Shown here one piece after another: positions 1-64,000 of a DNA stretch of 64,000 nt. The DNA is taken from positions 31,667 to 95,666 of the forward strand of contig CAWFLV010000002.1 in NCBI GenBank assembly GCA_963816695.1, in the 5' to 3' direction. This DNA is from an uncultured Actinomycetota bacterium. Its GTDB lineage: Bacteria > Actinomycetota > Actinomycetes > Actinomycetales > Angustibacteraceae. Below the pieces are notes generated by a model that was not told where the DNA came from, ran no database searches, and saw nothing but the letters and a program-made list of their open reading frames with translations. Position numbers and translations under genes: made by a program. Numbering within the stretch: position 1 is the stretch's first letter; every line of letters starts with the position of its first letter.

Positions 1-233
1 TCCTGCTCGCTGTCGCGTACAGCCTGGGGCTCGGGATCCCGTTCGTCGTCGCCGCCGTGGCCTACGCGGGCGCCTCGCGCGGGCTCGCGCTGCTGCGCCG
101 TCACCAGCGTGCGCTGCAGGTCGGCGGGGGCGTGCTGCTCGTCGTGATCGGCGTGCTCATGGTGAGTGGTGTGTGGGTCGACCTGCTCAGCCGGCTCGGG
201 ACGACGGTCGCGGGCTTCGAGGTGGCCGTGTGA
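1..233 (+). CDS. ccdA: cytochrome c biogenesis protein CcdA, C-terminal part (5-prime end outside window)
   Basis: Open frame from the window edge to TGA 231-233 reads LLAVAYSLGLGIPFVVAAVAY...VLLVVIGVLMVSGVW, a hydrophobic CcdA/DsbD-type C-terminus. The stop overlaps the resB GTG (GTGA), and the gene lies directly upstream of resB-ccsB. Confidence 0.75.
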   Translation, partial: LLAVAYSLGLGIPFVVAAVAYAGASRGLALLRRHQRALQVGGGVLLVVIGVLMVSGVWVDLLSRLGTTVAGFEVAV

Positions 234-1789
234 CCAGCACCCCGGTGCAGCCCCGGCTCGGCGTCCTCGGCACCGCCAGGTTCGTCTGGCGGCAGCTGAC
301 GAGCATGCGCACGGCGCTCTTCCTGCTGCTCCTGCTCGCGGTGGCGGCCGTCCCGGGCTCGGTGCTGCCGCAGCGTGGGGTCGATGCCAGCAAGGTGTCG
401 GCCTACCTGGCCGAGCACCCGTCGTCCGGGCCGTGGCTCGACCGCCTCGGTGGCTTCGACGTGTACTCCTCGGTCTGGTTCTCGGCGATCTACCTGCTGC
501 TGTTCATCTCGCTGGTCGGCTGCGTTCTACCGCGCACCCGGCTGCACTGGCGCTCGCTGCGCGCCCGCCCGCCACGGGCTCCCGGCCGGCTCGACCGACT
601 GCCCGCGCACCGTCGCGCGGTGGTCGACCTCGATCCCGGTCTGGCCCTCGACGAGCTGCGGAACGCCTTGCGGCGCAGCAGATACCGCGTCGACGTCGGT
701 GACGGGTACCTGAGCGCCGAGCGCGGCTACCTGCGCGAGACCGGCAACCTGCTGTTCCACCTCTCGCTCGTCGTGCTGCTCGTCGCAGTGGCGCTCGGCC
801 ACCTGCTCGGCTGGCGCGGCGACGTCGTTGTGCCCGTCGGGTCGACCTTCAGCAACACCGTCTCGACGTACGACACGATCGACCCCGGCCCGTGGGTCGA
901 CACCGAGCGGCTGCCGCCGTTCTCGCTCACCGTCGACAAGGTCTCGGTGCGGTTCGAGACCGGCGCCGAGCAGCGCGGTGCGCCACGCGACTTCCGCGCC
1001 GAGGTCACCACCCGCGACCAGCCGGACGCCGCCACGCGGCCGGGCACGATCAGCGTCAACCACCCGCTGGAGGTCGACGGCGCGAAGGTCTACATGCTCG
1101 GCAACGGCTACGCACCCGTGATCACCGTGCGCGACAGCACCGGGGCCGTGGTGTACTCCGACCCGACGCCGTTCCTCCCGCAGGACGGCATGTACACGTC
1201 CACCGGCGTCATCAAGATGCCCGGCGCGCAGCCGCAGCAGCTCGGGGTCGTGGGGCAGTTCCTGCCGACGTCCTCCGAGGGGCCCGGCATGCGCCGCTCG
1301 GTGTTCCCCGACGACCTGAACCCGGTGCTCGTCCTGACCGCGCTCGAAGGCGACCTGGGACTCGGAAGCGGTGTGCCGCAGTCGGTCTACTCCATCGACA
1401 CCTCGAAGATGAAGAGCCTGCGCACCGCGGACGGCGACATCTTCCGCGCGCTGCTGCGGCCGGGGCAGACGGTGCAGCTGCCGGCCGGCAAGGGCTCGAT
1501 CACGTTCGACCGGGTCGAGCGCTTCGCGGGCCTGTCGATCCGCCACGACCCGGGCAAGCTGTGGGCGCTGGGCGCTGCCCTGGCCGCGATGCTCGGGCTG
1601 GCGCTGTCGCTCTTCGTGCCGCGACGCCGGGTGTTCGTGCGGGTGCGGCCGGACGACGACGAGCCGGGCCGTACCCTGGTGGAGGTCGGCGCCCTCGCCC
1701 GTGGCGAGGACTCCGGCCTGGACGACGAGGTCGACCGCGCTCTGACCGTGCTGTCAGCCGGCGGGCAGCCGACGCCGGTGATCCGATGA
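230..1789 (+). CDS. resB: cytochrome c biogenesis protein ResB
   Basis: The ORF-track frame is 173..1789. The likely start is GTG 230, overlapping the ccdA stop. The N-terminus is FVWRQLTSMRTALFLLLLLAVAAVPGSVLPQR (ResB signature), followed by a large extracytoplasmic domain and a C-terminal TM helix. ccsB follows. Confidence 0.88.
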   Translation: MTSTPVQPRLGVLGTARFVWRQLTSMRTALFLLLLLAVAAVPGSVLPQRGVDASKVSAYLAEHPSSGPWLDRLGGFDVYSSVWFSAIYLLLFISLVGCVLPRTRLHWRSLRARPPRAPGRLDRLPAHRRAVVDLDPGLALDELRNALRRSRYRVDVGDGYLSAERGYLRETGNLLFHLSLVVLLVAVALGHLLGWRGDVVVPVGSTFSNTVSTYDTIDPGPWVDTERLPPFSLTVDKVSVRFETGAEQRGAPRDFRAEVTTRDQPDAATRPGTISVNHPLEVDGAKVYMLGNGYAPVITVRDSTGAVVYSDPTPFLPQDGMYTSTGVIKMPGAQPQQLGVVGQFLPTSSEGPGMRRSVFPDDLNPVLVLTALEGDLGLGSGVPQSVYSIDTSKMKSLRTADGDIFRALLRPGQTVQLPAGKGSITFDRVERFAGLSIRHDPGKLWALGAALAAMLGLALSLFVPRRRVFVRVRPDDDEPGRTLVEVGALARGEDSGLDDEVDRALTVLSAGGQPTPVIR

Positions 1790-1799
1790 GGAGGGGCGC

Positions 1800-2786
1800 G
1801 TGAGCGTCAACGAGACCCTGGCCACCCAGGCGAACATCCTGCTGTACGGCTCCATGGCGAGCTACGCGGCGGCGTTCGTGGCCTACACGACGGACCTCGC
1901 GGGCGGCGCGGCGCGGGCCGAGCGGCGTCGCGAGCAGCCGGCGGTCGCGGCCGAGCGCGAGCTGGTCGGTGCCGGCGCGCCGGTGACGGTCGCCGGCGTG
2001 GAGTCGGCGCCGGTGGCCCCTGAGCGTCGCAAGGCCGCCGCCATCGGCACCTCCTTGACGATCCTGTCGCTGCTCCTGCACGCCGGCTCGGTGGCGATGC
2101 GCGGCGCCGCGGTCCAGCGCCCGCCGTGGAGCAACATGTTCGAGTTCTCCACGGCCGGCGCGGCCGTGGTCACGCTCGTCTACCTGCTCGCGCTGAAGTG
2201 GCGCGACCTGCGCTACCTCGGCGCGTTCGTCGTCGGCCCGGTGCTGCTGACGCTCGGGCTGGCCGTCACGGTGCTGTACACCCGGGCCGCCCAGGTGGTG
2301 CCGTCGCTCAAGAGCTACTGGCTCGCGATCCACGTGAGCGTCGCCTTCATCGCCTCGGCGCTGCTGACGCTGGCCTTCTCGCTGACCGTCCTTTACCTCG
2401 CCCAGGACCGCCGCGAGCGCCGACGCGCCGAGCAGCTGCCCGTGGGCCGGTCGTTCATGGACTCCCTGCCCACGGCTCGCGAGCTCGACCTCGCGTCGTA
2501 CCGCCTGCACGCGCTGTCGTTCCCGCTGTGGACCTTCACGCTCGTGGCGGGCTCGATCTGGGCCGAGAGCGCGTGGGGCCGCTACTGGGGCTGGGACCCC
2601 AAGGAGGTGTGGACCTTCGTCATCTGGGTGGTCTACGCCGGCTACCTGCACGCTCGGGCCACGCGCGGCTGGCAGGGCCGCAAGGCGGCGTCCATCGCGA
2701 TCGTCGGGTTCGCCTGCCTGCTGTTCAACTTCCTCGTCGTCAACATCTTCTTCGTCGGCTGGCACAGCTATGCCGGCGTCGGCTGA
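1800..2786 (+). CDS. ccsB: c-type cytochrome biogenesis protein CcsB (ResC), heme-handling W-rich motif
   Basis: 328-aa polytopic membrane protein with the WGRYWGWDPKEVW tryptophan-rich heme-binding motif. GTG start lies 11 nt after the resB stop. Confidence 0.92.
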   Translation: MSVNETLATQANILLYGSMASYAAAFVAYTTDLAGGAARAERRREQPAVAAERELVGAGAPVTVAGVESAPVAPERRKAAAIGTSLTILSLLLHAGSVAMRGAAVQRPPWSNMFEFSTAGAAVVTLVYLLALKWRDLRYLGAFVVGPVLLTLGLAVTVLYTRAAQVVPSLKSYWLAIHVSVAFIASALLTLAFSLTVLYLAQDRRERRRAEQLPVGRSFMDSLPTARELDLASYRLHALSFPLWTFTLVAGSIWAESAWGRYWGWDPKEVWTFVIWVVYAGYLHARATRGWQGRKAASIAIVGFACLLFNFLVVNIFFVGWHSYAGVG

Positions 2787-3144
2787 GCCTCCGACCGACC
2801 CGGCGAGACTGCTCACGGCCGAGCACGAGCGGCTGGTCGAGCAGGTCAGCGCCCTGCAGCGGGAGTTCGACCGCGTCGTCGAGGCCTCGGCGTCGTCCAA
2901 CGCCGACGACGAGCACGACCCGGAGGGCTCGACCATCGCGTTCGAGCGGGCGCAGGTGCTCGCGCTGCTCGAGCGGTCGCACGAGCGGCTGTCGGACATC
3001 GAGCGGGCACTGGAGCACGTCGCCCGCGGCGACTACGGCGTCTGCGGACGCTGCGGGCGGCCGATCGACGTCGAGCGGCTGCTGGCCCGTCCGGCCGCGA
3101 ACCTGTGCATCGACTGCGCGCGTGCCACCCGTGCACTTCGGTGA
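2770..3144 (+). CDS. TraR/DksA-family C4 zinc-finger protein
   Basis: 124 aa with a coiled-coil N-terminus and a C-terminal CGRCGRPIDVERLLARPAANLCIDC (CxxC-x17-CxxC). It overlaps the ccsB 3-prime end by 17 nt. Confidence 0.8.
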   Translation: MPASAEPPTDPARLLTAEHERLVEQVSALQREFDRVVEASASSNADDEHDPEGSTIAFERAQVLALLERSHERLSDIERALEHVARGDYGVCGRCGRPIDVERLLARPAANLCIDCARATRALR

Positions 3145-3208
3145 CAAGGTGCACGCCTGGGCGGGGTTAGGCGTGCACCTCGGTGACAAAGTGCACGCCT
3201 GGGCGGGG
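3131..3208 (+). repeat. repeat family A, locus 1: two tandem 42-bp-period units GTGCACyTCGGTGACAArGTGCACGCCTGGGCGGGG
   Basis: The units at 3131-3166 and 3173-3208 are near-identical. Each holds an 8-bp-stem hairpin (GTGCACTT / AAGTGCAC). The same two-unit structure occurs inverted at 35853-35931. Confidence 0.9.
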
Positions 3209-3221
3209 CACACTGGGGCGC

Positions 3222-3734
3222 GTGGACGTCATCGTGCGACCGGCGCGGCCGGAGGAGTACGCAGCCGTCGGTGAGCTCACCGCCCGCGCGTACCTGGACG
3301 ACGGGCTGGTGCCCGACGGCTCGGACTACGACGAGACGCTGCGGCGGGCCGACGACCGCGCTGCGCACGGCGAGCTGCTCGTGGCCCTGGACGAGGACGG
3401 CGACCTGCTGGGCACGGTCTCCTACGTCCGGTCCGGCTCGGCCTACGCGGAGGTCAGCCGCGACGGCGAGGCGGAGTTCCGCATGCTCGCCGTCGCGCGA
3501 CGAGCCCGCGGTCGCGGCGTCGGACGCCGCCTCGCCGAGGCGTGCATCGAGCGGGCCCGCGCCGACGGCGTGCACAGCGTCGTGATCTCGACGGCAACGA
3601 ACATGGCGCCGGCGCACGCGCTCTACGACTCGCTGGGCTTCTCGCGCCTGCCCGAGCGCGACTGGCGGCCGATCCCGAGCGTGCTCCTGCTCGCGTACCG
3701 GCTCGAGCTCACGCCCTCGCCGGCAGCGCCCTGA
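3222..3734 (+). CDS. GNAT family N-acetyltransferase
   Basis: Frame 3183..3734, with a likely GTG start at 3222 (VDVIVRPARPEEY). It carries the acetyl-CoA motif RMLAVARRARGRGVGRRL (Q/RxxGxG/A). The start lies just after repeat A. Confidence 0.85.
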   Translation: MDVIVRPARPEEYAAVGELTARAYLDDGLVPDGSDYDETLRRADDRAAHGELLVALDEDGDLLGTVSYVRSGSAYAEVSRDGEAEFRMLAVARRARGRGVGRRLAEACIERARADGVHSVVISTATNMAPAHALYDSLGFSRLPERDWRPIPSVLLLAYRLELTPSPAAP

Positions 3735-5592
3735 CCGTCGCGATGAAGTCGGTGGCCGTCGCGGGTCGGCCCAGGTGCCAGCCCTGGCCGTACTGGACGC
3801 CGAGCTGGGCGAGCGTGCTGAGCTGGTGCGGCGTCTCGATGCCCTCGGCCACGCACTCCATGCCGAAGGACGTCGCGAGCTGGACGACGATGCGCGCGAT
3901 CGTGTCGTCGCGGTCGAGGTTCGCCACGAACTCCCGGTCGATCTTGAGGACCTGCAGCGGCAGGCGCGCCAGGTAGGCCAAGGACGAGAAGCCGGTGCCG
4001 AAGTCGTCGACCGCGACGGTGATCCCCTTGACGCGCAGCAGCTGCAGCGCCTCGCGAGTGCGTTCGACGTCGTCGACGACGTCGCGTTCGGTGATCTCGA
4101 GGGTGAGGGCGCCCGGCTCGAGGCCGGCGGACTCGACCAGGCTCGAGAGGTCGTCGGGAAGGCTCGGAGCCAGCAGGTCGCGGGCGCCGATGTTCACCGC
4201 GACGCTCCGGACGTCGCAAAGGCCCGCCCGACGCCAGGCGGCGAGGGCGCGCACCGACTGCCGTGCGATCACCATGGCGAGCTCACGACCCAGGCCGAGC
4301 TCCTCGGCGAGCGGCACGAACCGCAGCGGTGAGACGTCGCGCCCGTTGATCTGCCACCGGGCGAGGGCCTCGGCGGCCACCACCTCGCCGGTCGTCAGGT
4401 CGACCACCGGCTGGAAGACGGCGGTGATGGCATCCGGGTGCAGCCGGTCGTCGGCGGCGTTGCCGTGCTGGATGGCCTCGCGCAGCTGCTGCTCGATCGC
4501 GAGGTCGGCGGCGACGTCCTCGCTCATCGTGGAATCGAAGAGCACGGCGGTGCCGCGGCCGGCTCGCTTGGCGGCGTACATGGCGGCGTCGGCCGAGCGC
4601 AGCAGGTCGCCGCGCGTCTCGATACCGCTGCCGCTGACGGCGACGCCGACGGACAGCCCGATGCGGTAGGGGGCACCGTTGAGGTCGACGGGGTGGTCGA
4701 AGAGCTGCACCAAGCGCTCGCCCATGGCCTGGGCCCGCTCGGCCGAGGTGGGGGCGCAGACGATGGCGAACTCGTCACCTCCGAGCCGGGCGGCGAGCTG
4801 GTGCGTGGACAGCAGGCTCGCGAGCCGGGCGGCGACCTCGCGCAGCAGGCGGTCGCCGGCCAGGTGGCCGAGCGTCTCGTTGACGTTCTTGAACCGGTCG
4901 AGGTCGAGGAGCAGCACGGCGACCTGGTCGTCGAGTGAGCCGCTGCGGGCGTGCAGCGCCGTGTCGATGAACAGGTCGAGCGAGGCGCGGTTGGGCATGC
5001 CTGTGAGGTGGTCGTGCGTGGTCGCGTGGTGCAGCTCGCGCTCGGCGTGCTCAGCGGCCAGCTGGCGCCGCCGAGCGTCGTCGCGGGCGGTGCGGTAGGC
5101 GGCGCCGGAGTAGGCGACGATCAGGCCGATGCCGGCGAGCAGCAGGGCGCGCAGGGCCCAGCCGGACAGCGTGACGTGCGGGATCGCCGTCCCCGTGAAG
5201 TACTGCGCGAACAGCCCACCGGAGATCGCGGCCGTGACGAGCCACGCGACGCGTCGGGGCAGCAGCAGCGGGTAGACGGCGATGATGGCGTACCACCACT
5301 GGAGCACGTGCGAGACGAGCCGGCCGTCGATCAGCGGCAGCGTGAAGGCGATGCCGCTGAGGCCGAGCGCGCGCACGACGAGCGCGCTGGTGCCCTGCCA
5401 GCCGGCGAAACCGGCTGCTCCGAGCAGCCCGGTGAGCACGACCAGCGCGAGTGCGGGGGTGCCGCCGCCGACGAAGACGACGGCGACCAGGCCGACGGCA
5501 GCCAGCATGAGCGGCAGGACCGGCTCGAAGCGGACGGCGGGCCCGGACGCCTCACGGGCGTCCGGGCCGGCGTCGACGGCTGCGTGGCTCAC
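3709..5592 (-). CDS. membrane-anchored GGDEF/EAL protein (putative diguanylate cyclase/phosphodiesterase)
   Basis: The ORF-track frame is open to 6087, but the first plausible start is GTG 5592. The N-terminus has several TM helices. The GGDEF domain includes RLGGDEFAIV. The EAL domain includes AAEALARW, LEITER, VAVDDFGTGFSSL and LKIDREF. Confidence 0.88.
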   Translation of the reverse strand: MSHAAVDAGPDAREASGPAVRFEPVLPLMLAAVGLVAVVFVGGGTPALALVVLTGLLGAAGFAGWQGTSALVVRALGLSGIAFTLPLIDGRLVSHVLQWWYAIIAVYPLLLPRRVAWLVTAAISGGLFAQYFTGTAIPHVTLSGWALRALLLAGIGLIVAYSGAAYRTARDDARRRQLAAEHAERELHHATTHDHLTGMPNRASLDLFIDTALHARSGSLDDQVAVLLLDLDRFKNVNETLGHLAGDRLLREVAARLASLLSTHQLAARLGGDEFAIVCAPTSAERAQAMGERLVQLFDHPVDLNGAPYRIGLSVGVAVSGSGIETRGDLLRSADAAMYAAKRAGRGTAVLFDSTMSEDVAADLAIEQQLREAIQHGNAADDRLHPDAITAVFQPVVDLTTGEVVAAEALARWQINGRDVSPLRFVPLAEELGLGRELAMVIARQSVRALAAWRRAGLCDVRSVAVNIGARDLLAPSLPDDLSSLVESAGLEPGALTLEITERDVVDDVERTREALQLLRVKGITVAVDDFGTGFSSLAYLARLPLQVLKIDREFVANLDRDDTIARIVVQLATSFGMECVAEGIETPHQLSTLAQLGVQYGQGWHLGRPATATDFIATVRALPARA

Positions 5593-5674
5593 CTGGTGGT
5601 CTTCGGCGTCTGCGGCGCGGTTCTTGACACCGAGCCGTGGCGGGGTGCCGTACTGGCCGCGCCGCGGCCGAAGG

Positions 5675-5818
5675 TCAGCGCGACAGGCGTCGCAGCAGGC
5701 CGCCGAGGCTGGCGCGGTGCGGCCGGTGGGTGCGGTGGGCGCGGGTGGTGCGGGTGGTGGGGTGCGCGAGCCGGGTGATCTCGTCGATGTAGGCGCGCGC
5801 GTACTCCGGGGTGACCAT
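5675..5818 (-). CDS. small hypothetical protein, 47 aa (MVTPEYARAYIDEITRLAHPTTRTTRAHRTHRPHRASLGGLLRRLSR)
   Basis: Not in the supplied ORF track because it is too short. ATG 5818 is preceded by AGAAGGAACC (strong SD at good spacing). Nearly every third codon position is G/C. It lies 83 nt upstream of, and co-oriented with, the GGDEF-EAL gene. Confidence 0.5.
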   Translation of the reverse strand: MVTPEYARAYIDEITRLAHPTTRTTRAHRTHRPHRASLGGLLRRLSR

Positions 5819-5852
5819 GGTTCCTTCTCTGTCGTGTTCCTGCGATCTGATG

Positions 5853-5870
5853 GTGTCGGAGATCCGACAC
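5853..5870. promoter_or_regulatory. perfect palindrome GTGTCGGA-GA-TCCGACAC in divergent promoter region (candidate operator)
   Basis: 8-bp arms with a 2-nt spacer. It sits in the relatively AT-rich 130-bp gap between the 47-aa ORF (minus strand) and lrp (plus strand). Confidence 0.45.
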
Positions 5871-5947
5871 GAAAGATCATAGCACTAATCCAGCGTAGAT
5901 GCTTTCGATTCTTTGGCAGGGCACGCTCAGCGCCTATGATGTGGCTC

Positions 5948-6439
5948 ATGGATGCGATCGACCGGCGGCTCGTCGCGGCGCTGCACGACAACGCCCGAGC
6001 GAGCTGGGCCGAGCTGGGCCGGCTCGTGGGCATGTCGGGCCCGAGCGTGCAGGAGCGCGTGCGGCGCCTGGAGGAGCGCGGGATCATCTCCGGCTACCGC
6101 GCTCAGGTGTCGGCCGAGGCGGTCGGGCTGGGCGTGAGCGCCCTCGTCGACCTCTACCAGCGCGACGAGGTCTCCACCGAGGACGTCGCGGCCCAGCTGC
6201 GCGACATCCCCGAGGTCGAGGACTGCTGGTACGTCGCCGGCGACGAGGAGTTCGTCGTCAAGGTGCGCGCCGAGGACGTCGCGGGGCTGGAGGCGGTCAT
6301 CTCCAAGCTGCGGGCGGTGCGCGGCGTCTCGCGGACCCGCACGACGGTCGTGCTGTCGACGTACTGGGAGGGCCGCGGCCTGCCGCTGCCCGCGGCCGAC
6401 CCGGGAGCAGCCGACCCGGGCGACAGCGCCCGACCGTAG
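5948..6439 (+). CDS. Lrp/AsnC family transcriptional regulator
   Basis: MDAIDRRLVAALHDNARASWAELGRLVGMSGPSVQERVRRLEERGII is the HTH_AsnC region. The C-terminal part is RAM/AsnC_trans_reg-like. In-frame ATGs also occur at 5936 and 5939. Confidence 0.88.
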   Translation: MDAIDRRLVAALHDNARASWAELGRLVGMSGPSVQERVRRLEERGIISGYRAQVSAEAVGLGVSALVDLYQRDEVSTEDVAAQLRDIPEVEDCWYVAGDEEFVVKVRAEDVAGLEAVISKLRAVRGVSRTRTTVVLSTYWEGRGLPLPAADPGAADPGDSARP

Positions 6440-6449
6440 GCTGGACGTC

Positions 6450-6884
6450 GTGACCGTCCTTCGCTACTCGTTGCTCCGCCTGATGCTGCTGCTCGGCGTC
6501 CTCGTCGCCCTCTGGCTGCTCGGCGGCCTGTGGGCGCCGCTGCGCGACCCGCTGTGGCTGGTGCTGGCGACCGCGCTGCTGTCGGTCGTGCTCTCCTACT
6601 TCATCCTGGCCGCGCCGCGCCAGGCCATGACCCAGCAGCTCGCCGACCGGCTGGCGGCCCGCCCGGGCGCGGTGCCGGTCGATGTCGACGCCGAGGCCGA
6701 GGACGCCGAGGTCGAGGGCGGTAGCGCGGATGCACCCGCGGGGTCAGCCCAGCGCGAGCCCGAGACCGAGCAGCACCCCGAAGGCCAGCTCGGCGCGTCC
6801 GGTGTCGCGCAGCACGGGGATGAGCCCGAGGCCGGTGGTGCCGGCACCGACGACCCGCAGCGCCGGCCACAGCAGCAGGGCTGA
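6450..6884 (+). CDS. DUF4229-like small membrane protein
   Basis: Two N-terminal TM helices (LLRLMLLLGVLVALWLL, LWLVLATALLSVVLSYFIL) followed by an acidic tail. This is a typical neighbour of menA in actinobacteria. The first in-frame stop is at 6884, so the tail overlaps menA. Confidence 0.6.
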   Translation: MTVLRYSLLRLMLLLGVLVALWLLGGLWAPLRDPLWLVLATALLSVVLSYFILAAPRQAMTQQLADRLAARPGAVPVDVDAEAEDAEVEGGSADAPAGSAQREPETEQHPEGQLGASGVAQHGDEPEAGGAGTDDPQRRPQQQG

Positions 6885-7616
6885 CAGCAGCGCGGCGAGG
6901 GCCAGCGGCCGCTCGAGGCCGACGGCGACCGCCAGCATCAGCGGTACGGCGACCAGCGCCCGGTAGAGCACGCGGGTGCGGCGGTCGCCCAGCCGGACGG
7001 CCAGCGTGCGCTTGCCGGCGATGGCGTCGGTCGGGATGTCCCGCAGGTTGTTCGCCACCAGGATCGCGCACGCGAGACTGCCGATGGCGACCGCCGCGGC
7101 CCACGCCACCCACGACAGGCGTCCGGCCTGCGTGTACGTCGTGCCCAGCACGGCCACGAGGCCGAAGAACACGAAGACGAAGAGCTCGCCGAGACCGAGG
7201 TACCCGTAGGGCCGCGAGCCACCGGTGTAGAACCACGCGGCCACGATGGCCAGCGCACCGACGGCCAGCAGCCACCAGGCCCCGGACAGCACGACGAGCG
7301 CGAGGCCGGCGACCGCGGCCACGCCGAAGGCGGCGAACGCGGCGGCCTTGACGGCACTCGGGCGCGCGGCGCCAGAGCCGGTGAGCCGGAACGGGCCAAC
7401 CCGGTCGTCGTCAGTGCCGCGCACCCCGTCGGAGTAGTCGTTGGCGTAGTTGACCGCCACCTGCAGCGCGAGCGACACCACGAGCGCGAGCAGCGCCCGG
7501 CCCACGTGCGCGCCGTCGAGGGCGGCTGCCGCGCCGGTGCCCGCGGCGACCGGCGCCACGGCCGCGGGCAGCGTGCGGGGACGGGCACCTTCGATCCACT
7601 GCGCTGGGGTCGCCAT
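6744..7616 (-). CDS. menA: 1,4-dihydroxy-2-naphthoate polyprenyltransferase
   Basis: 290-aa UbiA-superfamily membrane protein with NYANDYSDGVRG (NxxxDxxxD) and a second Asp-rich region NNLRDIPTD. Confidence 0.92.
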   Translation of the reverse strand: MATPAQWIEGARPRTLPAAVAPVAAGTGAAAALDGAHVGRALLALVVSLALQVAVNYANDYSDGVRGTDDDRVGPFRLTGSGAARPSAVKAAAFAAFGVAAVAGLALVVLSGAWWLLAVGALAIVAAWFYTGGSRPYGYLGLGELFVFVFFGLVAVLGTTYTQAGRLSWVAWAAAVAIGSLACAILVANNLRDIPTDAIAGKRTLAVRLGDRRTRVLYRALVAVPLMLAVAVGLERPLALAALLSALLLWPALRVVGAGTTGLGLIPVLRDTGRAELAFGVLLGLGLALG

Positions 7617-7663
7617 GCGCCGATTCTGTCGTGGCGCCCGCGCCCGTCAGCGCCGACCCCCGT

Positions 7664-7975
7664 TCAGCCGTGAACGGTCTCCCACTGGTCGATGACGTCG
7701 AGGTTGCGGAAAGTCGGCGGCCCGTCACAGGCGGCCGCCATGCGCGCGGCGAAGTCGGAGGTGTCCGCGCGCTCGGAGTTGGCCATCGCCGCGTCGTAGG
7801 ACTCGAACTCGACGATCGTCAGGTAGTGCCCCGGGCGGTCGCGGTCTGCGACGAGCACGAGGCGTCCGGGGCCTTGCGCGTCGTCCCCGCGAGCCGCGCG
7901 CCACTCCTCGCCCATGGCCTTCACCTCGTCCGGCCTGGACGTCGTGTACTCGATGATCTGGACGAATCCCGCCAT
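7664..7975 (-). CDS. small ABM/Dabb-fold-like protein, uncharacterized
   Basis: 103 aa. A strong SD (TAGGAGGTCG) precedes ATG 7975. FVQIIEYTT...YLTIVEFESYDAAMANSERADT resembles the ferredoxin-like ABM fold. Confidence 0.6.
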   Translation of the reverse strand: MAGFVQIIEYTTSRPDEVKAMGEEWRAARGDDAQGPGRLVLVADRDRPGHYLTIVEFESYDAAMANSERADTSDFAARMAAACDGPPTFRNLDVIDQWETVHG

Positions 7976-7985
7976 GGTCGACCTC

Positions 7986-9260
7986 CTAGGTCAGCCCCTG
8001 CGCCTTGCGACGTTCCTCCGGTAGGGGCGCCGCCCGCAAGAGACGAACCGGACGCTCTCGCCGGCTCAGCCGCCGGTGGACAGCCGACGCGCGGCGAGCC
8101 GGACTGCCGCCGGGCGGTCCGGCTTGCCGAGGGCCTTGCGCGGCAGGTCGTCGACGACGACCAGCTGACGAGGGCGCGGCCGACGGCCCGAGGCGGTCGG
8201 AGACCTCGCGTCGCACCGTCTCCAGCGAGGGAAGGGCAGTGCCGACGGCCAGCACCACCACACGCTGGCCCCACTCGTCGTCCGGGACACCGACGACCAG
8301 GCACTCCATCACGCCCTCGAGCTCCGCGACGACCGCCTCGACCGCCTGCGGCGCCACCTTCCTGCCGCCGGTGACGATCACGTCGTCGGCCCGACCGAGG
8401 ACGTGCAGGCGCTCGCCGTCGAGCTGCCCGACGTCGTCCGTGGTGAACCAGCGCATGCCGTCGTGGACGCCGAACTGCGGTGCCTGCGGGCGCAGCCGGT
8501 AGCCCCGGGCGACCACGGGGCCGCCGAGGCGGACGCGCGTGCCGGTCTGGACGCGAACGCCGTCCAGCGGCACGCCGTCGTAGACGCACCCCCCGCACGT
8601 CTCGGTCATCCCGTAGGTGGTGACGACGCGGACGTCGTGATTCCTGGCTGCCGAGAGGAGCGACGGCGTGGCCGCGGCCCCGCCGAGCAGCACCGCGTCG
8701 AAGCTGCGCAGTGCCTCGAGAGCCGCGTCGCCGGCGTCGAGCAGGCGCACCAGCTGCGTGGGGACGAGCGCCGTGTACCGGCGGCCGGGGGCACGTTCAG
8801 CCAGATCCCTTGCGGCAGAAGCGAAGACGTCCACGCGGAAGCCACCCACGAGAGGCATCACCTCCGGCATGGTGCCGGCAGCCAACGAGCGCAGCAGCAC
8901 CTGCACGCCGGCGACGTGGTGTGTCGCGAGCGCGAGCAGCCAGTGGCCGGGGCCGCCGAGGCGGTCGTGCGTTGCCGCAGCGGACGCCGCGAGCGCGGAG
9001 GCCTGCAGCAGCGCGCCCTTGGGCTCTCCCGACGACCCGGACGTCGCCACGACCAGCGCGGTCGGGTCCGAGGCGTCGTCCTCCCCGTCGCGCAACGGTG
9101 TGCCGGCTTCGAGCGTCTCGGCCGCGCGCGCGGACGCCGGGTCGTCCGACGTCGGCAGTAGCGCGTCGCCCGAGCCGTCCAGGGCTGCGCGCAGCAGGTC
9201 GAGCGACTCCGGCACGGAGGCGCGGGCCAGGTCGACGGCGGTCAGCAGGCGCGGCGCCAC
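7986..9260 (-). CDS. menE: o-succinylbenzoate-CoA ligase (ANL family), apparent 1-nt frameshift near 8171
   Basis: AMP-binding motifs are ATSGSSGEPKGA and TYGMTETCGG. After ...VSDRLGPSAAP the frame turns Arg/Pro-rich. The expected C-terminus RQLVVVDDLPRKALGKPDRPAAV is in the +1 frame (ORF 8066..8290) and ends at 8066. Confidence 0.85.
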   Translation of the reverse strand: MAPRLLTAVDLARASVPESLDLLRAALDGSGDALLPTSDDPASARAAETLEAGTPLRDGEDDASDPTALVVATSGSSGEPKGALLQASALAASAAATHDRLGGPGHWLLALATHHVAGVQVLLRSLAAGTMPEVMPLVGGFRVDVFASAARDLAERAPGRRYTALVPTQLVRLLDAGDAALEALRSFDAVLLGGAAATPSLLSAARNHDVRVVTTYGMTETCGGCVYDGVPLDGVRVQTGTRVRLGGPVVARGYRLRPQAPQFGVHDGMRWFTTDDVGQLDGERLHVLGRADDVIVTGGRKVAPQAVEAVVAELEGVMECLVVGVPDDEWGQRVVVLAVGTALPSLETVRREVSDRLGPSAAPSSAGRRRRPAAQGPRQAGPPGGSPARRASAVHRRLSRRERPVRLLRAAPLPEERRKAQGLT

Positions 9261-9266
9261 GGCGGG

Positions 9267-9845
9267 CTAGGCCGGTCCGTCGGGTAGCGGCACTCGGAAC
9301 ACCCTGAGCGACAACGCGAGCAGGTCGTAGTACCCCACGAGGGTCACCAGCTCGACGAGACGCTCCAGCCCCAGCACGTCACGCGCCAGGGAGAACTCGG
9401 CGTCCGCCAGGTCGCTGCGGTCCACCAGTGCGACGACGGTGTCGTGCGTCGCGGCCTCGGTGGGTGAGAGGGAGGCCGGCCGGCGCCGCGCGCGCAGAGC
9501 GGCCAGCTCGTCCTCCGTCAGACCCGCGTCGCGAGCGACGCGCTCGTGGGCGTACCACTCGAACTCGCTGCCTCGGGCGGCGGCCACCGTGAGGATGGCG
9601 ATCTCGCGGCTGCGGTCCGACAGCCCCGTCTCGTAGCGGATGGCGCTGCCGAGCCTCTGCAGCGCCATCCCCACCGCCGGGCTCGCCAGCATGGCGTTGA
9701 ACGGCCCCTCCAGGCCTCCGGCGTCGTCCACGAGACGGAAGAGCTGTGGACCACTCGCTCGACGGCCCGCGGTGATGGCGTCGTAGACCGCTCGCCGGTC
9801 GGCGTCCAACGCGTCCGGCGGGTACTTGGGCAGCCGCTGGTCCAC
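9267..9845 (-). CDS. carboxymuconolactone decarboxylase (AhpD-like) family protein
   Basis: 192 aa. REIAILTVAAARGSEFEWYAHERVA and LVELVTLVGYYDLLAL are typical of the CMD/AhpD-like fold. Confidence 0.75.
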   Translation of the reverse strand: MDQRLPKYPPDALDADRRAVYDAITAGRRASGPQLFRLVDDAGGLEGPFNAMLASPAVGMALQRLGSAIRYETGLSDRSREIAILTVAAARGSEFEWYAHERVARDAGLTEDELAALRARRRPASLSPTEAATHDTVVALVDRSDLADAEFSLARDVLGLERLVELVTLVGYYDLLALSLRVFRVPLPDGPA

Positions 9846-9877
9846 GTTTCCTCCGTGCGGTCAACAGGCGGGGCAGG

Positions 9878-9964
9878 CACCAGCTCACGCGCGATCTCGG
9901 TGTTGCTGCGGCCGTCGGCGAGCAGCGAGAGGACCTCGGCCTCGCGCTCGGTCAGACCGGTGAT
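9878..9964 (-). pseudogene. relic of a LuxR/NarL-type HTH domain (about 29 codons only)
   Basis: The minus-strand frame reads ITGLTEREAEVLSLLADGRSNTEIARELV, which is the first two helices of a LuxR_C HTH. The rest of the HTH and any receiver domain are absent. It is wedged between the CMD gene and abiEii. Confidence 0.55.
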
Positions 9965-9987
9965 GCGCCGCCACGGTAGCCCGACCG

Positions 9988-10815
9988 TCAGGCATCGGCG
10001 ATGCTCCTGATGAGGTGATCGACCCACGCGACCGCCGAATCGATGTCAGGGAGGACGTCGACGCCCTCGATCGCTGCCTCGTACAGGTCATCCCATCCGG
10101 CGCCTACGTCGATCGTCGGCGGCCACGCCTGAAGCCGTCGATAGGCGAATAGACGGATGCAGGTTGCTTGGACCTGAACCAGGTCAAGGTCCTCGCCGCT
10201 GTCGAGGAGCTGTAGGTCGACGAGGTCACGCACTCGCTCGCTGCCCGGCTCCGAGACGGCGTGGAGCTTCTGTGCGATCTGATGGTCCGCCCGCATCACA
10301 GGGATCGGTCCTGGCGCGGGAAGTCCGAGATCGGTGAAGAGTGCGACCAGATCGTCGGCGATCCGGAACTCGGGTTCGACAGCGTCATCGATCTCATTGT
10401 GGCCGAGCTCGAACTTCACCGTACGCCAGGACCGACCGAGGTAGTCGACCTTCACGTCGAACGGCTGCATGAGGTACGCAGGAGGAATGCCCGGCGGTCG
10501 TGGCGGCTTTCGATCAAGCAGCCGCCCAGTGAAACCGGCCCAGCCGTGAGTGAGCGAGGCCTCGAAGTCGTCGAGGAATTCAGTCAGCGGCTGGACCCGC
10601 GCGGCATCGAGGTCTCGGGTGAATCGACTGTCAGCGCGGCCGTAGCGCAGTGCCATGGCCGTGCCGCCTTTCACCGCACCTTCCGGGATCATCTGCCCGA
10701 CGACGACCATCGCCATCGTGACCTGGCGGCGCAACGAGTTGGTGTCGTCGGTCTCCAGATTGCGGATCCGCTGTTCCAGCGACTTCAGGTTCGGTGGCGG
10801 GGTCGAGTACGTCAC
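9988..10815 (-). CDS. abiEii: nucleotidyltransferase AbiEii/AbiGii-family toxin (DUF1814)
   Basis: 275 aa. GGTAMALRYGRADSRFTRDLD is the NTase GS/D-x-D region. The GTG start overlaps the abiEi stop (GTGA). GC looks lower than the flanks by eye. Confidence 0.85.
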   Translation of the reverse strand: MTYSTPPPNLKSLEQRIRNLETDDTNSLRRQVTMAMVVVGQMIPEGAVKGGTAMALRYGRADSRFTRDLDAARVQPLTEFLDDFEASLTHGWAGFTGRLLDRKPPRPPGIPPAYLMQPFDVKVDYLGRSWRTVKFELGHNEIDDAVEPEFRIADDLVALFTDLGLPAPGPIPVMRADHQIAQKLHAVSEPGSERVRDLVDLQLLDSGEDLDLVQVQATCIRLFAYRRLQAWPPTIDVGAGWDDLYEAAIEGVDVLPDIDSAVAWVDHLIRSIADA

Positions 10816-11393
10816 GAGGCGCTCTGCTCCGCGTGGCCCGAACCGGTCTTGCGCAGCTCGCGATGCAACGTCGTGTACTCGGCGCGGGTCACCAAGCCCT
10901 CCTTGCGAGCGTCGCGAACGGCCTCCATCAGGCGCGCCCGCTCGATCCGACCTCGGCAGTCGAGGATCGCGTCAGCGACCCGCATGGCGAGCAGACCCTC
11001 GTAGCGAGTGAGGTTGGGCGCCTCGCCGCGCGGCGGGGCAGTTACGTCCATGAAGGCCGGCATCTTGGCCCGCGTCCGTTTCGGTGCGACGACGCGGATC
11101 TTGCGAGGGTTGACGTCAGCAAGACCGAACAGTGCCAGCACCGAGTCACCGCGCAGATAGGCACCGTCCCCCGCGCGGAGCAGCGCCTCGGCGAACTGAT
11201 CGAGGGGCGATCCTGGCGCGTCAGGAACTCGATAGATCCCGTAGGCGACGTTGACCAGCGCCCCGCGGGCAGCCAGCTTGCGCAGCTCGACTGCCGGGAC
11301 ACCCGCTGCGACCGCGTTCTTGGTGGTGATGAAGCCGTAATCGCCCACTGCGATCTCACGCACTAGGTCTCGGTACTTCACCTCGGCAGCCAT
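10812..11393 (-). CDS. abiEi: type IV toxin-antitoxin AbiEi-family antitoxin (wHTH transcriptional regulator)
   Basis: MAAEVKYRDLVREIAVGDYGFITTKNAVAAGVPAVELRKLAARGALVNVAYGIYRV is an AbiEi_4-type winged helix. The frame is open to GTG 11432, but ATG 11393 fits family N-termini. Confidence 0.82.
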   Translation of the reverse strand: MAAEVKYRDLVREIAVGDYGFITTKNAVAAGVPAVELRKLAARGALVNVAYGIYRVPDAPGSPLDQFAEALLRAGDGAYLRGDSVLALFGLADVNPRKIRVVAPKRTRAKMPAFMDVTAPPRGEAPNLTRYEGLLAMRVADAILDCRGRIERARLMEAVRDARKEGLVTRAEYTTLHRELRKTGSGHAEQSAS

Positions 11394-11397
11394 GGCA

Positions 11398-11423
11398 CAA
11401 CCGTACCGAAAACGGTACGGTTG
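11398..11423. promoter_or_regulatory. perfect inverted repeat CAACCGTACCG-AAAA-CGGTACGGTTG, candidate AbiEi operator
   Basis: 11-bp arms, immediately upstream of the abiEi ATG. AbiEi antitoxins are known to autorepress through inverted repeats in their promoters. Confidence 0.6.
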
Positions 11424-11455
11424 CGCCAGCACCTGACCTGCGCGAACGCGTCCGA

Positions 11456-12391
11456 TCAGTAGTACCAGGGGAACGCTGACCAGTCGGGGTCGCGCTTCTC
11501 CAGGAAGGCGTCGCGACCCTCCACGGCCTCGTCCGTCATGTAGGCCAGCCGGGTCGCCTCACCGGCGAAGACCTGCTGACCCATCAGACCGTCGTCGGTG
11601 AGGTTGAAGGCGAACTTCAGCATCCGCTGGGCCGTCGGGCTCTTGCCGTTGATCTCACGCGCCCACTGCAGCGCAACGGTTTCGAGCTCGTCGTGGTCAA
11701 CGACCTCGTTGACGGCGCCCATCCGCTGCATCGTCTCGGCGTCGTAGGTGCGGCCGAGGAAGAAGATCTCGCGCGCGTTCTTCTGTCCGACCATCTTCGC
11801 GAGGTAGGCCGAGCCGTACCCGCCGTCGAACGAGCCGACGTCGGCGTCGGTCTGCTTGAACCGCGCGTGCTCTCGGCTGGCGATCGTGAGGTCGCACACC
11901 ACGTGGAGGCTGTGGCCGCCCCCCGCCGCCCAGCCCGGTACCACCGCGATCACGACCTTCGGCATGGTGCGGATGAGCCGCTGCACCTCCAGGATGTGCA
12001 GCCGGCCACCGGCCGCCTTCACCCGCGCCTCGTCGACCGTGTCGGCCGTCTCCCCGCTCGCGTACTGGTAGCCGCTGCGGCCGCGGATGCGCTGGTCGCC
12101 GCCAGAGCAGAACGCCCACCCACCGTCGCGGGGGCTCGGTCCGTTGCCGGTCAGCAGCACGCACCCGACGTCCGGCGTCATGCGCGCGTGGTCCAGCGCC
12201 CGGTAGAGCTCGTCGACGGTGTGCGGGCGGAACGCGTTGCGCACCTCCGGCCGGTCGAACGCGATGCGCACCGTGCCGACGTCGCGACCGCCCTCGACCG
12301 CGCGGTGGTAGGTGATGTCGGTGAAGTCGAAGCCCTCGACCTCCCGCCAGGCCGAACGGTCGAAGACGTCGCTCACTCGCTCACTCGTCAC
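11456..12391 (-). CDS. menB: 1,4-dihydroxy-2-naphthoyl-CoA synthase
   Basis: Crotonase fold: RPEVRNAFRPHTVDELYRALDHARM, LLTGNGPSPRDGGWAFCSGGDQRIRG, C-terminal DPDWSAFPWYY. The start is uncertain, either GTG 12391 or GTG 12376. The ORF-track frame extends to 12634. Confidence 0.93.
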   Translation of the reverse strand: MTSERVSDVFDRSAWREVEGFDFTDITYHRAVEGGRDVGTVRIAFDRPEVRNAFRPHTVDELYRALDHARMTPDVGCVLLTGNGPSPRDGGWAFCSGGDQRIRGRSGYQYASGETADTVDEARVKAAGGRLHILEVQRLIRTMPKVVIAVVPGWAAGGGHSLHVVCDLTIASREHARFKQTDADVGSFDGGYGSAYLAKMVGQKNAREIFFLGRTYDAETMQRMGAVNEVVDHDELETVALQWAREINGKSPTAQRMLKFAFNLTDDGLMGQQVFAGEATRLAYMTDEAVEGRDAFLEKRDPDWSAFPWYY

Positions 12392-12409
12392 ATCGGCGAG
12401 GATAGGGGG

Positions 12410-13405
12410 GTGCTCCCCGACCTCGACGCGCTGCTGGCGGACGCGCACGTCGTGAGCCTGCCCCTGCGCGTTCGGTTCCGTGGTGTCACCACGCGGGAGG
12501 CGGTGGTCCTGCGCGGGCCTGCGGGCTGGGGCGAGTTCTCGCCCTTCGTCGAGTACGACGACCTCGAAGCCTCCCGCTGGCTCGCCGCGGCGATCGAGAG
12601 CGCCTGGTCGGCTCCGCCAGAACCGTTGCGGCACAACGTCCCGGTCAACGCGACGGTCCCTGCGCTGCCGGCGTCCGGCGTCGCGTCGGTGCTCGCGCGG
12701 TTCGACGGGTGCCGCACGGCCAAGGTCAAGGTCGCCGAGCCCGGCCAGACGCTCGCCGACGACGTTGCCCGGGTCGCCGAGGTCCGGGCCCTCATGGGGG
12801 CGTCCGCCCGCGTGCGCGTCGACGCGAACGGCGCCTGGTCGGTCGACGACGCGCTACGGGCAGTGCAGGCGCTCGCGGTGCACGACCTCGAGTACGTGGA
12901 GCAGCCCTGCGCGTCCCTCGACGAGCTGGCCGAGCTGCGGGTGCGCCTGGCCCGGGCAGGGCTCGACGTGCCGGTCGCCGCCGACGAGAGCATCCGCAAG
13001 GCCGACGACCCGCTGCGCGTGGCGGCCCGGGGCAGCGCCGACGTCGTCGTGGTCAAGGTGGCGCCGCTCGGGGGCGTCCGCGCAGCCCTCGCCGTCGCCG
13101 AACGCTGCGGGCTGCCCGCCGTCGTCTCGTCCGCCCTCGACACCTCGGTCGGGATCGCGGCGGGGGTGGCGCTGGCCGCGGCCCTCCCCGCGCTGCCCTA
13201 CGCCTGCGGGCTGGGCACGGTGGGCCTGTTCGAGCAGGACGTCGCGTCGTCCCCGCTGCGTCCGTCCGGCGGCGGCATCGACGTCGCCCGGGCCCGGCGG
13301 ACGGACCCCGACCGGCTGGCGCGGTGCGCGGCGACGCCAGAGCGCACCCAGTGGTGGTTCGACCGGTTGTCCCGCTGTCACGCGGTCCTCACCGCGAGGC
13401 GCTGA
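12410..13405 (+). CDS. menC: o-succinylbenzoate synthase (enolase superfamily)
   Basis: GTG 12410 is preceded by GAGGATAGGGGG. VVSLPLRVRFRGVTTREAVVLRGPAGWGEFSPF is present, along with the metal ligands RVDANGAW, LEYVEQP and ADES. Confidence 0.88.
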   Translation: MLPDLDALLADAHVVSLPLRVRFRGVTTREAVVLRGPAGWGEFSPFVEYDDLEASRWLAAAIESAWSAPPEPLRHNVPVNATVPALPASGVASVLARFDGCRTAKVKVAEPGQTLADDVARVAEVRALMGASARVRVDANGAWSVDDALRAVQALAVHDLEYVEQPCASLDELAELRVRLARAGLDVPVAADESIRKADDPLRVAARGSADVVVVKVAPLGGVRAALAVAERCGLPAVVSSALDTSVGIAAGVALAAALPALPYACGLGTVGLFEQDVASSPLRPSGGGIDVARARRTDPDRLARCAATPERTQWWFDRLSRCHAVLTARR

Positions 13406-14228
13406 GCGCCGCCTCCCGCCCCAGCACCGCCCACACGAGCTTGCCGCCACCGGCAGCCGGCAAGGCGCCCGAGGCCCGCGCCAACGACTGCACGATCCGC
13501 AGGCCGCGCCCGTCGAGGCTGTCGGGGTCTTCGTTGCGCGTCACCGGCGGCCGTTCCTCGCGGTCACGGACCGCGATGCGCAGGTCACCGTGGTACTCGG
13601 CCAGGTGCACGTCGACCTCGCCGCGGCCGTGCTCGACGGCGTTCGTCACCAGCTCGCTGACGACGAGCGGCCCGGCCGAGAGGTGCTCGGCGACGTCCCA
13701 CCCCGAGCAGGTGCGGGACAGGAAGCGTCGGGAGTCGCGCGCCGCGTGCGCTCCTGGCTGCAACCGGACCGACGACGTGCGCGGCCTCGGCAGGCTCGTG
13801 ATCTGCGACCACGCGTGCAGCAGGGACGACGACCGCTGGAGGAAGCGAGCCTCCGGGCGGTGTGCCGCGGCCGCCCAGGTCGCGTCATCCGGGCACACCA
13901 CGACGACCGGTGTGGGCGGCCAGCTGTGCACGTGGCGTCCCAACCGGTCCCACAGCTCGAGGTCCGCACCGGTGGCCCGCTCGTCGCCGCTGACGCTGCA
14001 GGCCACGCCCCGAGGGTTCTCGGCCAGGGCGAGCTGCACCGCCAGGTCGACGTCGTCAGCGACGGCCAGGGGCTCGCCGCTCACCTCGATCAGCCAGACG
14101 TCGTGGTACTTGTAGGCAGTCACCTCACGGCTGGCGCCGAGGGTCACGCGCGCCGACCAGCTGGAGCCGGCCCAGCTCCTCTCGGACGGCATGGGACCGG
14201 CGTCTCCCCGTTGCACCCACTGCGACAT
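13389..14228 (-). CDS. fused STAS-like / RsbW-like HATPase (anti-sigma serine kinase-type) protein
   Basis: The N-terminal half resembles an anti-sigma antagonist (WLIEVSGEPLAVADDVDLAVQLALAENPRGVACSVSG). The C-terminal half has the N-box SELVTNAVEHG and the G1-like DSLDGRGLRIV. Confidence 0.7.
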   Translation of the reverse strand: MSQWVQRGDAGPMPSERSWAGSSWSARVTLGASREVTAYKYHDVWLIEVSGEPLAVADDVDLAVQLALAENPRGVACSVSGDERATGADLELWDRLGRHVHSWPPTPVVVVCPDDATWAAAAHRPEARFLQRSSSLLHAWSQITSLPRPRTSSVRLQPGAHAARDSRRFLSRTCSGWDVAEHLSAGPLVVSELVTNAVEHGRGEVDVHLAEYHGDLRIAVRDREERPPVTRNEDPDSLDGRGLRIVQSLARASGALPAAGGGKLVWAVLGREAALSASR

Positions 14229-14320
14229 GACGAGTCCCGCGTCCCGGCGCGCCTTCCACGCCTGCGGCCACGCTACGCCCCTGGGGCGAACCCGGCGAGA
14301 CGTGCGGCAGGATCAGCGTC

Positions 14321-16030
14321 GTGAACCCCAGCACCGCCTGCGCCGACGTCGTGATCGACGAGCTCGTGCGCCACGGCGTCCAGGACGCGGTGCTCTGCCC
14401 CGGGTCGCGATCGGCGCCGCTCGCGTTCGCGCTGCTCGCGGCTGACCGCGCCGGACGGCTGAGGCTGCACGTGCGCACCGACGAGCGCTCCGCCGCCTTC
14501 CTGGCCCTCGGCCTCGCGAAGGGCAGCCGCCGCGCGGTGCCGGTCGTGACGACGTCCGGGACGGCGGTGGCGAACCTCCACCCGGCGGTGCTGGAGGCCT
14601 CGCACGCCGGCGTCCCGCTGCTGCTGCTCACCGCCGACCGGCCGCCGGAGCTGCGCGGAACGGGCGCGAACCAGACCACCCAGCAGGTCGGCGTCTTCGG
14701 CGCCGCGGTGCGCTGGCAGCACGACCTGGGCACCCCCGACACGCGTCCCGGGCAGGTGCCTGGGTGGCGGTCGTCCGTGTCGCGGGCGATGGCCGCTGCG
14801 ACCGGCGCGCGAGGTGGCGCGCCCGGCCCGGTGCACCTCAACCTGCCGTTGCGCGAGCCGCTCGTGCCTGGCGACGACCCCGCCGTCAACGAGTCGCTCG
14901 ACGGACGCGACGGCGGACGCCCCTGGACGGCCGTCGAGGCCGAGCCGCGGGTGCGGCGCGCGCTGTCGGCACCGCCGGTACCGGACGACGGTCGACGCAC
15001 CGTCGTGGTGGTGGGAGACCTGCCGATCGACGACGTCGACTGGGGCCAGGCCGCGGCCGAGCTGGCCCTCGCCAGGGGCTGGCCGCTGCTCGCCGAGCCG
15101 TCCAGCGGTGCGGCCCGCACGCACGCGCTGCCCCACGGCACCCTGCTGCTCGGTGCGCGCGACTGGATCGAGCGGCACCGGCCCGAGCGCGTCGTCGTCG
15201 TCGGCCGCGTCACGCTCGCTCGTCCGGTCGCGCGACTGCTCACCGACCCCGCCGTCGACGTCGACCTCGTCACCGGCCCCGGTCCCTGGCCGGACCCGGC
15301 CGCCCGCGTGCGGCAGGTGCTGCCACTGGAGTCGCTCCTCGTCGAGGGCGGCACCGGCGGGGCCCCGGACGTCGGCTGGCTCGCCGCCTGGTCGGACGCC
15401 GCAACCGCTGTGGCGCAGGCGGTCTCGGATCCGATCGCCGACAGCTGGCCGTCCGGTGTCGCGGTGGCCCGGCTCGTCACGTCCTCGGTGGCCACCGACG
15501 CCCTGGTGTTCGCCGGCTCCTCGAACCCGGTGCGAGACCTGGAGGTCGCCGGGTCACCGGGCCCGTGCGTGGTCGCCAGCCGTGGGCTCGCGGGCATCGA
15601 CGGCTGCCTGTCGACCGCCGCCGGGCTGGCGCTCGCGGACGAGCGGCCGACGTACGCGCTCGTCGGTGACCTCACGTTCCTGCACGACGTCGGCGGGCTC
15701 GTCGTCGGGCCGCACGAGCCGCAGCCCGACCTCACGGTCGTGGTCGTCAACGACGACGGCGGCGGCATCTTCACGCTGCTCGAGCCGGGCGCCGCCGAGC
15801 ACGCCGACGCGTTCGAGCGCGTCTTCGGCACGCCGCACGGCGCCGACCTCGGCGAGCTGAGCCGAGGCGCCGGCGCGCGGCACACCCTCGCGACGACCCC
15901 CGACGAGCTCGTGGCCGCGGTGTCGCAGCGGCCGAGCGGCCGCCACGTCGTCGAGGTCCGCGTCGACCGCTCGGCGCACCGCGACCTGCACGCTCGACTG
16001 CGCGAGCTGGCCGCGGCGGCCCTGCGCTGA
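14321..16030 (+). CDS. menD: 2-succinyl-5-enolpyruvyl-6-hydroxy-3-cyclohexene-1-carboxylate synthase
   Basis: 569-aa ThDP enzyme with CPGSRSAPLAFAL, TTSGTAVANLHPAVLEA and LLLTADRPPELRGTGANQT. Confidence 0.93.
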   Translation: MNPSTACADVVIDELVRHGVQDAVLCPGSRSAPLAFALLAADRAGRLRLHVRTDERSAAFLALGLAKGSRRAVPVVTTSGTAVANLHPAVLEASHAGVPLLLLTADRPPELRGTGANQTTQQVGVFGAAVRWQHDLGTPDTRPGQVPGWRSSVSRAMAAATGARGGAPGPVHLNLPLREPLVPGDDPAVNESLDGRDGGRPWTAVEAEPRVRRALSAPPVPDDGRRTVVVVGDLPIDDVDWGQAAAELALARGWPLLAEPSSGAARTHALPHGTLLLGARDWIERHRPERVVVVGRVTLARPVARLLTDPAVDVDLVTGPGPWPDPAARVRQVLPLESLLVEGGTGGAPDVGWLAAWSDAATAVAQAVSDPIADSWPSGVAVARLVTSSVATDALVFAGSSNPVRDLEVAGSPGPCVVASRGLAGIDGCLSTAAGLALADERPTYALVGDLTFLHDVGGLVVGPHEPQPDLTVVVVNDDGGGIFTLLEPGAAEHADAFERVFGTPHGADLGELSRGAGARHTLATTPDELVAAVSQRPSGRHVVEVRVDRSAHRDLHARLRELAAAALR

Positions 16031-16045
16031 GCCGCGCGCCGACCT

Positions 16046-16088
16046 TTGCGCCGTCCAGGCCGCGGCCGAACGGCGCAACGCGGCCTGG
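16046..16088. terminator. GC-rich interleaved inverted repeats between convergent menD and menF (putative bidirectional terminator)
   Basis: TTGCGCCGT (16046-54) pairs with ACGGCGCAA (16070-78). CCAGGCCGCG (16055-64) pairs with CGCGGCCTGG (16079-88). There is no U-tract. Confidence 0.4.
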
Positions 16089-16123
16089 GGGGCGGAATGC
16101 GGCCTGAGTGGCGGAAAGGGGGT

Positions 16124-17383
16124 TCAGCCGCCGTCGAGGGCGTCGCGCATGGGCACGAGCTTGGCGTCGGACTCCGCGAGCTCGGCCTGCGGGTCGGAGC
16201 CGGCGACGATGCCGCAGCCGGCGAACAGGCGCACCCGGTGGGGGTCGGTGTCGTCGAGCTCGGCGCAGCGCAGCGCGATGCCCCACTCGCCGTCGCCGCT
16301 GCCGTCGGTCCAGCCGACCGGGCCGGCGTAGCGGCCGCGGTCCATGCCCTCGAGCTCGCGGATCAGCTCCACGGCGGCGGGTGTGGGCGTGCCGCCGACG
16401 GCCGCTGTCGGGTGCAGCGCCGCCGCGAGCGTGAGGGACGTCGCGCCGTCCGCGAGCACGCCCGCGACGTCCGTGGCGAGGTGCATGACGTTGGGCAGGT
16501 GGAGCACGAACGGTGACTCGGGCACGTTCATGGACGTGCAGTGCGGGGCGAGCGCCTCGGCCAGCGAGCGCACGGCGTACTCGTGCTCCTCGAGGTCCTT
16601 GCTCGAGCGCGCGAGGGAACCGGCCAGTGCGAGGTCGTGGTCGTCGTCGCCGGTGCGGCGGATCGTGCCGGCCAGCACGCGGGAGTGCACCAGCCCGCGC
16701 TCGAGGCGCACCAGCAGCTCGGGCGTGGCGCCGATCAGCCCGTCGACGGCGAAGGTCCAGCAGCCGGGGTAGCGGTCGGCGAGGCCGCGCAGCAGCCAGC
16801 GCGGGTCGACCGGGTGGGCGGTGCGGGCCTCGAGGTCGCGTGCCAGCACGACCTTGTCGACGTCACCGTCGGTGATGCGGCCGACGGCCGTCTGGACGAC
16901 GCCTTCCCAGTCGGCGCCCGACATCGTGCCGTCGGCGTAGCTCACCTGGCCGGGCGCGCGGGCAGCGTGGCGGGCGATGGACGCGGCAGCGGGCAAGGCG
17001 CCCTGGCTGGCCGCCGTCGTGACCCACCAGCGGCCGCCCCGGTGCCCGACGACCACGGCTGGCACGGTGAGCAGGCTGCCGTCCGACGCGGCGTCGAACG
17101 TGAACGAGCCGAAGGCGACCGGCCCGGTGCCCGGCAGCCCCACCTCGTCGCGGACGACGGCGCCGGCGACCGTCTCGGACCACCAGTCCTGGGCCGTGGC
17201 GAAGCGGTCGGCACCGGCGGACTCGAACCGGGCCGCCTCGCCCCAGCCGACGATGCCTTCTCCGCGGCGGACCCACGACACGCACGGCTGGTCGGGGAGC
17301 AGCTCGAGCAGGGGGCCGGGGTCGGGGACGGCGACGGTGCGCACCACGAGCGGTGCGGCGGCTCCGGTCGCGGCGACGGTCAC
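16124..17383 (-). CDS. menF: isochorismate synthase
   Basis: 419-aa chorismate-binding enzyme with LHPTAAVGGTP, GMDRGRYAGPVGW and IALRCA...AGCGIVAGSDPQAELAE. Confidence 0.9.
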   Translation of the reverse strand: MTVAATGAAAPLVVRTVAVPDPGPLLELLPDQPCVSWVRRGEGIVGWGEAARFESAGADRFATAQDWWSETVAGAVVRDEVGLPGTGPVAFGSFTFDAASDGSLLTVPAVVVGHRGGRWWVTTAASQGALPAAASIARHAARAPGQVSYADGTMSGADWEGVVQTAVGRITDGDVDKVVLARDLEARTAHPVDPRWLLRGLADRYPGCWTFAVDGLIGATPELLVRLERGLVHSRVLAGTIRRTGDDDHDLALAGSLARSSKDLEEHEYAVRSLAEALAPHCTSMNVPESPFVLHLPNVMHLATDVAGVLADGATSLTLAAALHPTAAVGGTPTPAAVELIRELEGMDRGRYAGPVGWTDGSGDGEWGIALRCAELDDTDPHRVRLFAGCGIVAGSDPQAELAESDAKLVPMRDALDGG

Positions 17384-17507
17384 CCCACCAGCGTAGATGC
17401 GGCCTCACCGCCTCGCGCCACGTGGGCCGACCGGCCTGATCACAGGGGAGTCAGTGCGGTGATCATGCACGTTCGCCCCGGCGAGGGGCGTGCGCCAGGA
17501 TGGACCC

Positions 17508-18203
17508 GTGACCCGAGCCCACCTCGACAAGCGCCCCGACGAGGTCGCCGCGATGTTCGACACCGTCGCGGCGCGGTACGACCTCACCAACGACGTCCTG
17601 AGCCTCGGTCAGGACCGCCTGTGGCGGCGGGCGGTCGTGCGGGCGCTCGACGTGCGGCCGGGCGAGCGCGTGCTCGACCTCGCCGCCGGCACGGGCACCA
17701 GCAGCGAGCCGCTCGTGGCGGCCGGCGCCGACGTCGTCCCCGCGGACTTCTCCCTCGGGATGCTCGGCGTGGGCAAGCGGCGCAGCCCGCACCTGCAGCT
17801 CACCGCAGGCGACGCCACGCGGCTGCCCTTCGCCGACGGCTCCTTCGACGCGGTCACGATCTCGTTCGGCCTGCGCAACGTCGTCGACCCGGACGCCGGG
17901 CTGCGCGAGATGCTGCGCGTCACCCGCCCCGGCGGCCGGCTCGTGGTGTGCGAGTTCAGCCACCCGGTGTGGGCGCCGTTCCGCACCGCGTACGTCAACT
18001 ACCTGATGCGGGCGCTGCCCTCGATCGCGCGCCGCGTGAGCTCCAACCCCGACTCCTACGTGTACCTCGCCGAGTCGATCCGCGACTGGCCGGACCAGCC
18101 GCGGCTGGCCCACCGCCTGCAGCGGGCCGGCTGGGGCCAGGTCGCCTGGCGCAACCTCTCCGGCGGCATCGTGGCGCTGCACCGCGCCGTCCGCCCCGCC
18201 TGA
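17508..18203 (+). CDS. menG: demethylmenaquinone methyltransferase
   Basis: [41 protein letters not shown] matches the UbiE/MenG N-terminus. The SAM motif is VLDLAAGTG. In-frame GTG 17490 is an alternative start. Confidence 0.9.
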
Positions 18204-18272
18204 CCCGCTCCGGATGCGGCACGCCCCCCGAGCGGCTTGACTGGGCTCAGTCGACCAGCCGAGGAGGCAGGC

Positions 18273-18446
18273 ATGGGTACCGAGGACAAGATGCACAACA
18301 CCGGCGAGGACCTCAAGGGCAAGGCCAAGGAGGCCGCCGGCAAGCTCAGCGACGACGAGCGCCTGGAGGCCGAGGGCAAGGGCGACCAGACCAAGGCCGA
18401 CCTGAAGAACGCCGGCGAGAACGTCAAGGACGCGTTCAAGCACTGA
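18273..18446 (+). CDS. CsbD-family stress protein
   Basis: 57 aa (MGTEDKMHNTGEDLKGKAKEAAGKLSDDERLEAEGKGDQTKADLKNAGENVKDAFKH). The SD GAGGAGG lies 6 nt upstream of the ATG. Confidence 0.85.
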   Translation: MGTEDKMHNTGEDLKGKAKEAAGKLSDDERLEAEGKGDQTKADLKNAGENVKDAFKH

Positions 18447-18471
18447 GGTGCCACCAGCTCGACCACGACCA

Positions 18472-18501
18472 CGACCGGTTCCCCGTGAGGGGGGCCGGTC
18501 G
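18472..18501 (+). terminator. stem-loop CGACCGGTTCCCC-GTGA-GGGGGGCCGGTCG after csbD
   Basis: GC-rich hairpin of about 13 bp, 26 nt after the csbD stop. It has no clear U-tract, which is usual for actinobacteria. Confidence 0.55.
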
Positions 18502-18714
18502 TGTCGCGTGCGGAAGGCCTAGACTTCCCAGCGCACTCGTGAACCGGATCACAAGCAGCCCGCGAGCCACCCGGCACCCCTCCGACAGGGGCGTCGGCGG
18601 CGGTCCTAGGATGAGGTCGCCTCGGGCGCTGCGGGCTGCCCCGCGACCACGACGACCGGCGAGAGACCGACCCGCGAGACCACAGACTGACGAGACAGAG
18701 GGGAGCGAGACGGC

Positions 18715-19074
18715 GTGAACCCCTACGTGCCGATTCTCGTCCTGTTCGCCCTGGGAGCAGGGTTCGCGGTGTTCTCCATCGCGGCCGGCTCCCTGGCGGG
18801 CCCCAAGCGGTACAACCGCGCCAAGGTCGACGCCTACGAGTGCGGCATCGAGCCCTCGCCGCACGCCGCGGGCGGCGGTCGCTTCCCGGTCAAGTACTAC
18901 CTGACCGCCATGCTCTTCATCATCTTCGACATCGAGTCGGTGTTCCTCTTCCCCTTCGCGGTGGGGTTCGAGCGGCTCGGGGTCTTCGCCCTCGTCGAGA
19001 TGGTGCTGTTCATCCTCACCGTGTTCATCGCGTACGCCTACGTGTGGCGTCGCGGCGGACTGGAATGGGACTGA
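18715..19074 (+). CDS. nuoA: NADH-quinone oxidoreductase subunit A
   Basis: 119 aa with 3 TM helices and the AYECGIEPS motif. First gene of the 14-gene operon. Confidence 0.95.
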
Positions 19075-19081
19075 GGTCTTC

Positions 19082-19636
19082 ATGGGTATCGAAGAGAAGC
19101 TGCCAGCCGGCTTCCTGCTGACGACGGTCGAGTCCCTCGCGGGCTACATGCGCAAGAGCTCGGTCTGGCCCGCGACGTTCGGCCTGGCCTGCTGCGCGAT
19201 CGAGATGATGGCGGTCGGCACGCCCGACTACGACATCGCCCGGTTCGGGATGGAGCGCTTCAGCGCCACCCCGCGGCAGGCCGACCTGATGATCGTCGCC
19301 GGCCGGGTCAGCCAGAAGATGGCCCCGGTGGTGCGCCAGGTCTACGACCAGATGCCCGAGCCCAAGTGGGTCATCTCGATGGGCGTGTGCGCCAGCAGCG
19401 GTGGCATGTTCAACAACTACGCGATCGTGCAGGGCGTCGACCACATCGTGCCGGTCGACGTCTACCTGCCCGGCTGCCCGCCGCGCCCCCAGATGCTGCT
19501 CAACGCGATCATCACGCTGCACGCGCAGATCCAGAGCATGCCGCTCGGCGTCAACCGCGAGCAGGCCGCGCGCGCGGCCGAGGCGGCCGCCCTGCAGTCC
19601 ACGCCCACCGAGCACATGCACGGGCTGCTGCGATGA
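19082..19636 (+). CDS. nuoB: NADH-quinone oxidoreductase subunit B
   Basis: N2 cluster ligands [18 protein letters not shown] and PGCPPRP. Confidence 0.96.
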
Positions 19637-20451
19637 GCGACCGGAAGGACGACGTGAGCCCCGACGCGCGCAAGGGCGAGGAGAAGGACGCCGGCCAGAC
19701 CAAGGCCGACTCGGTCGTGGCCCAGGAGGCCGCACCCACGACGGCCGAGCTGGAGAAGTCCCCCGTCGGGCAGCCGGACGAGACCCAGGCCGAGGTCGTC
19801 GACGTCCGCAAGGGCATGTTCGGCGTCCACGACGCCGGTGACACGTCCGGCTACGGCGGCCTGGTCCGTCCGGTCGTCTTCGCCGCGCCCGCGCAGCGTC
19901 CGCTCGACGGCTGGTGGGAGGACGCCGTCACCGACCTGGCCGGCGCGCTGGACGACGAGGGCACCGCCTTCGACGACGCCGTCGAGAAGGTCGTCGCTGA
20001 GCACGGCGAGCTGACGATCTTCGTGCACCGCGAGGCCCTGCCCGCGGTCGCCCGGGCGATGCGCGACGAGCCCGGTCTGCGCTTCGAGATCTGCTCCGGC
20101 GTCAGCGGCGTCCACTACCCGCACGAGACCGGCCGCGAGCTGCACGCCGTCTACCACCTGCTGTCGATCACGCACGGCACCCGCCGGCTGCGGCTCGAGG
20201 TCGCCTGCCCCGACGCCGACCCGCGCATCCCGTCGGTCATCGACGTGTGGCCAGGCAACGACTGGCACGAGCGCGAGACGTACGACATGTTCGGCATCGT
20301 CTTCGAGGGCCACCCGGCACTGACCCGGATCCTCATGCCGGACGACTGGCCCGGCCACCCCCAGCGCAAGGACTACCCCCTCGGCGGCATCCCCGTCGAG
20401 TACAAGGGCGCGCAGATACCGCCGCCCGACGAGCGGAGGTCGTACAGCTGA
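19633..20451 (+). CDS. nuoC: NADH-quinone oxidoreductase subunit C (with about 60-aa charged N-terminal extension)
   Basis: ATGA overlap with nuoB. Carries [18 protein letters not shown] and the C-terminal [12 protein letters not shown]. Confidence 0.94.
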
Positions 20452-21833
20452 TGAGCGACCAGACCACAGGCGAGCGGGTCGAGCCCGTCGACTTCGGCGC
20501 GGCCGACCCGTACGGCGTCACCGACCACGACGGCCCGGCCGAGGGCGCGGTGTTCAACGCCTCCGGCGGCGACTGGGACGACGTGGCGGAGGAGGCAGCC
20601 GCCCTCGGCGAGGAGCGCATCGTCGTCAACATGGGTCCCCAGCACCCGTCGACGCACGGCGTGCTCCGGCTCATCCTCGAGATCGACGGCGAGAGCGTCA
20701 CCGAGGCCCGCGCGGGCATCGGCTACCTCCACACCGGCATCGAGAAGAACATGGAGTACCGCACCTGGGTGCAGGGCGTCACGTTCTGCACGCGCATGGA
20801 CTACCTGACGCCCATGTTCCAGGAGGCCGCGTACTGCCTCGCGACCGAGCGCCTGCTCGGCATCACCGAGGCCATCCCCGAGCGCGCCACGATCATCCGC
20901 GTGCTCATGATGGAGCTCACCCGGATCTCCTCGCACCTGGTGGCGACCGCCACGGGCGGCATGGAGATGGGCGCCACGACCGTCATGACCGTCGGCTTCC
21001 GCGAGCGCGAGCGCATCCTCGCGGTGATCGAGAACATCACCGGCCTGCGGATGAACAACGCCTACATCCGCCCCGGCGGTGTGGCGCAGGACCTCCCGCC
21101 CGGTGCGATCGACCGCATCCGCGACATGATCCCGGCCGTGCGCCGCGGCCTCGGTGAGCTCGAGGCGCTGCTCAACGAGAACCCCGTGCTCAAGGGCCGC
21201 ATGGTCGACGTCGGCTACCTGGACCTCACCGGCTGCATCGCGCTGGGTGTCACCGGGCCGATCCTGCGCTCGACCGGGCTGCCGCACGACCTGCGCAAGT
21301 CGGCGCCGTACTGCGGGTACGAGACCTACGACTTCGAGGTCATGACCCGCGACACCTGCGACGCCTACGGCCGCCTGCGGATCCGGCTGGACGAGTGCTA
21401 CGAGTCGCTCAGCATCATCGAGCAGGCCGCCGACCGGCTGCAGGCCACGCCGGGCCCGGTGATGGTCGAGGACAAGAAGATCGCCTGGCCGGCGCAGCTG
21501 GCCATCCTGTCCGACGGGATGGGCAACAGCCTCGACCACATCAAGCACATCATGGGCACCTCGATGGAGGCGCTGATCCACCACTTCAAGCTGGTCACCG
21601 AGGGCTTCCGGGTGCCGGCCGGCCAGGTCTACCAGGCGGTCGAGTCCCCCAAGGGTGAGCTCGGCGTCCACCTGGTCAGCGACGGCGGCACGCGCCCGTA
21701 CCGCGCGCACTTCCGCGACCCCAGCTTCAACAACCTGCAGGCCACGGCCGCGATGTGCGAGGGCGGCCAGCTGGCCGACGTCATCGTCGCCGTCGCCTCG
21801 ATCGATCCCGTCATGGGAGGGGTGGACCGCTGA
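20451..21833 (+). CDS. nuoD: NADH-quinone oxidoreductase subunit D
   Basis: TGATG overlap with nuoC. Carries [17 protein letters not shown] and the C-terminal [16 protein letters not shown]. Confidence 0.96.
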
Positions 21834-22687
21834 TGCCCGCGGACGACCAGGCCACGATCGCGACCGGGCTGACCGCCGCCGCACGCGGCGCCGACGCCTA
21901 CCCCGACGACGTGCGCACCCGGCTCGACGCCGAGACCGCCGAGATCATCGCCCGCTACCCGCAGGCCCGCTCGGCGCTGCTGCCGATGCTCCACCTGGTG
22001 CAGAGCGAGGACGGTTTCGTCAGCCAGCGCGGCATCGAGTACTGCGCCCAGCGCCTCGACCTGACGACCGCCGAGGTCGCCGGCGTCGCGACCTTCTACA
22101 CCCAGTACAAGCGCCACCCCAACGGCACCTACACCGTCGGGGTCTGCACCAACACCCTGTGCGCGATCATGGGCGGCGACGCGATCTTCGAGTCGCTGTC
22201 GCAGCACCTGGCCGTCGGGCACGACGAGACCACCGACGACGGTGCCATCACCCTCGAGCGGGTCGAGTGCAACGCGGCGTGCGACTTCGCGCCGGTCGTG
22301 ATGGTCAACTGGGAGTTCTTCGACAACCAGACGCCGTCGTCGGCGCGCGACCTCGCCGACCGGCTGCGCGCCGGCGAACAGGTGCAGCCCTCGCGCGGCC
22401 CGAGCCGCGTGTGCACCTTCAAGCAGGTCTCACGCACCCTCGCCGGGTTCCCCGACGGCCTCGCCGACGAGGGCCCCGGCGCCGGTGAGCCCACGCTGCG
22501 CGGCCTGCGGCTCGCCCGCGAGAACGGCTGGACGGCGCCGTCCACGACGGCCGACGGCGCGAGCGCCGCGACCGAGCAGGTCGCCGCCGAGCACGTGGCC
22601 GACCCCGGCCACCCGAGCTCCAGCGACGCGGCCGTCGCGTCCGGCGAGCAGGGCGCTGCGTCCACCGCCCCGGCCAAGGAGGACTGA
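21833..22687 (+). CDS. nuoE: NADH-quinone oxidoreductase subunit E (with low-complexity C-terminal extension)
   Basis: 2Fe-2S ligands in VCTNTLCAIMGG ... ECNAACDFAP. TGATG overlap with nuoD. Confidence 0.94.
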   Translation: MPADDQATIATGLTAAARGADAYPDDVRTRLDAETAEIIARYPQARSALLPMLHLVQSEDGFVSQRGIEYCAQRLDLTTAEVAGVATFYTQYKRHPNGTYTVGVCTNTLCAIMGGDAIFESLSQHLAVGHDETTDDGAITLERVECNAACDFAPVVMVNWEFFDNQTPSSARDLADRLRAGEQVQPSRGPSRVCTFKQVSRTLAGFPDGLADEGPGAGEPTLRGLRLARENGWTAPSTTADGASAATEQVAAEHVADPGHPSSSDAAVASGEQGAASTAPAKED

Positions 22688-22689
22688 GC

Positions 22690-24018
22690 ATGACCACGCT
22701 CACCCCGATCCTCAGCGAGTTCTGGGACGCCGACGAGTCCTGGACGATGGCGACCTACGAGGCGCACGACGGCTACCGCGCGCTGCGCAAGGCGCTCGCG
22801 ATGGCCCCCGCCGACGTGATCCAGACGGTCAAGGACTCCGGCCTGCGCGGCCGAGGCGGGGCCGGCTTCCCGACCGGCATGAAGTGGGGCTTCCTCCCCC
22901 CGCCGGACGGCGGTCCGCGCTACCTCGTCGTCAACGCCGACGAGTCCGAGCCGGGCACGTGCAAGGACATCCCGCTGATGATGGCGACGCCGCAGTTCCT
23001 CATCGAGGGCGTCGTCATCACCTCGTTCGCCATCGGCTGCAACCACGCCTTCATCTACGTGCGCGGCGAGGTCGTCCACGTCCTGCGCCGCCTCATGCGC
23101 GCGGTCGAGGAGGCCTACGCCAAGGGCTACCTCGGCAAGAACATCCTCGGCTCGGGCTTCGACCTCGACGTCACGGTGCACTCCGGGGCCGGCGCGTACA
23201 TCTGCGGTGAGGAGACCGCGCTGCTCGACTCCCTCGAGGGTCGCCGCGGCCAGCCGCGCCTGAAGCCGCCGTTCCCCGCCGTCGCGGGCCTCTACGCGCG
23301 CCCGACGGTCGTCAACAACGTCGAGTCGATCGCCAGCGTGCCGCCGATCCTGCTCAAGGGTGCCGACTGGTTCACGTCGATGGGCACCGAGAAGTCCACC
23401 GGCTTCGGGATCTTCAGCCTCTCCGGGCACGTCAAGCGCCCGGGCCAGTACGAGGCGCCGCTCGGCATCACGCTGCGCGAGCTGCTCGACATGGCCGGCG
23501 GCATGCGCAGCGAGGAGCGCAAGCTGAAGTTCTGGACGCCCGGTGGCTCGTCGACGCCGATCTTCACGGCCGAGCACCTCGACGTCCCGCTGGACTTCGA
23601 GTCGGTCGGCGCCGCGGGCTCGATGCTGGGTACGCGCGCGCTGCAGATCTTCGACGACACCACCTGCGTGGTGCGGGCCGTCGACCGCTGGATCGACTTC
23701 TACGCCCACGAGTCCTGCGGCAAGTGCACGCCGTGCCGCGAGGGCAACTACTGGATGAAGCAGGTGCTGCACCGGCTCGAGCACGGGCAGGGCACCGAGG
23801 CCGACCTCGACAAGCTCCTCGACATCTGCGACAACATCCTGGGCCGCGCGTTCTGCGCCCTCGGTGACGGCGCCACCAGCCCGGTGACCTCGAGCATCCA
23901 GTACTTCCGCGACGAGTACCTGCGTCACCTGCCGTCCGCCGAGAACCCCTCCGGTGGCTGCCCCTTCGACCCCGCAGCCTCCGCCCTGTTCGCACCTGAG
24001 GTGATCGCAGCCCCATGA
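22690..24018 (+). CDS. nuoF: NADH-quinone oxidoreductase subunit F
   Basis: The FMN/NADH site is [13 protein letters not shown]. The N3 cluster motif is [12 protein letters not shown]. Confidence 0.97.
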
Positions 24019-26492
24019 CGACGACAACCAGCGTCACCACACCCTCCGGCGGTGACGCCGCCAAGCGCGACGACGTCGTGACCATGGTCATCGACGGCGC
24101 CACCGTCGAGGTGCCGAAGGGCACGCTCGTCATCCGCGCCGCCGAGCAGGTCGGCGTGCAGATCCCGCGCTTCTGCGACCACCCGCTGCTCGAGCCCGTC
24201 GGTGCCTGCCGCCAGTGCCTGGTCGAGGTGTCGACCCCAGGCCCGGACGGCGAGCTGCGGGCGATGCCCAAGCCGCAGGCCTCCTGCACCCTCGCGGTCA
24301 GCGAGGGGATGGTCGTCAAGACCCAGCGCACGTCCCCGGTGGCCGACAAGGCCCAGCACGGCGTGATGGAGTTCCTCCTCATCAACCACCCGCTCGACTG
24401 CCCGGTGTGCGACAAGGGCGGCGAGTGCCCGCTGCAGAACCAGGCGCTGTCGAACGGCCGGCCCGAGACGCGCTTCGACGACGTCAAGCGCACCTACCCC
24501 AAGCCGATCAACATCTCCAGCCAGGTGCTTCTCGACCGCGACCGCTGCGTGCTGTGCGCGCGGTGCACGCGGTTCAGCAAGCAGATCGCCGGCGACCCGT
24601 TCATCGAGCTGGTCGAGCGCAGCGCCCTGCAGCAGGTGGGCATCTACGCCAAGCAGCCGTTCGAGAGCTACTTCAGCGGCAACACCGTGCAGATCTGCCC
24701 GGTGGGCGCGCTCACCGGTGCGGCCTACCGGTTCCGCGCCCGTCCGTTCGACCTCGTGTCCGTGCCCGGCGTGTGCGAGCACTGCGCCTCGGGCTGCGGC
24801 CTGCGCGTCGACCACCGCCGCGGCGTCGTGCTGCGCCGGATGGCCGACAACGACCCCCAGGTCAACGAGGAGTGGAACTGCGACAAGGGTCGCTGGGCGT
24901 TCCAGTACGCCACCGTCGACCGCCTCACCCACCCGCTGGTGCGCGACACCGACACCGGCGAGCTGCGCGTCGCGTCCTGGCCCGAGGCGCTCGCGATGGC
25001 CGCCGACGGGCTGCGCGCTGCCCGTGACGCCGGCGGGGTCGGCGTGCTCACCGGCGGCCGGGTCACGCACGAGGACGCCTACGCCTACGCCAAGTTCGCT
25101 CGCGTGGCGCTCGGCACCAACGACGTCGACTTCCGCGCCCGGCCGCACTCCGCGGAGGAGGCCGACTTCCTCGCGCACGCCGTCGCGGGCGCCTGGGTCG
25201 GCGCCGAGGGCGTGAGCTACGCCGAGCTCGAGAAGGCTCCGGCCGTGCTGCTCGTGGGCCTGGAGCCCGAGGAGGAGTCGCCGATCGTCTTCCTGCGCCT
25301 GCGCAAGGCGGTGCGCGCTCACCGCCAGCGCGTCGTGTCGGTGGCCAGCTGGGCCACCCGGGGGCTCGAGAAGCTCGACGGCCGGCTCATCCCGGCCGGG
25401 CCGGGCACCGAGGCCGAGGTGCTGGACGCTCTCGCGCAGGGCCTGGCCGAGGTCGAGGACACCACGCAGATGCTGCGCGCCGAGGGCGCCGTCGTCCTCG
25501 TCGGTGAGCGGCTCGCCCAGACGCCCGGTGCCCTGTCCGCCGTCCTGCGGCTGGCCGAGGCCACCGGCGCCCGCGTGGCCTGGGTGCCCCGCCGCGCCGG
25601 TGAGCGCGGCGCCGTCGAGGCCGGTGCCCTGCCCAACCTGCTGCCGGGCGGACGCCCGGTCACGGACGCGGCCGCCCGCGTCGACCTCGCCGCCGCGTGG
25701 GGCGTCGACAGCCTGCCCGAGCCGGTCGGACGCGACACCGCAGCGATCCTCCAGGCCGTCCGCGCCGGTGAGCTCGGTGGTCTCGTGGTCGGTGGTGTCG
25801 ACCCCGCCGACCTGCCCGACCCGGCGGCGGCGCTCGAGGCGCTCGACGCCGCGGGCTTCGTCGTCTCGCTGGAGCTGCGGCCGAGCGCCGTCACCGAGCG
25901 CGCCGACGTCGTGCTGCCGGTCGCGCCGGTCGCCGAGAAGGGCGGCACGTTCTGGACCTGGGAGGGGCGCGAGCGCCCCTTCGGCATCGCGCTCGACAGC
26001 AGCGCGCTCAGCGACTACCGGGTGCTCGACCTGCTCGCCGACGAGCTGGACGTCCCGCTCGGCCTGCGTGACCTCACCGCCGTCCGCTCCGAGGCCGCCG
26101 AGATCGCGGTCTGGGACGGCGCCCGCGTGGACGCGCCGGCCGTCGAGGCCGCCGAGCCGCCCGCCGTCGGGCCGAACCAGGCGGTGCTGGCCACCTGGCA
26201 CCTGCTGCTGGACGCCGGCCGCCTGCAGGACGGCGAGCCGTGGCTCGCGGGCACCGCGCGTCGGCCGGTGGCACGGCTGTCGGCGACCACCGCCGCCGAG
26301 GTCGGCGTCGCGGACGGCGAGCTGCTCACCGTCTCGACCGAGCGCGGTGAGCTGACCCTGCCCCTGGTGGTCACCGACCTGCCCGAGCGCGCGGTCTGGC
26401 TGCCCACCAACCAGACCGGTTTCTCGGTCCGTTCGCTTCTCGGGGCCGATGCCGGCTCCGTCGTCACCCTCAGCAGGGGAGGTGCGGCATGA
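24015..26492 (+). CDS. nuoG: NADH-quinone oxidoreductase subunit G
   Basis: 825 aa. The N-terminal 2Fe-2S/4Fe-4S motifs are [21 protein letters not shown] and [11 protein letters not shown] molybdopterin-oxidoreductase-like domain follows. Confidence 0.96.
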
Positions 26493-27838
26493 GCACGGTG
26501 CTGCTCACCGCGGGCCCCGGTGCCGCGGACTTCAGCCAGGACACCTGGTGGCTGGTGCTGCTGAAGGTGCTCGGCGTCTTCGTCTTCCTGATGGTCAACA
26601 CGCTGCTCGTCATCTGGTTCGAGCGCCGGGTCATCGGCCGGATGCAGCAGCGTCCCGGCCCGAACCGCACCGGCCCCTTCGGCCTGCTGCAGACGCTGGC
26701 CGACGGCATCAAGCTGGCGCTGAAGGAGGACATCATCCCCAAGGCCGCCGACAAGGTGGTCTACATCGTGGCCCCGATGATCGCGGCGGCGATGGCGTTC
26801 GTGTCCTTCTCGATCATCCCCTTCGGGCCCGCGGTCTCGATCTTCGGCCACCGCACGCCGCTGCAGATCACCGACATCCCCGTCGCGGTGATCTTCGTGC
26901 TCGCGGTCGCCAGCGTGGGGGTCTACGGCATCCTGCTGGCCGGCTGGTCGTCCGGGTCCACGTACCCGCTGCTCGGTGGCCTGCGCTCGTCGGCGCAGAT
27001 CGTCAGCTACGAGATCGCCATGGGCCTCTCGCTCGTGCCGGTGTTCCTCTACGCGGGCTCGATGTCGACGTCCGAGATCGTGTACGCCCAGACCTCGCAG
27101 TGGTTCATCATCCCGGCGATCTTCTCGTTCGTGGTCTACGTGATCACGATGCTGGGCGAGACCAACCGGCTGCCGTTCGACCTCGCCGAGGGCGAGGGTG
27201 AGCTCACCGGTGGCTTCCACACCGAGTACTCCTCGCTGAAGTTCGCGCTGTTCTTCCTCGCCGAGTACGTCAACATGCTGACGGTCTCGGCGCTGGCGAC
27301 GACGCTGTTCCTCGGCGGCTGGCGCGCACCGTGGCCGCTGTCGTCCATCAACGACGGCATGTTCAACCACGGCTGGTGGCCGGTGCTGTGGTTCGTCGTC
27401 AAGCTGTGGATGTTCCTGTTCTTCTTCGTCTGGGTGCGCGGGTCGCTTCCGCGCGTGCGGTACGACCAGTTCATGCGCTTCGGCTGGAAGTTCCTCATCC
27501 CGGCGAGCCTGCTGTGGATCGTGGCCGTGGCGACGATCCGCGCCCTGCCCGACATCACCGACACCGGCCGGCGCGGGCTGTTCATCGCCATCGGCGTGCT
27601 CGCCCTGGTCGGTGGTGCGGTGGCGTGGGTCATCGACTCGCGCACCGCGCAGCGCCGCGACGAAGGCGGCTGGGAGCTCGGCGAGATCGACCCGTTCGCC
27701 GGCGGCCACCCGGTGCCGCCGCTGCCGGGCCAGACCATCGCGGTGAGCCGTGGGCCTCGCTCGCGCGCCACCGACCTGCCGGACCGCGCTCTCACGGGTG
27801 CGGCACCGAGCGCGACCGAGGAGGATCTTCGTGGCTGA
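26489..27838 (+). CDS. nuoH: NADH-quinone oxidoreductase subunit H (with extra C-terminal TM helix and tail)
   Basis: ND1 motifs [26 protein letters not shown] and [16 protein letters not shown]. Confidence 0.96.
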
Positions 27839-28559
27839 CCGATCACTGCGTCCGGCCGGCGACAGCACGCCCGCCGAGGGCGGCCGCGGCCACGCCGAGC
27901 AGCGCGAGCCGCGCAAGAGCGACAGCAAGCGCCTGCTCGCCACCATCGCACCGCAGGTGGCCGGCTTCGGCGTCGCCTTCTCGACCATGTTCAAGAAGGT
28001 CGCGACCGAGGAGTACCCCGAGAAGCCGCGCGGCACCGAGCCGCGCTACCACGGCCGGCACCAGCTCAACCGCCACCCGGACGGGCTGGAGAAGTGCATC
28101 GGCTGCGAGCTGTGCGCGTGGGCCTGCCCCGCCGACGCCATCTACGTCGAGGGCGCCGACAACACCGACGAGGCCCGCTACTCACCCGGTGAGCGCTACG
28201 GCCGCGTCTACCAGATCAACTACCTGCGCTGCATCTTCTGCGGGCTGTGCATCGAGGCCTGCCCGACCCGCGCGCTGACGATGACCAACGAGTACGAGCT
28301 CGCCGACAACACCCGCGGCAAGCTCATCTTCGAGAAGGACCAGCTGCTGGCGCCGCTGCAGGGCGGCATGCTCGCCCCGCCGCACCCGATGCCCGAGGGC
28401 ATGAACGACAAGTCCTACTACCGCGGCGAGATCGACAAGGCCACGCCGGAGCAGCGGGCCTGGGTCGAGGAGCGCGCCGGCGAGCTCGGCGACGAGTCGC
28501 AGTCGTCGACCGGTCCGCAGACCGAGGGCACGGCCCTGGGCGAGGAGGCCCGCCGATGA
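27831..28559 (+). CDS. nuoI: NADH-quinone oxidoreductase subunit I
   Basis: GTG 27831 follows GAGGAGGA. The two 4Fe-4S motifs are [12 protein letters not shown] and [12 protein letters not shown]. The ORF-track frame starts at 27750. Confidence 0.94.
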
Positions 28560-29371
28560 ACGCCCTGGCGCTGCCCGCGCAGCTGATGGCCACCGGCGAC
28601 CCGACGCCGGGCTCGGCCGAGACCGTGCTCTTCTGGATCCTCGCGCCGATCATGGTGATCGCGGCGCTGGGGCTCGTCTTCGCCCGCAAGGCGGTCCACG
28701 CGGCCCTGGGCATGGCGCTGGTGATGGTCAGCCTCGGCGCGATCTACCTGGCGCAGGACGCCGACTTCCTCGGTGTCATCCAGGTGTTCGTCTACACCGG
28801 CGCCGTCATGATGCTCTTCCTGTTCGTGCTGATGCTCGTGGGCGTCGACTCCTCGGACTCCCTCGTCGAGACCATCACCGGGCAGCGCTGGGTGGGCGTC
28901 CTGCTGGCGCTCGGGCTCGGCGGCCTGATCATCGCCGCGGTGGGCTCGGTGTCGTTCGGCGCCCCGATGGGGCTGAGTGACGCCAACGCCGACGGCAACG
29001 TCACCGGCATCGCCAACCTGATCTTCGGCAAGTACGTGTGGGCCTTCGAGGTCACCAGCGCGCTGCTGATCACCGCGGCCATGGGCTCGATGGTGCTCGC
29101 GCACCGCGAGCGGCTGGGCACCAAGCGCACCCAGCGGGTGCAGGCCGAGGAGCGCTTCCGCACCGGCGTCATGCCCGCCGGTCTGCCCGCCCCCGGCGTC
29201 TTCGCCCGGCACAACGCCGTCGACACCCCGGCGCTGCTGCCGGACGGCACGCCGAGCGAGCTGTCGGTGTCGCGGGTGCTGCGCATCCGCCACCAGGTGC
29301 GGCCGGCGGACGACTTCGATCGCGACGTCCCGGCGATCGAGCAGGACCTCGAGGAGGGAGGACGGCGATGA
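28556..29371 (+). CDS. nuoJ: NADH-quinone oxidoreductase subunit J (long C-terminal extension)
   Basis: ATGA overlap with nuoI. ND6-like TM core ([24 protein letters not shown]). Confidence 0.93.
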
Positions 29372-29667
29372 GCCTGAGCAACTACGTGTACCTCGCCTCG
29401 ATCCTGTTCGCGATCGGTGCGGCCACCGTGCTGCTGCGCCGCAACGCGATCGTGGTCTTCATGGGCGTCGAGCTCATGCTCAACGCGACGAACCTGCTGT
29501 TCGTGACGTTCGCGCGCATGCAGGGCAGCCTCGACGGCCAGGTGGTCGCGTTGTTCGTGATGCTCGTGGCCGCCGCCGAGGTCGTCGTCGGCCTCGCGAT
29601 CATCCTCAGCATCTTCCGCGCCCGCCGCTCGGCCTCGGTCGACGACGCCAACCTGCTCAAGCTCTGA
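29368..29667 (+). CDS. nuoK: NADH-quinone oxidoreductase subunit K
   Basis: 99 aa with 3 TM helices ([26 protein letters not shown]). ATGA overlap with nuoJ. Confidence 0.95.
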
Positions 29668-29701
29668 CGGGCACGAGAACCGAAACGGAACCGATACCCA
29701 G

Positions 29702-31639
29702 ATGACCACCACATCGCTCCTCGCGGCCGAGGGCACGACGCAGGTCGCCGCAGCCTCCGGGGTGTTCTCGCTGACCTGGCTGCTCGTCGGGCTGCCGCTG
29801 CTCGGTGCCGTGGTGCTGCTCTTCGGCGGCCGCCGCACCGACCGGTTCGGCCACCTGCTCGGCACGCTGGCGTCGTGGGCGGCCTTCGTCGTCGCCGCCC
29901 TGCTGTTCCTCGCCATGATCGGCAAGGACTCCGGCGAGCGCGCGGTGGGGCAGCACCTGTTCACCTGGGTGCCGGCGGGTTCGTTCAAGGTCGACGCCGG
30001 GCTGCTGCTCGACCCGCTGTCGATGGCCTTCACGCTGCTGGTCACCTTCGTCGGCTCGCTGATCCACGTGTACTCGATCGCGTACATGGAGCACGACGCC
30101 GACCGCCGGCGGTTCTTCGGCTACCTCAACCTGTTCGTGGCCTCGATGCTGCTGCTGGTGCTGGCCAACAGCTACCTGCTGCTCTACGTCGGCTGGGAGG
30201 GCGTGGGTCTGGCCTCGTACCTGCTCATCGGCTTCTGGTACCAGAACTCCTCGTACGCGGCAGCGGGCAAGAAGGCGTTCGTCGCCAACCGCGTGGGTGA
30301 CTTCGGGCTCTCCGTCGCGATCATGATCATGTTCGTGCAGTTCGGTGCGGTCGACTTCCAGACGGTCTTCGCGGGGGCCGGCGGAGCCTCCGAGGGCGCT
30401 CTCACGGCGATCGGCCTGATGCTGCTGCTCGGTGCCGCCGGCAAGTCCGCGCAGTTCCCGCTGCAGTCCTGGCTCGGGGACGCCATGGCCGGCCCGACGC
30501 CGGTCTCCGCCCTGATCCACGCGGCCACCATGGTCACCGCGGGCGTCTACCTCGTCGTGCGCTCGCACCCGATCTTCGACCTCGCGCCCACGGCCCAGCT
30601 CGTCGTCGTCATCGTCGGCGCGATCACCCTGCTGTTCGGGGCGATCGTCGGCTGCGCCAAGGACGACATCAAGAAGGCGCTGGCCGCCTCCACGATGAGC
30701 CAGATCGGCTACATGATGCTCGCCGCGGGTCTCGGCCCGGTCGGGTACGCCTTCGCGATCTTCCACCTGCTCACCCACGGCTTCTTCAAGGCAGGCATGT
30801 TCCTCGGCGCCGGATCGGTCATGCACGGCATGAACGACCGGGTCGAGATGCGTCGCTTCGGCGGCCTGTCGACCGTCATGAAGATCACCTGGGTGACCTT
30901 CGGCCTCGGCTGGCTCGCGATCCTGGGCGTCCCTCCGTTCGCCGGCTTCTGGAGCAAGGACAAGATCATCGAGGCCGCCTTCATCGGCGAGGGCTGGCGT
31001 CCGTGGGTCTTCGGCCTGGCGGCCCTCATCGGCGCCGGCATCACGGCCTTCTACATGTCGCGCCTGTTCTTCATGACCTTCCACGGCAAGCGGCGCTGGG
31101 AGGACGACGTGCACCCGCACGAGTCCCCGCTGCTGATGACCGTGCCGATGATGGTGCTCGCTGTCGGCTCGGCCTTCCTCGGCCTGATCCTCGGCCCGAC
31201 CAACCTCATCACCAACTGGCTGGCGCCCGTCGTCGGCGAGCACTCCGAGGGTGAGCCCGTGCTCGCCGTCCCGGTGCTGATGGTGCTGACGCTGCTCCTC
31301 GTCGCGATCGGCATCGGCCTGGCCTGGATGCAGTACTGGCGCGCCCAGGTGCCGGTGGTCGCACCGACCGGGTCGCTGCTCACCCGCGCCGCCCGGCGCG
31401 ACCTGCTGCAGGACGACGTCAACGAGGCGCTGCTCATGCGCCCGGGCCAGCACCTGACGCGCTCGCTCGTCTTCGTCGACAACAAGGGCGTCGACGGCGC
31501 CGTCGGCGGCTTCGCCGCGCTCATCGGCGGCACGTCGTCGCGACTTCGACGCTGGCAGAACGGCTTCGTGCGCTCGTACGCCCTGAGCATGCTGGCGGGC
31601 GTCGTCGTCGTCCTCGCCGCGCTGGCGGTGATCCGGTGA
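29702..31639 (+). CDS. nuoL: NADH-quinone oxidoreductase subunit L
   Basis: 645-aa antiporter-like subunit with [15 protein letters not shown] and [35 protein letters not shown]. Confidence 0.96.
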
Positions 31640-31697
31640 CGAGCACCGTGCTCGACCCCAGCTGCCCTGACCACCCGCGACGCGGAACGGACCTGTG

Positions 31698-33230
31698 ATG
31701 CAGAACTTCCCCTGGCTGACGGTGATCGGCGCCGTGCCGCTCGTCGGCGCGGTGGTCGTGGCGCTGCTGCCCCGCGGGCTCGCCGCGCGCGCCAAGCACG
31801 TCGCCCTCGCCGTGTCGGTGGTGACGCTGGCGCTGACGATCGCGATGGCGTTGCGCTTCGACTCCGGCGGTGAGCAGTTCCAGTTCAGCGAGCACTACCG
31901 CTGGATCCCGCAGTTCGGGGTGAGCTACGCCGTCGGCGTCGACGGCATCGGCCTGGTGCTCGTGGCGCTGGCCGTGGTCCTGACGCCGGTGTGCATCCTC
32001 GCGGCCTGGCACGACGTCCCCGAGATCGGTCGGCGCGAGCAGAACTACTTCGCGCTGTTCCTCGTGCTCGAGACGATGATGGTCGGCGTCTTCGCCGCCA
32101 CCGACGTGTTCTTGTTCTACGTGTTCTTCGAGGCCATGCTCATCCCGGTCTACTTCCTGATCGGGTCCTTCGGCGGTGCGCAGCGCCAGTACGCCGCGGT
32201 GAAGTTCCTGCTCTACTCCCTCGCCGGCGGCCTGGTGATGCTCGTCGGCGTCATCGCGCTGTACTTCGCCGGCCCCGGCGGTGCCGACGGCTTCCTGCTG
32301 AGCAAGCTCACCGGGCTCGACCTCGGCGTGGGCACCGAGCGGCTGATGTTCCTGGCCTTCTTCTTCGCCTTCGCCGTCAAGGCCCCGATGTTCCCGGTGC
32401 ACACCTGGCTGCCGGACGCCGCGGCCGAGGCGCCCGCGCCGGTGTCGGTGCTGCTGGTCGGTGTGCTCGACAAGGTCGGCACCTTCGGCATGATCCGGTT
32501 CTGCCTGCCGCTGTTCCCGGACGCCTCCCGGTGGGCGACGCCGGTGGTGATCGTCCTGGCCCTGGTGTCGATCGTGTACGGCGCGCTGCTCGCCATCGGC
32601 CAGACCGACATCATGCGGCTGATCGCCTACACCTCGGTGTCGCACTTCGGGTTCATCGTGCTCGGGATCTTCGCGATGACCTCGCCGGCGCAGTCCGGCT
32701 CGACGCTGTACATGGTCAACCACGGCTTCTCGACGGCGGCGCTGTTCCTCGTCGCGGCGATGCTGATCCGACGGCGGGGGTCGCGGCGCATCCCGGACTA
32801 CGGCGGTTGGCAGCGCGTCACGCCCCTGGTGGCCGGGGTGTTCCTCCTGGCCGGCATGTCGAGCCTCGCGCTGCCTGGTCTGTCGAGCTTCGTCAGCGAG
32901 TTCCTGGTGCTGGTCGGCACCTTCTCCCGCTACCCGGCGGCCGGCGTCGTCGCCACCGTGGGCATCATCCTGGCCGCGCTCTACATCCTGCTGATGTACC
33001 AGCGCATGATGACCGGGCCGCGCCCGGAGACCGCCGTCGGCACCCCCGACCTGAACGCCCGCGAGGCGTGGGTCGTGGCCCCGCTGATCGTCGCCATCAT
33101 CGGCCTGGGCGTCTTCCCCAAGGTGGTGCTCGACGTCGTCGACCCGGCCGTGAAGCAGACCATGTCCCAGGTGGGGGTCACCGACCCCGCGCCGAGGGTC
33201 GCCCCCGCAGCTGAAGGGACCTCGAAGTGA
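31698..33230 (+). CDS. nuoM: NADH-quinone oxidoreductase subunit M
   Basis: ND4-like with FEAMLIPVYFLIG, KAPMFPVHTWLPDA and ISHFGF-type motifs. GTG 31695 is an alternative start. Confidence 0.95.
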   Translation: MQNFPWLTVIGAVPLVGAVVVALLPRGLAARAKHVALAVSVVTLALTIAMALRFDSGGEQFQFSEHYRWIPQFGVSYAVGVDGIGLVLVALAVVLTPVCILAAWHDVPEIGRREQNYFALFLVLETMMVGVFAATDVFLFYVFFEAMLIPVYFLIGSFGGAQRQYAAVKFLLYSLAGGLVMLVGVIALYFAGPGGADGFLLSKLTGLDLGVGTERLMFLAFFFAFAVKAPMFPVHTWLPDAAAEAPAPVSVLLVGVLDKVGTFGMIRFCLPLFPDASRWATPVVIVLALVSIVYGALLAIGQTDIMRLIAYTSVSHFGFIVLGIFAMTSPAQSGSTLYMVNHGFSTAALFLVAAMLIRRRGSRRIPDYGGWQRVTPLVAGVFLLAGMSSLALPGLSSFVSEFLVLVGTFSRYPAAGVVATVGIILAALYILLMYQRMMTGPRPETAVGTPDLNAREAWVVAPLIVAIIGLGVFPKVVLDVVDPAVKQTMSQVGVTDPAPRVAPAAEGTSK

Positions 33231-34780
33231 GCGCGCTGGTGACCGCGGCCGTCACGGCACCCTCGGTGAGCTACCACCTGGTGGCTCCCATGCTCATCGT
33301 CCTGGGTGCGGCGCTGGTCGGCGTCCTCGTCGAGGCCTTCGCGCCCCGCCGCGCGCGGTACGCCGCCCAGGTGAGCGTCACGCTCGTCGGCCTGGTCGCC
33401 GCGTTCGTCGCCGTCGTCCTGGCGACCGGCCACACCAAGGCCAGCACGCTGAGTCGCGCCGTCGTCATCGACGGTCCGGCGCTGTTCCTGCAAGGCACGA
33501 TCCTCGTGCTGTCGATCCTCGCGGTGCTCACCATGGCCGAGCGGTTCGTGGGCAACGAGGGCGACGCCTTCACCTCCCAGGGAGCGAGCGTCCCGGGCTC
33601 GGCGTACGAGGCCGCGACGGCGCGCGCCGGCTGGGTGCAGACCGAGGTGTTCCCGCTGACGCTGTTCTCCGTCGCCGGGATGATGCTCTTCCCGGCCGCC
33701 GGTGACCTGCTGACCCTCTTCGTGGCGCTCGAGGTGCTCTCGCTGCCGCTGTACCTGCTCACCGGCCTGGCGCGGCGTCGTCGCCTGCTGTCGCAGGAGG
33801 GTGCGCTGAAGTACTTCCTGCTCGGCTCGTTCTCATCGGCGTTCTTCCTGTTCGGTGCCGCCCTGCTGTTCGGCTTCTCGGGCTCGCTCTACCTCAGTGA
33901 CATCGCGACGTCCATCGGCACCCGCACCGACGCCGACTCGATGCTGCTCGTCGGCATCGCCATGGTCGCGATCGGGCTGCTGTTCAAGGTCGGCGCCGTG
34001 CCGTTCCACGCCTGGACGCCGGACGTCTACCAGGGCGCCCCGACGCCGATCACCGGCTTCATGGCCGCCTGCACGAAGGTCGCCGCGTTCGGGGCCATGC
34101 TGCGCGTGTTCTACGTCGCCGTCAGCGCGGCTCGTTGGGACTGGCAGCCGTTCGTCTGGGCCGTCGCCATCATCACGATGCTCGTCGGGTCGGTGCTCGC
34201 GATCACCCAGACCGACATCAAGCGCATGCTGGCCTACTCCTCCATCGCGCACGCGGGCTTCGTGCTCACCGGGGTGCTGGCCTTCGACCGCGCGGGTATC
34301 GCGGGCACGCTCTTCTACCTCGCGGCGTACGGGTTCACCACCATCGGTGCCTTCGCCGTGGTGACGCTGGTGCGCGACAGCGCGGGCGAGGCCACCCACC
34401 TGTCCCAGTGGGCCGGGCTGGCGCGCCGCTCGCCGGTGCTCGCGGGCGTCTTCACGCTGTTCCTGCTGGCGTTCGCCGGCATCCCGCTCACCTCCGGCTT
34501 CACCGCCAAGTTCGCGGTCTTCTCGGCGGCGATCGCCAACGGCGGCACGTGGCTCGCGGTGGTGGGTGTGGTGTCCAGCGCCGTGGCGGCGTTCTTCTAC
34601 GTCCGCATCATCGTGCTGATGTACTTCTCGGCCCCCGACTCCGACAGCACGCTGGTCGCCTCGCCGAGCGCCTTCACGACCATCGCCATCGGCATCGGGG
34701 CGCTCATGACCATCATCCTGGGCGTGCTGCCGGGCCCGCTCCTCGACCTCGCGAGCCGCTCGGCTCTCTTCCTGCCGTGA
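33227..34780 (+). CDS. nuoN: NADH-quinone oxidoreductase subunit N
   Basis: ND2-like with LEVLSLPLYLL, KVGAVPFHAWTPDVYQGAPTP and LAYSSIAHAGF. GTGA overlap with nuoM. Confidence 0.95.
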   Translation: MSALVTAAVTAPSVSYHLVAPMLIVLGAALVGVLVEAFAPRRARYAAQVSVTLVGLVAAFVAVVLATGHTKASTLSRAVVIDGPALFLQGTILVLSILAVLTMAERFVGNEGDAFTSQGASVPGSAYEAATARAGWVQTEVFPLTLFSVAGMMLFPAAGDLLTLFVALEVLSLPLYLLTGLARRRRLLSQEGALKYFLLGSFSSAFFLFGAALLFGFSGSLYLSDIATSIGTRTDADSMLLVGIAMVAIGLLFKVGAVPFHAWTPDVYQGAPTPITGFMAACTKVAAFGAMLRVFYVAVSAARWDWQPFVWAVAIITMLVGSVLAITQTDIKRMLAYSSIAHAGFVLTGVLAFDRAGIAGTLFYLAAYGFTTIGAFAVVTLVRDSAGEATHLSQWAGLARRSPVLAGVFTLFLLAFAGIPLTSGFTAKFAVFSAAIANGGTWLAVVGVVSSAVAAFFYVRIIVLMYFSAPDSDSTLVASPSAFTTIAIGIGALMTIILGVLPGPLLDLASRSALFLP

Positions 34781-34787
34781 CCTCGCC

Positions 34788-35813
34788 ATGACCGACCTGA
34801 CGAGCGCGAGCGGGGCCGACGCCTTCGGCCTGCTGCTCGACGACCCCGAGCTGTCTGCCGCGGTCGCCGACGGCATGGCCCGGGTCGAGGCCTCGCTGCG
34901 CGAGTCGGTCGGTCACGTCGACAACTACATCGCGACGACGGCCGGGCACCTGCTCGAGGCGGGCGGCAAGCGCTTCCGGCCGCTGCTCACCGTGCTCGCC
35001 TCCCAGGTCGGGCCGCAGGCCGGCAAGGTGTCGGACGACGTCGTCAAGGCGGCCGTCGTCGTCGAGCTGACGCACCTCGCCTCGCTGTACCACGACGACG
35101 TCATGGACGATGCGGCGATGCGGCGCGGGTCGCAGAGCGCCAACGCGCGGTGGGGTAACACCGTCGCGATCCTCACCGGCGACCTGCTCTTCGCGCGGGC
35201 GTCGCAGGTGGTCTCGGACCTGGGTGCCGACGCCGTCCGGGTGCAGGCGATGACGTTCGAGACCCTCTGCTCGGGGCAGATCCGCGAGACCGTCGGCCCG
35301 GCCGAGGGTCAGGATCCCGTCGAGCACTACCTCGCCGTCCTCGCCGAGAAGACCGGGGTCCTCATCGCGACCGCCGGGCGCTTCGGCGCGTGGTTCGCCG
35401 GGTGCGACCCGGCGACGACCGAGGTGATGCGGTTGTTCGGCGAGCGCATCGGCGTGGCGTTCCAGCTGGCCGACGACCTCATCGACCTGTCCTCGCAGGC
35501 CGAGCAGTCCGGCAAGACGCCCGGCACCGACCTGCGCGAGGGCGTCGCGACGCTGCCGGTGCTGTTCGCCCGCCAGTCCGACGACCCCGCCGACCGCCGC
35601 CTGGTCGAGCTGCTCGACGGCGACCTCACCGACGACGACCGGCACACCGAGGCGCTCGAGCTGCTGCGGCGCCACCCCGCCATGGAGCGCGCACGCGTGC
35701 AGACGCGCCAGTGGGCGGACGACGCGATGCAGACGCTGGCCCCGCTGCCGAACGGCCCGGTCAAGGCCGCCCTGGCGACCCTCGCGCAGGCCGTCGTCGA
35801 GCGCACCGCCTGA
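34788..35813 (+). CDS. polyprenyl diphosphate synthase (trans-IPPS, menaquinone side chain)
   Basis: The first Asp-rich motif is LYHDDVMDD and the second is QLADDLID. It starts 7 nt after the nuoN stop. Confidence 0.9.
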   Translation: MTDLTSASGADAFGLLLDDPELSAAVADGMARVEASLRESVGHVDNYIATTAGHLLEAGGKRFRPLLTVLASQVGPQAGKVSDDVVKAAVVVELTHLASLYHDDVMDDAAMRRGSQSANARWGNTVAILTGDLLFARASQVVSDLGADAVRVQAMTFETLCSGQIRETVGPAEGQDPVEHYLAVLAEKTGVLIATAGRFGAWFAGCDPATTEVMRLFGERIGVAFQLADDLIDLSSQAEQSGKTPGTDLREGVATLPVLFARQSDDPADRRLVELLDGDLTDDDRHTEALELLRRHPAMERARVQTRQWADDAMQTLAPLPNGPVKAALATLAQAVVERTA

Positions 35814-35852
35814 CCGCCCCGCCCTCCCGCGCTCTAGCACCGCCGTGGTAAA

Positions 35853-35931
35853 CCCCGGCCCAGGCGTGCACTTTGTCACCGAAGTGCACGCCTGATCCTG
35901 CCCACGCGTGCACTTTGTCACCGAAGTGCAC
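35853..35931 (-). repeat. repeat family A, locus 2 (inverted relative to locus 1): two 42-bp-period units
   Basis: The reverse complement of 35853-35889 is GTGCACTTCGGTGACAAAGTGCACGCCTGGGCCGGGG. The reverse complement of 35900-35931 is GTGCACTTCGGTGACAAAGTGCACGCGTGGGC. Both are near-identical to the units at 3131-3208. Confidence 0.9.
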
Positions 35932-36007
35932 GCGCGGCCAGGGGTGTGGTTGACAGTGGCCGGACGGGGAGGGGAAGATCGACGGGCGACGTCGTGGGGC
36001 GCGGAGC

Positions 36008-36361
36008 GTGGGCGTCGCAGGAGGGGTCTCGAGGGTGGACGTCACGTCATTGAGCGCGTTCGTGCGGGTGTCCGAGATCGGCTCGATCTCGGAGGCTGCG
36101 CCGGTGCTGGGGTACTCCCAGCCCGGGCTGAGCCAGCGCATCCAGTCGCTGGAACGCCGGCTGGGCTGCCGGCTGTTCGAGCGCGGGCCGCAGGGGGTGG
36201 CGCTGACAGCGACCGGCGCGGCCGTGCTGCCCTACGCCCGCATCCTGGTGACGGTGGCCGACGAGCTCGCCGCGCAGGCGCGCCGGCCGCAGCGCGCTGC
36301 GGGGGGTCCGGTCCGGCGTGCCGTCCCCACCGTCACGGCACCTGCTCGGTCACCGGGCTGA
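36008..36361 (+). pseudogene. LysR-family regulator, HTH domain only (C-terminally truncated)
   Basis: LSAFVRVSEIGSISEAAPVLGYSQPGLSQRIQSLERRLGCRLFERGPQGVALTATG is a LysR HTH. There is no substrate-binding domain. The tail runs into the 3-prime end of the convergent rarD. Confidence 0.55.
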
Positions 36362-37282
36362 CCACGGGCGCGCGGCTGCGACGCCTGGCCCCCCGCACCG
36401 AGTCGACGGTCAGGACGGCGAGCGCGAGCCACACGATGGCGAAGCCGACCCAGCGGGTGAGCGGGACGCTCTCGCCCAGCAGCAGCACCCCCACGAGCAG
36501 TTGCAGCACGGGGGTGATGAACTGCAGCAGCCCGATGGTCACGAGCGGCACGCGCCGGGCGGACGCCGCAAACAGCAGCAGCGGCAGCGCCGTCGCCACG
36601 CCGGTCGAGGCCAGCAGCAGGCCGTGCCAGGGGGCTTCGGCTGTCAGCGTGCCGCGGCCGGTGACCTCGAGCCACACCAGGGCGCCGACGGCGACCGGGA
36701 AGAGCAGCGCTGTCTCCGTGGTGAGGCTGGCCACTGCGCCGACGGTGACGCCGACGCGCTTCTTCATCAGCCCGTAGGTGGCGAAGGACGCCGCGAGCGA
36801 CAGCGCGATCCAGGGCGGTCGCCCGTAGCCGGCGGTGAGCACCGCCACCGCGAGGGCGCCGAGCCCCACGGCGACCCACTGGGGTCGGCTCAGTCGTTCG
36901 CGCAGCACCACGACGCCGACCAGCACGGTCACCAGCGGGTTGATGAAGTACCCCAGCGCGGCCTCGACGACGTGCCCGGAGTTGACCGCGTAGACGTAGA
37001 TCCCCCAGTTCAGGGCGATGCAGACCGCGGCGACGGCCAGGGTGGCGAGCTGGCGTGGTGCCCGCAGCAGGCGCTGCACCCAGTCGACCTGGCGGGTCAC
37101 CGCGAGCAGCAGCAGGCACACGACGAGCGACCACACGACCCGGTGGACGACGATCTCGACCGCACCGGCAGGCTTCAGTGCGCGAAAGTACAGCGGGAAG
37201 GCGCCCCAGAGCAGGTAGGCACCCGCGCCGAAGGCCGTGCCCCGGCGGTTCTCGTGCGCAGCGTCGGCGGTGTCGGGCGCGC

Positions 37283-37286
<4 letters not shown>
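36333..37286 (-). CDS. rarD: EamA/RarD family transporter
   Basis: 317 aa with 10 TM helices. GAGAYLLWGAFPLYF and GYFINPLV are RarD signatures. The GTG start overlaps the korB stop (GTGA). Confidence 0.88.
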
Positions 37287-38358
<1,072 letters not shown>

Positions 38359-38362
<4 letters not shown>

Positions 38363-40284
38363 GAGCGGGCCTCCTGGATGGTGGTCGCGGCCCCGCACGA
38401 CGCGCTGATCACGGCGACGAGCTCAGCGGTCGTGAACGGCAGCCCGCGCACCTGGTTGTAGCCCTGGACGTCGACGAGGAACCTCGCCCGCAGCAGCAGC
38501 GACAGCTGGCCGAGGTTCATCTCGGGGACGATGACGGTGCGGTAGGAACGCAGCACCTCGCCGGTGTTGGTGGGGAACGGGTTCACGTGCCGCAGGTGCG
38601 CCTGGGCGACCCGGCCGCCGGCGGCCCGAACGTCGCGCACGGCCGCGCTGATCGGCCCGTAGGTCGACCCCCAGCCGAGCACGAGGACGTCGGCGCCACG
38701 TCCGTCGGAGCCTTCGGGGTCGTCGACGACGAGCGGCGGCACGCTGCGCGCGATGCCGTCGACCTTGGCCTGCCGCAGCCGCACCATGTGGTCGTGGTTG
38801 TCTGGGTCGTAGCTGATGTTGCCGGTGACGTCGGCCTTCTCGATGCCGCCGACGCGGTGCTCGAGGCCGGGTGTGCCGGGCACCGCCCAGGGCCGGGCGA
38901 GCGTCTCGGCCTCGCGCAGGTAGGGCCGGAACACCGGCTCGCCGGCGTCGTCCGCGGCGTTGGGTTCCGTCGCCAGCTCGACCGCCATGGGGGCCATCGC
39001 GTCGAGATCGGGCACGCGCCACGGCTCGGAGCCGTTGGCCAGGTAGCCGTCGGAGAGCAGGAACACCGGTGTGCGGTAGGTGGTGGCGATGCGCACGGCC
39101 TCCACGGCGGCCTCGAAGCAGTCGGCCGGCGTGCTGGCGGCGACGATCGGCACGGGGGCCTCGCCGTTGCGCCCGAACATCGCCTGCAGCAGGTCGCTCT
39201 GCTCGGTCTTGGTCGGCAGGCCGGTGGAAGGCCCGCCGCGCTGGATGTCGCAGATGACGAGCGGGAGCTCGAGCGACACCGCGAGCCCGATGGTCTCGGA
39301 CTTCAGCGCCACGCCCGGGCCGGACGTGCTCGTCACGCCGACCGCGCCACCGAACGAGGCCCCGAGCGCCGCACCGATGCCGGCGATCTCGTCCTCGGCC
39401 TGCATGGTCGTCACACCGAAGCGCTTGAGGCCCGACAGCGTGTGCAGGACGTCGGAGGCCGGCGTGATCGGGTACGACCCGAGGACCAGCGGCCGGCCGG
39501 CGAGGTGGGCGCCCACGACGAGGCCGTACGCGAGCGCCGTGTTGCCGGTGATGTTGCGGTAGGTGCCCTGCTGCATCGGTGCGGGCGCGATGGAGTAGCG
39601 CACCGCGAAGTCCTCGGTGGTCTCGCCGTAGTTCCACCCCGCCTGCAGCGCGGCGAGGTTGGCCTTGAGGATCTCGGGCTTGGCGGCGAACTTGGCGTGC
39701 AGGAACGCCTCGGTGCCTTCGGTGGGCCGGTCGTAGAGCCACGACAGCAGGCCGAGCGCGAACATGTTCTTCGCGCGCTCCTTCTCCTTGCGGGTCAGGT
39801 CGAAGTCGGCGAGGGCCTCGACCGTGATCGAGGTCAGGCCGAGGGCGTGCACGTGGAAGGAGGCGAGCGAGTCGTCGTCCAAGGGGTTGCTGGCGTAGCC
39901 GACCTTGGCGAGGTTGCGCTTGGTGAACTCGTCGGTGTCGACGAGCAGCGTGGCGCCTCGCGGCAGGTCGCCGAGGTTCGCCTTGAGGGCGGCCGGGTTC
40001 ATGGCGACGAGCACGTCGGGGGCGTCGCCTGGCGTCATGACGTCGTGGTCGGCGAAGTGCAGCTGGAAGCTCGAGACGCCGGGCAGCGTGCCCTGCGGCG
40101 CCCGGATCTCGGCGGGGAAGTTCGGCAGCGTCGACAGGTCGTTCCCGAGGGCTGCGGTCTCGGAGGTGAACCGGTCGCCGGTGAGCTGCATCCCGTCGCC
40201 TGAGTCACCGGCGAACCGGATGACCACGCGGTCCAGCTTGCGCACTGCCTTGCCACTCGTCGGGTGCTTCATGTGCGCCGTCAT
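38359..40284 (-). CDS. korA: 2-oxoglutarate:ferredoxin oxidoreductase alpha subunit
   Basis: VVIRFAGDSGDGMQLTGDRF and GSYPITPASDVLH (POR N/gamma plus alpha domains). The start is uncertain: ATG 40284 or 40272, with the frame open to 40311. Confidence 0.9.
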
Positions 40285-40389
40285 CACCTCAGTACCTAAA
40301 CCATCAACCACCTACGCCATCGTAGGTCGTCCACGATGCGGATGCCGGGTCGGCCACGAACTCGTGTCGCCATCGCGCCAGGTGGCGCG

Positions 40390-41388
40390 ATGCTGGGACC
40401 CGCCCGGGTGGCCGCAGTACCCTTCCTGCGGACGTCGCACGACCAAGGGGTGGCCACGAAAGCGCACGAGGGATACCGGCACGAGGCACTGCTCTACCGC
40501 GACGACGCCGAGTACCTCCAGGGCACCGTCGAGTTCGTCGCGGACGCCGTGGCGCTCGGCCAACCGGTGCTGGTGGCCGTCCCCGGCCGGCGGCTCGCCT
40601 CGCTGCGCGACGCGCTGGGCTCATCGGCGCGCGAGGTGCAGTTCGTCGACATGACCGAGCTCGGCCACAACCCCGCGCGGATCATCCCGGCCTGGCGCGC
40701 GTTCCTCGACACCCACGGCGACGCCGGTCAGGCGGTGCGCGGGATCGGCGAGCCCGTGTGGGCGGGTCGCCGCCAGGCCGAGGTCGACGAGTGCCACCTC
40801 CACGAGGCGCTGCTCAACGTGGCGGTCGCGCCGGACACACCACTGTGGCTGCGCTGCCCCTACGACGTCACGGCGCTGGGTGAGCCGGACGTGCGGACCG
40901 CGCAGTGCAACCACCCGACGTACGTGGCCGACGGCGCGTTGGCCGGCAGCACCACCTACGGCGGGCTGCCGTACCTCCAGGACGTCTTCGGCGGCGAGCT
41001 CGACGAGCCGACGGCCGCCGCCGAGCTGATGGACTTCGGCGAGGGCGACCTCGGCCGGGTGCGGCGCTCGGTGAGCCGTCACGCCGTCGACGCCGGGCTC
41101 GACGCCGAGCGCACCAGCGACGTCGTGCTCGCCGTCACCGAGCTGGCCACCAACAGCCTGCGGCACGGCGGCGGGCGGGGCAGCCTGCGCACCTGGCGCG
41201 AGCCGGACGCCCTCGTGCACGAGGTGCGCGACACCGGCCGCATCCAGGACCTGCTCGTCGGACGCCGCGCGCCGCGGCCCAGCGACGAGGGCGGACGCGG
41301 CGTGTGGATCGCCAACCAGCTGTGCGACCTCGTGCAGGTGCGGTCCGGCGGCGACGGCACGGTCGTGCGCACCTACACCTGGCTCTGA
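40390..41388 (+). CDS. MEDS-domain / RsbW-like HATPase fusion (RsbA-type anti-sigma regulatory protein)
   Basis: The N-terminal YRHEALLYRDDAEYLQGTVEFVADAVALGQPVLV is a MEDS domain. The C-terminus has AVTELATNSLRHGGG and the G-box GGRGVWIANQLCD. Alternative starts are at 40336 and 40450. Confidence 0.75.
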   Translation: MLGPARVAAVPFLRTSHDQGVATKAHEGYRHEALLYRDDAEYLQGTVEFVADAVALGQPVLVAVPGRRLASLRDALGSSAREVQFVDMTELGHNPARIIPAWRAFLDTHGDAGQAVRGIGEPVWAGRRQAEVDECHLHEALLNVAVAPDTPLWLRCPYDVTALGEPDVRTAQCNHPTYVADGALAGSTTYGGLPYLQDVFGGELDEPTAAAELMDFGEGDLGRVRRSVSRHAVDAGLDAERTSDVVLAVTELATNSLRHGGGRGSLRTWREPDALVHEVRDTGRIQDLLVGRRAPRPSDEGGRGVWIANQLCDLVQVRSGGDGTVVRTYTWL

Positions 41389-41472
41389 TCCGCCGTCCCG
41401 GCTGGGCCGGACGCGGCGCTCAGCCGTCGGTCGCGGTGTTCCACCACATGCCGCTCGTCCGAGAACGCAGGC

Positions 41473-42072
41473 TCATGCCACGAACTCCACCTGGTCGTGG
41501 TTGACGACGGACGTGGTGACGCCGGGGTAGACCGTGTCGGCGACGAAGAAGTTGGTGTAGGCGACCATCGTCTCGGCCCCGACCGGCACGGTGCGCCCGT
41601 CGGGGAGCGGGAGGTCCCACGGTCCCTCGTCGGTGGTGTGGGCGTCGGCCACCAGGGTGGTGTCGTAGCCCTCGACCAGCGCGCGGGCCGACGTGGCGCG
41701 CACGCACGCGTCAGTGGCGGCTCCGCAGACGACGAGGTGACCGACGCCGCGTGCGTCGAGCTCCTCGCGCAGCGTGGTGTCCGCGAACGAGTCGAGGTAG
41801 TGCTTGGCGATCACGGTCTCGCCGGCGGCGGGGCGCACCTCCTCGACGATCTGCCAGCCGGGCGAGCCCGGGGTGAACGGCTCGCCCTCCTCGTGCTGCA
41901 CCCAGATCACCGGTGCGCCGGCGGTCTTCGCCTGGTCGATGAGCCGGCGGATGCGCCCGACGACCTCGGTGCGTTGCCAGGCGCCTGCGGTGTTGGCGTT
42001 CTGGACGTCGATGACGAGCAGGGCGCTGCTGCGGTTCCTGCAGTCGGTGCTGTTCATGGCGGTGGTGGTCAT
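41473..42072 (-). CDS. isochorismatase-family cysteine hydrolase
   Basis: ALLVIDVQN, IAKHYLDSF and LVVCGAATDACVRATSARA supply the catalytic D/K/C triad positions. Confidence 0.85.
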   Translation of the reverse strand: MTTTAMNSTDCRNRSSALLVIDVQNANTAGAWQRTEVVGRIRRLIDQAKTAGAPVIWVQHEEGEPFTPGSPGWQIVEEVRPAAGETVIAKHYLDSFADTTLREELDARGVGHLVVCGAATDACVRATSARALVEGYDTTLVADAHTTDEGPWDLPLPDGRTVPVGAETMVAYTNFFVADTVYPGVTTSVVNHDQVEFVA

Positions 42073-42125
42073 GGCGGTTACGCTAGGCCGCCATCCGGAC
42101 GGTTTCTGACCGCATAGGAGGGCCG

Positions 42126-43115
42126 ATGGCCAGTCCCGCAGGTCGTGTCCTCGCGCTGTTGGGGCAGGTGCAGGACCGGCCGGGCCTCACCGCGCCGCAG
42201 CTCGCGCGCGAGCTGGGCGTCAGCGAGCGAACCGTGCGGCGGTACGTCGCCACGTTGCAGGAGCTCGGCATCCCGGTCGAGGCGGGCCGCGGCAGCATCG
42301 GTGGCCACCGGCTGCGCCCGGGATTCCGGATGCCGCCGCTGATGCTCACCACGGACGAGGCGGTCGCGGTCACCGTCGCGCTCGCCGTGCTGCGAGGCCG
42401 CACCGCCGACGCAGGGGCAGCTGACACTGCGCTCGCGAAGCTGGTGCAGGTGCTGCCCCGCGGGGTCTCCGACCGCGTCGCCGACGTCCTGGCCGCGGTG
42501 ATCCCTCCGACCGAGGGCTGGCTGGCGGGCGGCGTGCCCGACCCGACCGTGCTGGCCAGGCTGGCCACGGGCATCGCCCAGCGGCGGCGCTGCCGCGTCC
42601 GGCACAGCACCGGCGGCGCCACCAGCACCGTGCGCGAGATCAACCCCTACGGCGTGGCCGTGGTGCGCGGCTGGTGCTACGTCCACGGCTGGTGTCACCT
42701 GCGGCAGGCGCGCCGCACGTTCCGGATCGACCGGATCGACCGGGTCGACCTGCTGGAGGCCACCTTCCGGATGCCCGAGCTGGACGTCGTCGCGGCCGTC
42801 GAGCGCTCGCTGGCCCTGGCGCGCACCGAGTGGCCGGTCTCCTTGGTGCTGCACGGCCCGCTCGCGCAGGTCGAGCCGTGGATCCCCCGTCACCTCGGCG
42901 TCTGCGAGGCCGTGGGGCCCGAGCGGACTCGGGTGCGCTCATCGACGAGCAACCTGGACTACTTCGTCCTGCGGATCGGCGATCAGCCGTTCGAGCTGAC
43001 CGTCGAGGAGCCTGCCGAGCTGCGCTCCGCGTTCGCCCGCTGCGCCGAGCGGATGGCCCGCTGGGCCGCGGCGGCCCCCGGCACGGACCGCGCCGCCGTC
43101 CCCGGCGCGTCGTAG
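42126..43115 (+). CDS. YafY-family transcriptional regulator (HTH + WYL domain)
   Basis: The N-terminal HTH is LTAPQLARELGVSERTVRRYVATLQELGIPVEA. The WYL region is INPYGVAVVRGWCYVHGWCHLRQARRTFRIDRI. Confidence 0.85.
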   Translation: MASPAGRVLALLGQVQDRPGLTAPQLARELGVSERTVRRYVATLQELGIPVEAGRGSIGGHRLRPGFRMPPLMLTTDEAVAVTVALAVLRGRTADAGAADTALAKLVQVLPRGVSDRVADVLAAVIPPTEGWLAGGVPDPTVLARLATGIAQRRRCRVRHSTGGATSTVREINPYGVAVVRGWCYVHGWCHLRQARRTFRIDRIDRVDLLEATFRMPELDVVAAVERSLALARTEWPVSLVLHGPLAQVEPWIPRHLGVCEAVGPERTRVRSSTSNLDYFVLRIGDQPFELTVEEPAELRSAFARCAERMARWAAAAPGTDRAAVPGAS

Positions 43116-43125
43116 GCTCCCGGTC

Positions 43126-44238
43126 GTGCCGACGGTCCATCACCTCTCGCGACAGGACGCCCGTCGCATCGCCGTCCGCGCGCAGCTGCTGGACGCCGAC
43201 CGGCCCACCGACGTCCAGGACGTCGTCCGCCACCTCACGCTGGTGCAGGTCGACCACGTCCCGGCCGTCGCACCCAGCCACGACCTGGTGCTGTGGAGCC
43301 GGCTCGGCGCGCGCTACGCGCCGGAGGAGCTGCGAGCCGCCCTCGAGGCGCGGGTGCTCGTCGAGCTGCAGATGATGGTGCGACCCGCTGAGGACGTCGC
43401 GCTCTACCTCGCCGACATGGCGGCCTGGCCCGGCGACGGTCCGCTCACGGACTGGCAGCAGTCCGTACGCGACTGGGTGGCGGCGAACGACGCCTGCCGG
43501 CTCGACGTCCTCCACCGGCTCGACGAGCTCGGGCCGCAGCGGGCCCGCGACCTCCCCGACACGTGCGTGCGGCCCTGGGGGTCGTCGGGGTGGAACGACA
43601 ACCGCAACGTCGGGCGCCTGCTCGAGCTGATGGAGGCGCGCGGCGAGGTGGCCGTCTGCGGCCACGAGGGGCGCGATCGCCTGTGGGACCTCGCCGAGCG
43701 CGTCTACCCCGAGGTCGACCTCGTGCCCGCCGACGAGGCGCGCCGCACGCGTGAGCAGCTGCGCCTGCGAGCGCTCGGCATCGCGCGGTCGCGCGCCGCC
43801 GTGACCGCAGGTGAGCCGAACGACGTCGGTGCGGCCGGCGAGCCGGCCGTGGTCGAGGGGCTACGCGGGCAGTGGCAGGTCGAGCCCTCGCTCCTGGACC
43901 AACCGTTCCGCGGTCGCACGGCGCTGCTGTCGCCCCTCGACCGGCTCGTGTTCGACCGCAAGCGGATGGCCGAGCTGTTCGCCTTCGACTACCAGCTGGA
44001 GATGTACAAGCCGAAGGCCGCCCGCCGCTGGGGCTACTACGCCCTGCCGGTGCTCCACGGTGACCAGCTGGTCGGCAAGGTCGACGCGACGGCGGACCGC
44101 GCGCGAGGGGTGTTCCGGGTCGACGCGCTCCACGAGGACGAGCCGTTCGACGACGCCACGACCGACGCCGTGCGCACTGAGGTCGAGCAGCTGGCGCAGT
44201 GGCTGGAGCTCGAGCTGTCGGCGCCCTGGTCGCGCTGA
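43126..44238 (+). CDS. YcaQ/AlkZ-like winged-helix DNA glycosylase family protein (DUF1006)
   Basis: ARRIAVRAQLLD..., VQVDHVPAVAPSHDLVLWSR, and the C-terminal RRWGYYALPVLHGDQLVGKVDA are typical of the YcaQ family. Confidence 0.75.
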   Translation: MPTVHHLSRQDARRIAVRAQLLDADRPTDVQDVVRHLTLVQVDHVPAVAPSHDLVLWSRLGARYAPEELRAALEARVLVELQMMVRPAEDVALYLADMAAWPGDGPLTDWQQSVRDWVAANDACRLDVLHRLDELGPQRARDLPDTCVRPWGSSGWNDNRNVGRLLELMEARGEVAVCGHEGRDRLWDLAERVYPEVDLVPADEARRTREQLRLRALGIARSRAAVTAGEPNDVGAAGEPAVVEGLRGQWQVEPSLLDQPFRGRTALLSPLDRLVFDRKRMAELFAFDYQLEMYKPKAARRWGYYALPVLHGDQLVGKVDATADRARGVFRVDALHEDEPFDDATTDAVRTEVEQLAQWLELELSAPWSR

Positions 44239-44257
44239 ACCCGGCTAGGCTCGCGCC

Positions 44258-44626
44258 GTGGGTCAGCTGCCGCCGTACGCCGTGGTCGGGATCGTCGTCC
44301 TGACCGGCATCGCGCTGTTCCTCGCCGGCACCCAGGGCACGCGACTGCTGCGGCCCTCGGCCCCCACGGCAGCCAAGCTCACGACCTACGAGTGCGGCGT
44401 CGACCCGGTCGGCGAGGGCTGGGCCCAGACGAACGTGCGCTACTACCTCTACGCCTACCTGTACGTCGTGTTCGCGGTCGACGCGATGTACCTGCTGCCG
44501 TGGGCCACGGTGCTGACCCTGCCCGGCTTCGGCTGGCGCACCCTCGCCGAGATGGGGATCTTCCTCGGTGTCCTGGCCGTCGGGCTGGCGCACGCCTGGC
44601 GCCGCGGCCTGTTGCGCTGGGTGTAG
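44258..44626 (+). CDS. nuoA: NADH-quinone oxidoreductase subunit A, second copy
   Basis: 122 aa with 3 TM helices. TYECGVDPVG and YYLYAYLYVVFAVDAMYLLPWA are present. Confidence 0.88.
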   Translation: MGQLPPYAVVGIVVLTGIALFLAGTQGTRLLRPSAPTAAKLTTYECGVDPVGEGWAQTNVRYYLYAYLYVVFAVDAMYLLPWATVLTLPGFGWRTLAEMGIFLGVLAVGLAHAWRRGLLRWV

Positions 44627-44697
44627 ACGCAGGACGTTCGGCACTGCCGCCCGGCCTCGCGCCGACGCGACGCTCGTGATGTCCAGGAGGTGACGTC

Positions 44698-45216
44698 ATG
44701 CCCGTCGTGTGGGTGGTGCTCGGTGTCGTGATCATGGTGTCGGCGGTGCTGGCGAGGCGCAGCGCGCGAGCGCTGCGGACCGGGCTGCTGGCCGTCTCGG
44801 CGCTGTTCGTCGCGGCGGGTGCCGCGGTGAACGCGGCGTACCTGCTCACCGGCGACGACTACGGCGAGTTCGCCGGCGGCTCGTCGTTCGCGTTCGTCCG
44901 CGACACCTGGGCCTCGCTGGTGGTGCCGCACCACCACGTGTTCATCGGTCTGCTGGTGGCGTTCGAGGCCACCGTCGGCGTGCTGGTGCTCCTGGGGCAC
45001 CGCGCCCGCCGGGTCGCCCTGGTGGCCGCCATCGTCTTCCACGTGCTGCTGGTGTCGTTCGGGTGGGGGTTCGCCCTGTGGTCGGCGCCGATGGTCGTGG
45101 CGCTCACGATGCTGCTGCGTGCCGACCGGGCGCGCGTCGAGGCGCTGGCCGCGTTGGCCCACCGGCGCGGCGTCCGCACCGGCGGCGTGAGCTCACGAGC
45201 TCTGCACGGCGTCTGA
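44698..45216 (+). CDS. hypothetical 4-TM membrane protein inserted between second-copy nuoA and nuoB
   Basis: 172 aa. A strong SD (CCAGGAGGTGACGTC) precedes the ATG. It has four hydrophobic helices and an HHH motif, and I recognise no family. Confidence 0.7.
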   Translation: MPVVWVVLGVVIMVSAVLARRSARALRTGLLAVSALFVAAGAAVNAAYLLTGDDYGEFAGGSSFAFVRDTWASLVVPHHHVFIGLLVAFEATVGVLVLLGHRARRVALVAAIVFHVLLVSFGWGFALWSAPMVVALTMLLRADRARVEALAALAHRRGVRTGGVSSRALHGV

Positions 45217-45283
45217 GCACTTCACGCGGCGTGCACGCCGCGTGAGGTGCTGGGCCGCCTGCTTCACGTGATCATCGGGGGAG
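45217..45283 (+). repeat. repeat family B copy 1: 34-bp hairpin + 11-nt spacer + CTTCACGTGATCATCGGGGGAG box
   Basis: The hairpin GCACTTCACGCGGCG-TGCA-CGCCGCGTGAGGTGC spans 45217-45250. The box spans 45262-45283 and contains the TCACGTGA palindrome. The element starts 1 nt after the upstream stop and ends 19 nt before nuoB2. Confidence 0.9.
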
Positions 45284-45301
45284 GGCGGCGGCCGCAGTAG
45301 G

Positions 45302-45907
45302 GTGGCGGCCGTGGCTGTCGACCTGCCCGCGCCGCGCGTGGGACCGCTTGCCGAGGCGGCGCCGCGTCCGCTGCGGCTGGTGCTGAACTGGGGTCGCCGC
45401 TACAGCCTGTGGGTCTTCAACTTCGGCCTGGCCTGCTGCGCGATCGAGTTCATCGCGGCGTCCATGGCCCGGCACGACTTCATCCGCCTGGGGGTCATCC
45501 CCTTCGCACCCGGTCCGCGCCAGGCCGACCTGATGATCGTCAGCGGCACGGTCACCGACAAGATGGCGCCCGCGATCAAGCGGCTCTACGAGCAGATGCC
45601 CGAGCCGAAGTACGTCATCTCCTTCGGCGCCTGCAGCAACTCCGGCGGGCCCTACTGGGACTCCTACTGCGTCACCAAGGGCGTCGACCAGATCATCCCC
45701 GCCGACGTGTACGTGCCCGGCTGCCCGCCGCGTCCGGAGGCGCTGCTGCAAGGGATCCTGCGGCTGCAGGAGAAGATCGCCGCCGAGTCGGTCAGCGGCG
45801 AGGCCATCGCCCGGCGCCGGCGTCCGGTGTCGGCAGCGCAGGTGGCCCGCCCCCTGCTCGGCCCGGACGACGGCGGCCCGCTCGTCGCCACGGGGACCTC
45901 GGCGTGA
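45302..45907 (+). CDS. nuoB: NADH-quinone oxidoreductase subunit B, second copy
   Basis: N2 ligands are conserved: [17 protein letters not shown] and PGCPPRP. An alternative GTG start is at 45311. Confidence 0.92.
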
Positions 45908-46569
45908 CCGCGGCCATCGGCACCCCCGAGGACGTCGCGGGCCGCCTCGCCGCGGCGCTCGGGCTCGGCCCGGACGACGCACCCCTGGCCGCCGAGGACG
46001 CCCAGGGCGTGGTGTGCGTCGACGTCCCGCGCGAGCGCTGGCACGACGCGCTGGCCGCTGCCCGCGAGGTGCTGGGGCTGGACTTCTTCGACTGGCTGAG
46101 CGGCGTCGACGAGCCGGCCGCGGACCCGCCGTCGGTCGACGTCGTCACGCACCTGGTCGTCTCGACGTCCGGCGGCGAGGGGATCGGCGAGGGTGCGGGG
46201 CTCGTCCGGCTGCTGCTGCGCACCCGGGTGCCGGCGGACGAGCCGGTGCTGGCGAGCGTCACCGACGTGTGGGCCGGGGCGGCCTGGCACGAGCGCGAGA
46301 CGCACGAGATGTTCGGCATCGAGTTCAGCGGGTTCGACGACGGCGCCCGCACGGCCGAGGGCCAGCCGCTCGGGATGCGCCCGCTGCTGCTGCCCGACGG
46401 CTTCGAGGGCACGCCGCTGCGCAAGTCCTTCGTCCTCGCGGCGCGCGCGAGCAAGCCCTGGCCCGGCGCCAAGGAGCCCGGCGAGAGCGACACGGGCACC
46501 TCGCCGTCGCGCCGCAAGATGCTGCCGCCCGGCGTGCCGGACGCCGAGTGGGGACCTCGCGATGCCTGA
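45904..46569 (+). CDS. nuoC: NADH-quinone oxidoreductase subunit C-like, second copy (no NuoD fused)
   Basis: GTGA overlap with nuoB2. [16 protein letters not shown] and [14 protein letters not shown] are present. At 221 aa it holds only the 30-kDa domain. Confidence 0.85.
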
Positions 46570-47521
46570 GGCGCTCGAGGTCGTCGTGCGGGTCGTCGCG
46601 GTGCTGGCGGCCTTCCTGACCCTGCCCCTGGTGGTGGGCCAGACCGAGCACAAGGTGATGGCGCACATGCAGGGCCGGCTCGGGCCGATGTACGCCGGCG
46701 GCTTCCACGGCTGGGCCCAGCTCGTCGCGGACGGCGTGAAGTTCGTGCAGAAGGAGGACGTCACGCCGGCGGCCGCCGACCGGCACGTCTTCCGCCTCGC
46801 TCCCGCCGTCGCGCTGGTGCCCTACCTCGTGGCGATGGCCGCGATCCCGCTCGCGCCCGGCGTGGTCGCCGCCGACCTGGACGCCGCGCTGCTGTTCGTC
46901 CTGGCCGCCAGCGCGGTCGGCGTCCTCGGCACCCTGATGGCCGGCTGGAGCAGCGCCAACAAGTACGCGCTGCTCGGGGGCCTGCGGGCGGCCGCCCAGC
47001 TGCTGTCGTACGAGCTGCCGATCGTCCTGGCCGCCAGCAGCGTCGCGATGGCGGCCGGCACGCTGTCGCTCGTCGGCATCGGCGAGGCCTGGCGCCCCTG
47101 GTGGCTGGTGTGGCAGGCGCCCGCGCTGGTGTGCTTCGTGGTCGCCGGCGTCGCCGAGCTGCAGCGGCCGCCGTTCGACATGCCGGTCGCGGACTCCGAG
47201 ATCGTGTTCGGCCCCTACACCGAGTACACCGGCCTGCGCTTCGCGTTCTTCCTGCTGAGCGAGTACGCCGGCATCGTCGTCCTGTCGGCCCTGACGTCGG
47301 TGCTGTTCCTCGGCGCGTGGCACGGACCCTTCAGCGACGCGCTCGGCTGGCTGTGGACGCTGCTCAAGACCGGCCTGGTCGCCGTGCTGGTGATCTGGGT
47401 GCGGGTCGCCTGGCCGCGGCTGCGCGAGGACCAGCTGCAGGCGCTGGCCTGGAAGGTGCTCGTGCCGCTGGCACTGGCCCAGCTCGTCCTGACCGGAGTC
47501 GTGGTGGTGATGATCTCGTGA
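46562..47521 (+). CDS. nuoH: NADH-quinone oxidoreductase subunit H, second copy
   Basis: The ATG lies 8 nt inside the nuoC2 3-prime end. [20 protein letters not shown] and [17 protein letters not shown] are present. Confidence 0.9.
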
Positions 47522-48090
47522 GCGACGCGCAGCGGCCCGACCAGCGGCCCGGCCTGCCCGGCGTCCTGAAGGGGCTGGCGGTGACGGCGAAGAACCTCGC
47601 CACCCCCAGCCACACGGCCGAGTACCCGGACGTCGCACCCGCGCTGCCGCCGCGCAGCCGCGGGGTGATCGCGCTGGTGCAGGAGAACTGCACGGTCTGC
47701 ATGCTGTGCGCGCGCGAGTGCCCCGACTGGTGCATCTACATCGACTCGCACAAGGAGACGCTGCCCGCCACCACCGAGGGCGGTCGCGAGCGCCAGCGCA
47801 ACGTGCTCGACCGCTTCGACATCGACTTCTCGCTGTGCATGTACTGCGGCATCTGCGTCGAGGTCTGCCCGTTCGACGCCCTGGAGTGGAGCCCGGAGTT
47901 CGAGTACGCCGAGCTCGACATCAAGGACCTCCTGCACGACAAGGAGCGGCTGTCGGCGTGGTTCCCGACCGTGCCGCCACCGCCTGGCCCGGACGCCGCA
48001 GCGGCCGAGCCGAAGGAGGTGGCCGCGGCGCTGCGCCCGGCCCGGCCGCGCCGTCCGGTGCGCCCTCCCGCCGACGGGGAGCAGGCGTGA
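47518..48090 (+). CDS. nuoI: NADH-quinone oxidoreductase subunit I, second copy
   Basis: Both 4Fe-4S motifs are present ([24 protein letters not shown]). It has a Pro-rich C-terminal tail and a GTGA overlap with nuoH2. Confidence 0.9.
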
Positions 48091-48596
48091 CGACGCGCGA
48101 CGTGCTGTTCGCTCTGCTCGGTGTCGTGACGGCGGCGTCCGGCCTGCTCGCGGTGACCTCGCGGCAGGTGGTGCACGCGGCGCTGTGGCTCGTCACGGCG
48201 CTGGGCGCGCTCGCGGGCTGCTACCTGGTGCTCGGTGCCGAGGTGGTGGCGCTGGTGCAGGTGCTCGTCTACGTCGGCGCCGTGGTGGTGCTCGTGCTGT
48301 TCGCGCTGATGCTCACGCGGGCGCCGATCGGCCGCTCGTCCGACGTCGACGCCTCCTGGCCGCAGCGCGTCGCAGCGGCTGCCGCAGGTGGCGCGGTCGC
48401 GGCCCTGCTCGGCACGACGCTCGTGGTGGCGGTGCGCGGCCGGTCGGTCGAGGTCGACGACGCGCGCACGGCCGCCCAGCCGCTCGCCCGCTCGCTGTTC
48501 GGGGCGTGGGCGCTGCCGTTCGAGCTGCTGTCGCTGCTGCTGCTCGCGGCGCTGGTGTCGGCCCTGGTGCTCTCGCGCGAGCGGGGTGAGCGGTGA
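48087..48596 (+). CDS. nuoJ: NADH-quinone oxidoreductase subunit J, second copy
   Basis: 169 aa, ND6-like ([24 protein letters not shown]). GTGA overlap with nuoI2. Confidence 0.85.
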
Positions 48597-48916
48597 TCCA
48601 CCTCGCCCCACCGCTGCTGCTCGCCGCGGTGCTCGCCGGGTGCGGCGTGTACGGCGTCCTGGCCCGGCGCAACGCCGTGCTGGTGCTCATCGGCGTCGAG
48701 CTGATCCTCAACGCCGCCAACCTGCTGCTCGTCGCGTTCGACGCCGCCTACGCCGGTGCGCTGCACGAGGGGCAGGTGCTCACGCTGTTCGTCGTCACGG
48801 TGGCGGCGGCCGAGGTCGGCGTGGCGCTCGCGGTGGTGCTGCTGATGTTCCGTCGGCGCGGGGACGTCGACCTGCAGCAGGCGCGCGAGCTCGCCGAGCG
48901 GGTGGACGTCCCGTGA
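48593..48916 (+). CDS. nuoK: NADH-quinone oxidoreductase subunit K, second copy
   Basis: 107 aa with 3 TM helices (GVELILNAANLLLV, VAAAEVGVALAV). Confidence 0.9.
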   Translation: MIHLAPPLLLAAVLAGCGVYGVLARRNAVLVLIGVELILNAANLLLVAFDAAYAGALHEGQVLTLFVVTVAAAEVGVALAVVLLMFRRRGDVDLQQARELAERVDVP

Positions 48917-50811
48917 GCGCCCTCGCCTGGGCGGCACGGGTCGCGGTGCTCGCGCCCGCGGCAGCGGCTTTGGCCGGCACGATGGTGCGGCGCGGCGACC
49001 GGCGCGCGGCGGCCGGCATCGCCGTGGGCGGTGCGGCGCTCGCGCTCGTCGCGGCCGTCGTCGAGCTGGCCACCGCGGGGGACGTCCGCGGCGTGACGCT
49101 GCTCGGGTCGGTGCCCACCGGCGCCGGCACGCTGCACCTGGACCTGCGCGCCGACCGGCTCAGCGCCGTGGTCGCCGTGATGGTGGCGGTGGTCGCGCTG
49201 TGCGTGCAGCTCTACTCGACCGCCTACCAGGCGAACGACCGCCGCTACCGCGCGTTCGCCGCCACGGTGTCGCTGTTCACCGCCGCCATGCTGCTCGTCG
49301 TGCAGGCCGACGACCTCGTCCTGCTGCTCATCGGCTGGGAGGCGATGGGCCTGTGCTCGTACCTGCTGGTGGGGCACGAGAGCGAGCGGGAGGCGGCCCG
49401 GGCCGCGGCGGTCAAGGCGTTCCTCGTCACGCGCGTGGGCGACGTGGCCTTCGTCGTCGGCATCGTGGTGCTGTGGGTGGCCGGTGGCACGACGAGCATC
49501 CACGCCCTGCTGCGGCCGGCGACTCTCGACGCGATCGGCACCCCGACCCTGACTGCCGCAGCGGTTCTGCTCGTGGTAGGGGTGGTCGGCAAGTCGGCGC
49601 AGTTCCCCTTGCACACGTGGCTGCCGGACGCCATGGAGGGCCCCACACCGGTGTCCGCGCTGATCCACGCGGCCACGATGGTCGCGGCCGGCGGAGCGGT
49701 GCTGGCGCGCCTGCTGCCGCTGCTGCTGCACGCCCCGGCCGCGCGGGCGACGCTGGCCGTCGTCACCGCGGTGACGATGCTCGGCGCAGCGCTCGTGGCC
49801 CTCGTGCAGACCGACCTCAAGCGGGTGCTGGCCTGGTCGACGATCAGCCAGGTCGCCTACCTGCTCGCGGCCCTCGCCGTCGTGCCCGCCGCCCTGGGGG
49901 CCGCGCCGTCCGTCGTGCACCTGCTCTCGCACGCGGGGTTCAAGGCCCTGCTGTTCCTGTCCGCCGGGGCACTCGCGCACCAGGTGCACAGCACCGCGCT
50001 CGGTGACCTCGCCGGTGCCGGCCGGCGCGCCCCGCTCGTGGCGGGACTGTTCACGGTGGGACTGGCCTCGCTGGCCGGGCTGCCCCCGCTGTCGGGGTTC
50101 TGGTCGAAGGAGGCCGTGCTCGGCGCCGCCGAGCAGGGCACCGAGGGGCCGTACGCCTGGGCCGCCTGGCTGGTGCTGGTCGTCGGCCTGGTCACCGGGC
50201 TGGTCACCGCCGCCTACTGCGGACGCACCTGGTGGCTGGTCGTGCGCGAGAGCCGCCCGCAGGCGCACCGCGACATGGCCGAGGTCGGCGACGACTCCGG
50301 TGCGCAGGCGGCCGCCGCGGGCGCGGTCACCGTCACCCCCGTGCCGGTGGCCATGACCGTGCCGCTGCTGGTGCTCGCCGTGCCGGCACTGGCCGGCGGC
50401 CTGCTGCTGCTCGGCCCGGTGCCGCCCGGGCACGTCCACCTGGGCTGGTCGACCGCCGTGCTCGCCGGCCTGCTCGCCGTGCTGGGAGCCGGTGGCGCGC
50501 TGCTGCTCGCGCGGCGCGTCGGCGACCCCGCGAGCCTGCTGCCCGACCCGGTGCAGCGCGTGCTCGCCGCCGGGTTCGGCGTCGACGCCGCCCAGCACGT
50601 GCTCGTCGTGCGCCCGGCCCGCGCCCTGGCCCGGGTGGTGACGTCCGGCGACCGCGACGTCGTCGACGCCTACGTGCGTGGCGCCGCCACCGCCGGTCGC
50701 TGGGCGGGCACGGCCCTGCGGCGCACCCAGACCGGCGGCGCCACCGGCTACCTGACGTGGGTCGTCGCGGGCGGCGTCGTCGCCGCGCTCGTGGGGGTGG
50801 GGCTGCGATGA
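48913..50811 (+). CDS. nuoL: NADH-quinone oxidoreductase subunit L, second copy
   Basis: WEAMGLCSYLLVGH and [35 protein letters not shown] are present. GTGA overlap with nuoK2. Confidence 0.9.
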   Translation: MSALAWAARVAVLAPAAAALAGTMVRRGDRRAAAGIAVGGAALALVAAVVELATAGDVRGVTLLGSVPTGAGTLHLDLRADRLSAVVAVMVAVVALCVQLYSTAYQANDRRYRAFAATVSLFTAAMLLVVQADDLVLLLIGWEAMGLCSYLLVGHESEREAARAAAVKAFLVTRVGDVAFVVGIVVLWVAGGTTSIHALLRPATLDAIGTPTLTAAAVLLVVGVVGKSAQFPLHTWLPDAMEGPTPVSALIHAATMVAAGGAVLARLLPLLLHAPAARATLAVVTAVTMLGAALVALVQTDLKRVLAWSTISQVAYLLAALAVVPAALGAAPSVVHLLSHAGFKALLFLSAGALAHQVHSTALGDLAGAGRRAPLVAGLFTVGLASLAGLPPLSGFWSKEAVLGAAEQGTEGPYAWAAWLVLVVGLVTGLVTAAYCGRTWWLVVRESRPQAHRDMAEVGDDSGAQAAAAGAVTVTPVPVAMTVPLLVLAVPALAGGLLLLGPVPPGHVHLGWSTAVLAGLLAVLGAGGALLLARRVGDPASLLPDPVQRVLAAGFGVDAAQHVLVVRPARALARVVTSGDRDVVDAYVRGAATAGRWAGTALRRTQTGGATGYLTWVVAGGVVAALVGVGLR

Positions 50812-52382
50812 GCGCCCTGCTCGTGCTGGTGGTGGGGCTCCCGCTCGCCACGGCCCTCGCGCTCGTGCTGGCCCCGCGCCGGCTGGGCGAGGACGTCGCG
50901 CCCGCCGTCGGCGTCGTCGCCAGCTCGGTGACGCTGCTCGCCGCGGTGCTGACGCTGGCCGCGGCGCCCTGGCGCGGCGCCGGCCCCGCGCTCGAGATCG
51001 ACGCCCCGTGGGTGCCGACGCTGGGCGTGCGGCTGCACCTGGCTCTCGACGGCATCAGCCTGCCCCTCGTGCTGCTCACCGCCGGCCTCGGCGTCGCCGT
51101 CACCGTGCACGTCGCCCGCCGGCCACCACACACCGACCCCGAGGCCGCCCCCACGGTGCGCTCGCTCGTCGCCGCGCTGCTGGCGATCGAGGGTGGCGCG
51201 CTGGCGACGTTCACCGCCGCCGACCTCGTGGTCTTCTTCCTCGCCTTCGAGACGGTGCTCGTGCCGATGTGGGCGGTCATCCGGTGGTGGGGCGACCCGC
51301 ACGACGCCGCCGGACGCCGCGACGCCGCGACGCGCTTCGTCCTGTACACCGCGTTCGGCTCGGCCGTCATGCTGCTCGGGCTGCTCGTCGTCGCCCTGGA
51401 CACCGGCACGAGCGACCTCGTGGCGCTCGCCGCTGCGCACGGGCAGGGCATGGGCCGCGCCGCGCAGGTCGTCGCGGCGGGGCTCCTGCTCGGCGGGTTG
51501 GCGGTGAAGGTGCCGGTCTGGCCGCTGCACACGTGGCTGCCCGCAGCGCACACCGCGGCACCGACCGTGGGCTCGGTGCTGCTGGCCGGCGTCCTGCTCA
51601 AGATGGGCAGCTACGGCATGGTGCGGATCGTCGTCCCCGTTCTGCCCCAAGGGTTCTCGGTCGTCGCGCCCTACCTCGCGGCGTTCGGTGTGGTGGGCAT
51701 CGTCTGGGGTGGTCTGGTCTGCCTCGTCGAGCGCGACCTCAAGCGGCTCGTCGCCTACTCGTCGGTGGCGCACATGGGGTTCGTCGCGCTGGGTATCGCC
51801 AGCGGCACGCCGCAGGGGCTGCAGGGAGCGCTGTTCGCCAACGTCGCCCACGGCGTCATCACCTCGCTGCTGTTCCTCGTGGCCGGAGGGCTGAAGGACC
51901 GCACCGGCAGCGGCCTGCTCGCCCGGATCGGCGGCGGCCTGCGCGAGAGCCGGCCGCGGCTGGGCGCGATGCTCGCGTTCGGCTGCGTCGCCGGGCTCGG
52001 CCTGCCCGGCCTGGCGGGCTTCTGGGGCGAGGTGCTCGCCGTCTTCGGCGCCTGGCAGGGACCCCCCGGTGCCAGCACGGCCTACTGGCGGGTGCTCGCC
52101 GTCGTCGCCGCGGCGGGCACCGCGCTCGCGGCGGCCTACCTGCTGCGGGTGCTGCGGCTGGTGTGGCACGGCGTCCCCGAGGCCGAGGCCGAGGCCGCGG
52201 CCGGGGCCGGGGCCGCTGACGCCTCCCCGTGGAGCTCGAGCGACGCGAGCGGGGTCGAGCTGTGGGTCGGCGTGCCCCTCGTGGCCGCGACCGTGGCACT
52301 CGGGCTGTTCCCGTGGCTGCTGCTGCGACTCACCGAGCCCGCGGTGCAGGGCCTGCTGGCGCTGGCCCGAGGGACGGTCTGA
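50808..52382 (+). CDS. nuoM: NADH-quinone oxidoreductase subunit M, second copy
   Basis: FETVLVPMWAVI, KVPVWPLHTWLPAAHTAAPT and AYSSVAHMGF are present. ATGA overlap with nuoL2. Confidence 0.9.
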   Translation: MSALLVLVVGLPLATALALVLAPRRLGEDVAPAVGVVASSVTLLAAVLTLAAAPWRGAGPALEIDAPWVPTLGVRLHLALDGISLPLVLLTAGLGVAVTVHVARRPPHTDPEAAPTVRSLVAALLAIEGGALATFTAADLVVFFLAFETVLVPMWAVIRWWGDPHDAAGRRDAATRFVLYTAFGSAVMLLGLLVVALDTGTSDLVALAAAHGQGMGRAAQVVAAGLLLGGLAVKVPVWPLHTWLPAAHTAAPTVGSVLLAGVLLKMGSYGMVRIVVPVLPQGFSVVAPYLAAFGVVGIVWGGLVCLVERDLKRLVAYSSVAHMGFVALGIASGTPQGLQGALFANVAHGVITSLLFLVAGGLKDRTGSGLLARIGGGLRESRPRLGAMLAFGCVAGLGLPGLAGFWGEVLAVFGAWQGPPGASTAYWRVLAVVAAAGTALAAAYLLRVLRLVWHGVPEAEAEAAAGAGAADASPWSSSDASGVELWVGVPLVAATVALGLFPWLLLRLTEPAVQGLLALARGTV

Positions 52383-53872
52383 TGGGCGTCCCCGCGGTCG
52401 ACTGGCTCGCCATCGCGCCGGCGCTGCTGCCTGCGGCGGCGGCCGTGCTGCTCCTGGTGGTCGACGCCGTCGCGGGCCGCGGCCGCGCCCGCCGGGTGCT
52501 GGACGCCGTGGCGGTGCTCAGCCTGGTGGGCGCTCTCGCGACCCTCGTGCCCCTCGCGAGCGGCACCCGGCGCACGTTCTGCGCGTCCGACGGCCAGTGC
52601 GGCTGGGTCGCCGGCCACCTCACGTTCGCGCTGCAGCTCGTGGTGCTCGTCAGCGCGCTGGTGTGCCTGCTGCTCGCGATCGCCGACCTGGACGCGGCCG
52701 ACCCCGGGACGCGGCGTCCGCGCACCGAGCTGCTCGTGCTGATGCTGTCGGCCACCGCCGGGGCCGCCGCGCTCGCGGCCGCCCGCGACCTCGCGACCTT
52801 CGCGGTGGCGCTGGAGACCGCGTCCCTGCCGCTGGTGGGGCTCGTCGCCATCACCCGCGACCGGCGCGGGGCCGAGGCCGGGGTGAAGCTGCTGCTGACG
52901 GCGGTGCTGTCGTTCGGTCTGCTCGTGCTCGGTGTCGCGCTGCTGTTCGCCTCGACCGGCTCGCTGTTCCTCGGGGCCCCGGTGTCGACCCGGCTCGGCG
53001 ACCTCGGGGTCGTGCACGGCCTGGGGCTGGCGCTGGTGGTGGCGGGGGCCGCGTTCAAGCTCTCGCTCGTGCCCTTCCACCTGTGGACACCGGACACCTA
53101 CGCCGGTGCGCCGCTGCCCGTGGCCGCGTTCCTCGCGACGGTGTCCAAGACCGCAGGGCTGGCCGCGGTGGTGCTCGTGCTGGCCGTCGGCGCGCCCGAG
53201 CGCAGCACGCTGTGGGCCGCCCCGATCGGCGTGCTCGCGGTGGTCACCATGACCGTCGGCAACCTGGTGGCGCTGCGCCAGGACGGCGCCGTCCGGCTGC
53301 TCGCCTGGTCGACCGTCGCGCAGGCGGGCTGGGTGCTGCTGCCGCTGGCCGGCGCGGTGGGCCACGGTCGTGCGCCCGGTGCCGTGTCGGCGTCCGTCGC
53401 CTACCTCCTGGCCTACGTCACCGCCACGCTCACGGCCTTCGCGGTCGTGGTGCGCACCGCGCGGGTGCACCGCGACGGCGAACGGCACCGCCTCACCGCC
53501 TACGCCGGCCTCTGGCGCGAGCAGCCGGCGCTCGCGCTCGTCCTGGCCTTCGCGCTCGTGTGCCTCGCCGGGCTGCCACCGGGCGTGATGGGGCTCGTGG
53601 CGAAGGTCGTGGCCCTCGTTCCGGTGCTGGGTGTCGAGGCCTGGTGGCTCGTCGCCGTCGCCGTGGTCAACGTCGTGCTCGGCGTGGCCGTCTACCTGCG
53701 CTGGGCGGTGCAGGTGTTCTCGCCGCGCGGCGACGACGCGCCGGCGGCGAGCGCGCTGCGCACGCCGGTGGCCGGACGGCTCGCGCTGTCGCTGGCGGCA
53801 GCCGGCTGTGTCGCGCTGTCGGTGCTGCCCGAGGGGCTCATCGGCCTGCTCGGCGGCGCCCCCCTGCACTGA
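52382..53872 (+). CDS. nuoN: NADH-quinone oxidoreductase subunit N, second copy
   Basis: LETASLPLVGL and KLSLVPFHLWTPDTYAGAPLP are present. TGATG overlap with nuoM2. The stop 53870-53872 abuts repeat B copy 2. Confidence 0.88.
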   Translation: MGVPAVDWLAIAPALLPAAAAVLLLVVDAVAGRGRARRVLDAVAVLSLVGALATLVPLASGTRRTFCASDGQCGWVAGHLTFALQLVVLVSALVCLLLAIADLDAADPGTRRPRTELLVLMLSATAGAAALAAARDLATFAVALETASLPLVGLVAITRDRRGAEAGVKLLLTAVLSFGLLVLGVALLFASTGSLFLGAPVSTRLGDLGVVHGLGLALVVAGAAFKLSLVPFHLWTPDTYAGAPLPVAAFLATVSKTAGLAAVVLVLAVGAPERSTLWAAPIGVLAVVTMTVGNLVALRQDGAVRLLAWSTVAQAGWVLLPLAGAVGHGRAPGAVSASVAYLLAYVTATLTAFAVVVRTARVHRDGERHRLTAYAGLWREQPALALVLAFALVCLAGLPPGVMGLVAKVVALVPVLGVEAWWLVAVAVVNVVLGVAVYLRWAVQVFSPRGDDAPAASALRTPVAGRLALSLAAAGCVALSVLPEGLIGLLGGAPLH

Positions 53873-53936
53873 CCCCGATGATCACGTGAAGTGGGCTGCC
53901 CAGCACGTCACGCGGCCCGCACGCCACGTGAAGTGC
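53873..53936 (-). repeat. repeat family B copy 2 (inverted): box-spacer-hairpin
   Basis: CCCCGATGATCACGTGAAG (53873-53891) is the reverse complement of the box. An 11-nt spacer follows. The hairpin GCACGTCACGCGGC-CCGCAC-GCCACGTGAAGTGC spans 53903-53936. Confidence 0.88.
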
Positions 53937-54053
53937 AGGCGAACCGTGCAAAGTCCCCACCGTGAGCGGTCGGGAACGTTGCGGGCCTCCTCGTGCGTTC
54001 CACCGACAGCCGCGGCAGCTCGCCGGGGCGAGGCGCGCGATCGGAAGGGTGAG

Positions 54054-54923
54054 ATGGGCCACCAGCACTTCAACGGGCTGAAGACCGCGGCGCTGCTCGG
54101 CGGGATCTTCGGGCTGCTGCTGATCGTGGGCTCGGTGCTGGCCGGAGGCCGGTTCATCTGGGCCTTCGCGCTGCTGGGCGTCGCGATGACGGCGTACGGC
54201 TACTGGAACAGCGACAAGATCGCGATCCGCGCCATGCACGCGCGACCGGTGAGCGAGGCCGAGCAGCCGGCGATGTACCGCATCGTCCGCGAGCTCTCGA
54301 CGCGCGCGCAGCAGCCGATGCCGCGCCTGTTCGTCTCGCCGACCATGGCGCCGAACGCGTTCGCCACCGGCCGCAACCCGCGCAACGCCGCCGTCTGCGC
54401 CACCGAGGGCATCCTCGCGATCCTCGACGAGCGCGAGCTGCGGGGAGTGCTCGGGCACGAGCTCATGCACGTCTACAACCGCGACATCCTCACCTCCTCG
54501 GTGGCCGCCGCCATCGGCGGTGTCATCACCTCGATCGCCCAGATCGGGCTGTTCTTCGGCGGCGGCTTCGGCGGCAGCGACGAGGACCGTCCCAACCCGG
54601 TCGCCATGCTGCTGATCGCGCTGGCCGCGCCGCTCGCCGCCGTCGTCATCCAGATGGCGATCAGCCGCACCCGCGAGTACGACGCCGACGAGGACGGCGC
54701 GGCCCTCACCGGTGACCCGCTCGCCCTGGCCTCGGCGCTGCGCAAGCTGGAGTCCGGCACGCGCCAGCTGCCGCTGCCGCCGGACCGCGAGCTGGTGAAC
54801 TCCAGCCACCTGTTCATCGCCAACCCCTTCCGGGGCGACGGCTTCTCGCGGCTGTTCAGCACGCACCCGCCCATGGCCGAGCGCATCGCGCGCCTCGAGG
54901 CGGCCGCCGGCTACCGCCGCTGA
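54054..54923 (+). CDS. htpX: zinc metalloprotease HtpX
   Basis: Carries the HELMH zinc motif (GVLGHELMHVYNRD), EYDADEDGA, and the C-terminal STHPPMAERIARLE. The SD GGAAGGGTGAG precedes the ATG. Confidence 0.93.
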   Translation: MGHQHFNGLKTAALLGGIFGLLLIVGSVLAGGRFIWAFALLGVAMTAYGYWNSDKIAIRAMHARPVSEAEQPAMYRIVRELSTRAQQPMPRLFVSPTMAPNAFATGRNPRNAAVCATEGILAILDERELRGVLGHELMHVYNRDILTSSVAAAIGGVITSIAQIGLFFGGGFGGSDEDRPNPVAMLLIALAAPLAAVVIQMAISRTREYDADEDGAALTGDPLALASALRKLESGTRQLPLPPDRELVNSSHLFIANPFRGDGFSRLFSTHPPMAERIARLEAAAGYRR

Positions 54924-54973
54924 CCGGCGTCCGCGGTTTCCGACCGGTCCGGGCTGCTTTGCACGGGCTGCCA

Positions 54974-55040
54974 GCACCTCACGTGGTGTCGACGCCGCGT
55001 GAAGTGGTGGGGAACCTCCTTCACGTGATCATCGGGGGAG
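54974..55040 (+). repeat. repeat family B copy 3: hairpin + 11-nt spacer + CTTCACGTGATCATCGGGGGAG
   Basis: The hairpin GCACCTCACGTGGTG-TCGA-CGCCGCGTGAAGTGG spans 54974-55007. The box spans 55019-55040 and overlaps the last codons and stop of the convergent gene 55029..56309. Confidence 0.88.
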
Positions 55041-56309
55041 GACGGCGTCGGGGGTCACCTCGGCCAAGGACGCGCAGCCGGACAACGCCATGGTGAGCTC
55101 GAGCTCGGCCACCAGGTGCTGCAGGACGGCGGTGACGCCCGCCTCGCCGGCCAGCCCGAGCCCGTAGACCCACGGCCGTCCCACGCCCACCGCGGTGGCT
55201 CCCAGCGCCAGCGCCGCGAACGCGTGCGCACCCGAGCGCACCCCGCTGTCGAACAGCACCGGCACCCGCCCCCCGACCCGGTCGACGACCCCGGGCAGCG
55301 CCGCGAGCGAGGCCACCGCGCCGTCGACCTGCCGCCCACCGTGGTTCGACACCCACACGCCGTCGACGCCGGCGTCCAGCGCCCGGGACGCGTCGTCCGG
55401 GTGCTGGATGCCCTTGAGCACGATCGGCAGCCGGGTGCGTTCGCGCAGCCAGGCGAGGTCCGGCCAGGTCAGGCCCGGGCGGGAGAACACGTCGAGGAAA
55501 GTCTCGACCGCCGCTCGCGGCATCGGCGAGCGGAGGTTCTCGCGCGTGCTGCCGGGGTGGTGACGGGCCATCGACAGCAGGGCTGCGACCGCTGCGGCAG
55601 TAGGGCGCGGGCCCTTCTCAGCAACGGACGACGGCCCCTGCGCCAGCCGCTCACGGACGAGCTCGGCGAACACCGGGTCCGACGTGTACTGCGCGATGCC
55701 CAGGCCGTGCGCGAACGGCAGGTAGGCCAGGTCGAGGTCGCGCGGACGCCATCCGAGCGTGTGGGTGTCCAGCGTGACGACGATCGCCGTGCACCCCGAC
55801 GCCTCGGCCCGCCGTACGAAGCTCTCGGCCAGGTCGTCGCGGTTGCTCCAGTACAGCTGGAACCACCGAGGGCCGCCGCCCGCCGCGGCCGCGACGTCCT
55901 CCATCGACCGGGACGCCTGGCTGGACTGCACCATCGCGAGCCCCAGCCCGGCAGCCGCTCGCGCCACGGCGACGTCCGCGCCCCGGTGCGCCAGCTCGAG
56001 GACGCCGATCGGGCTGAGCAGCACCGGCGCCGGCAGCCGGGCGCCGAACAGGTCGAGCGAGAGGTCAGGGCTCGAGACGTCCCGGAGCATGCGCGGCACG
56101 ATGCCCCAGCGGTCGAACGCCGCGAGGTTGGCGCTCGCGGTGCGTTCCTGGCCGGCCGAGCCGGCGACGTAGGCGAACGCCCGACGCGACATGCGCTGCT
56201 CGGCCGCAGCCTCGAGCGCGGCGGCCGACGTCGGCACGACCGGACGGCGCCCGAACACGCCCGCCCGGAAGATCGCGGCCTGCACGGCCCGCCCGGCGCT
56301 CGTGGGCAC
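55029..56309 (-). CDS. FMN-dependent alpha-hydroxy-acid oxidising enzyme, lactate 2-monooxygenase-like
   Basis: FAYVAGSAGQERT, PRWFQLYW, VVTLDT and VSNHGGRQ are glycolate-oxidase-family motifs. A long inserted loop is present, as in lactate monooxygenases. Confidence 0.85.
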   Translation of the reverse strand: MPTSAGRAVQAAIFRAGVFGRRPVVPTSAAALEAAAEQRMSRRAFAYVAGSAGQERTASANLAAFDRWGIVPRMLRDVSSPDLSLDLFGARLPAPVLLSPIGVLELAHRGADVAVARAAAGLGLAMVQSSQASRSMEDVAAAAGGGPRWFQLYWSNRDDLAESFVRRAEASGCTAIVVTLDTHTLGWRPRDLDLAYLPFAHGLGIAQYTSDPVFAELVRERLAQGPSSVAEKGPRPTAAAVAALLSMARHHPGSTRENLRSPMPRAAVETFLDVFSRPGLTWPDLAWLRERTRLPIVLKGIQHPDDASRALDAGVDGVWVSNHGGRQVDGAVASLAALPGVVDRVGGRVPVLFDSGVRSGAHAFAALALGATAVGVGRPWVYGLGLAGEAGVTAVLQHLVAELELTMALSGCASLAEVTPDAVLPR

Positions 56310-56316
56310 GGTGGGC

Positions 56317-56805
56317 TCAGCGGTAGTTCGTGAACTGCAGGGCGACGTCCAGGTCGGCGTCCTTGAGCATGCGCTGCACGGCCTGCAGGTCGTCGCGCGA
56401 CTTGCTGGTGACGCGCAGCTCGTCGCCCTGGATGTGCGCCTTCACCGACTTGGGGCCCTCGTCGCGGATCAGCTTGGAGACCTTCTTGGCGTTCTCCTGG
56501 CTGAGCCCCTCCTTCAGGGTCGACTCGATGCGGTACTCCTTGCCGGACGCCTTGGGCTCGCTGCTGTCGAGCGCCTTCAGCGAGACCCCCCGGTGCACGA
56601 GCTTGGTCTGCAGGACGTCGAGCACGGCCTTCGCGCGCTCCTCGCTGTTCGCCTTCACGAGGATCATCTCGCCGCTCCAGCCGACGGAGGCGTCGGTGCC
56701 CTTGAAGTCGTAGCGCTGCGAGACTTCCTTGGCGGCCTGGTTGAGCGCGTTGTCGACCTCCTGGCGGTCGACCTTGCTGACGACGTCGAACGAGGAGTCG
56801 GCCAT
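56317..56805 (-). CDS. yajQ: YajQ-family nucleotide (c-di-GMP)-binding protein
   Basis: 162 aa. [32 protein letters not shown] and the C-terminal LQFTNYR are hallmark YajQ/DUF520 sequence. Confidence 0.92.
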
Positions 56806-56918
56806 GGTGTCCTCCTGCGGTGGGGCGTGGCTGGGGATCGGTTTCGGTCTGGCGGGGCGTCCTTGCTATCCTTCCATCCGCCGGATTCCGGAGGCACTTC
56901 GGTGCTCGTGGCCGGCAC

Positions 56919-56999
56919 GGCAGGTTGCCCGAGCGGCCAATGGGAGCGGACTGTAAATCCGTCGCGAAAGCTTCGAAGGTTCGAATCCTTCACCTGCCA
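56919..56999 (+). tRNA. tRNA-Tyr (anticodon GTA), class II with long variable arm
   Basis: Manual cloverleaf. The acceptor stem is GGCAGGT/ACCTGCC. The anticodon stem is GCGGA/TCCGT with loop CTGTAAA. The variable arm is 12 nt. The T-arm is GAAGG-TTCGAAT-CCTTC and the discriminator is A. No CCA is encoded. Confidence 0.9.
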
Positions 57000-57013
57000 C
57001 TGGCTGGACCAGG

Positions 57014-57042
57014 CTCGACCCCCACCTCTGGTGGGGGTCGAG
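57014..57042 (+). terminator. hairpin CTCGACCCCCACC-TCT-GGTGGGGGTCGAG followed by TGCTTTG
   Basis: Perfect 13-bp stem, 15 nt after the tRNA-Tyr 3-prime end, followed by a short T-rich tail. Confidence 0.75.
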
Positions 57043-57169
57043 TGCTTTGCGGGGCGTTCGCCGGCGGATGCTTGGGCCGTGCCGGACCTCGTCCCCCCTG
57101 CAGACCCCGACTCCTCCGGGGTGCGAGAGGTCGAGGCCACCCTCCACGTGCTGCGCGAGAACGAGCAGG

Positions 57170-57196
57170 GTCCGATCACCAGTGTCCGATCACCAG
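57170..57196. repeat. tandem duplication GTCCGATCACCAG x2 (period 14)
   Basis: The unit at 57170-57182 is identical to the one at 57184-57196. The second copy contains the stop codon of the PAP2 gene. Confidence 0.8.
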
Positions 57197-58113
57197 GGCT
57201 GAGAACGGAGATCGTGCCCTGCTGGAGCAGGCGCCGCCACGGCCAGGGACGCCAGGATGCCCAGCAGGACCGCGATCCCGGTGCCCACGATGAGCAGGCC
57301 GGCGACGAGGAAGGCGAGGACCGAGCCGGGCGCGGCGTCTCGGATCCACGCGACGGAGTCCAGGCTCACGCCGAGAGCGAGGCCGAGTCCGAAGGTCCCC
57401 GCGCCCGCAGCGAACAGCCAGCGCGTCGACGGCGGCCACCGGATCTGACGGCTGACCTCCCCCGCCCGGTGGTCGACCAGCACGACGGCGGCGGCGGCGA
57501 TGGCGGTCCACGCACCCACCAGCAGGAACGCCGCCATGGAGTCGCCGGCGCGGTGCCACCCGGCGGACATCGTGGCCAGCGCCGTGACCACCGCGGTCAG
57601 CAGTCCCGCCAGGGACGTCCGGTACCGCCATCGCGCCGGGACGACGAGCAAGAGCGCGGCAACGGCGGAGAACACCGCCGTGGTGTGACCGCTCGGCAGG
57701 CTGTTCAACGTCGCCGGGGACACCTCGGTGAGGCCGAGGTCGGGCCGGTCCAGGACGTAGCGCTTCAGGACCAGGGTCGACAGGTTCGCCGCGCCGAGCA
57801 ACCCCACGGCCGCGAGCCCGGGTGCGCGAGCCAGCCGGACCAGGGCGATCGTCGCCACCAGCGCCAGGGCGGCGAGCAGGGACCCGGCGGACACCACGTC
57901 GAGCACGGCGTCGGCTCCGTCGGCCCAGGCCGCCCGGGTCAGCATGGCGCCGCGCAGCGAGGCGTCTCCGAACAGCCTGCCCTGCTCGGTCCGCACGGTG
58001 ACCAGGTACACCAGGACGAATCCCGAGACACAGCCGACACCGACGAGCACGACACGGACAAGGGCTGGCCAGGTACTCGGTCGGCCGGAGATCCTCACGT
58101 CCACATGGTGCAC
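57190..58113 (-). CDS. PAP2-superfamily phosphatase, membrane protein
   Basis: The acid-phosphatase motifs KRYVLDRP, PSGHT and SAGWHRAGD sit within a polytopic membrane protein. Confidence 0.8.
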   Translation of the reverse strand: MHHVDVRISGRPSTWPALVRVVLVGVGCVSGFVLVYLVTVRTEQGRLFGDASLRGAMLTRAAWADGADAVLDVVSAGSLLAALALVATIALVRLARAPGLAAVGLLGAANLSTLVLKRYVLDRPDLGLTEVSPATLNSLPSGHTTAVFSAVAALLLVVPARWRYRTSLAGLLTAVVTALATMSAGWHRAGDSMAAFLLVGAWTAIAAAAVVLVDHRAGEVSRQIRWPPSTRWLFAAGAGTFGLGLALGVSLDSVAWIRDAAPGSVLAFLVAGLLIVGTGIAVLLGILASLAVAAPAPAGHDLRSQPW

Positions 58114-58149
58114 CCCGACGGCGCGGGCCGTCCGTCCCGCGGACGCTCG

Positions 58150-60423
58150 CTAGGCCTCGTCGGCACCGGGGGAGGTGCGATCGCCGGCCCGCAGGTGCGG
58201 CCCGGGCCAGCCGCTCGCACCGCCGACGAGCGTGAGCAGGGCCGGCACCATGAAGGACCGCACGACCACGACGTCGATCGTGATCCCGATCGCCATGGCG
58301 AAGGCCAGCTCGCGGAACGGCGCCAACGGGATCACCGCGAGCATGCCGAAGCTGATGGCCAGCGTGAGTCCCGCGGCGACGATGGCGCGGGTCGACTCCG
58401 GGACGGCCTTCATGATCGCGGAGCGCAGCGGCCGCCGCCCGGCCTCCTCCCACACGTGTCCCACGCCGAAGATGTTGTAGTCCGAACCCAGCGCCACGAG
58501 CAGGACCGCCGCCGCGAACGGGACGTAGAAGGTGAGGCCGTCGTGGGCGGCCAGTCCTTGGAACACCGCCACCGTCAGGCCCAGGGACGCGGTGAGCGCC
58601 AGGACGCTGGAGGCGAGCAGGTACAACGGCGCCACGAGGGCGCGCAGGAAGATCACTAGCAGCAGCAGGTTCACGATGATCGCCGCGATCGCGATGCGAA
58701 CCAGGTCGCGTCCGGTCGACCCCACCAAGGCCTGCCCCAGCGCCGTGTCGCCCACGATGCTGATCCGAACGTCCGCCAGGCCGCTGCTGTCGGCCAGCCC
58801 AGGCAGTCGTTGCCGCAAGGTCGACAGGTCGTCGATCGCCGCGGCGCCCAACGGGTCATGGTCGAAGATCACCAGCATCCGGGCGGCGTCGCCCGACCTG
58901 GCCAGGACGACTCCCAGCTCCTGCTGGCTGAAGTTCTGGGCCGGACCCAGGACGAAGGAGACGCCGGGCTGTCGCTCGACGGCCTGCTGCAACGCGCTGA
59001 GGGCGTCGAGCCGACCGGTCACGCCGTCGCCCTCGAGGAGCAGGGTCGTCGGCGAGTTGATGCCGGCCGCGAAACCCGCGGAGCTGGCGGCGCTGGCCAG
59101 GCTCACGGGGTTGTTCGCCGGAAGCGAGGTGGTGAACCCCACGCCGAGATCGATGTGGCGCAGGGGAAGGGAGGCGAGCGTCAGGGTCACCAAGCAGCCG
59201 GCCAGGACGCCACCGGCGACGCGCTTGCGGGTCAGCAGTCTCATCAGGTGCACGTGACGGACCTGGACCCGGGTCCGCCGGACCGCCAGCAGTCCCTCGA
59301 TGCGATACACGAGCGAAGGGGTCGGCGGGCTCGGCCAGAAGACCAGCGTGCCGAGGATCGCGATCAGAGCCGGCACCAGCGTCACCGAGACGGCGAGACC
59401 GATCAGCACGGCGAGGGCCATCGCCGGGCCGAAGCCCTTGAAGAACTCCGAGCTGGCGGCCAGCAGCGCCGCGGTCCCACCAGCGACCGTGAGCCCGGCC
59501 GCCACCACGATCGGCGTGTACGAGGACACCGCTCGGACGACGTCCTCGCGCTCGGGATGGCCGCTGCGTGCTCTGAGTGCGGACAGGTAGAAGATGGTGT
59601 AGTCGGTCACTACGCCGAGGAGCAGCGCCACGAGCAGCGGCTCGAGCTCGGCGGGCGCGGCGATCCCCACGAGATGACTCAGCAGCTTCGACACGTGCAC
59701 CGTCACCAGGAAGGCGACGCCGGCGGCCCCCAGCGCGAGGCTCGGTGCCACCAACGATCGGAAGTTCAGCCCGACCAGCAGCAAGATGGCCAGGACGGTG
59801 AGCAGCTCCAGCCGCGGTAGCTGCTGGGCGACCAGTCGGGCCTGCTCAGCGCGGGCGGGGATCGATCCGGCGACACCGACCACGTGGTCCTGCGGCCGGT
59901 CGAGGTGCTCGGTGATGTAGTCCCGGGCGGCGCGCTGCTGGCTGGCGAAGCTGCTGCGTGGGTCCATGAACAGGTACGTGAGGACGGTGGTGTTGGTCTC
60001 GCCCGACGCGCCCCCCAACGGGAGCGTGTTGGTCAGCGGAAGGGCGCCCAGCAGCGGTGGCCGTTGGGGTGACTGGTCGACGGCAACGGCGTCGAGCACC
60101 GACTCCGCCTGGGTGAACGGGTCGAGGCCGGACGGGTCCCGCTGCACGACGACCGTGCGGCTGGACAGCGGGAACCCGAACTCCTGCAACGATCTGAGCT
60201 CGGCGCGGATGGCGGGGCTGTCCGACGGGATCAGGCTGGCCAGCCCGCCGCCGTCCGAGCTGACGGTGCTCGAGAGCGACATCAGCACGACCACGGCGCC
60301 GGCCCACGCAGCCACGACGAACCAGCGAACCCGCACCACCCACTGGGCGTAGCGGTACGACCTCGCCCCGGACGACGCGTAGGCGACCTGGGGTCGCGCT
60401 GCGCGGCGTCCGGGCGGCGTCAC
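58150..60423 (-). CDS. MMPL-family (RND superfamily) transporter
   Basis: About 757 aa with two blocks of 6 TM helices and two large loops. GVVTDYTIFYLS and ALGSDYNIFGV are MMPL signatures. The likely start is GTG 60423, overlapping the upstream stop (GTGA). The ORF-track frame extends to 60690. Confidence 0.88.
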   Translation of the reverse strand: MTPPGRRAARPQVAYASSGARSYRYAQWVVRVRWFVVAAWAGAVVVLMSLSSTVSSDGGGLASLIPSDSPAIRAELRSLQEFGFPLSSRTVVVQRDPSGLDPFTQAESVLDAVAVDQSPQRPPLLGALPLTNTLPLGGASGETNTTVLTYLFMDPRSSFASQQRAARDYITEHLDRPQDHVVGVAGSIPARAEQARLVAQQLPRLELLTVLAILLLVGLNFRSLVAPSLALGAAGVAFLVTVHVSKLLSHLVGIAAPAELEPLLVALLLGVVTDYTIFYLSALRARSGHPEREDVVRAVSSYTPIVVAAGLTVAGGTAALLAASSEFFKGFGPAMALAVLIGLAVSVTLVPALIAILGTLVFWPSPPTPSLVYRIEGLLAVRRTRVQVRHVHLMRLLTRKRVAGGVLAGCLVTLTLASLPLRHIDLGVGFTTSLPANNPVSLASAASSAGFAAGINSPTTLLLEGDGVTGRLDALSALQQAVERQPGVSFVLGPAQNFSQQELGVVLARSGDAARMLVIFDHDPLGAAAIDDLSTLRQRLPGLADSSGLADVRISIVGDTALGQALVGSTGRDLVRIAIAAIIVNLLLLVIFLRALVAPLYLLASSVLALTASLGLTVAVFQGLAAHDGLTFYVPFAAAVLLVALGSDYNIFGVGHVWEEAGRRPLRSAIMKAVPESTRAIVAAGLTLAISFGMLAVIPLAPFRELAFAMAIGITIDVVVVRSFMVPALLTLVGGASGWPGPHLRAGDRTSPGADEA

Positions 60424-61034
60424 GTCGTCCCGTGGTCGGACCACCGCAGCCCGAGACGGTGCAGCTCGGCCGTCGCGAGTCGCTCGTGCTGATCGTCCGC
60501 GACCCCACCGCCCGGCTCGAGGCGGACCTCCACCAGCTCTCGGAACCTGAGATTGACCAAGGCTCGCTCCATCAAGAACCGTTGCAGCGCAGGGCTGTTG
60601 GGGTCGGCAGCCAAGGCGCGCCGGACGTCGCGGACGTCGTTGCGCCGTGAGATGCGCAGCGGGATGTACCCCAGCAGCACGGGCGCGCACGGGCCGAGCC
60701 CCACGGCCAGCCCGATCAGGATGCTGAGGCGCTGCACGCTCGCACGGGCATCGCCACCACTCGCGATGATGCCGTCAGCCGTCGCGCTGACCTGCTGGCC
60801 CAGCTCGCCGGTCCGGTCCCCGATCACCGGCACGGAGCTGACCGACCTCAGCGCCGCGCCTGCGGTCTGCAGCGCCCGGCCGGACTGCACGGTGCTGTCG
60901 GTCAGACCGGTGAGCTGATGGATCTGGACACCGGTCCACGTCCCGACAAGGATCCACAGGACGCACCAGAACAGGATCACGCCGTCCCAAGCTCGAACGG
61001 TTGCCGCGTCTGCCCCTCGCCCGATCCACCGCAT
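60420..61034 (-). CDS. hypothetical 2-TM membrane protein translationally coupled to the MMPL gene
   Basis: 204 aa. TM helices are at GVILFWCVLWILVGTW and LSILIGLAVGLGPCAPVLLGYI, followed by a charged cytoplasmic tail. I recognise no family. Confidence 0.6.
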   Translation of the reverse strand: MRWIGRGADAATVRAWDGVILFWCVLWILVGTWTGVQIHQLTGLTDSTVQSGRALQTAGAALRSVSSVPVIGDRTGELGQQVSATADGIIASGGDARASVQRLSILIGLAVGLGPCAPVLLGYIPLRISRRNDVRDVRRALAADPNSPALQRFLMERALVNLRFRELVEVRLEPGGGVADDQHERLATAELHRLGLRWSDHGTT

Positions 61035-61129
61035 GTGCCTGTGTACCCCATCCCGACCCTCGCGGCCACCGGCGGCGGGGCTGCGTTGCCGGCTCGGGCG
61101 CAGTACGGTGAGGTTGAGGGGAGGCAGTC

Positions 61130-61609
61130 ATGCCTGATCAGCCCGGGGACGACGAAGGCCAGGACCTGCCCACGACGCGCGACGTCGACCCTCCAGGCCC
61201 GGGTGCCGGGCGGCGCGTGGTTGCCATGGGGGGCCGATGGTTCTGGCTGGTCCCCGCCGCAACCTTCCTGGCTGGCGTCCTGCTGACCTGGCTGGTGCTG
61301 GGTGCGGGGGACGCGGACTCGGCGAACAACGCAGCGGGCCCGTCCCCGACCTCGACATCCGCCGGGCCTGCCACGTCCACGCCCGGCGCTGGCGGAGTGA
61401 CCGTCACAGTGCCCGGGTCGTGCCTGGATGTGGCCGACAGCTCGCAGAAGGTGCTGGCGCTCGTGCGCCAGGCCGTCCAAGCGGCGCGCGACCTGGATGC
61501 CTCGGCTCTCAGCGGCATCGTGCGTGACCTGCAGGCGGCGCAGAGCGACCTGCAGCAGCAGTCCACCGCGTGCCAGTCGTCTGCATCGATCTACTCGGCC
61601 ACCTCCTGA
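61130..61609 (+). CDS. hypothetical single-pass membrane protein
   Basis: 159 aa. The SD GAGGGGAGG precedes the ATG. It has one TM helix (WFWLVPAATFLAGVLLTWLVLG), an S/T/P linker, and a helical C-terminal domain with two Cys. Confidence 0.6.
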   Translation: MPDQPGDDEGQDLPTTRDVDPPGPGAGRRVVAMGGRWFWLVPAATFLAGVLLTWLVLGAGDADSANNAAGPSPTSTSAGPATSTPGAGGVTVTVPGSCLDVADSSQKVLALVRQAVQAARDLDASALSGIVRDLQAAQSDLQQQSTACQSSASIYSATS

Positions 61610-61648
61610 CCCGGCTTCCCACGCCCTGCCCGTCCCACGCCCTGCCGG

Positions 61649-62083
61649 TCAAGAGTCGGCGTGCACGACGGCCGCGTAGGACCCGATCCCGATCAGGCGC
61701 TCGCCAGGCACATCGCCGTTCGCGAGCAGCAACGCGGTGAGCCGCCCCGTCTCAGGGTCGAACTCCACGTCCGTCACAAGCCCGAGGTCCTCGCCATCGG
61801 TGTTGAGAAGACGCTTGCCCACCAGGCGTTGGTACTTGCCCGCCAAGGCGGCAACTGCGCCGTTGGCGTCGAGAATCACCTCTGTGCCAGGAACGGTCAC
61901 CGCGTCCACACCGAAGGCGCTCACGTCGGCCCACAGCACCGTGTCGCCGTGCTGGGTCTTCTTCAGCGTGACTGCGACGACGCTGTGCGACCGGGGGTCA
62001 ACCACGAACTCCGCGACCTGGCCCACGGTCTCCGCGCTGCTGCTGCTCACGACCTCACGCCCAGACGCTTCGGAGAACCTCAT
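61649..62083 (-). CDS. PRC-barrel domain protein (two repeats)
   Basis: 144 aa. LVGKRLLNTDGEDLGLVTDVEFDPETGRLTALLL is a typical PRC-barrel motif. The ATG overlaps the upstream stop (ATGA). Confidence 0.75.
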   Translation of the reverse strand: MRFSEASGREVVSSSSAETVGQVAEFVVDPRSHSVVAVTLKKTQHGDTVLWADVSAFGVDAVTVPGTEVILDANGAVAALAGKYQRLVGKRLLNTDGEDLGLVTDVEFDPETGRLTALLLANGDVPGERLIGIGSYAAVVHADS

Positions 62084-62673
62084 TCGCGCTCCCGGTGCAG
62101 TTGGTGACGAAACGCCCGCACTGCGGCGCCGAACCCCGCCAGGTCGAGGGCGACGAAGTCCTTTGCGGCCGCCGGTACCAGGAGGTGATCCCCCGACGCG
62201 GCGAGGGTGTCAGGCAGGGGGATGAACACCTTGGTCCCCTTCGTCCCGAGTGCCTCTGAGGCCTCCACCTCATAGCCCACCACATCGCACTGACCAGCGC
62301 CGCGCTCCGCGACTTCCAAGACGACGTCGACCACCGTGCCCAGCTCGGTCCCCGTGTCGGTGAGCACCTGTGAGCCCAGCACGTTGCCCCCCGAGCCACC
62401 CGTGCCGGCCGAGGGGTCCAGCACGCTCGCGACCGGCTCAAGCACGTCCTCGTCGCGGATCATCACCGCATCCGGGCCGAGTGCCATCACCGACGACCAG
62501 GCCAGCGCCCGCTTCAGCGGCCCGGACATCAGGCCCCGGCCGGCGAGGGTGAACCCGCCCACCGCGCCGCCGGCCGCCGAGTAGACGATGTCCTTGACCT
62601 GGGCGACATCCTCCCCGCCCATCGTCACCACTGGACGCTTCATCAGCTCTGAGGTGCGCATCAGCCGACTCAT
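62080..62673 (-). CDS. PRC-barrel domain protein (two repeats)
   Basis: ATG 62673 is preceded by GGAGGACGTAGTG. LMKRPVVTMGGEDVAQVKDIVY and VLGSQVLTDTGTELGTVVDVVLE are present. The ORF-track frame extends to 63393, which I consider spurious. Confidence 0.75.
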   Translation of the reverse strand: MSRLMRTSELMKRPVVTMGGEDVAQVKDIVYSAAGGAVGGFTLAGRGLMSGPLKRALAWSSVMALGPDAVMIRDEDVLEPVASVLDPSAGTGGSGGNVLGSQVLTDTGTELGTVVDVVLEVAERGAGQCDVVGYEVEASEALGTKGTKVFIPLPDTLAASGDHLLVPAAAKDFVALDLAGFGAAVRAFRHQLHRERE

Positions 62674-62675
62674 CA

Positions 62676-62822
62676 CTACGTCCTCCGGCGGCGAGTGCGC
62701 GGCGACTGCGCCGGGTCGATGATGACCCCGCCCCGGCGTCGGCGGGCCTGAATCCACAGCAAGGCCGCTAGGAGCACCAGGACCACCACGGCGATCACGA
62801 TGAACCACACCCACCAGCTCAT
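62676..62822 (-). CDS. 48-aa single-TM micro-protein (MSWWVWFIVIAVVVLVLLAALLWIQARRRRGG...)
   Basis: ATG 62822 falls within track ORF 62676..62861. It has one TM helix and an Arg-rich tail. The stop lies 2 nt before the next gene's ATG, so it is likely the first gene of a three-gene operon. Confidence 0.5.
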   Translation of the reverse strand: MSWWVWFIVIAVVVLVLLAALLWIQARRRRGGVIIDPAQSPRTRRRRT

Positions 62823-63158
62823 GACACCACCCCTGGGACTCTGAGCGGCCCGAGGCGCCACGCGCGGTGTTCGTGGTCAACAAGGTCAGCCGTGGCCCCT
62901 TGTGGTCCCAGACTAGCCCTCTCACCCAACCGGCGAAGCGATTCTGGTGGCACCGAGGGAGCGGCGAGGCGACGTGACAGCCGGGACGATGGCGCGGGTT
63001 CCAGCACGGGGGACGCTTCCATCGGGGGATCCACTCGCGCGAGCGCACGGCGCGCCGGTGCGGCCCGGTGATGAAGGCCATCGACGCGGTTCCCCTGCGA
63101 TACCTGCGTACGGTGGCGTCATCGGTGTCCACGAAAGACGACGGGCGGGAGACAAGCC

Positions 63159-63518
63159 ATGAACGACTCCGATGATCGCGCCACGGTGGAGGCGTGCCTG
63201 CGGCTGGGCAGCGGCGTCGCTGCTTCGGAGCGGGACCGCGTGCTGGACCGGTTCGCCGCCCTTGACGCACGGCTGCGTTCCTACCGCGCTGGAGAGGTCG
63301 AGCTCGAGCTGAGCGTGAAGGAGCGGGACGGAGCCGATCAGAAGACCACCTTGGAGGGGTGGATCGCCGGCACCGAGCGGGTGGTGGCGACATCGAGCCG
63401 GATTCCCTTCGACCAGGCGCTCACCGAAGTACGCGACGACCTGATCCGCCAGCTCTCCGACGCCAAGAACCGCACCGAACCGCGACAGAATCGACAGCGA
63501 CGCGACACCAGCCCCTAG
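63159..63518 (+). CDS. HPF/RaiA-like ribosome-associated protein (short form)
   Basis: 119 aa. RVLDRFAALDARLRSY..VELELSVKER...TTLEGWIAGTERVVATSS..FDQALTEVRDDLIRQLSDAKNR aligns by eye with the beta-alpha-beta-beta-beta-alpha pattern of HPF/YfiA. Confidence 0.55.
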   Translation: MNDSDDRATVEACLRLGSGVAASERDRVLDRFAALDARLRSYRAGEVELELSVKERDGADQKTTLEGWIAGTERVVATSSRIPFDQALTEVRDDLIRQLSDAKNRTEPRQNRQRRDTSP

Positions 63519-63594
63519 ATGGCGCTCCGCCAGGTGTCGCTCGCCACGGGAGCATCATCGCGCGGACCAGTCGTTCACTCACCTGCCACCGACG

Positions 63595-63627
63595 AGGCCC
63601 CGGCCGGCGTGACGCCGACCGGGGCCT
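63595..63627. terminator. hairpin AGGCCCCGGCCGGCG-TGA-CGCCGACCGGGGCCT between convergent genes
   Basis: 15-nt arms with a single mismatch or bulge, located between the HPF-like stop (63518) and the stop of the minus-strand gene at 63652. Confidence 0.65.
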
Positions 63628-63651
63628 GTCGGCTGCCTCGTGCGCGGGGGC

Positions 63652-64000
63652 TCAGGCGCTCGCCGGCGCGCCCGCGACCTGCGCATACGGCTGCTCGGCC
63701 GCGATGGCGCGCCCGAGCAGCCCGAAGGCGAACATGATCGGCAGGACGGCGCTGCCCATCGACGTCACCTGCAGCAGCCCCACGGCGAGCGGGATGGTCA
63801 ACGCGAGCAGCCACCCGGCCCACCGCGAGACCCCGCCCCGCCGCAGCAGCGCGATGCCGAGCAGCGTCGAGCCGATCTGCGAGCCGGCGAGTCCGAGCAC
63901 CGTGATCGCGAACATCGGGCCGGCGACGGCGTCGGGTAGGTACGAGGTCCACTGCGTGTAGTAGTCGAGGAACACCCCGAAGCTCATGAGGACGTAGCCG
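63652..64000 (-). CDS. hypothetical polytopic membrane protein, C-terminal part (5-prime end outside window)
   Basis: The frame stays open through nt 64000 (…GYVLMSFGVFLDYY…). It has several hydrophobic helices and belongs to no family I recognise. Confidence 0.55.
   Translation of the reverse strand, partial: GYVLMSFGVFLDYYTQWTSYLPDAVAGPMFAITVLGLAGSQIGSTLLGIALLRRGGVSRWAGWLLALTIPLAVGLLQVTSMGSAVLPIMFAFGLLGRAIAAEQPYAQVAGAPASA

Follow-up and report, generated by a model that had tools for sequence, protein, structure and literature searches.

A conserved actinobacterial nuo2 locus for a second complex-I-type proton pump without NADH-oxidizing genes

The window analyzed here, a 64-kb stretch of DNA from an uncultured Actinomycetota bacterium, carries a complete nuoA-N operon (operon 1, or nuo1; 18715-34780) and a second set of complex I genes, nuoA2 and nuoB2-C2-H2-I2-J2-K2-L2-M2-N2 (nuo2, 44258-53872; Table 1). 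Gene models for the nuo2 block were based on the listing of open reading frames, codon-position GC, and inspection of start codons; third-position GC exceeds 0.9 in the called frames. Each Nuo2 protein matches its expected Nuo family in Pfam and NCBIfam, with NuoH2 matching NF004741 at 309 bits (cutoff 305). From nuoB2 to nuoN2 the genes overlap by 4, 8, 4, 4, 4, 4, 4, and 1 nt, the 8-nt overlap placing the nuoC2 stop inside the nuoH2 start region; gaps of 71 and 85 nt separate nuoA2 from orfX and orfX from nuoB2. A sequence-only reading made without database searches had described this gene set and overlaps of 1 to 8 nt, and the gene models, family matches, and all eight measured junctions agree with it. 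The motifs it quoted are also present (a 14-residue motif and PGCPP in NuoB2, the paired cysteine motifs in NuoI2, and a 10-residue motif in NuoC2). Family matches and retained ligand and channel residues bear out its claim that the locus encodes an Fe-S wire, which is intact, along with an entire antiporter-type arm. Searches of the 64 kb with NuoC1, NuoD1, NuoE1, NuoF1, and NuoG1 (tblastn) revealed no second NuoD, NuoE, NuoF, or NuoG (best nonself E > 0.5); the sole copies are those of operon 1, so that NuoD and the NADH module are, as had been claimed, lacking in cis at the nuo2 locus.

Table 1. Features of the nuo2 region (coordinates in the window)
Feature	Position	Strand	Description
nuoD1	20451-21833	+	in operon 1; sole NuoD in the window, alternative NuoD source; tblastn self-match only
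korB	37283-38398	-	2-oxoacid:ferredoxin oxidoreductase, with korA (korAB, 37283-40311)
korA	38359-40311	-	2-oxoacid:ferredoxin oxidoreductase, with korB
nuoA2	44258-44626	+	122 aa, ND3/NuoA family; Pfam Oxidored_q4, E = 4e-29
orfX	44698-45216	+	172-aa membrane ORF between nuoA2 and nuoB2
nuoB2	45302-45907	+	201 aa, PSST/NuoB, carrier of cluster N2; TIGR01957, 216 bits, above cutoff
nuoC2	45904-46569	+	221 aa, 30-kDa/NuoC domain and C-terminal tail; Pfam Complex1_30kDa, E = 1e-27
nuoH2	46562-47521	+	319 aa, ND1/NuoH; Pfam NADHdh, E = 6e-100
nuoI2	47518-48090	+	190 aa, TYKY/NuoI, clusters N6a/N6b; two CxxCxxCxxxCP
nuoJ2	48087-48596	+	169 aa; Pfam Oxidored_q3, E = 2e-33
nuoK2	48593-48916	+	107 aa; Pfam Oxidored_q2
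nuoL2	48913-50811	+	632 aa, full-length NuoL; TIGR01974 over residues 11-625, 420 bits, above cutoff
nuoM2	50808-52382	+	524 aa; TIGR01972, 423 bits
nuoN2	52382-53872	+	496 aa; Pfam Proton_antipo_M
M48 (HtpX-like) peptidase gene	54054-54923	+	Pfam Peptidase_M48; downstream neighbor of nuoN2

The product of orfX matches no Pfam or NCBIfam family except DUF1361, below threshold, and has no homolog among 82 related loci; assignment as DoxX was rejected, as the sequences are not similar. It is lineage-specific and probably outside the nuo2 system. Other inserts occupy the same junction elsewhere (7 kb in locus L001; a 122-aa ORF in L002). The M48 gene begins 181 nt after nuoN2 and follows it on the same strand in 34 of the 38 loci with enough downstream sequence; it is a conserved neighbor, with a role in the system that is only a candidate one. 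On the other side, korAB encode the domains POR_N, POR, PFOR_II, and TPP_enzyme_C. In 51 of 60 loci, korA is found upstream of nuoA2 and in every case divergent from it (korAB is not nearby in the other 9); in five deep lineages the two genes are immediate neighbors (121 to 320 bp apart), and the intervening genes vary elsewhere. No conserved ferredoxin gene was found beside the nuo2 locus. As a single region contains nuo1, korAB, and nuo2 in Nonomuraea as well as in the window, and presumably also in Streptomyces, the adjacency of korAB and nuo2 may be inherited synteny.

The sequence-only reading mentioned partial nuoA2-N2 sets in Streptomyces genomes, and Streptomyces nuo2 (SCO4599-4608; nuoA2, B2, and H2-N2, with a “nuoD2” reported elsewhere) is indeed orthologous, with the same gene order, NuoC2 tail motif, upstream korAB, and downstream M48 gene. 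The nearest named relatives of the window copy are Angustibacter, though, and its source is an Angustibacter-like organism (Kineosporiales) rather than a Streptomyces. Unlike the Streptomyces locus, the window copy has orfX between nuoA2 and nuoB2, a short NuoC2 in place of one with a long low-complexity extension, and four other genes between korA and nuoA2 where Streptomyces has the AbrC two-component system. An apparent C2-H2 “gap” in Streptomyces was considered as NuoD and rejected; it is the low-complexity tail of NuoC2. Streptomyces nuo2 is expressed as a single operon (RNA-seq), its proteins have been detected, and a conserved antisense RNA is directed against L2/M2. The locus is described there as “function unclear”; as the sequence-only reading had supposed, we found no biochemical description in the literature.

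The D-less order was confirmed in at least 586 stretches (one-genome-per-species contigs), and a single 90%-identity cluster of NuoB2 has 526 members, from Embleya to Nocardioidaceae. A synteny survey of the kind that reading had proposed found the order A2-B2-C2-H2...N2 kept in 82 loci, none of which has a NuoD, NuoE, NuoF, or NuoG homolog within ∼10 kb. Residue conservation was scored by subunit over 54 to 83 orthologs; the N2 and N6 cysteines and the TM5/7/8/12 Lys/Glu of NuoL2, NuoM2, and NuoN2 are all invariant. NuoB2 has 98 invariant positions out of 201, including the four N2 cysteines (79/79 orthologs), and NuoI2 retains eight of eight Cys (77/77). In the membrane arm, NuoA2 retains the YECG loop, with Asp75 as the TM2 acidic residue (78/78); the E-channel acidic residues of NuoH2 do not vary in 79 orthologs; and the TM3 Tyr of NuoJ2 (75/75) and the membrane Glu pair of NuoK2 (72/72) are retained. 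Invariant residues of the antiporter-like subunits are E143, K227, H252, K344, and K399 in NuoL2; E148, K234, K265, and E408 in NuoM2 (72/72); and E145, K226, K256, and K408 in NuoN2 (71/71). Across eight species pairs, dN/dS is about 0.02 to 0.35 for all ten nuo2 genes; for nuoB2 it is ∼0 to 0.05 in seven pairs and 0.14 for the window and L001. The NuoC2 tail (an 11-residue segment, then ...RR..PPGVPD..WGP) is invariant or almost so and specific to the family, a conservation that is partly ascertainment because the tail motif doubled as search pattern. An AF2 model of NuoC2 gives pLDDT > 90 for the domain and < 50 for tail residues 170 to 221, and an invariant tail predicted not to fold by itself is as would be expected of a partner-binding segment.

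Canonical 14-subunit complex I (operon 1; Mycobacterium smegmatis, 8e9g; Thermus thermophilus, 4hea; Escherichia coli, 7nyh) shares the core folds of A, B, C, and H-N with nuo2, as well as identical Fe-S ligands and proton-channel residues; nuo2 differs in lacking D, E, F, and G in cis and in its 29 to 52% identity to the operon 1 paralogs (29% for NuoA2 and NuoA1). NuoB2 is 52 to 61% identical to canonical NuoB, which is the similarity of canonical NuoBs among themselves and argues that a NuoD is still bound. Group 4 [NiFe]-hydrogenase complexes (Mbh, FHL, Ech, Ehr) have NuoB-, C-, H-, I-, and L-like modules of common ancestry, whereas nuo2 has a complete NuoL/M/N/J/K/A arm and, in its vicinity, neither a hydrogenase large subunit nor maturation genes. 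An Mbh/FHL-type complex was rejected on PDB matches: NuoB2 scores 184 bits against complex I, 114 against Mbh, and 101 against FHL, and NuoH2, best matched by E. coli NuoH (7nyh), scores 219 bits against complex I, with no Mbh/FHL chain at E ≤ 1e-10 and 58.5 bits for the Mbh-related 6u8y. By these matches NuoB2 and NuoH2 are of complex I type.

Outside the nuo2 family, NuoH2 and NuoI2 are nearest to a Dehalococcoidia NuoH-I fusion (49% and 40% identity, vs. 38% and 32% for NuoH1 and NuoI1). Three relative contexts were recovered, namely the Dehalococcoidia cluster, one via its more distant relative, and one via the next-nearest NuoH. In all three, nuoD lies directly upstream of nuoH, between nuoC and nuoH, and none shows nuoEFG, although only one cluster is complete (A-B-C-D-HI-J-K-L-M-N); the absence of EFG therefore looks ancestral rather than a result of sharing. 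These 11-subunit clusters resemble nuo2 in lacking an NADH module and in the remaining subunits and their order, but they retain the nuoD that the nuo2 locus is without, and the conserved NuoC2 tail is unique to nuo2. More broadly, EFG-less relatives comprise cyanobacterial NDH-1, Campylobacter Nuo, and archaeal Fpo-like enzymes, whose donor is ferredoxin, flavodoxin, or F420H2 rather than NADH. The Campylobacter Nuo donor is reduced by 2-oxoglutarate:acceptor oxidoreductase; flavodoxin as this donor is also given in the literature. No equivalents of their accessory donor-docking subunits (NdhS/O/V, FpoF, Cj1574/5) were seen for nuo2.

A NuoD without nuo neighbors occurs on two high-GC metagenome contigs (76% mutual identity; 43 to 48% to the EFG-less-type NuoD vs. 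35 to 36% to NuoD1). This orphan NuoD2 is of the short type, which resembles that of the Dehalococcoidia-type clusters and lacks a segment of ∼34 residues found in NuoD1. It has NRHDW where others have RMDY, and Trp at the position of the quinone-binding Tyr (Tyr87), which is Tyr in the other sampled NuoDs with the motif found; its activity could thus differ from ordinary quinone reduction. Its 90% clusters are named Actinomycetota, and in three Actinomycetota metagenome-assembled contexts WhiB, SelAB, and ProRS lie alongside, and nuo genes are absent to a distance of 10 kb. The complete Nonomuraea gerenzanensis record (11.85 Mb) has only two NuoD-like places, an orphan-type nuoD at 471,070 and nuoD1 at 1,139,780, and carries a D-less korBA-nuo2-M48-DUF520 locus at ∼1.21 Mb, ∼740 kb from the orphan. 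This is the one complete genome in which co-occurrence was seen; a third NuoH-like locus is present there too, and the orphan nuoD could in principle belong to that one instead. Two papers place Streptomyces nuoD2 apart from the nuo2 operon. We infer that NuoD2 is the partner of nuo2 and that the source genome of the window carries a nuoD2.

Missing subunits, frequent insertions between nuo2 genes, and one frameshifted representative in the protein library (P0153) might suggest a decaying or silent duplicate without present function, but dN/dS far below 1 in all ten genes and eight lineage pairs, functional residues invariant over several orders, and retention in at least several hundred species speak against it. 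Streptomyces nuo2 is, moreover, transcribed and translated. Decay is hardly credible, having been largely refuted by the data on selection and conservation. A genuinely NuoD-less complex, in which NuoB2, NuoC2, NuoI2, and the membrane arm work without a large subunit and the NuoC2 tail would shield the N2/quinone-entry region, would explain the absence of NuoD in cis from all 82 loci, the family-specific tail, and the repeated presence of unrelated genes at the old nuoD position with no loss of flanking genes. We consider it improbable, as is the shielding role. To our knowledge, every characterized member of the complex I/group 4 hydrogenase superfamily includes the large subunit, and half of the quinone/active-site pocket is built from it; the NuoD-facing surfaces and loops of NuoB2, NuoH2, and NuoA2 are canonical in sequence; a tail of ∼50 residues is no substitute for a protein of ∼400; and an orphan NuoD is on hand in related genomes.

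A hybrid of the nuo2 products with NuoD1, and possibly NuoE1, NuoF1, and NuoG1, would amount to a second form of NADH:menaquinone oxidoreductase, one that differs in its membrane arm and in the surroundings of the Q site; we think such a hybrid rather unlikely. D, E, F, and G are exactly what nuo2 lacks, and all are present in nuo1, 9.5 kb upstream; the two loci also share a region in Nonomuraea (∼70 kb apart), NuoB2 stays a canonical NuoB, and the Streptomyces papers propose “hybrid machinery” and differential incorporation. With paralogs just 29 to 52% identical, however, NuoD1 and NuoG1 would need to be compatible with two widely different sets of partners, and the ancestral look of the EFG absence and the dedicated short-lineage NuoD of Actinomycetota, found together with nuo2 in Nonomuraea, weigh against sharing. 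Recombination of subunits between complex I clades is, furthermore, rare (Spero et al.). Of the two options first offered for the locus, with no preference between them, borrowing of NuoD1 is thus weakened by the orphan nuoD; a distinct complex is compatible with the data, since nuoEFG are not seen in the three recovered contexts and the conserved divergent neighbor encodes a 2-oxoacid:ferredoxin oxidoreductase. A split operon, originally listed as a case against novelty, becomes the leading explanation with the orphan short-type nuoD unlinked in related genomes.

We therefore favor, with a probability of roughly 0.55, a split 11-subunit EFG-less enzyme with NuoD2 from an unlinked gene and ferredoxin reduced by KorAB as candidate donor. 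The nuo2 block would provide the membrane arm together with the larger part of the connecting module; nuoD would have been taken out of its original position, which was between nuoC and nuoH, and the orphan nuoD2, with Trp for the quinone-head-binding Tyr, would supply the missing subunit in trans to give A2-B2-C2-D2-H2-I2-J2-K2-L2-M2-N2. In such an enzyme, the exposed clusters N6a and N6b of NuoI2 would accept the electrons, which would then pass via N2 on NuoB2 to menaquinone at the B2/D2/H2 pocket, and menaquinone reduction would drive proton translocation via H2/A2/J2/K2 and the three antiporter-like subunits. As the enzyme would have no dedicated module for NADH, the likeliest candidate for its donor is ferredoxin reduced by KorAB, in view of the divergent korAB genes upstream of nuo2 in 51 of the 60 loci; the link to KorAB is one of gene neighborhood only. 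nuo2 is thus a conserved actinobacterial locus for a second complex-I-type, redox-driven proton pump without NADH-oxidizing genes, for which an unlinked gene most probably provides the missing NuoD, rather than a machine free of NuoD.

The second nuo gene set of the window (nuo2) was delimited by ORF listing, codon-position GC and inspection of start codons; third-position GC exceeds 0.9 in the called frames. From nuoB2 to nuoN2 successive genes overlap by 4, 8, 4, 4, 4, 4, 4 and 1 nt, and gaps of 71 and 85 nt, with no overlap, separate nuoA2 from orfX, a 172-aa membrane ORF, and orfX from nuoB2. Every nuo2 protein matches its expected Nuo family in Pfam and NCBIfam, with NuoH, NuoL, NuoM and NuoB exceeding the curated cutoffs; NuoB2 has all four cysteines of cluster N2, and NuoI2 all eight of N6a and N6b. 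Using tblastn with the proteins of operon 1 (the canonical nuoA-N set, nuo1), no second NuoD, NuoE, NuoF or NuoG was found in the whole window, the sole copies being those of operon 1, and nuo2 and its flanks fall short of the canonical 14-subunit set, which includes NuoD and NuoE/F/G. ORF, profile and tblastn evidence thus agree with the sequence-only reading, which had described a block with none of these four genes in cis; all the motifs it quoted occur in the nuo2 proteins. A role for orfX as a DoxX-like or conserved partner was rejected, as it has no homologue in related loci and no similarity to DoxX.

Coordinates of the nuo2 block, its surroundings and the orphan nuoD2 loci (window positions unless a locus is given)
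Feature	Position	Strand
nuoA2	44258-44626	+
orfX	44698-45216	+
nuoB2	45302-45907	+
nuoC2	45904-46569	+
nuoH2	46562-47521	+
nuoI2	47518-48090	+
nuoJ2	48087-48596	+
nuoK2	48593-48916	+
nuoL2	48913-50811	+
nuoM2	50808-52382	+
nuoN2	52382-53872	+
korB and korA (KorAB, 2-oxoacid:ferredoxin oxidoreductase)	37283-40311	-
Genes between korA and nuoA2	40336-41388; 42126-44238	+
M48/HtpX-like peptidase	54054-54923	+
DUF520 protein	56317-56805	-
tRNA-Tyr	56919-57000	
Operon 1 flanks	14321-18203; 34788-35813	
Local GC dip	10001-12000	
Orphan nuoD2	L107:2665-3852	-
Orphan nuoD2	L150:4589-5779	-
Orphan nuoD2 (Nonomuraea)	L211:~11920-13113	+
Methyltransf_28 (PF02636) gene	L107:613-2466; L150:107-1552; L206:14056-15132; L211:6640-7635	
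Junction inserts in other nuo2 loci	L001:2606-9238; L002:11661-16445; L017:7700-12600; L209:1881-10005	
Streptomyces NuoC2 extension	L012:10500-11206	

Operon 1 is flanked by menaquinone-pathway-like genes encoding a MenD-like ThDP enzyme, a chorismate-binding (isochorismate synthase-like) enzyme, a UbiE/MenG methyltransferase and a polyprenyl synthase, and the window looks like a respiratory "island". Between korA and nuoA2 lie genes for a MEDS-domain/HATPase_c_2 protein and for a WYL-regulator and AlkZ-like DNA glycosylase pair; the AlkZ-like gene ends 20 nt upstream of the nuoA2 start. The window also has a single tRNA-Tyr and a local GC dip (0.66 vs about 0.72-0.76).

Corresponding proteins of nuo1 and nuo2 are just 29-52% identical (tblastn), which marks nuo2 as an old separate lineage and no recent duplicate. 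Against solved structures, NuoB2 scores 184 bits with mitochondrial PSST, 159 with M. smegmatis NuoB, 114 with MbhJ and 101 with FHL subunit 7; matches of NuoH2 at E <= 1e-10 are ND1-type chains of complex I/NDH-1, bar one Mbh-related chain (6u8y_M, 58.5 bits). Group 4 [NiFe]-hydrogenases (Mbh/FHL/Ech) have a large subunit with NiFe-binding cysteines, whereas the nuo2 block has none. In an exhaustive search, members of the nuo2 family share at least 60% identity with NuoH2; the next tier lies at 44-49% and is headed by a Dehalococcoidia NuoH-NuoI fusion. NuoH2 is 49% identical to the Dehalococcoidia protein P0133 and 37-38% to NuoH1; the H part of the fusion is 49% identical to NuoH2 and 38% to NuoH1, and its I part 40% to NuoI2 and 32% to NuoI1. 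By both subunits, nuo2 is closer to a Dehalococcoidia protein of the EFG-less type (without the NADH-oxidising NuoE/F/G) than to the canonical operon of its own host.

The relatives of this group keep nuoD. The Dehalococcoidia contig (L084) reads D-HI-J-K with no nuoEFG seen, although at 3 kb it is too short to judge; a more distant relative (L083, HI protein 40% identical to the L084 fusion) reads A-B-C-D-HI-J-K-L-M-N and lacks nuoEFG; a relative of the next-nearest NuoH (L085) reads C-D-H with no nuoEFG within 10 kb. Since L083 and L085 each lie about as far from nuo1 as from nuo2, the sister relationship of nuo2 rests mainly on L084; a third protein search gave a relative (P0141) equidistant from NuoH1 and NuoH2. 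The simplest history suggested by these comparisons is an origin of nuo2 from an EFG-less enzyme with 11 subunits, followed by loss of nuoD from the operon. Compared with such enzymes nuo2 has 10 of the 11 subunits in cis and likewise no E, F or G, but the only NuoD in the window is that of operon 1.

Scanning one-genome-per-species contigs for two NuoC2 motifs gave at least 586 confirmed stretches. Among the matches listed, 80 loci come from Streptomyces, Kitasatospora, Embleya, Yinghuangia, Actinacidiphila, Knoellia, Kineosporia, Jiangellaceae, Actinopolymorpha, Ornithinimicrobium and MAGs. The synteny survey proposed with the original observation found the D-less order A2-B2-C2-H2-I2-J2-K2-L2-M2-N2 in 82 of 82 examined orthologous loci, the Streptomyces loci L011-L082 included; nuoC2 abuts nuoH2 in the window, as in the SCO4599-4608-type order. 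None of the 82 has a D/E/F/G homologue within ~10 kb, nor a tblastn match to a short-type NuoD (lacking a ~34-residue segment of NuoD1). The C2-H2 gaps of other loci were considered as sites of a NuoD remnant and rejected, being filled by an extension or by unrelated genes: in Streptomyces by a repeat-rich, low-complexity C-terminal extension of NuoC2 ending in a 4-nt overlap with nuoH2, and in Knoellia and one MAG by genes for a lipase and a multicopper oxidase and by an entire V-type ATPase operon. The Streptomyces extension, absent from the window NuoC2, spans ~240 residues with RS(V/A)SEGSASQ-like repeats in L012 and other Streptomyces loci. Unrelated inserts, e.g., an ABC transporter, an F420H2-dependent quinone reductase-like gene, a lipase, a multicopper oxidase and a complete V/A-type ATPase operon, recur at the A2|B2, C2|H2 and H2|I2 junctions; as the nuo2 genes stay intact, the operon evidently tolerates fragmentation.

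Values of dN/dS range from 0.02 to 0.35 across all ten genes, measured in eight species pairs, with nuoB2 and nuoH2 lowest. The four N2 cysteines are invariant in 79 orthologues and the eight NuoI cysteines in 77; the TM5 Glu, TM7/TM8 Lys and TM12 Lys/Glu of NuoL2, NuoM2 and NuoN2, the NuoK Glu pair, the NuoJ TM3 Tyr and the NuoH E-channel acids are invariant in 54-83 orthologues. A single 90%-identity cluster of NuoB2 has 526 members from different families. By these sequence measures nuo2 is a functional, selected redox-driven pump, and that it is a non-functional remnant is scarcely credible given its dN/dS values and invariant functional residues. Neutral evolution together with lack of expression, which had been named as a refutation of the novelty, is contradicted by the same ratios and by Streptomyces papers that report transcription and proteins.

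Because a divergent second NuoD is out of reach of ordinary homology searches, metagenome contigs were scanned for a universal 10-letter NuoD motif in high-GC codons, and 120 matches were annotated. Most belong to normal nuo operons or EFG-less clusters; two (L107 and L150) encode a NuoD without nuo neighbours. These orphans (NuoD2) are 76% identical to each other, 43-48% to EFG-less-type NuoDs and 35-36% to NuoD1, and lack the ~34-residue segment present in NuoD1. They read NRHDW where other NuoDs have R(M/L)DY; by alignment, the Trp would occupy the position of the quinone-head-group-binding Tyr87 of T. thermophilus Nqo4. Among 82 high-GC NuoDs sampled, 76 have RxDY, 4 have no motif match and the two orphans alone have Trp. 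They also differ in ENPLG (ESP(K/R)GE elsewhere) and have a C-terminal FFVVGD(V/I)D(R/K). Their 90% clusters have 11 and 330 members, named as Actinomycetota or Actinobacteria MAGs. Three MAG contexts of orphan nuoD2 contain WhiB, SelA/SelB, ProRS and Crp and no nuo gene within 10 kb, and no MAG assembly with both nuo2 and orphan nuoD2 was found via the cluster members.

A complete genome provides the combination. The PLSDB record NZ_LT559118.1, named Nonomuraea gerenzanensis "plasmid I" (11.85 Mb), is evidently the chromosome; it carries nuo1, nuo2, korAB and folate genes. It has two NuoD-like places only: nuoD1 at 1,139,780 and an orphan nuoD at 471,070-472,179 (55-58% identical, with NRHDW) beside DoxX, acyltransferase and folate genes. 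A complete D-less nuo2 lies at ~1.21 Mb, preceded by korBA and followed by M48 and DUF520 genes. One complete genome therefore has nuo1, nuo2 and a single orphan nuoD, whose lineage is the one predicted for nuo2. Separately, the three NuoH-like and three NuoF-like places of this record point to a third, partial system of the complex-I or hydrogenase-like kind and to additional NuoF-like modules; the plasmid collection's gene table has 10 features for the entire record, and a 5.7-Mb record of Embleya sp. NBC_00888 may be a similar case.

Orphan nuoD2 has a Methyltransf_28 gene 0.2-4.4 kb away in three contexts that differ in other respects (L107, L150/L206-208 and Nonomuraea L211); the window has no homologue. 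We take this family to be that of NDUFAF7/MidA, a complex I assembly factor whose methylation target is an Arg in NDUFS2, a homologue of NuoD. The neighbour could serve NuoD2 as a dedicated maturation factor, and it fits with NuoD2 being a genuine complex-I-type subunit.

We favor, with a probability of roughly 0.55, a split 11-subunit enzyme whose NuoD2 is encoded at an unlinked locus. The sequence-only reading was right to single out NuoD as the puzzle, which most likely dissolves into a split operon. A hybrid with the canonical operon was suggested in a paper on the gbn mutant of Streptomyces; assembly of the nuo2 products with NuoD1, EFG included or not, we regard as unlikely, although more plausible than a complex that truly works without NuoD, which we consider quite improbable. 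NuoB2 is 52-61% identical to canonical NuoBs, the same range as among these themselves, and such similarity would be unexpected had its largest partner been lost. NuoC2 ends in a family-specific tail, K(P/A)WPGAKEPGE ... RR..PPGVPD..WGP (residues 184-219 in the window), conserved in 83 sequences; its first motif doubled as the locus search pattern, and the tail (a 24-letter stretch followed by RR..PPGVPD..WGP) is invariant. In a model of NuoC2 alone it has pLDDT <50 (NuoC domain >90), the usual behavior of a segment that would bind another subunit. Its origin as a relic of the NuoD N terminus was rejected for want of similarity.

As to the electron donor, no NADH module occurs in cis at any nuo2-family locus examined. 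The conserved neighbors are korAB and the M48 peptidase, to which many loci, mostly of Streptomyces and relatives, add two families that we take to be a two-component system. Upstream of nuoA2, korA is found, always divergent, in 51 of the 60 loci with enough upstream sequence; in five deep lineages the two are direct neighbors (121-320 bp), and the genes that intervene vary from order to order. The M48 peptidase gene follows nuoN2 in 34 of 38 loci, often with the DUF520 gene next. The neighborhood family survey revealed no conserved ferredoxin gene or other new partner. Both in the window, where korAB lies between the two nuo sets, and in Nonomuraea, nuo1, korAB and nuo2 share one region; gene numbering points to the same arrangement in Streptomyces. 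In Campylobacter, electrons pass from OOR via flavodoxin to Nuo, and photosynthetic NDH-1 uses ferredoxin as donor. From these analogies and the korAB neighborhood, we propose that the donor of nuo2 could be ferredoxin reduced by KorAB.

The observation itself is already known at the annotation level. The block is orthologous to the Streptomyces "nuo2" cluster SCO4599-4608, although the closest named NuoC2 homologues are from Angustibacter (Kineosporiales), not Streptomyces. SCO4599-4608 is reported as a second nuo cluster that forms a single transcribed operon, and a conserved antisense RNA runs opposite nuoL2/nuoM2. A paper that finds it up-regulated in the gbn mutant states that "its function is unclear", and S. 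coelicolor is reported to have more of the Nuo2 proteins than S. lividans. Spero et al., in their phylogenomic survey, scored complete 14-subunit sets alone and do not describe a D-less set. Two papers state that a Streptomyces "nuoD2" is separate from the nuo2 operon. Its locus tag was not found in the literature or supplements. A literature search for SCO6560, which we take to be this tag, found no paper with the term. The nuoA2-N2 sets that the sequence-only reading mentioned for Streptomyces are orthologous to the block (same order, NuoC2 tail motif), and, as it had supposed, no biochemical description was found in the literature; after two decades of annotation the family is not known to have been characterized. 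The present analysis adds its breadth, selection and ancestry, the association with KorAB, and an orphan NuoD2 family marked by the Trp and by a neighboring methyltransferase gene.

Tentatively, and with more doubt than attaches to the split enzyme, Nuo2 with orphan NuoD2 might form a dedicated complex-I-type ferredoxin:menaquinone oxidoreductase that re-oxidizes KorAB-reduced ferredoxin in aerobic Actinomycetota. KorAB would here act as an "anaerobic-type" 2-oxoglutarate:ferredoxin oxidoreductase, and Nuo2-NuoD2 would conserve the low-potential energy of its ferredoxin as proton-motive force or, alternatively, run in reverse to yield reduced ferredoxin. In NuoD2, Trp would stand where Tyr otherwise binds the quinone, and the neighboring NDUFAF7/MidA-like methyltransferase may mature this subunit. 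The analysis thereby offers a concrete composition that can be tested (Nuo2 plus NRHDW-type NuoD2), and likewise a donor (KorAB with ferredoxin).

Few bioenergetic enzymes have been studied as much as complex I, and nuo2 occurs in at least several hundred actinomycete species, antibiotic producers included. If the NuoD2 partnership is correct, it would be a natural complex I quinone site with Trp in place of an otherwise conserved Tyr; if the hybrid model is right, NuoD would be the first common to two complex I isoforms. The ferredoxin:menaquinone oxidoreductase, if real, would be the first respiratory enzyme of its kind to be described in the phylum and would account for the connection of KOR to an aerobic respiratory chain. 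If this is correct, electrons from the TCA cycle would have an additional path to menaquinone, one that conserves energy and avoids NADH, which would bear on redox balance, development and secondary metabolism in Streptomyces.
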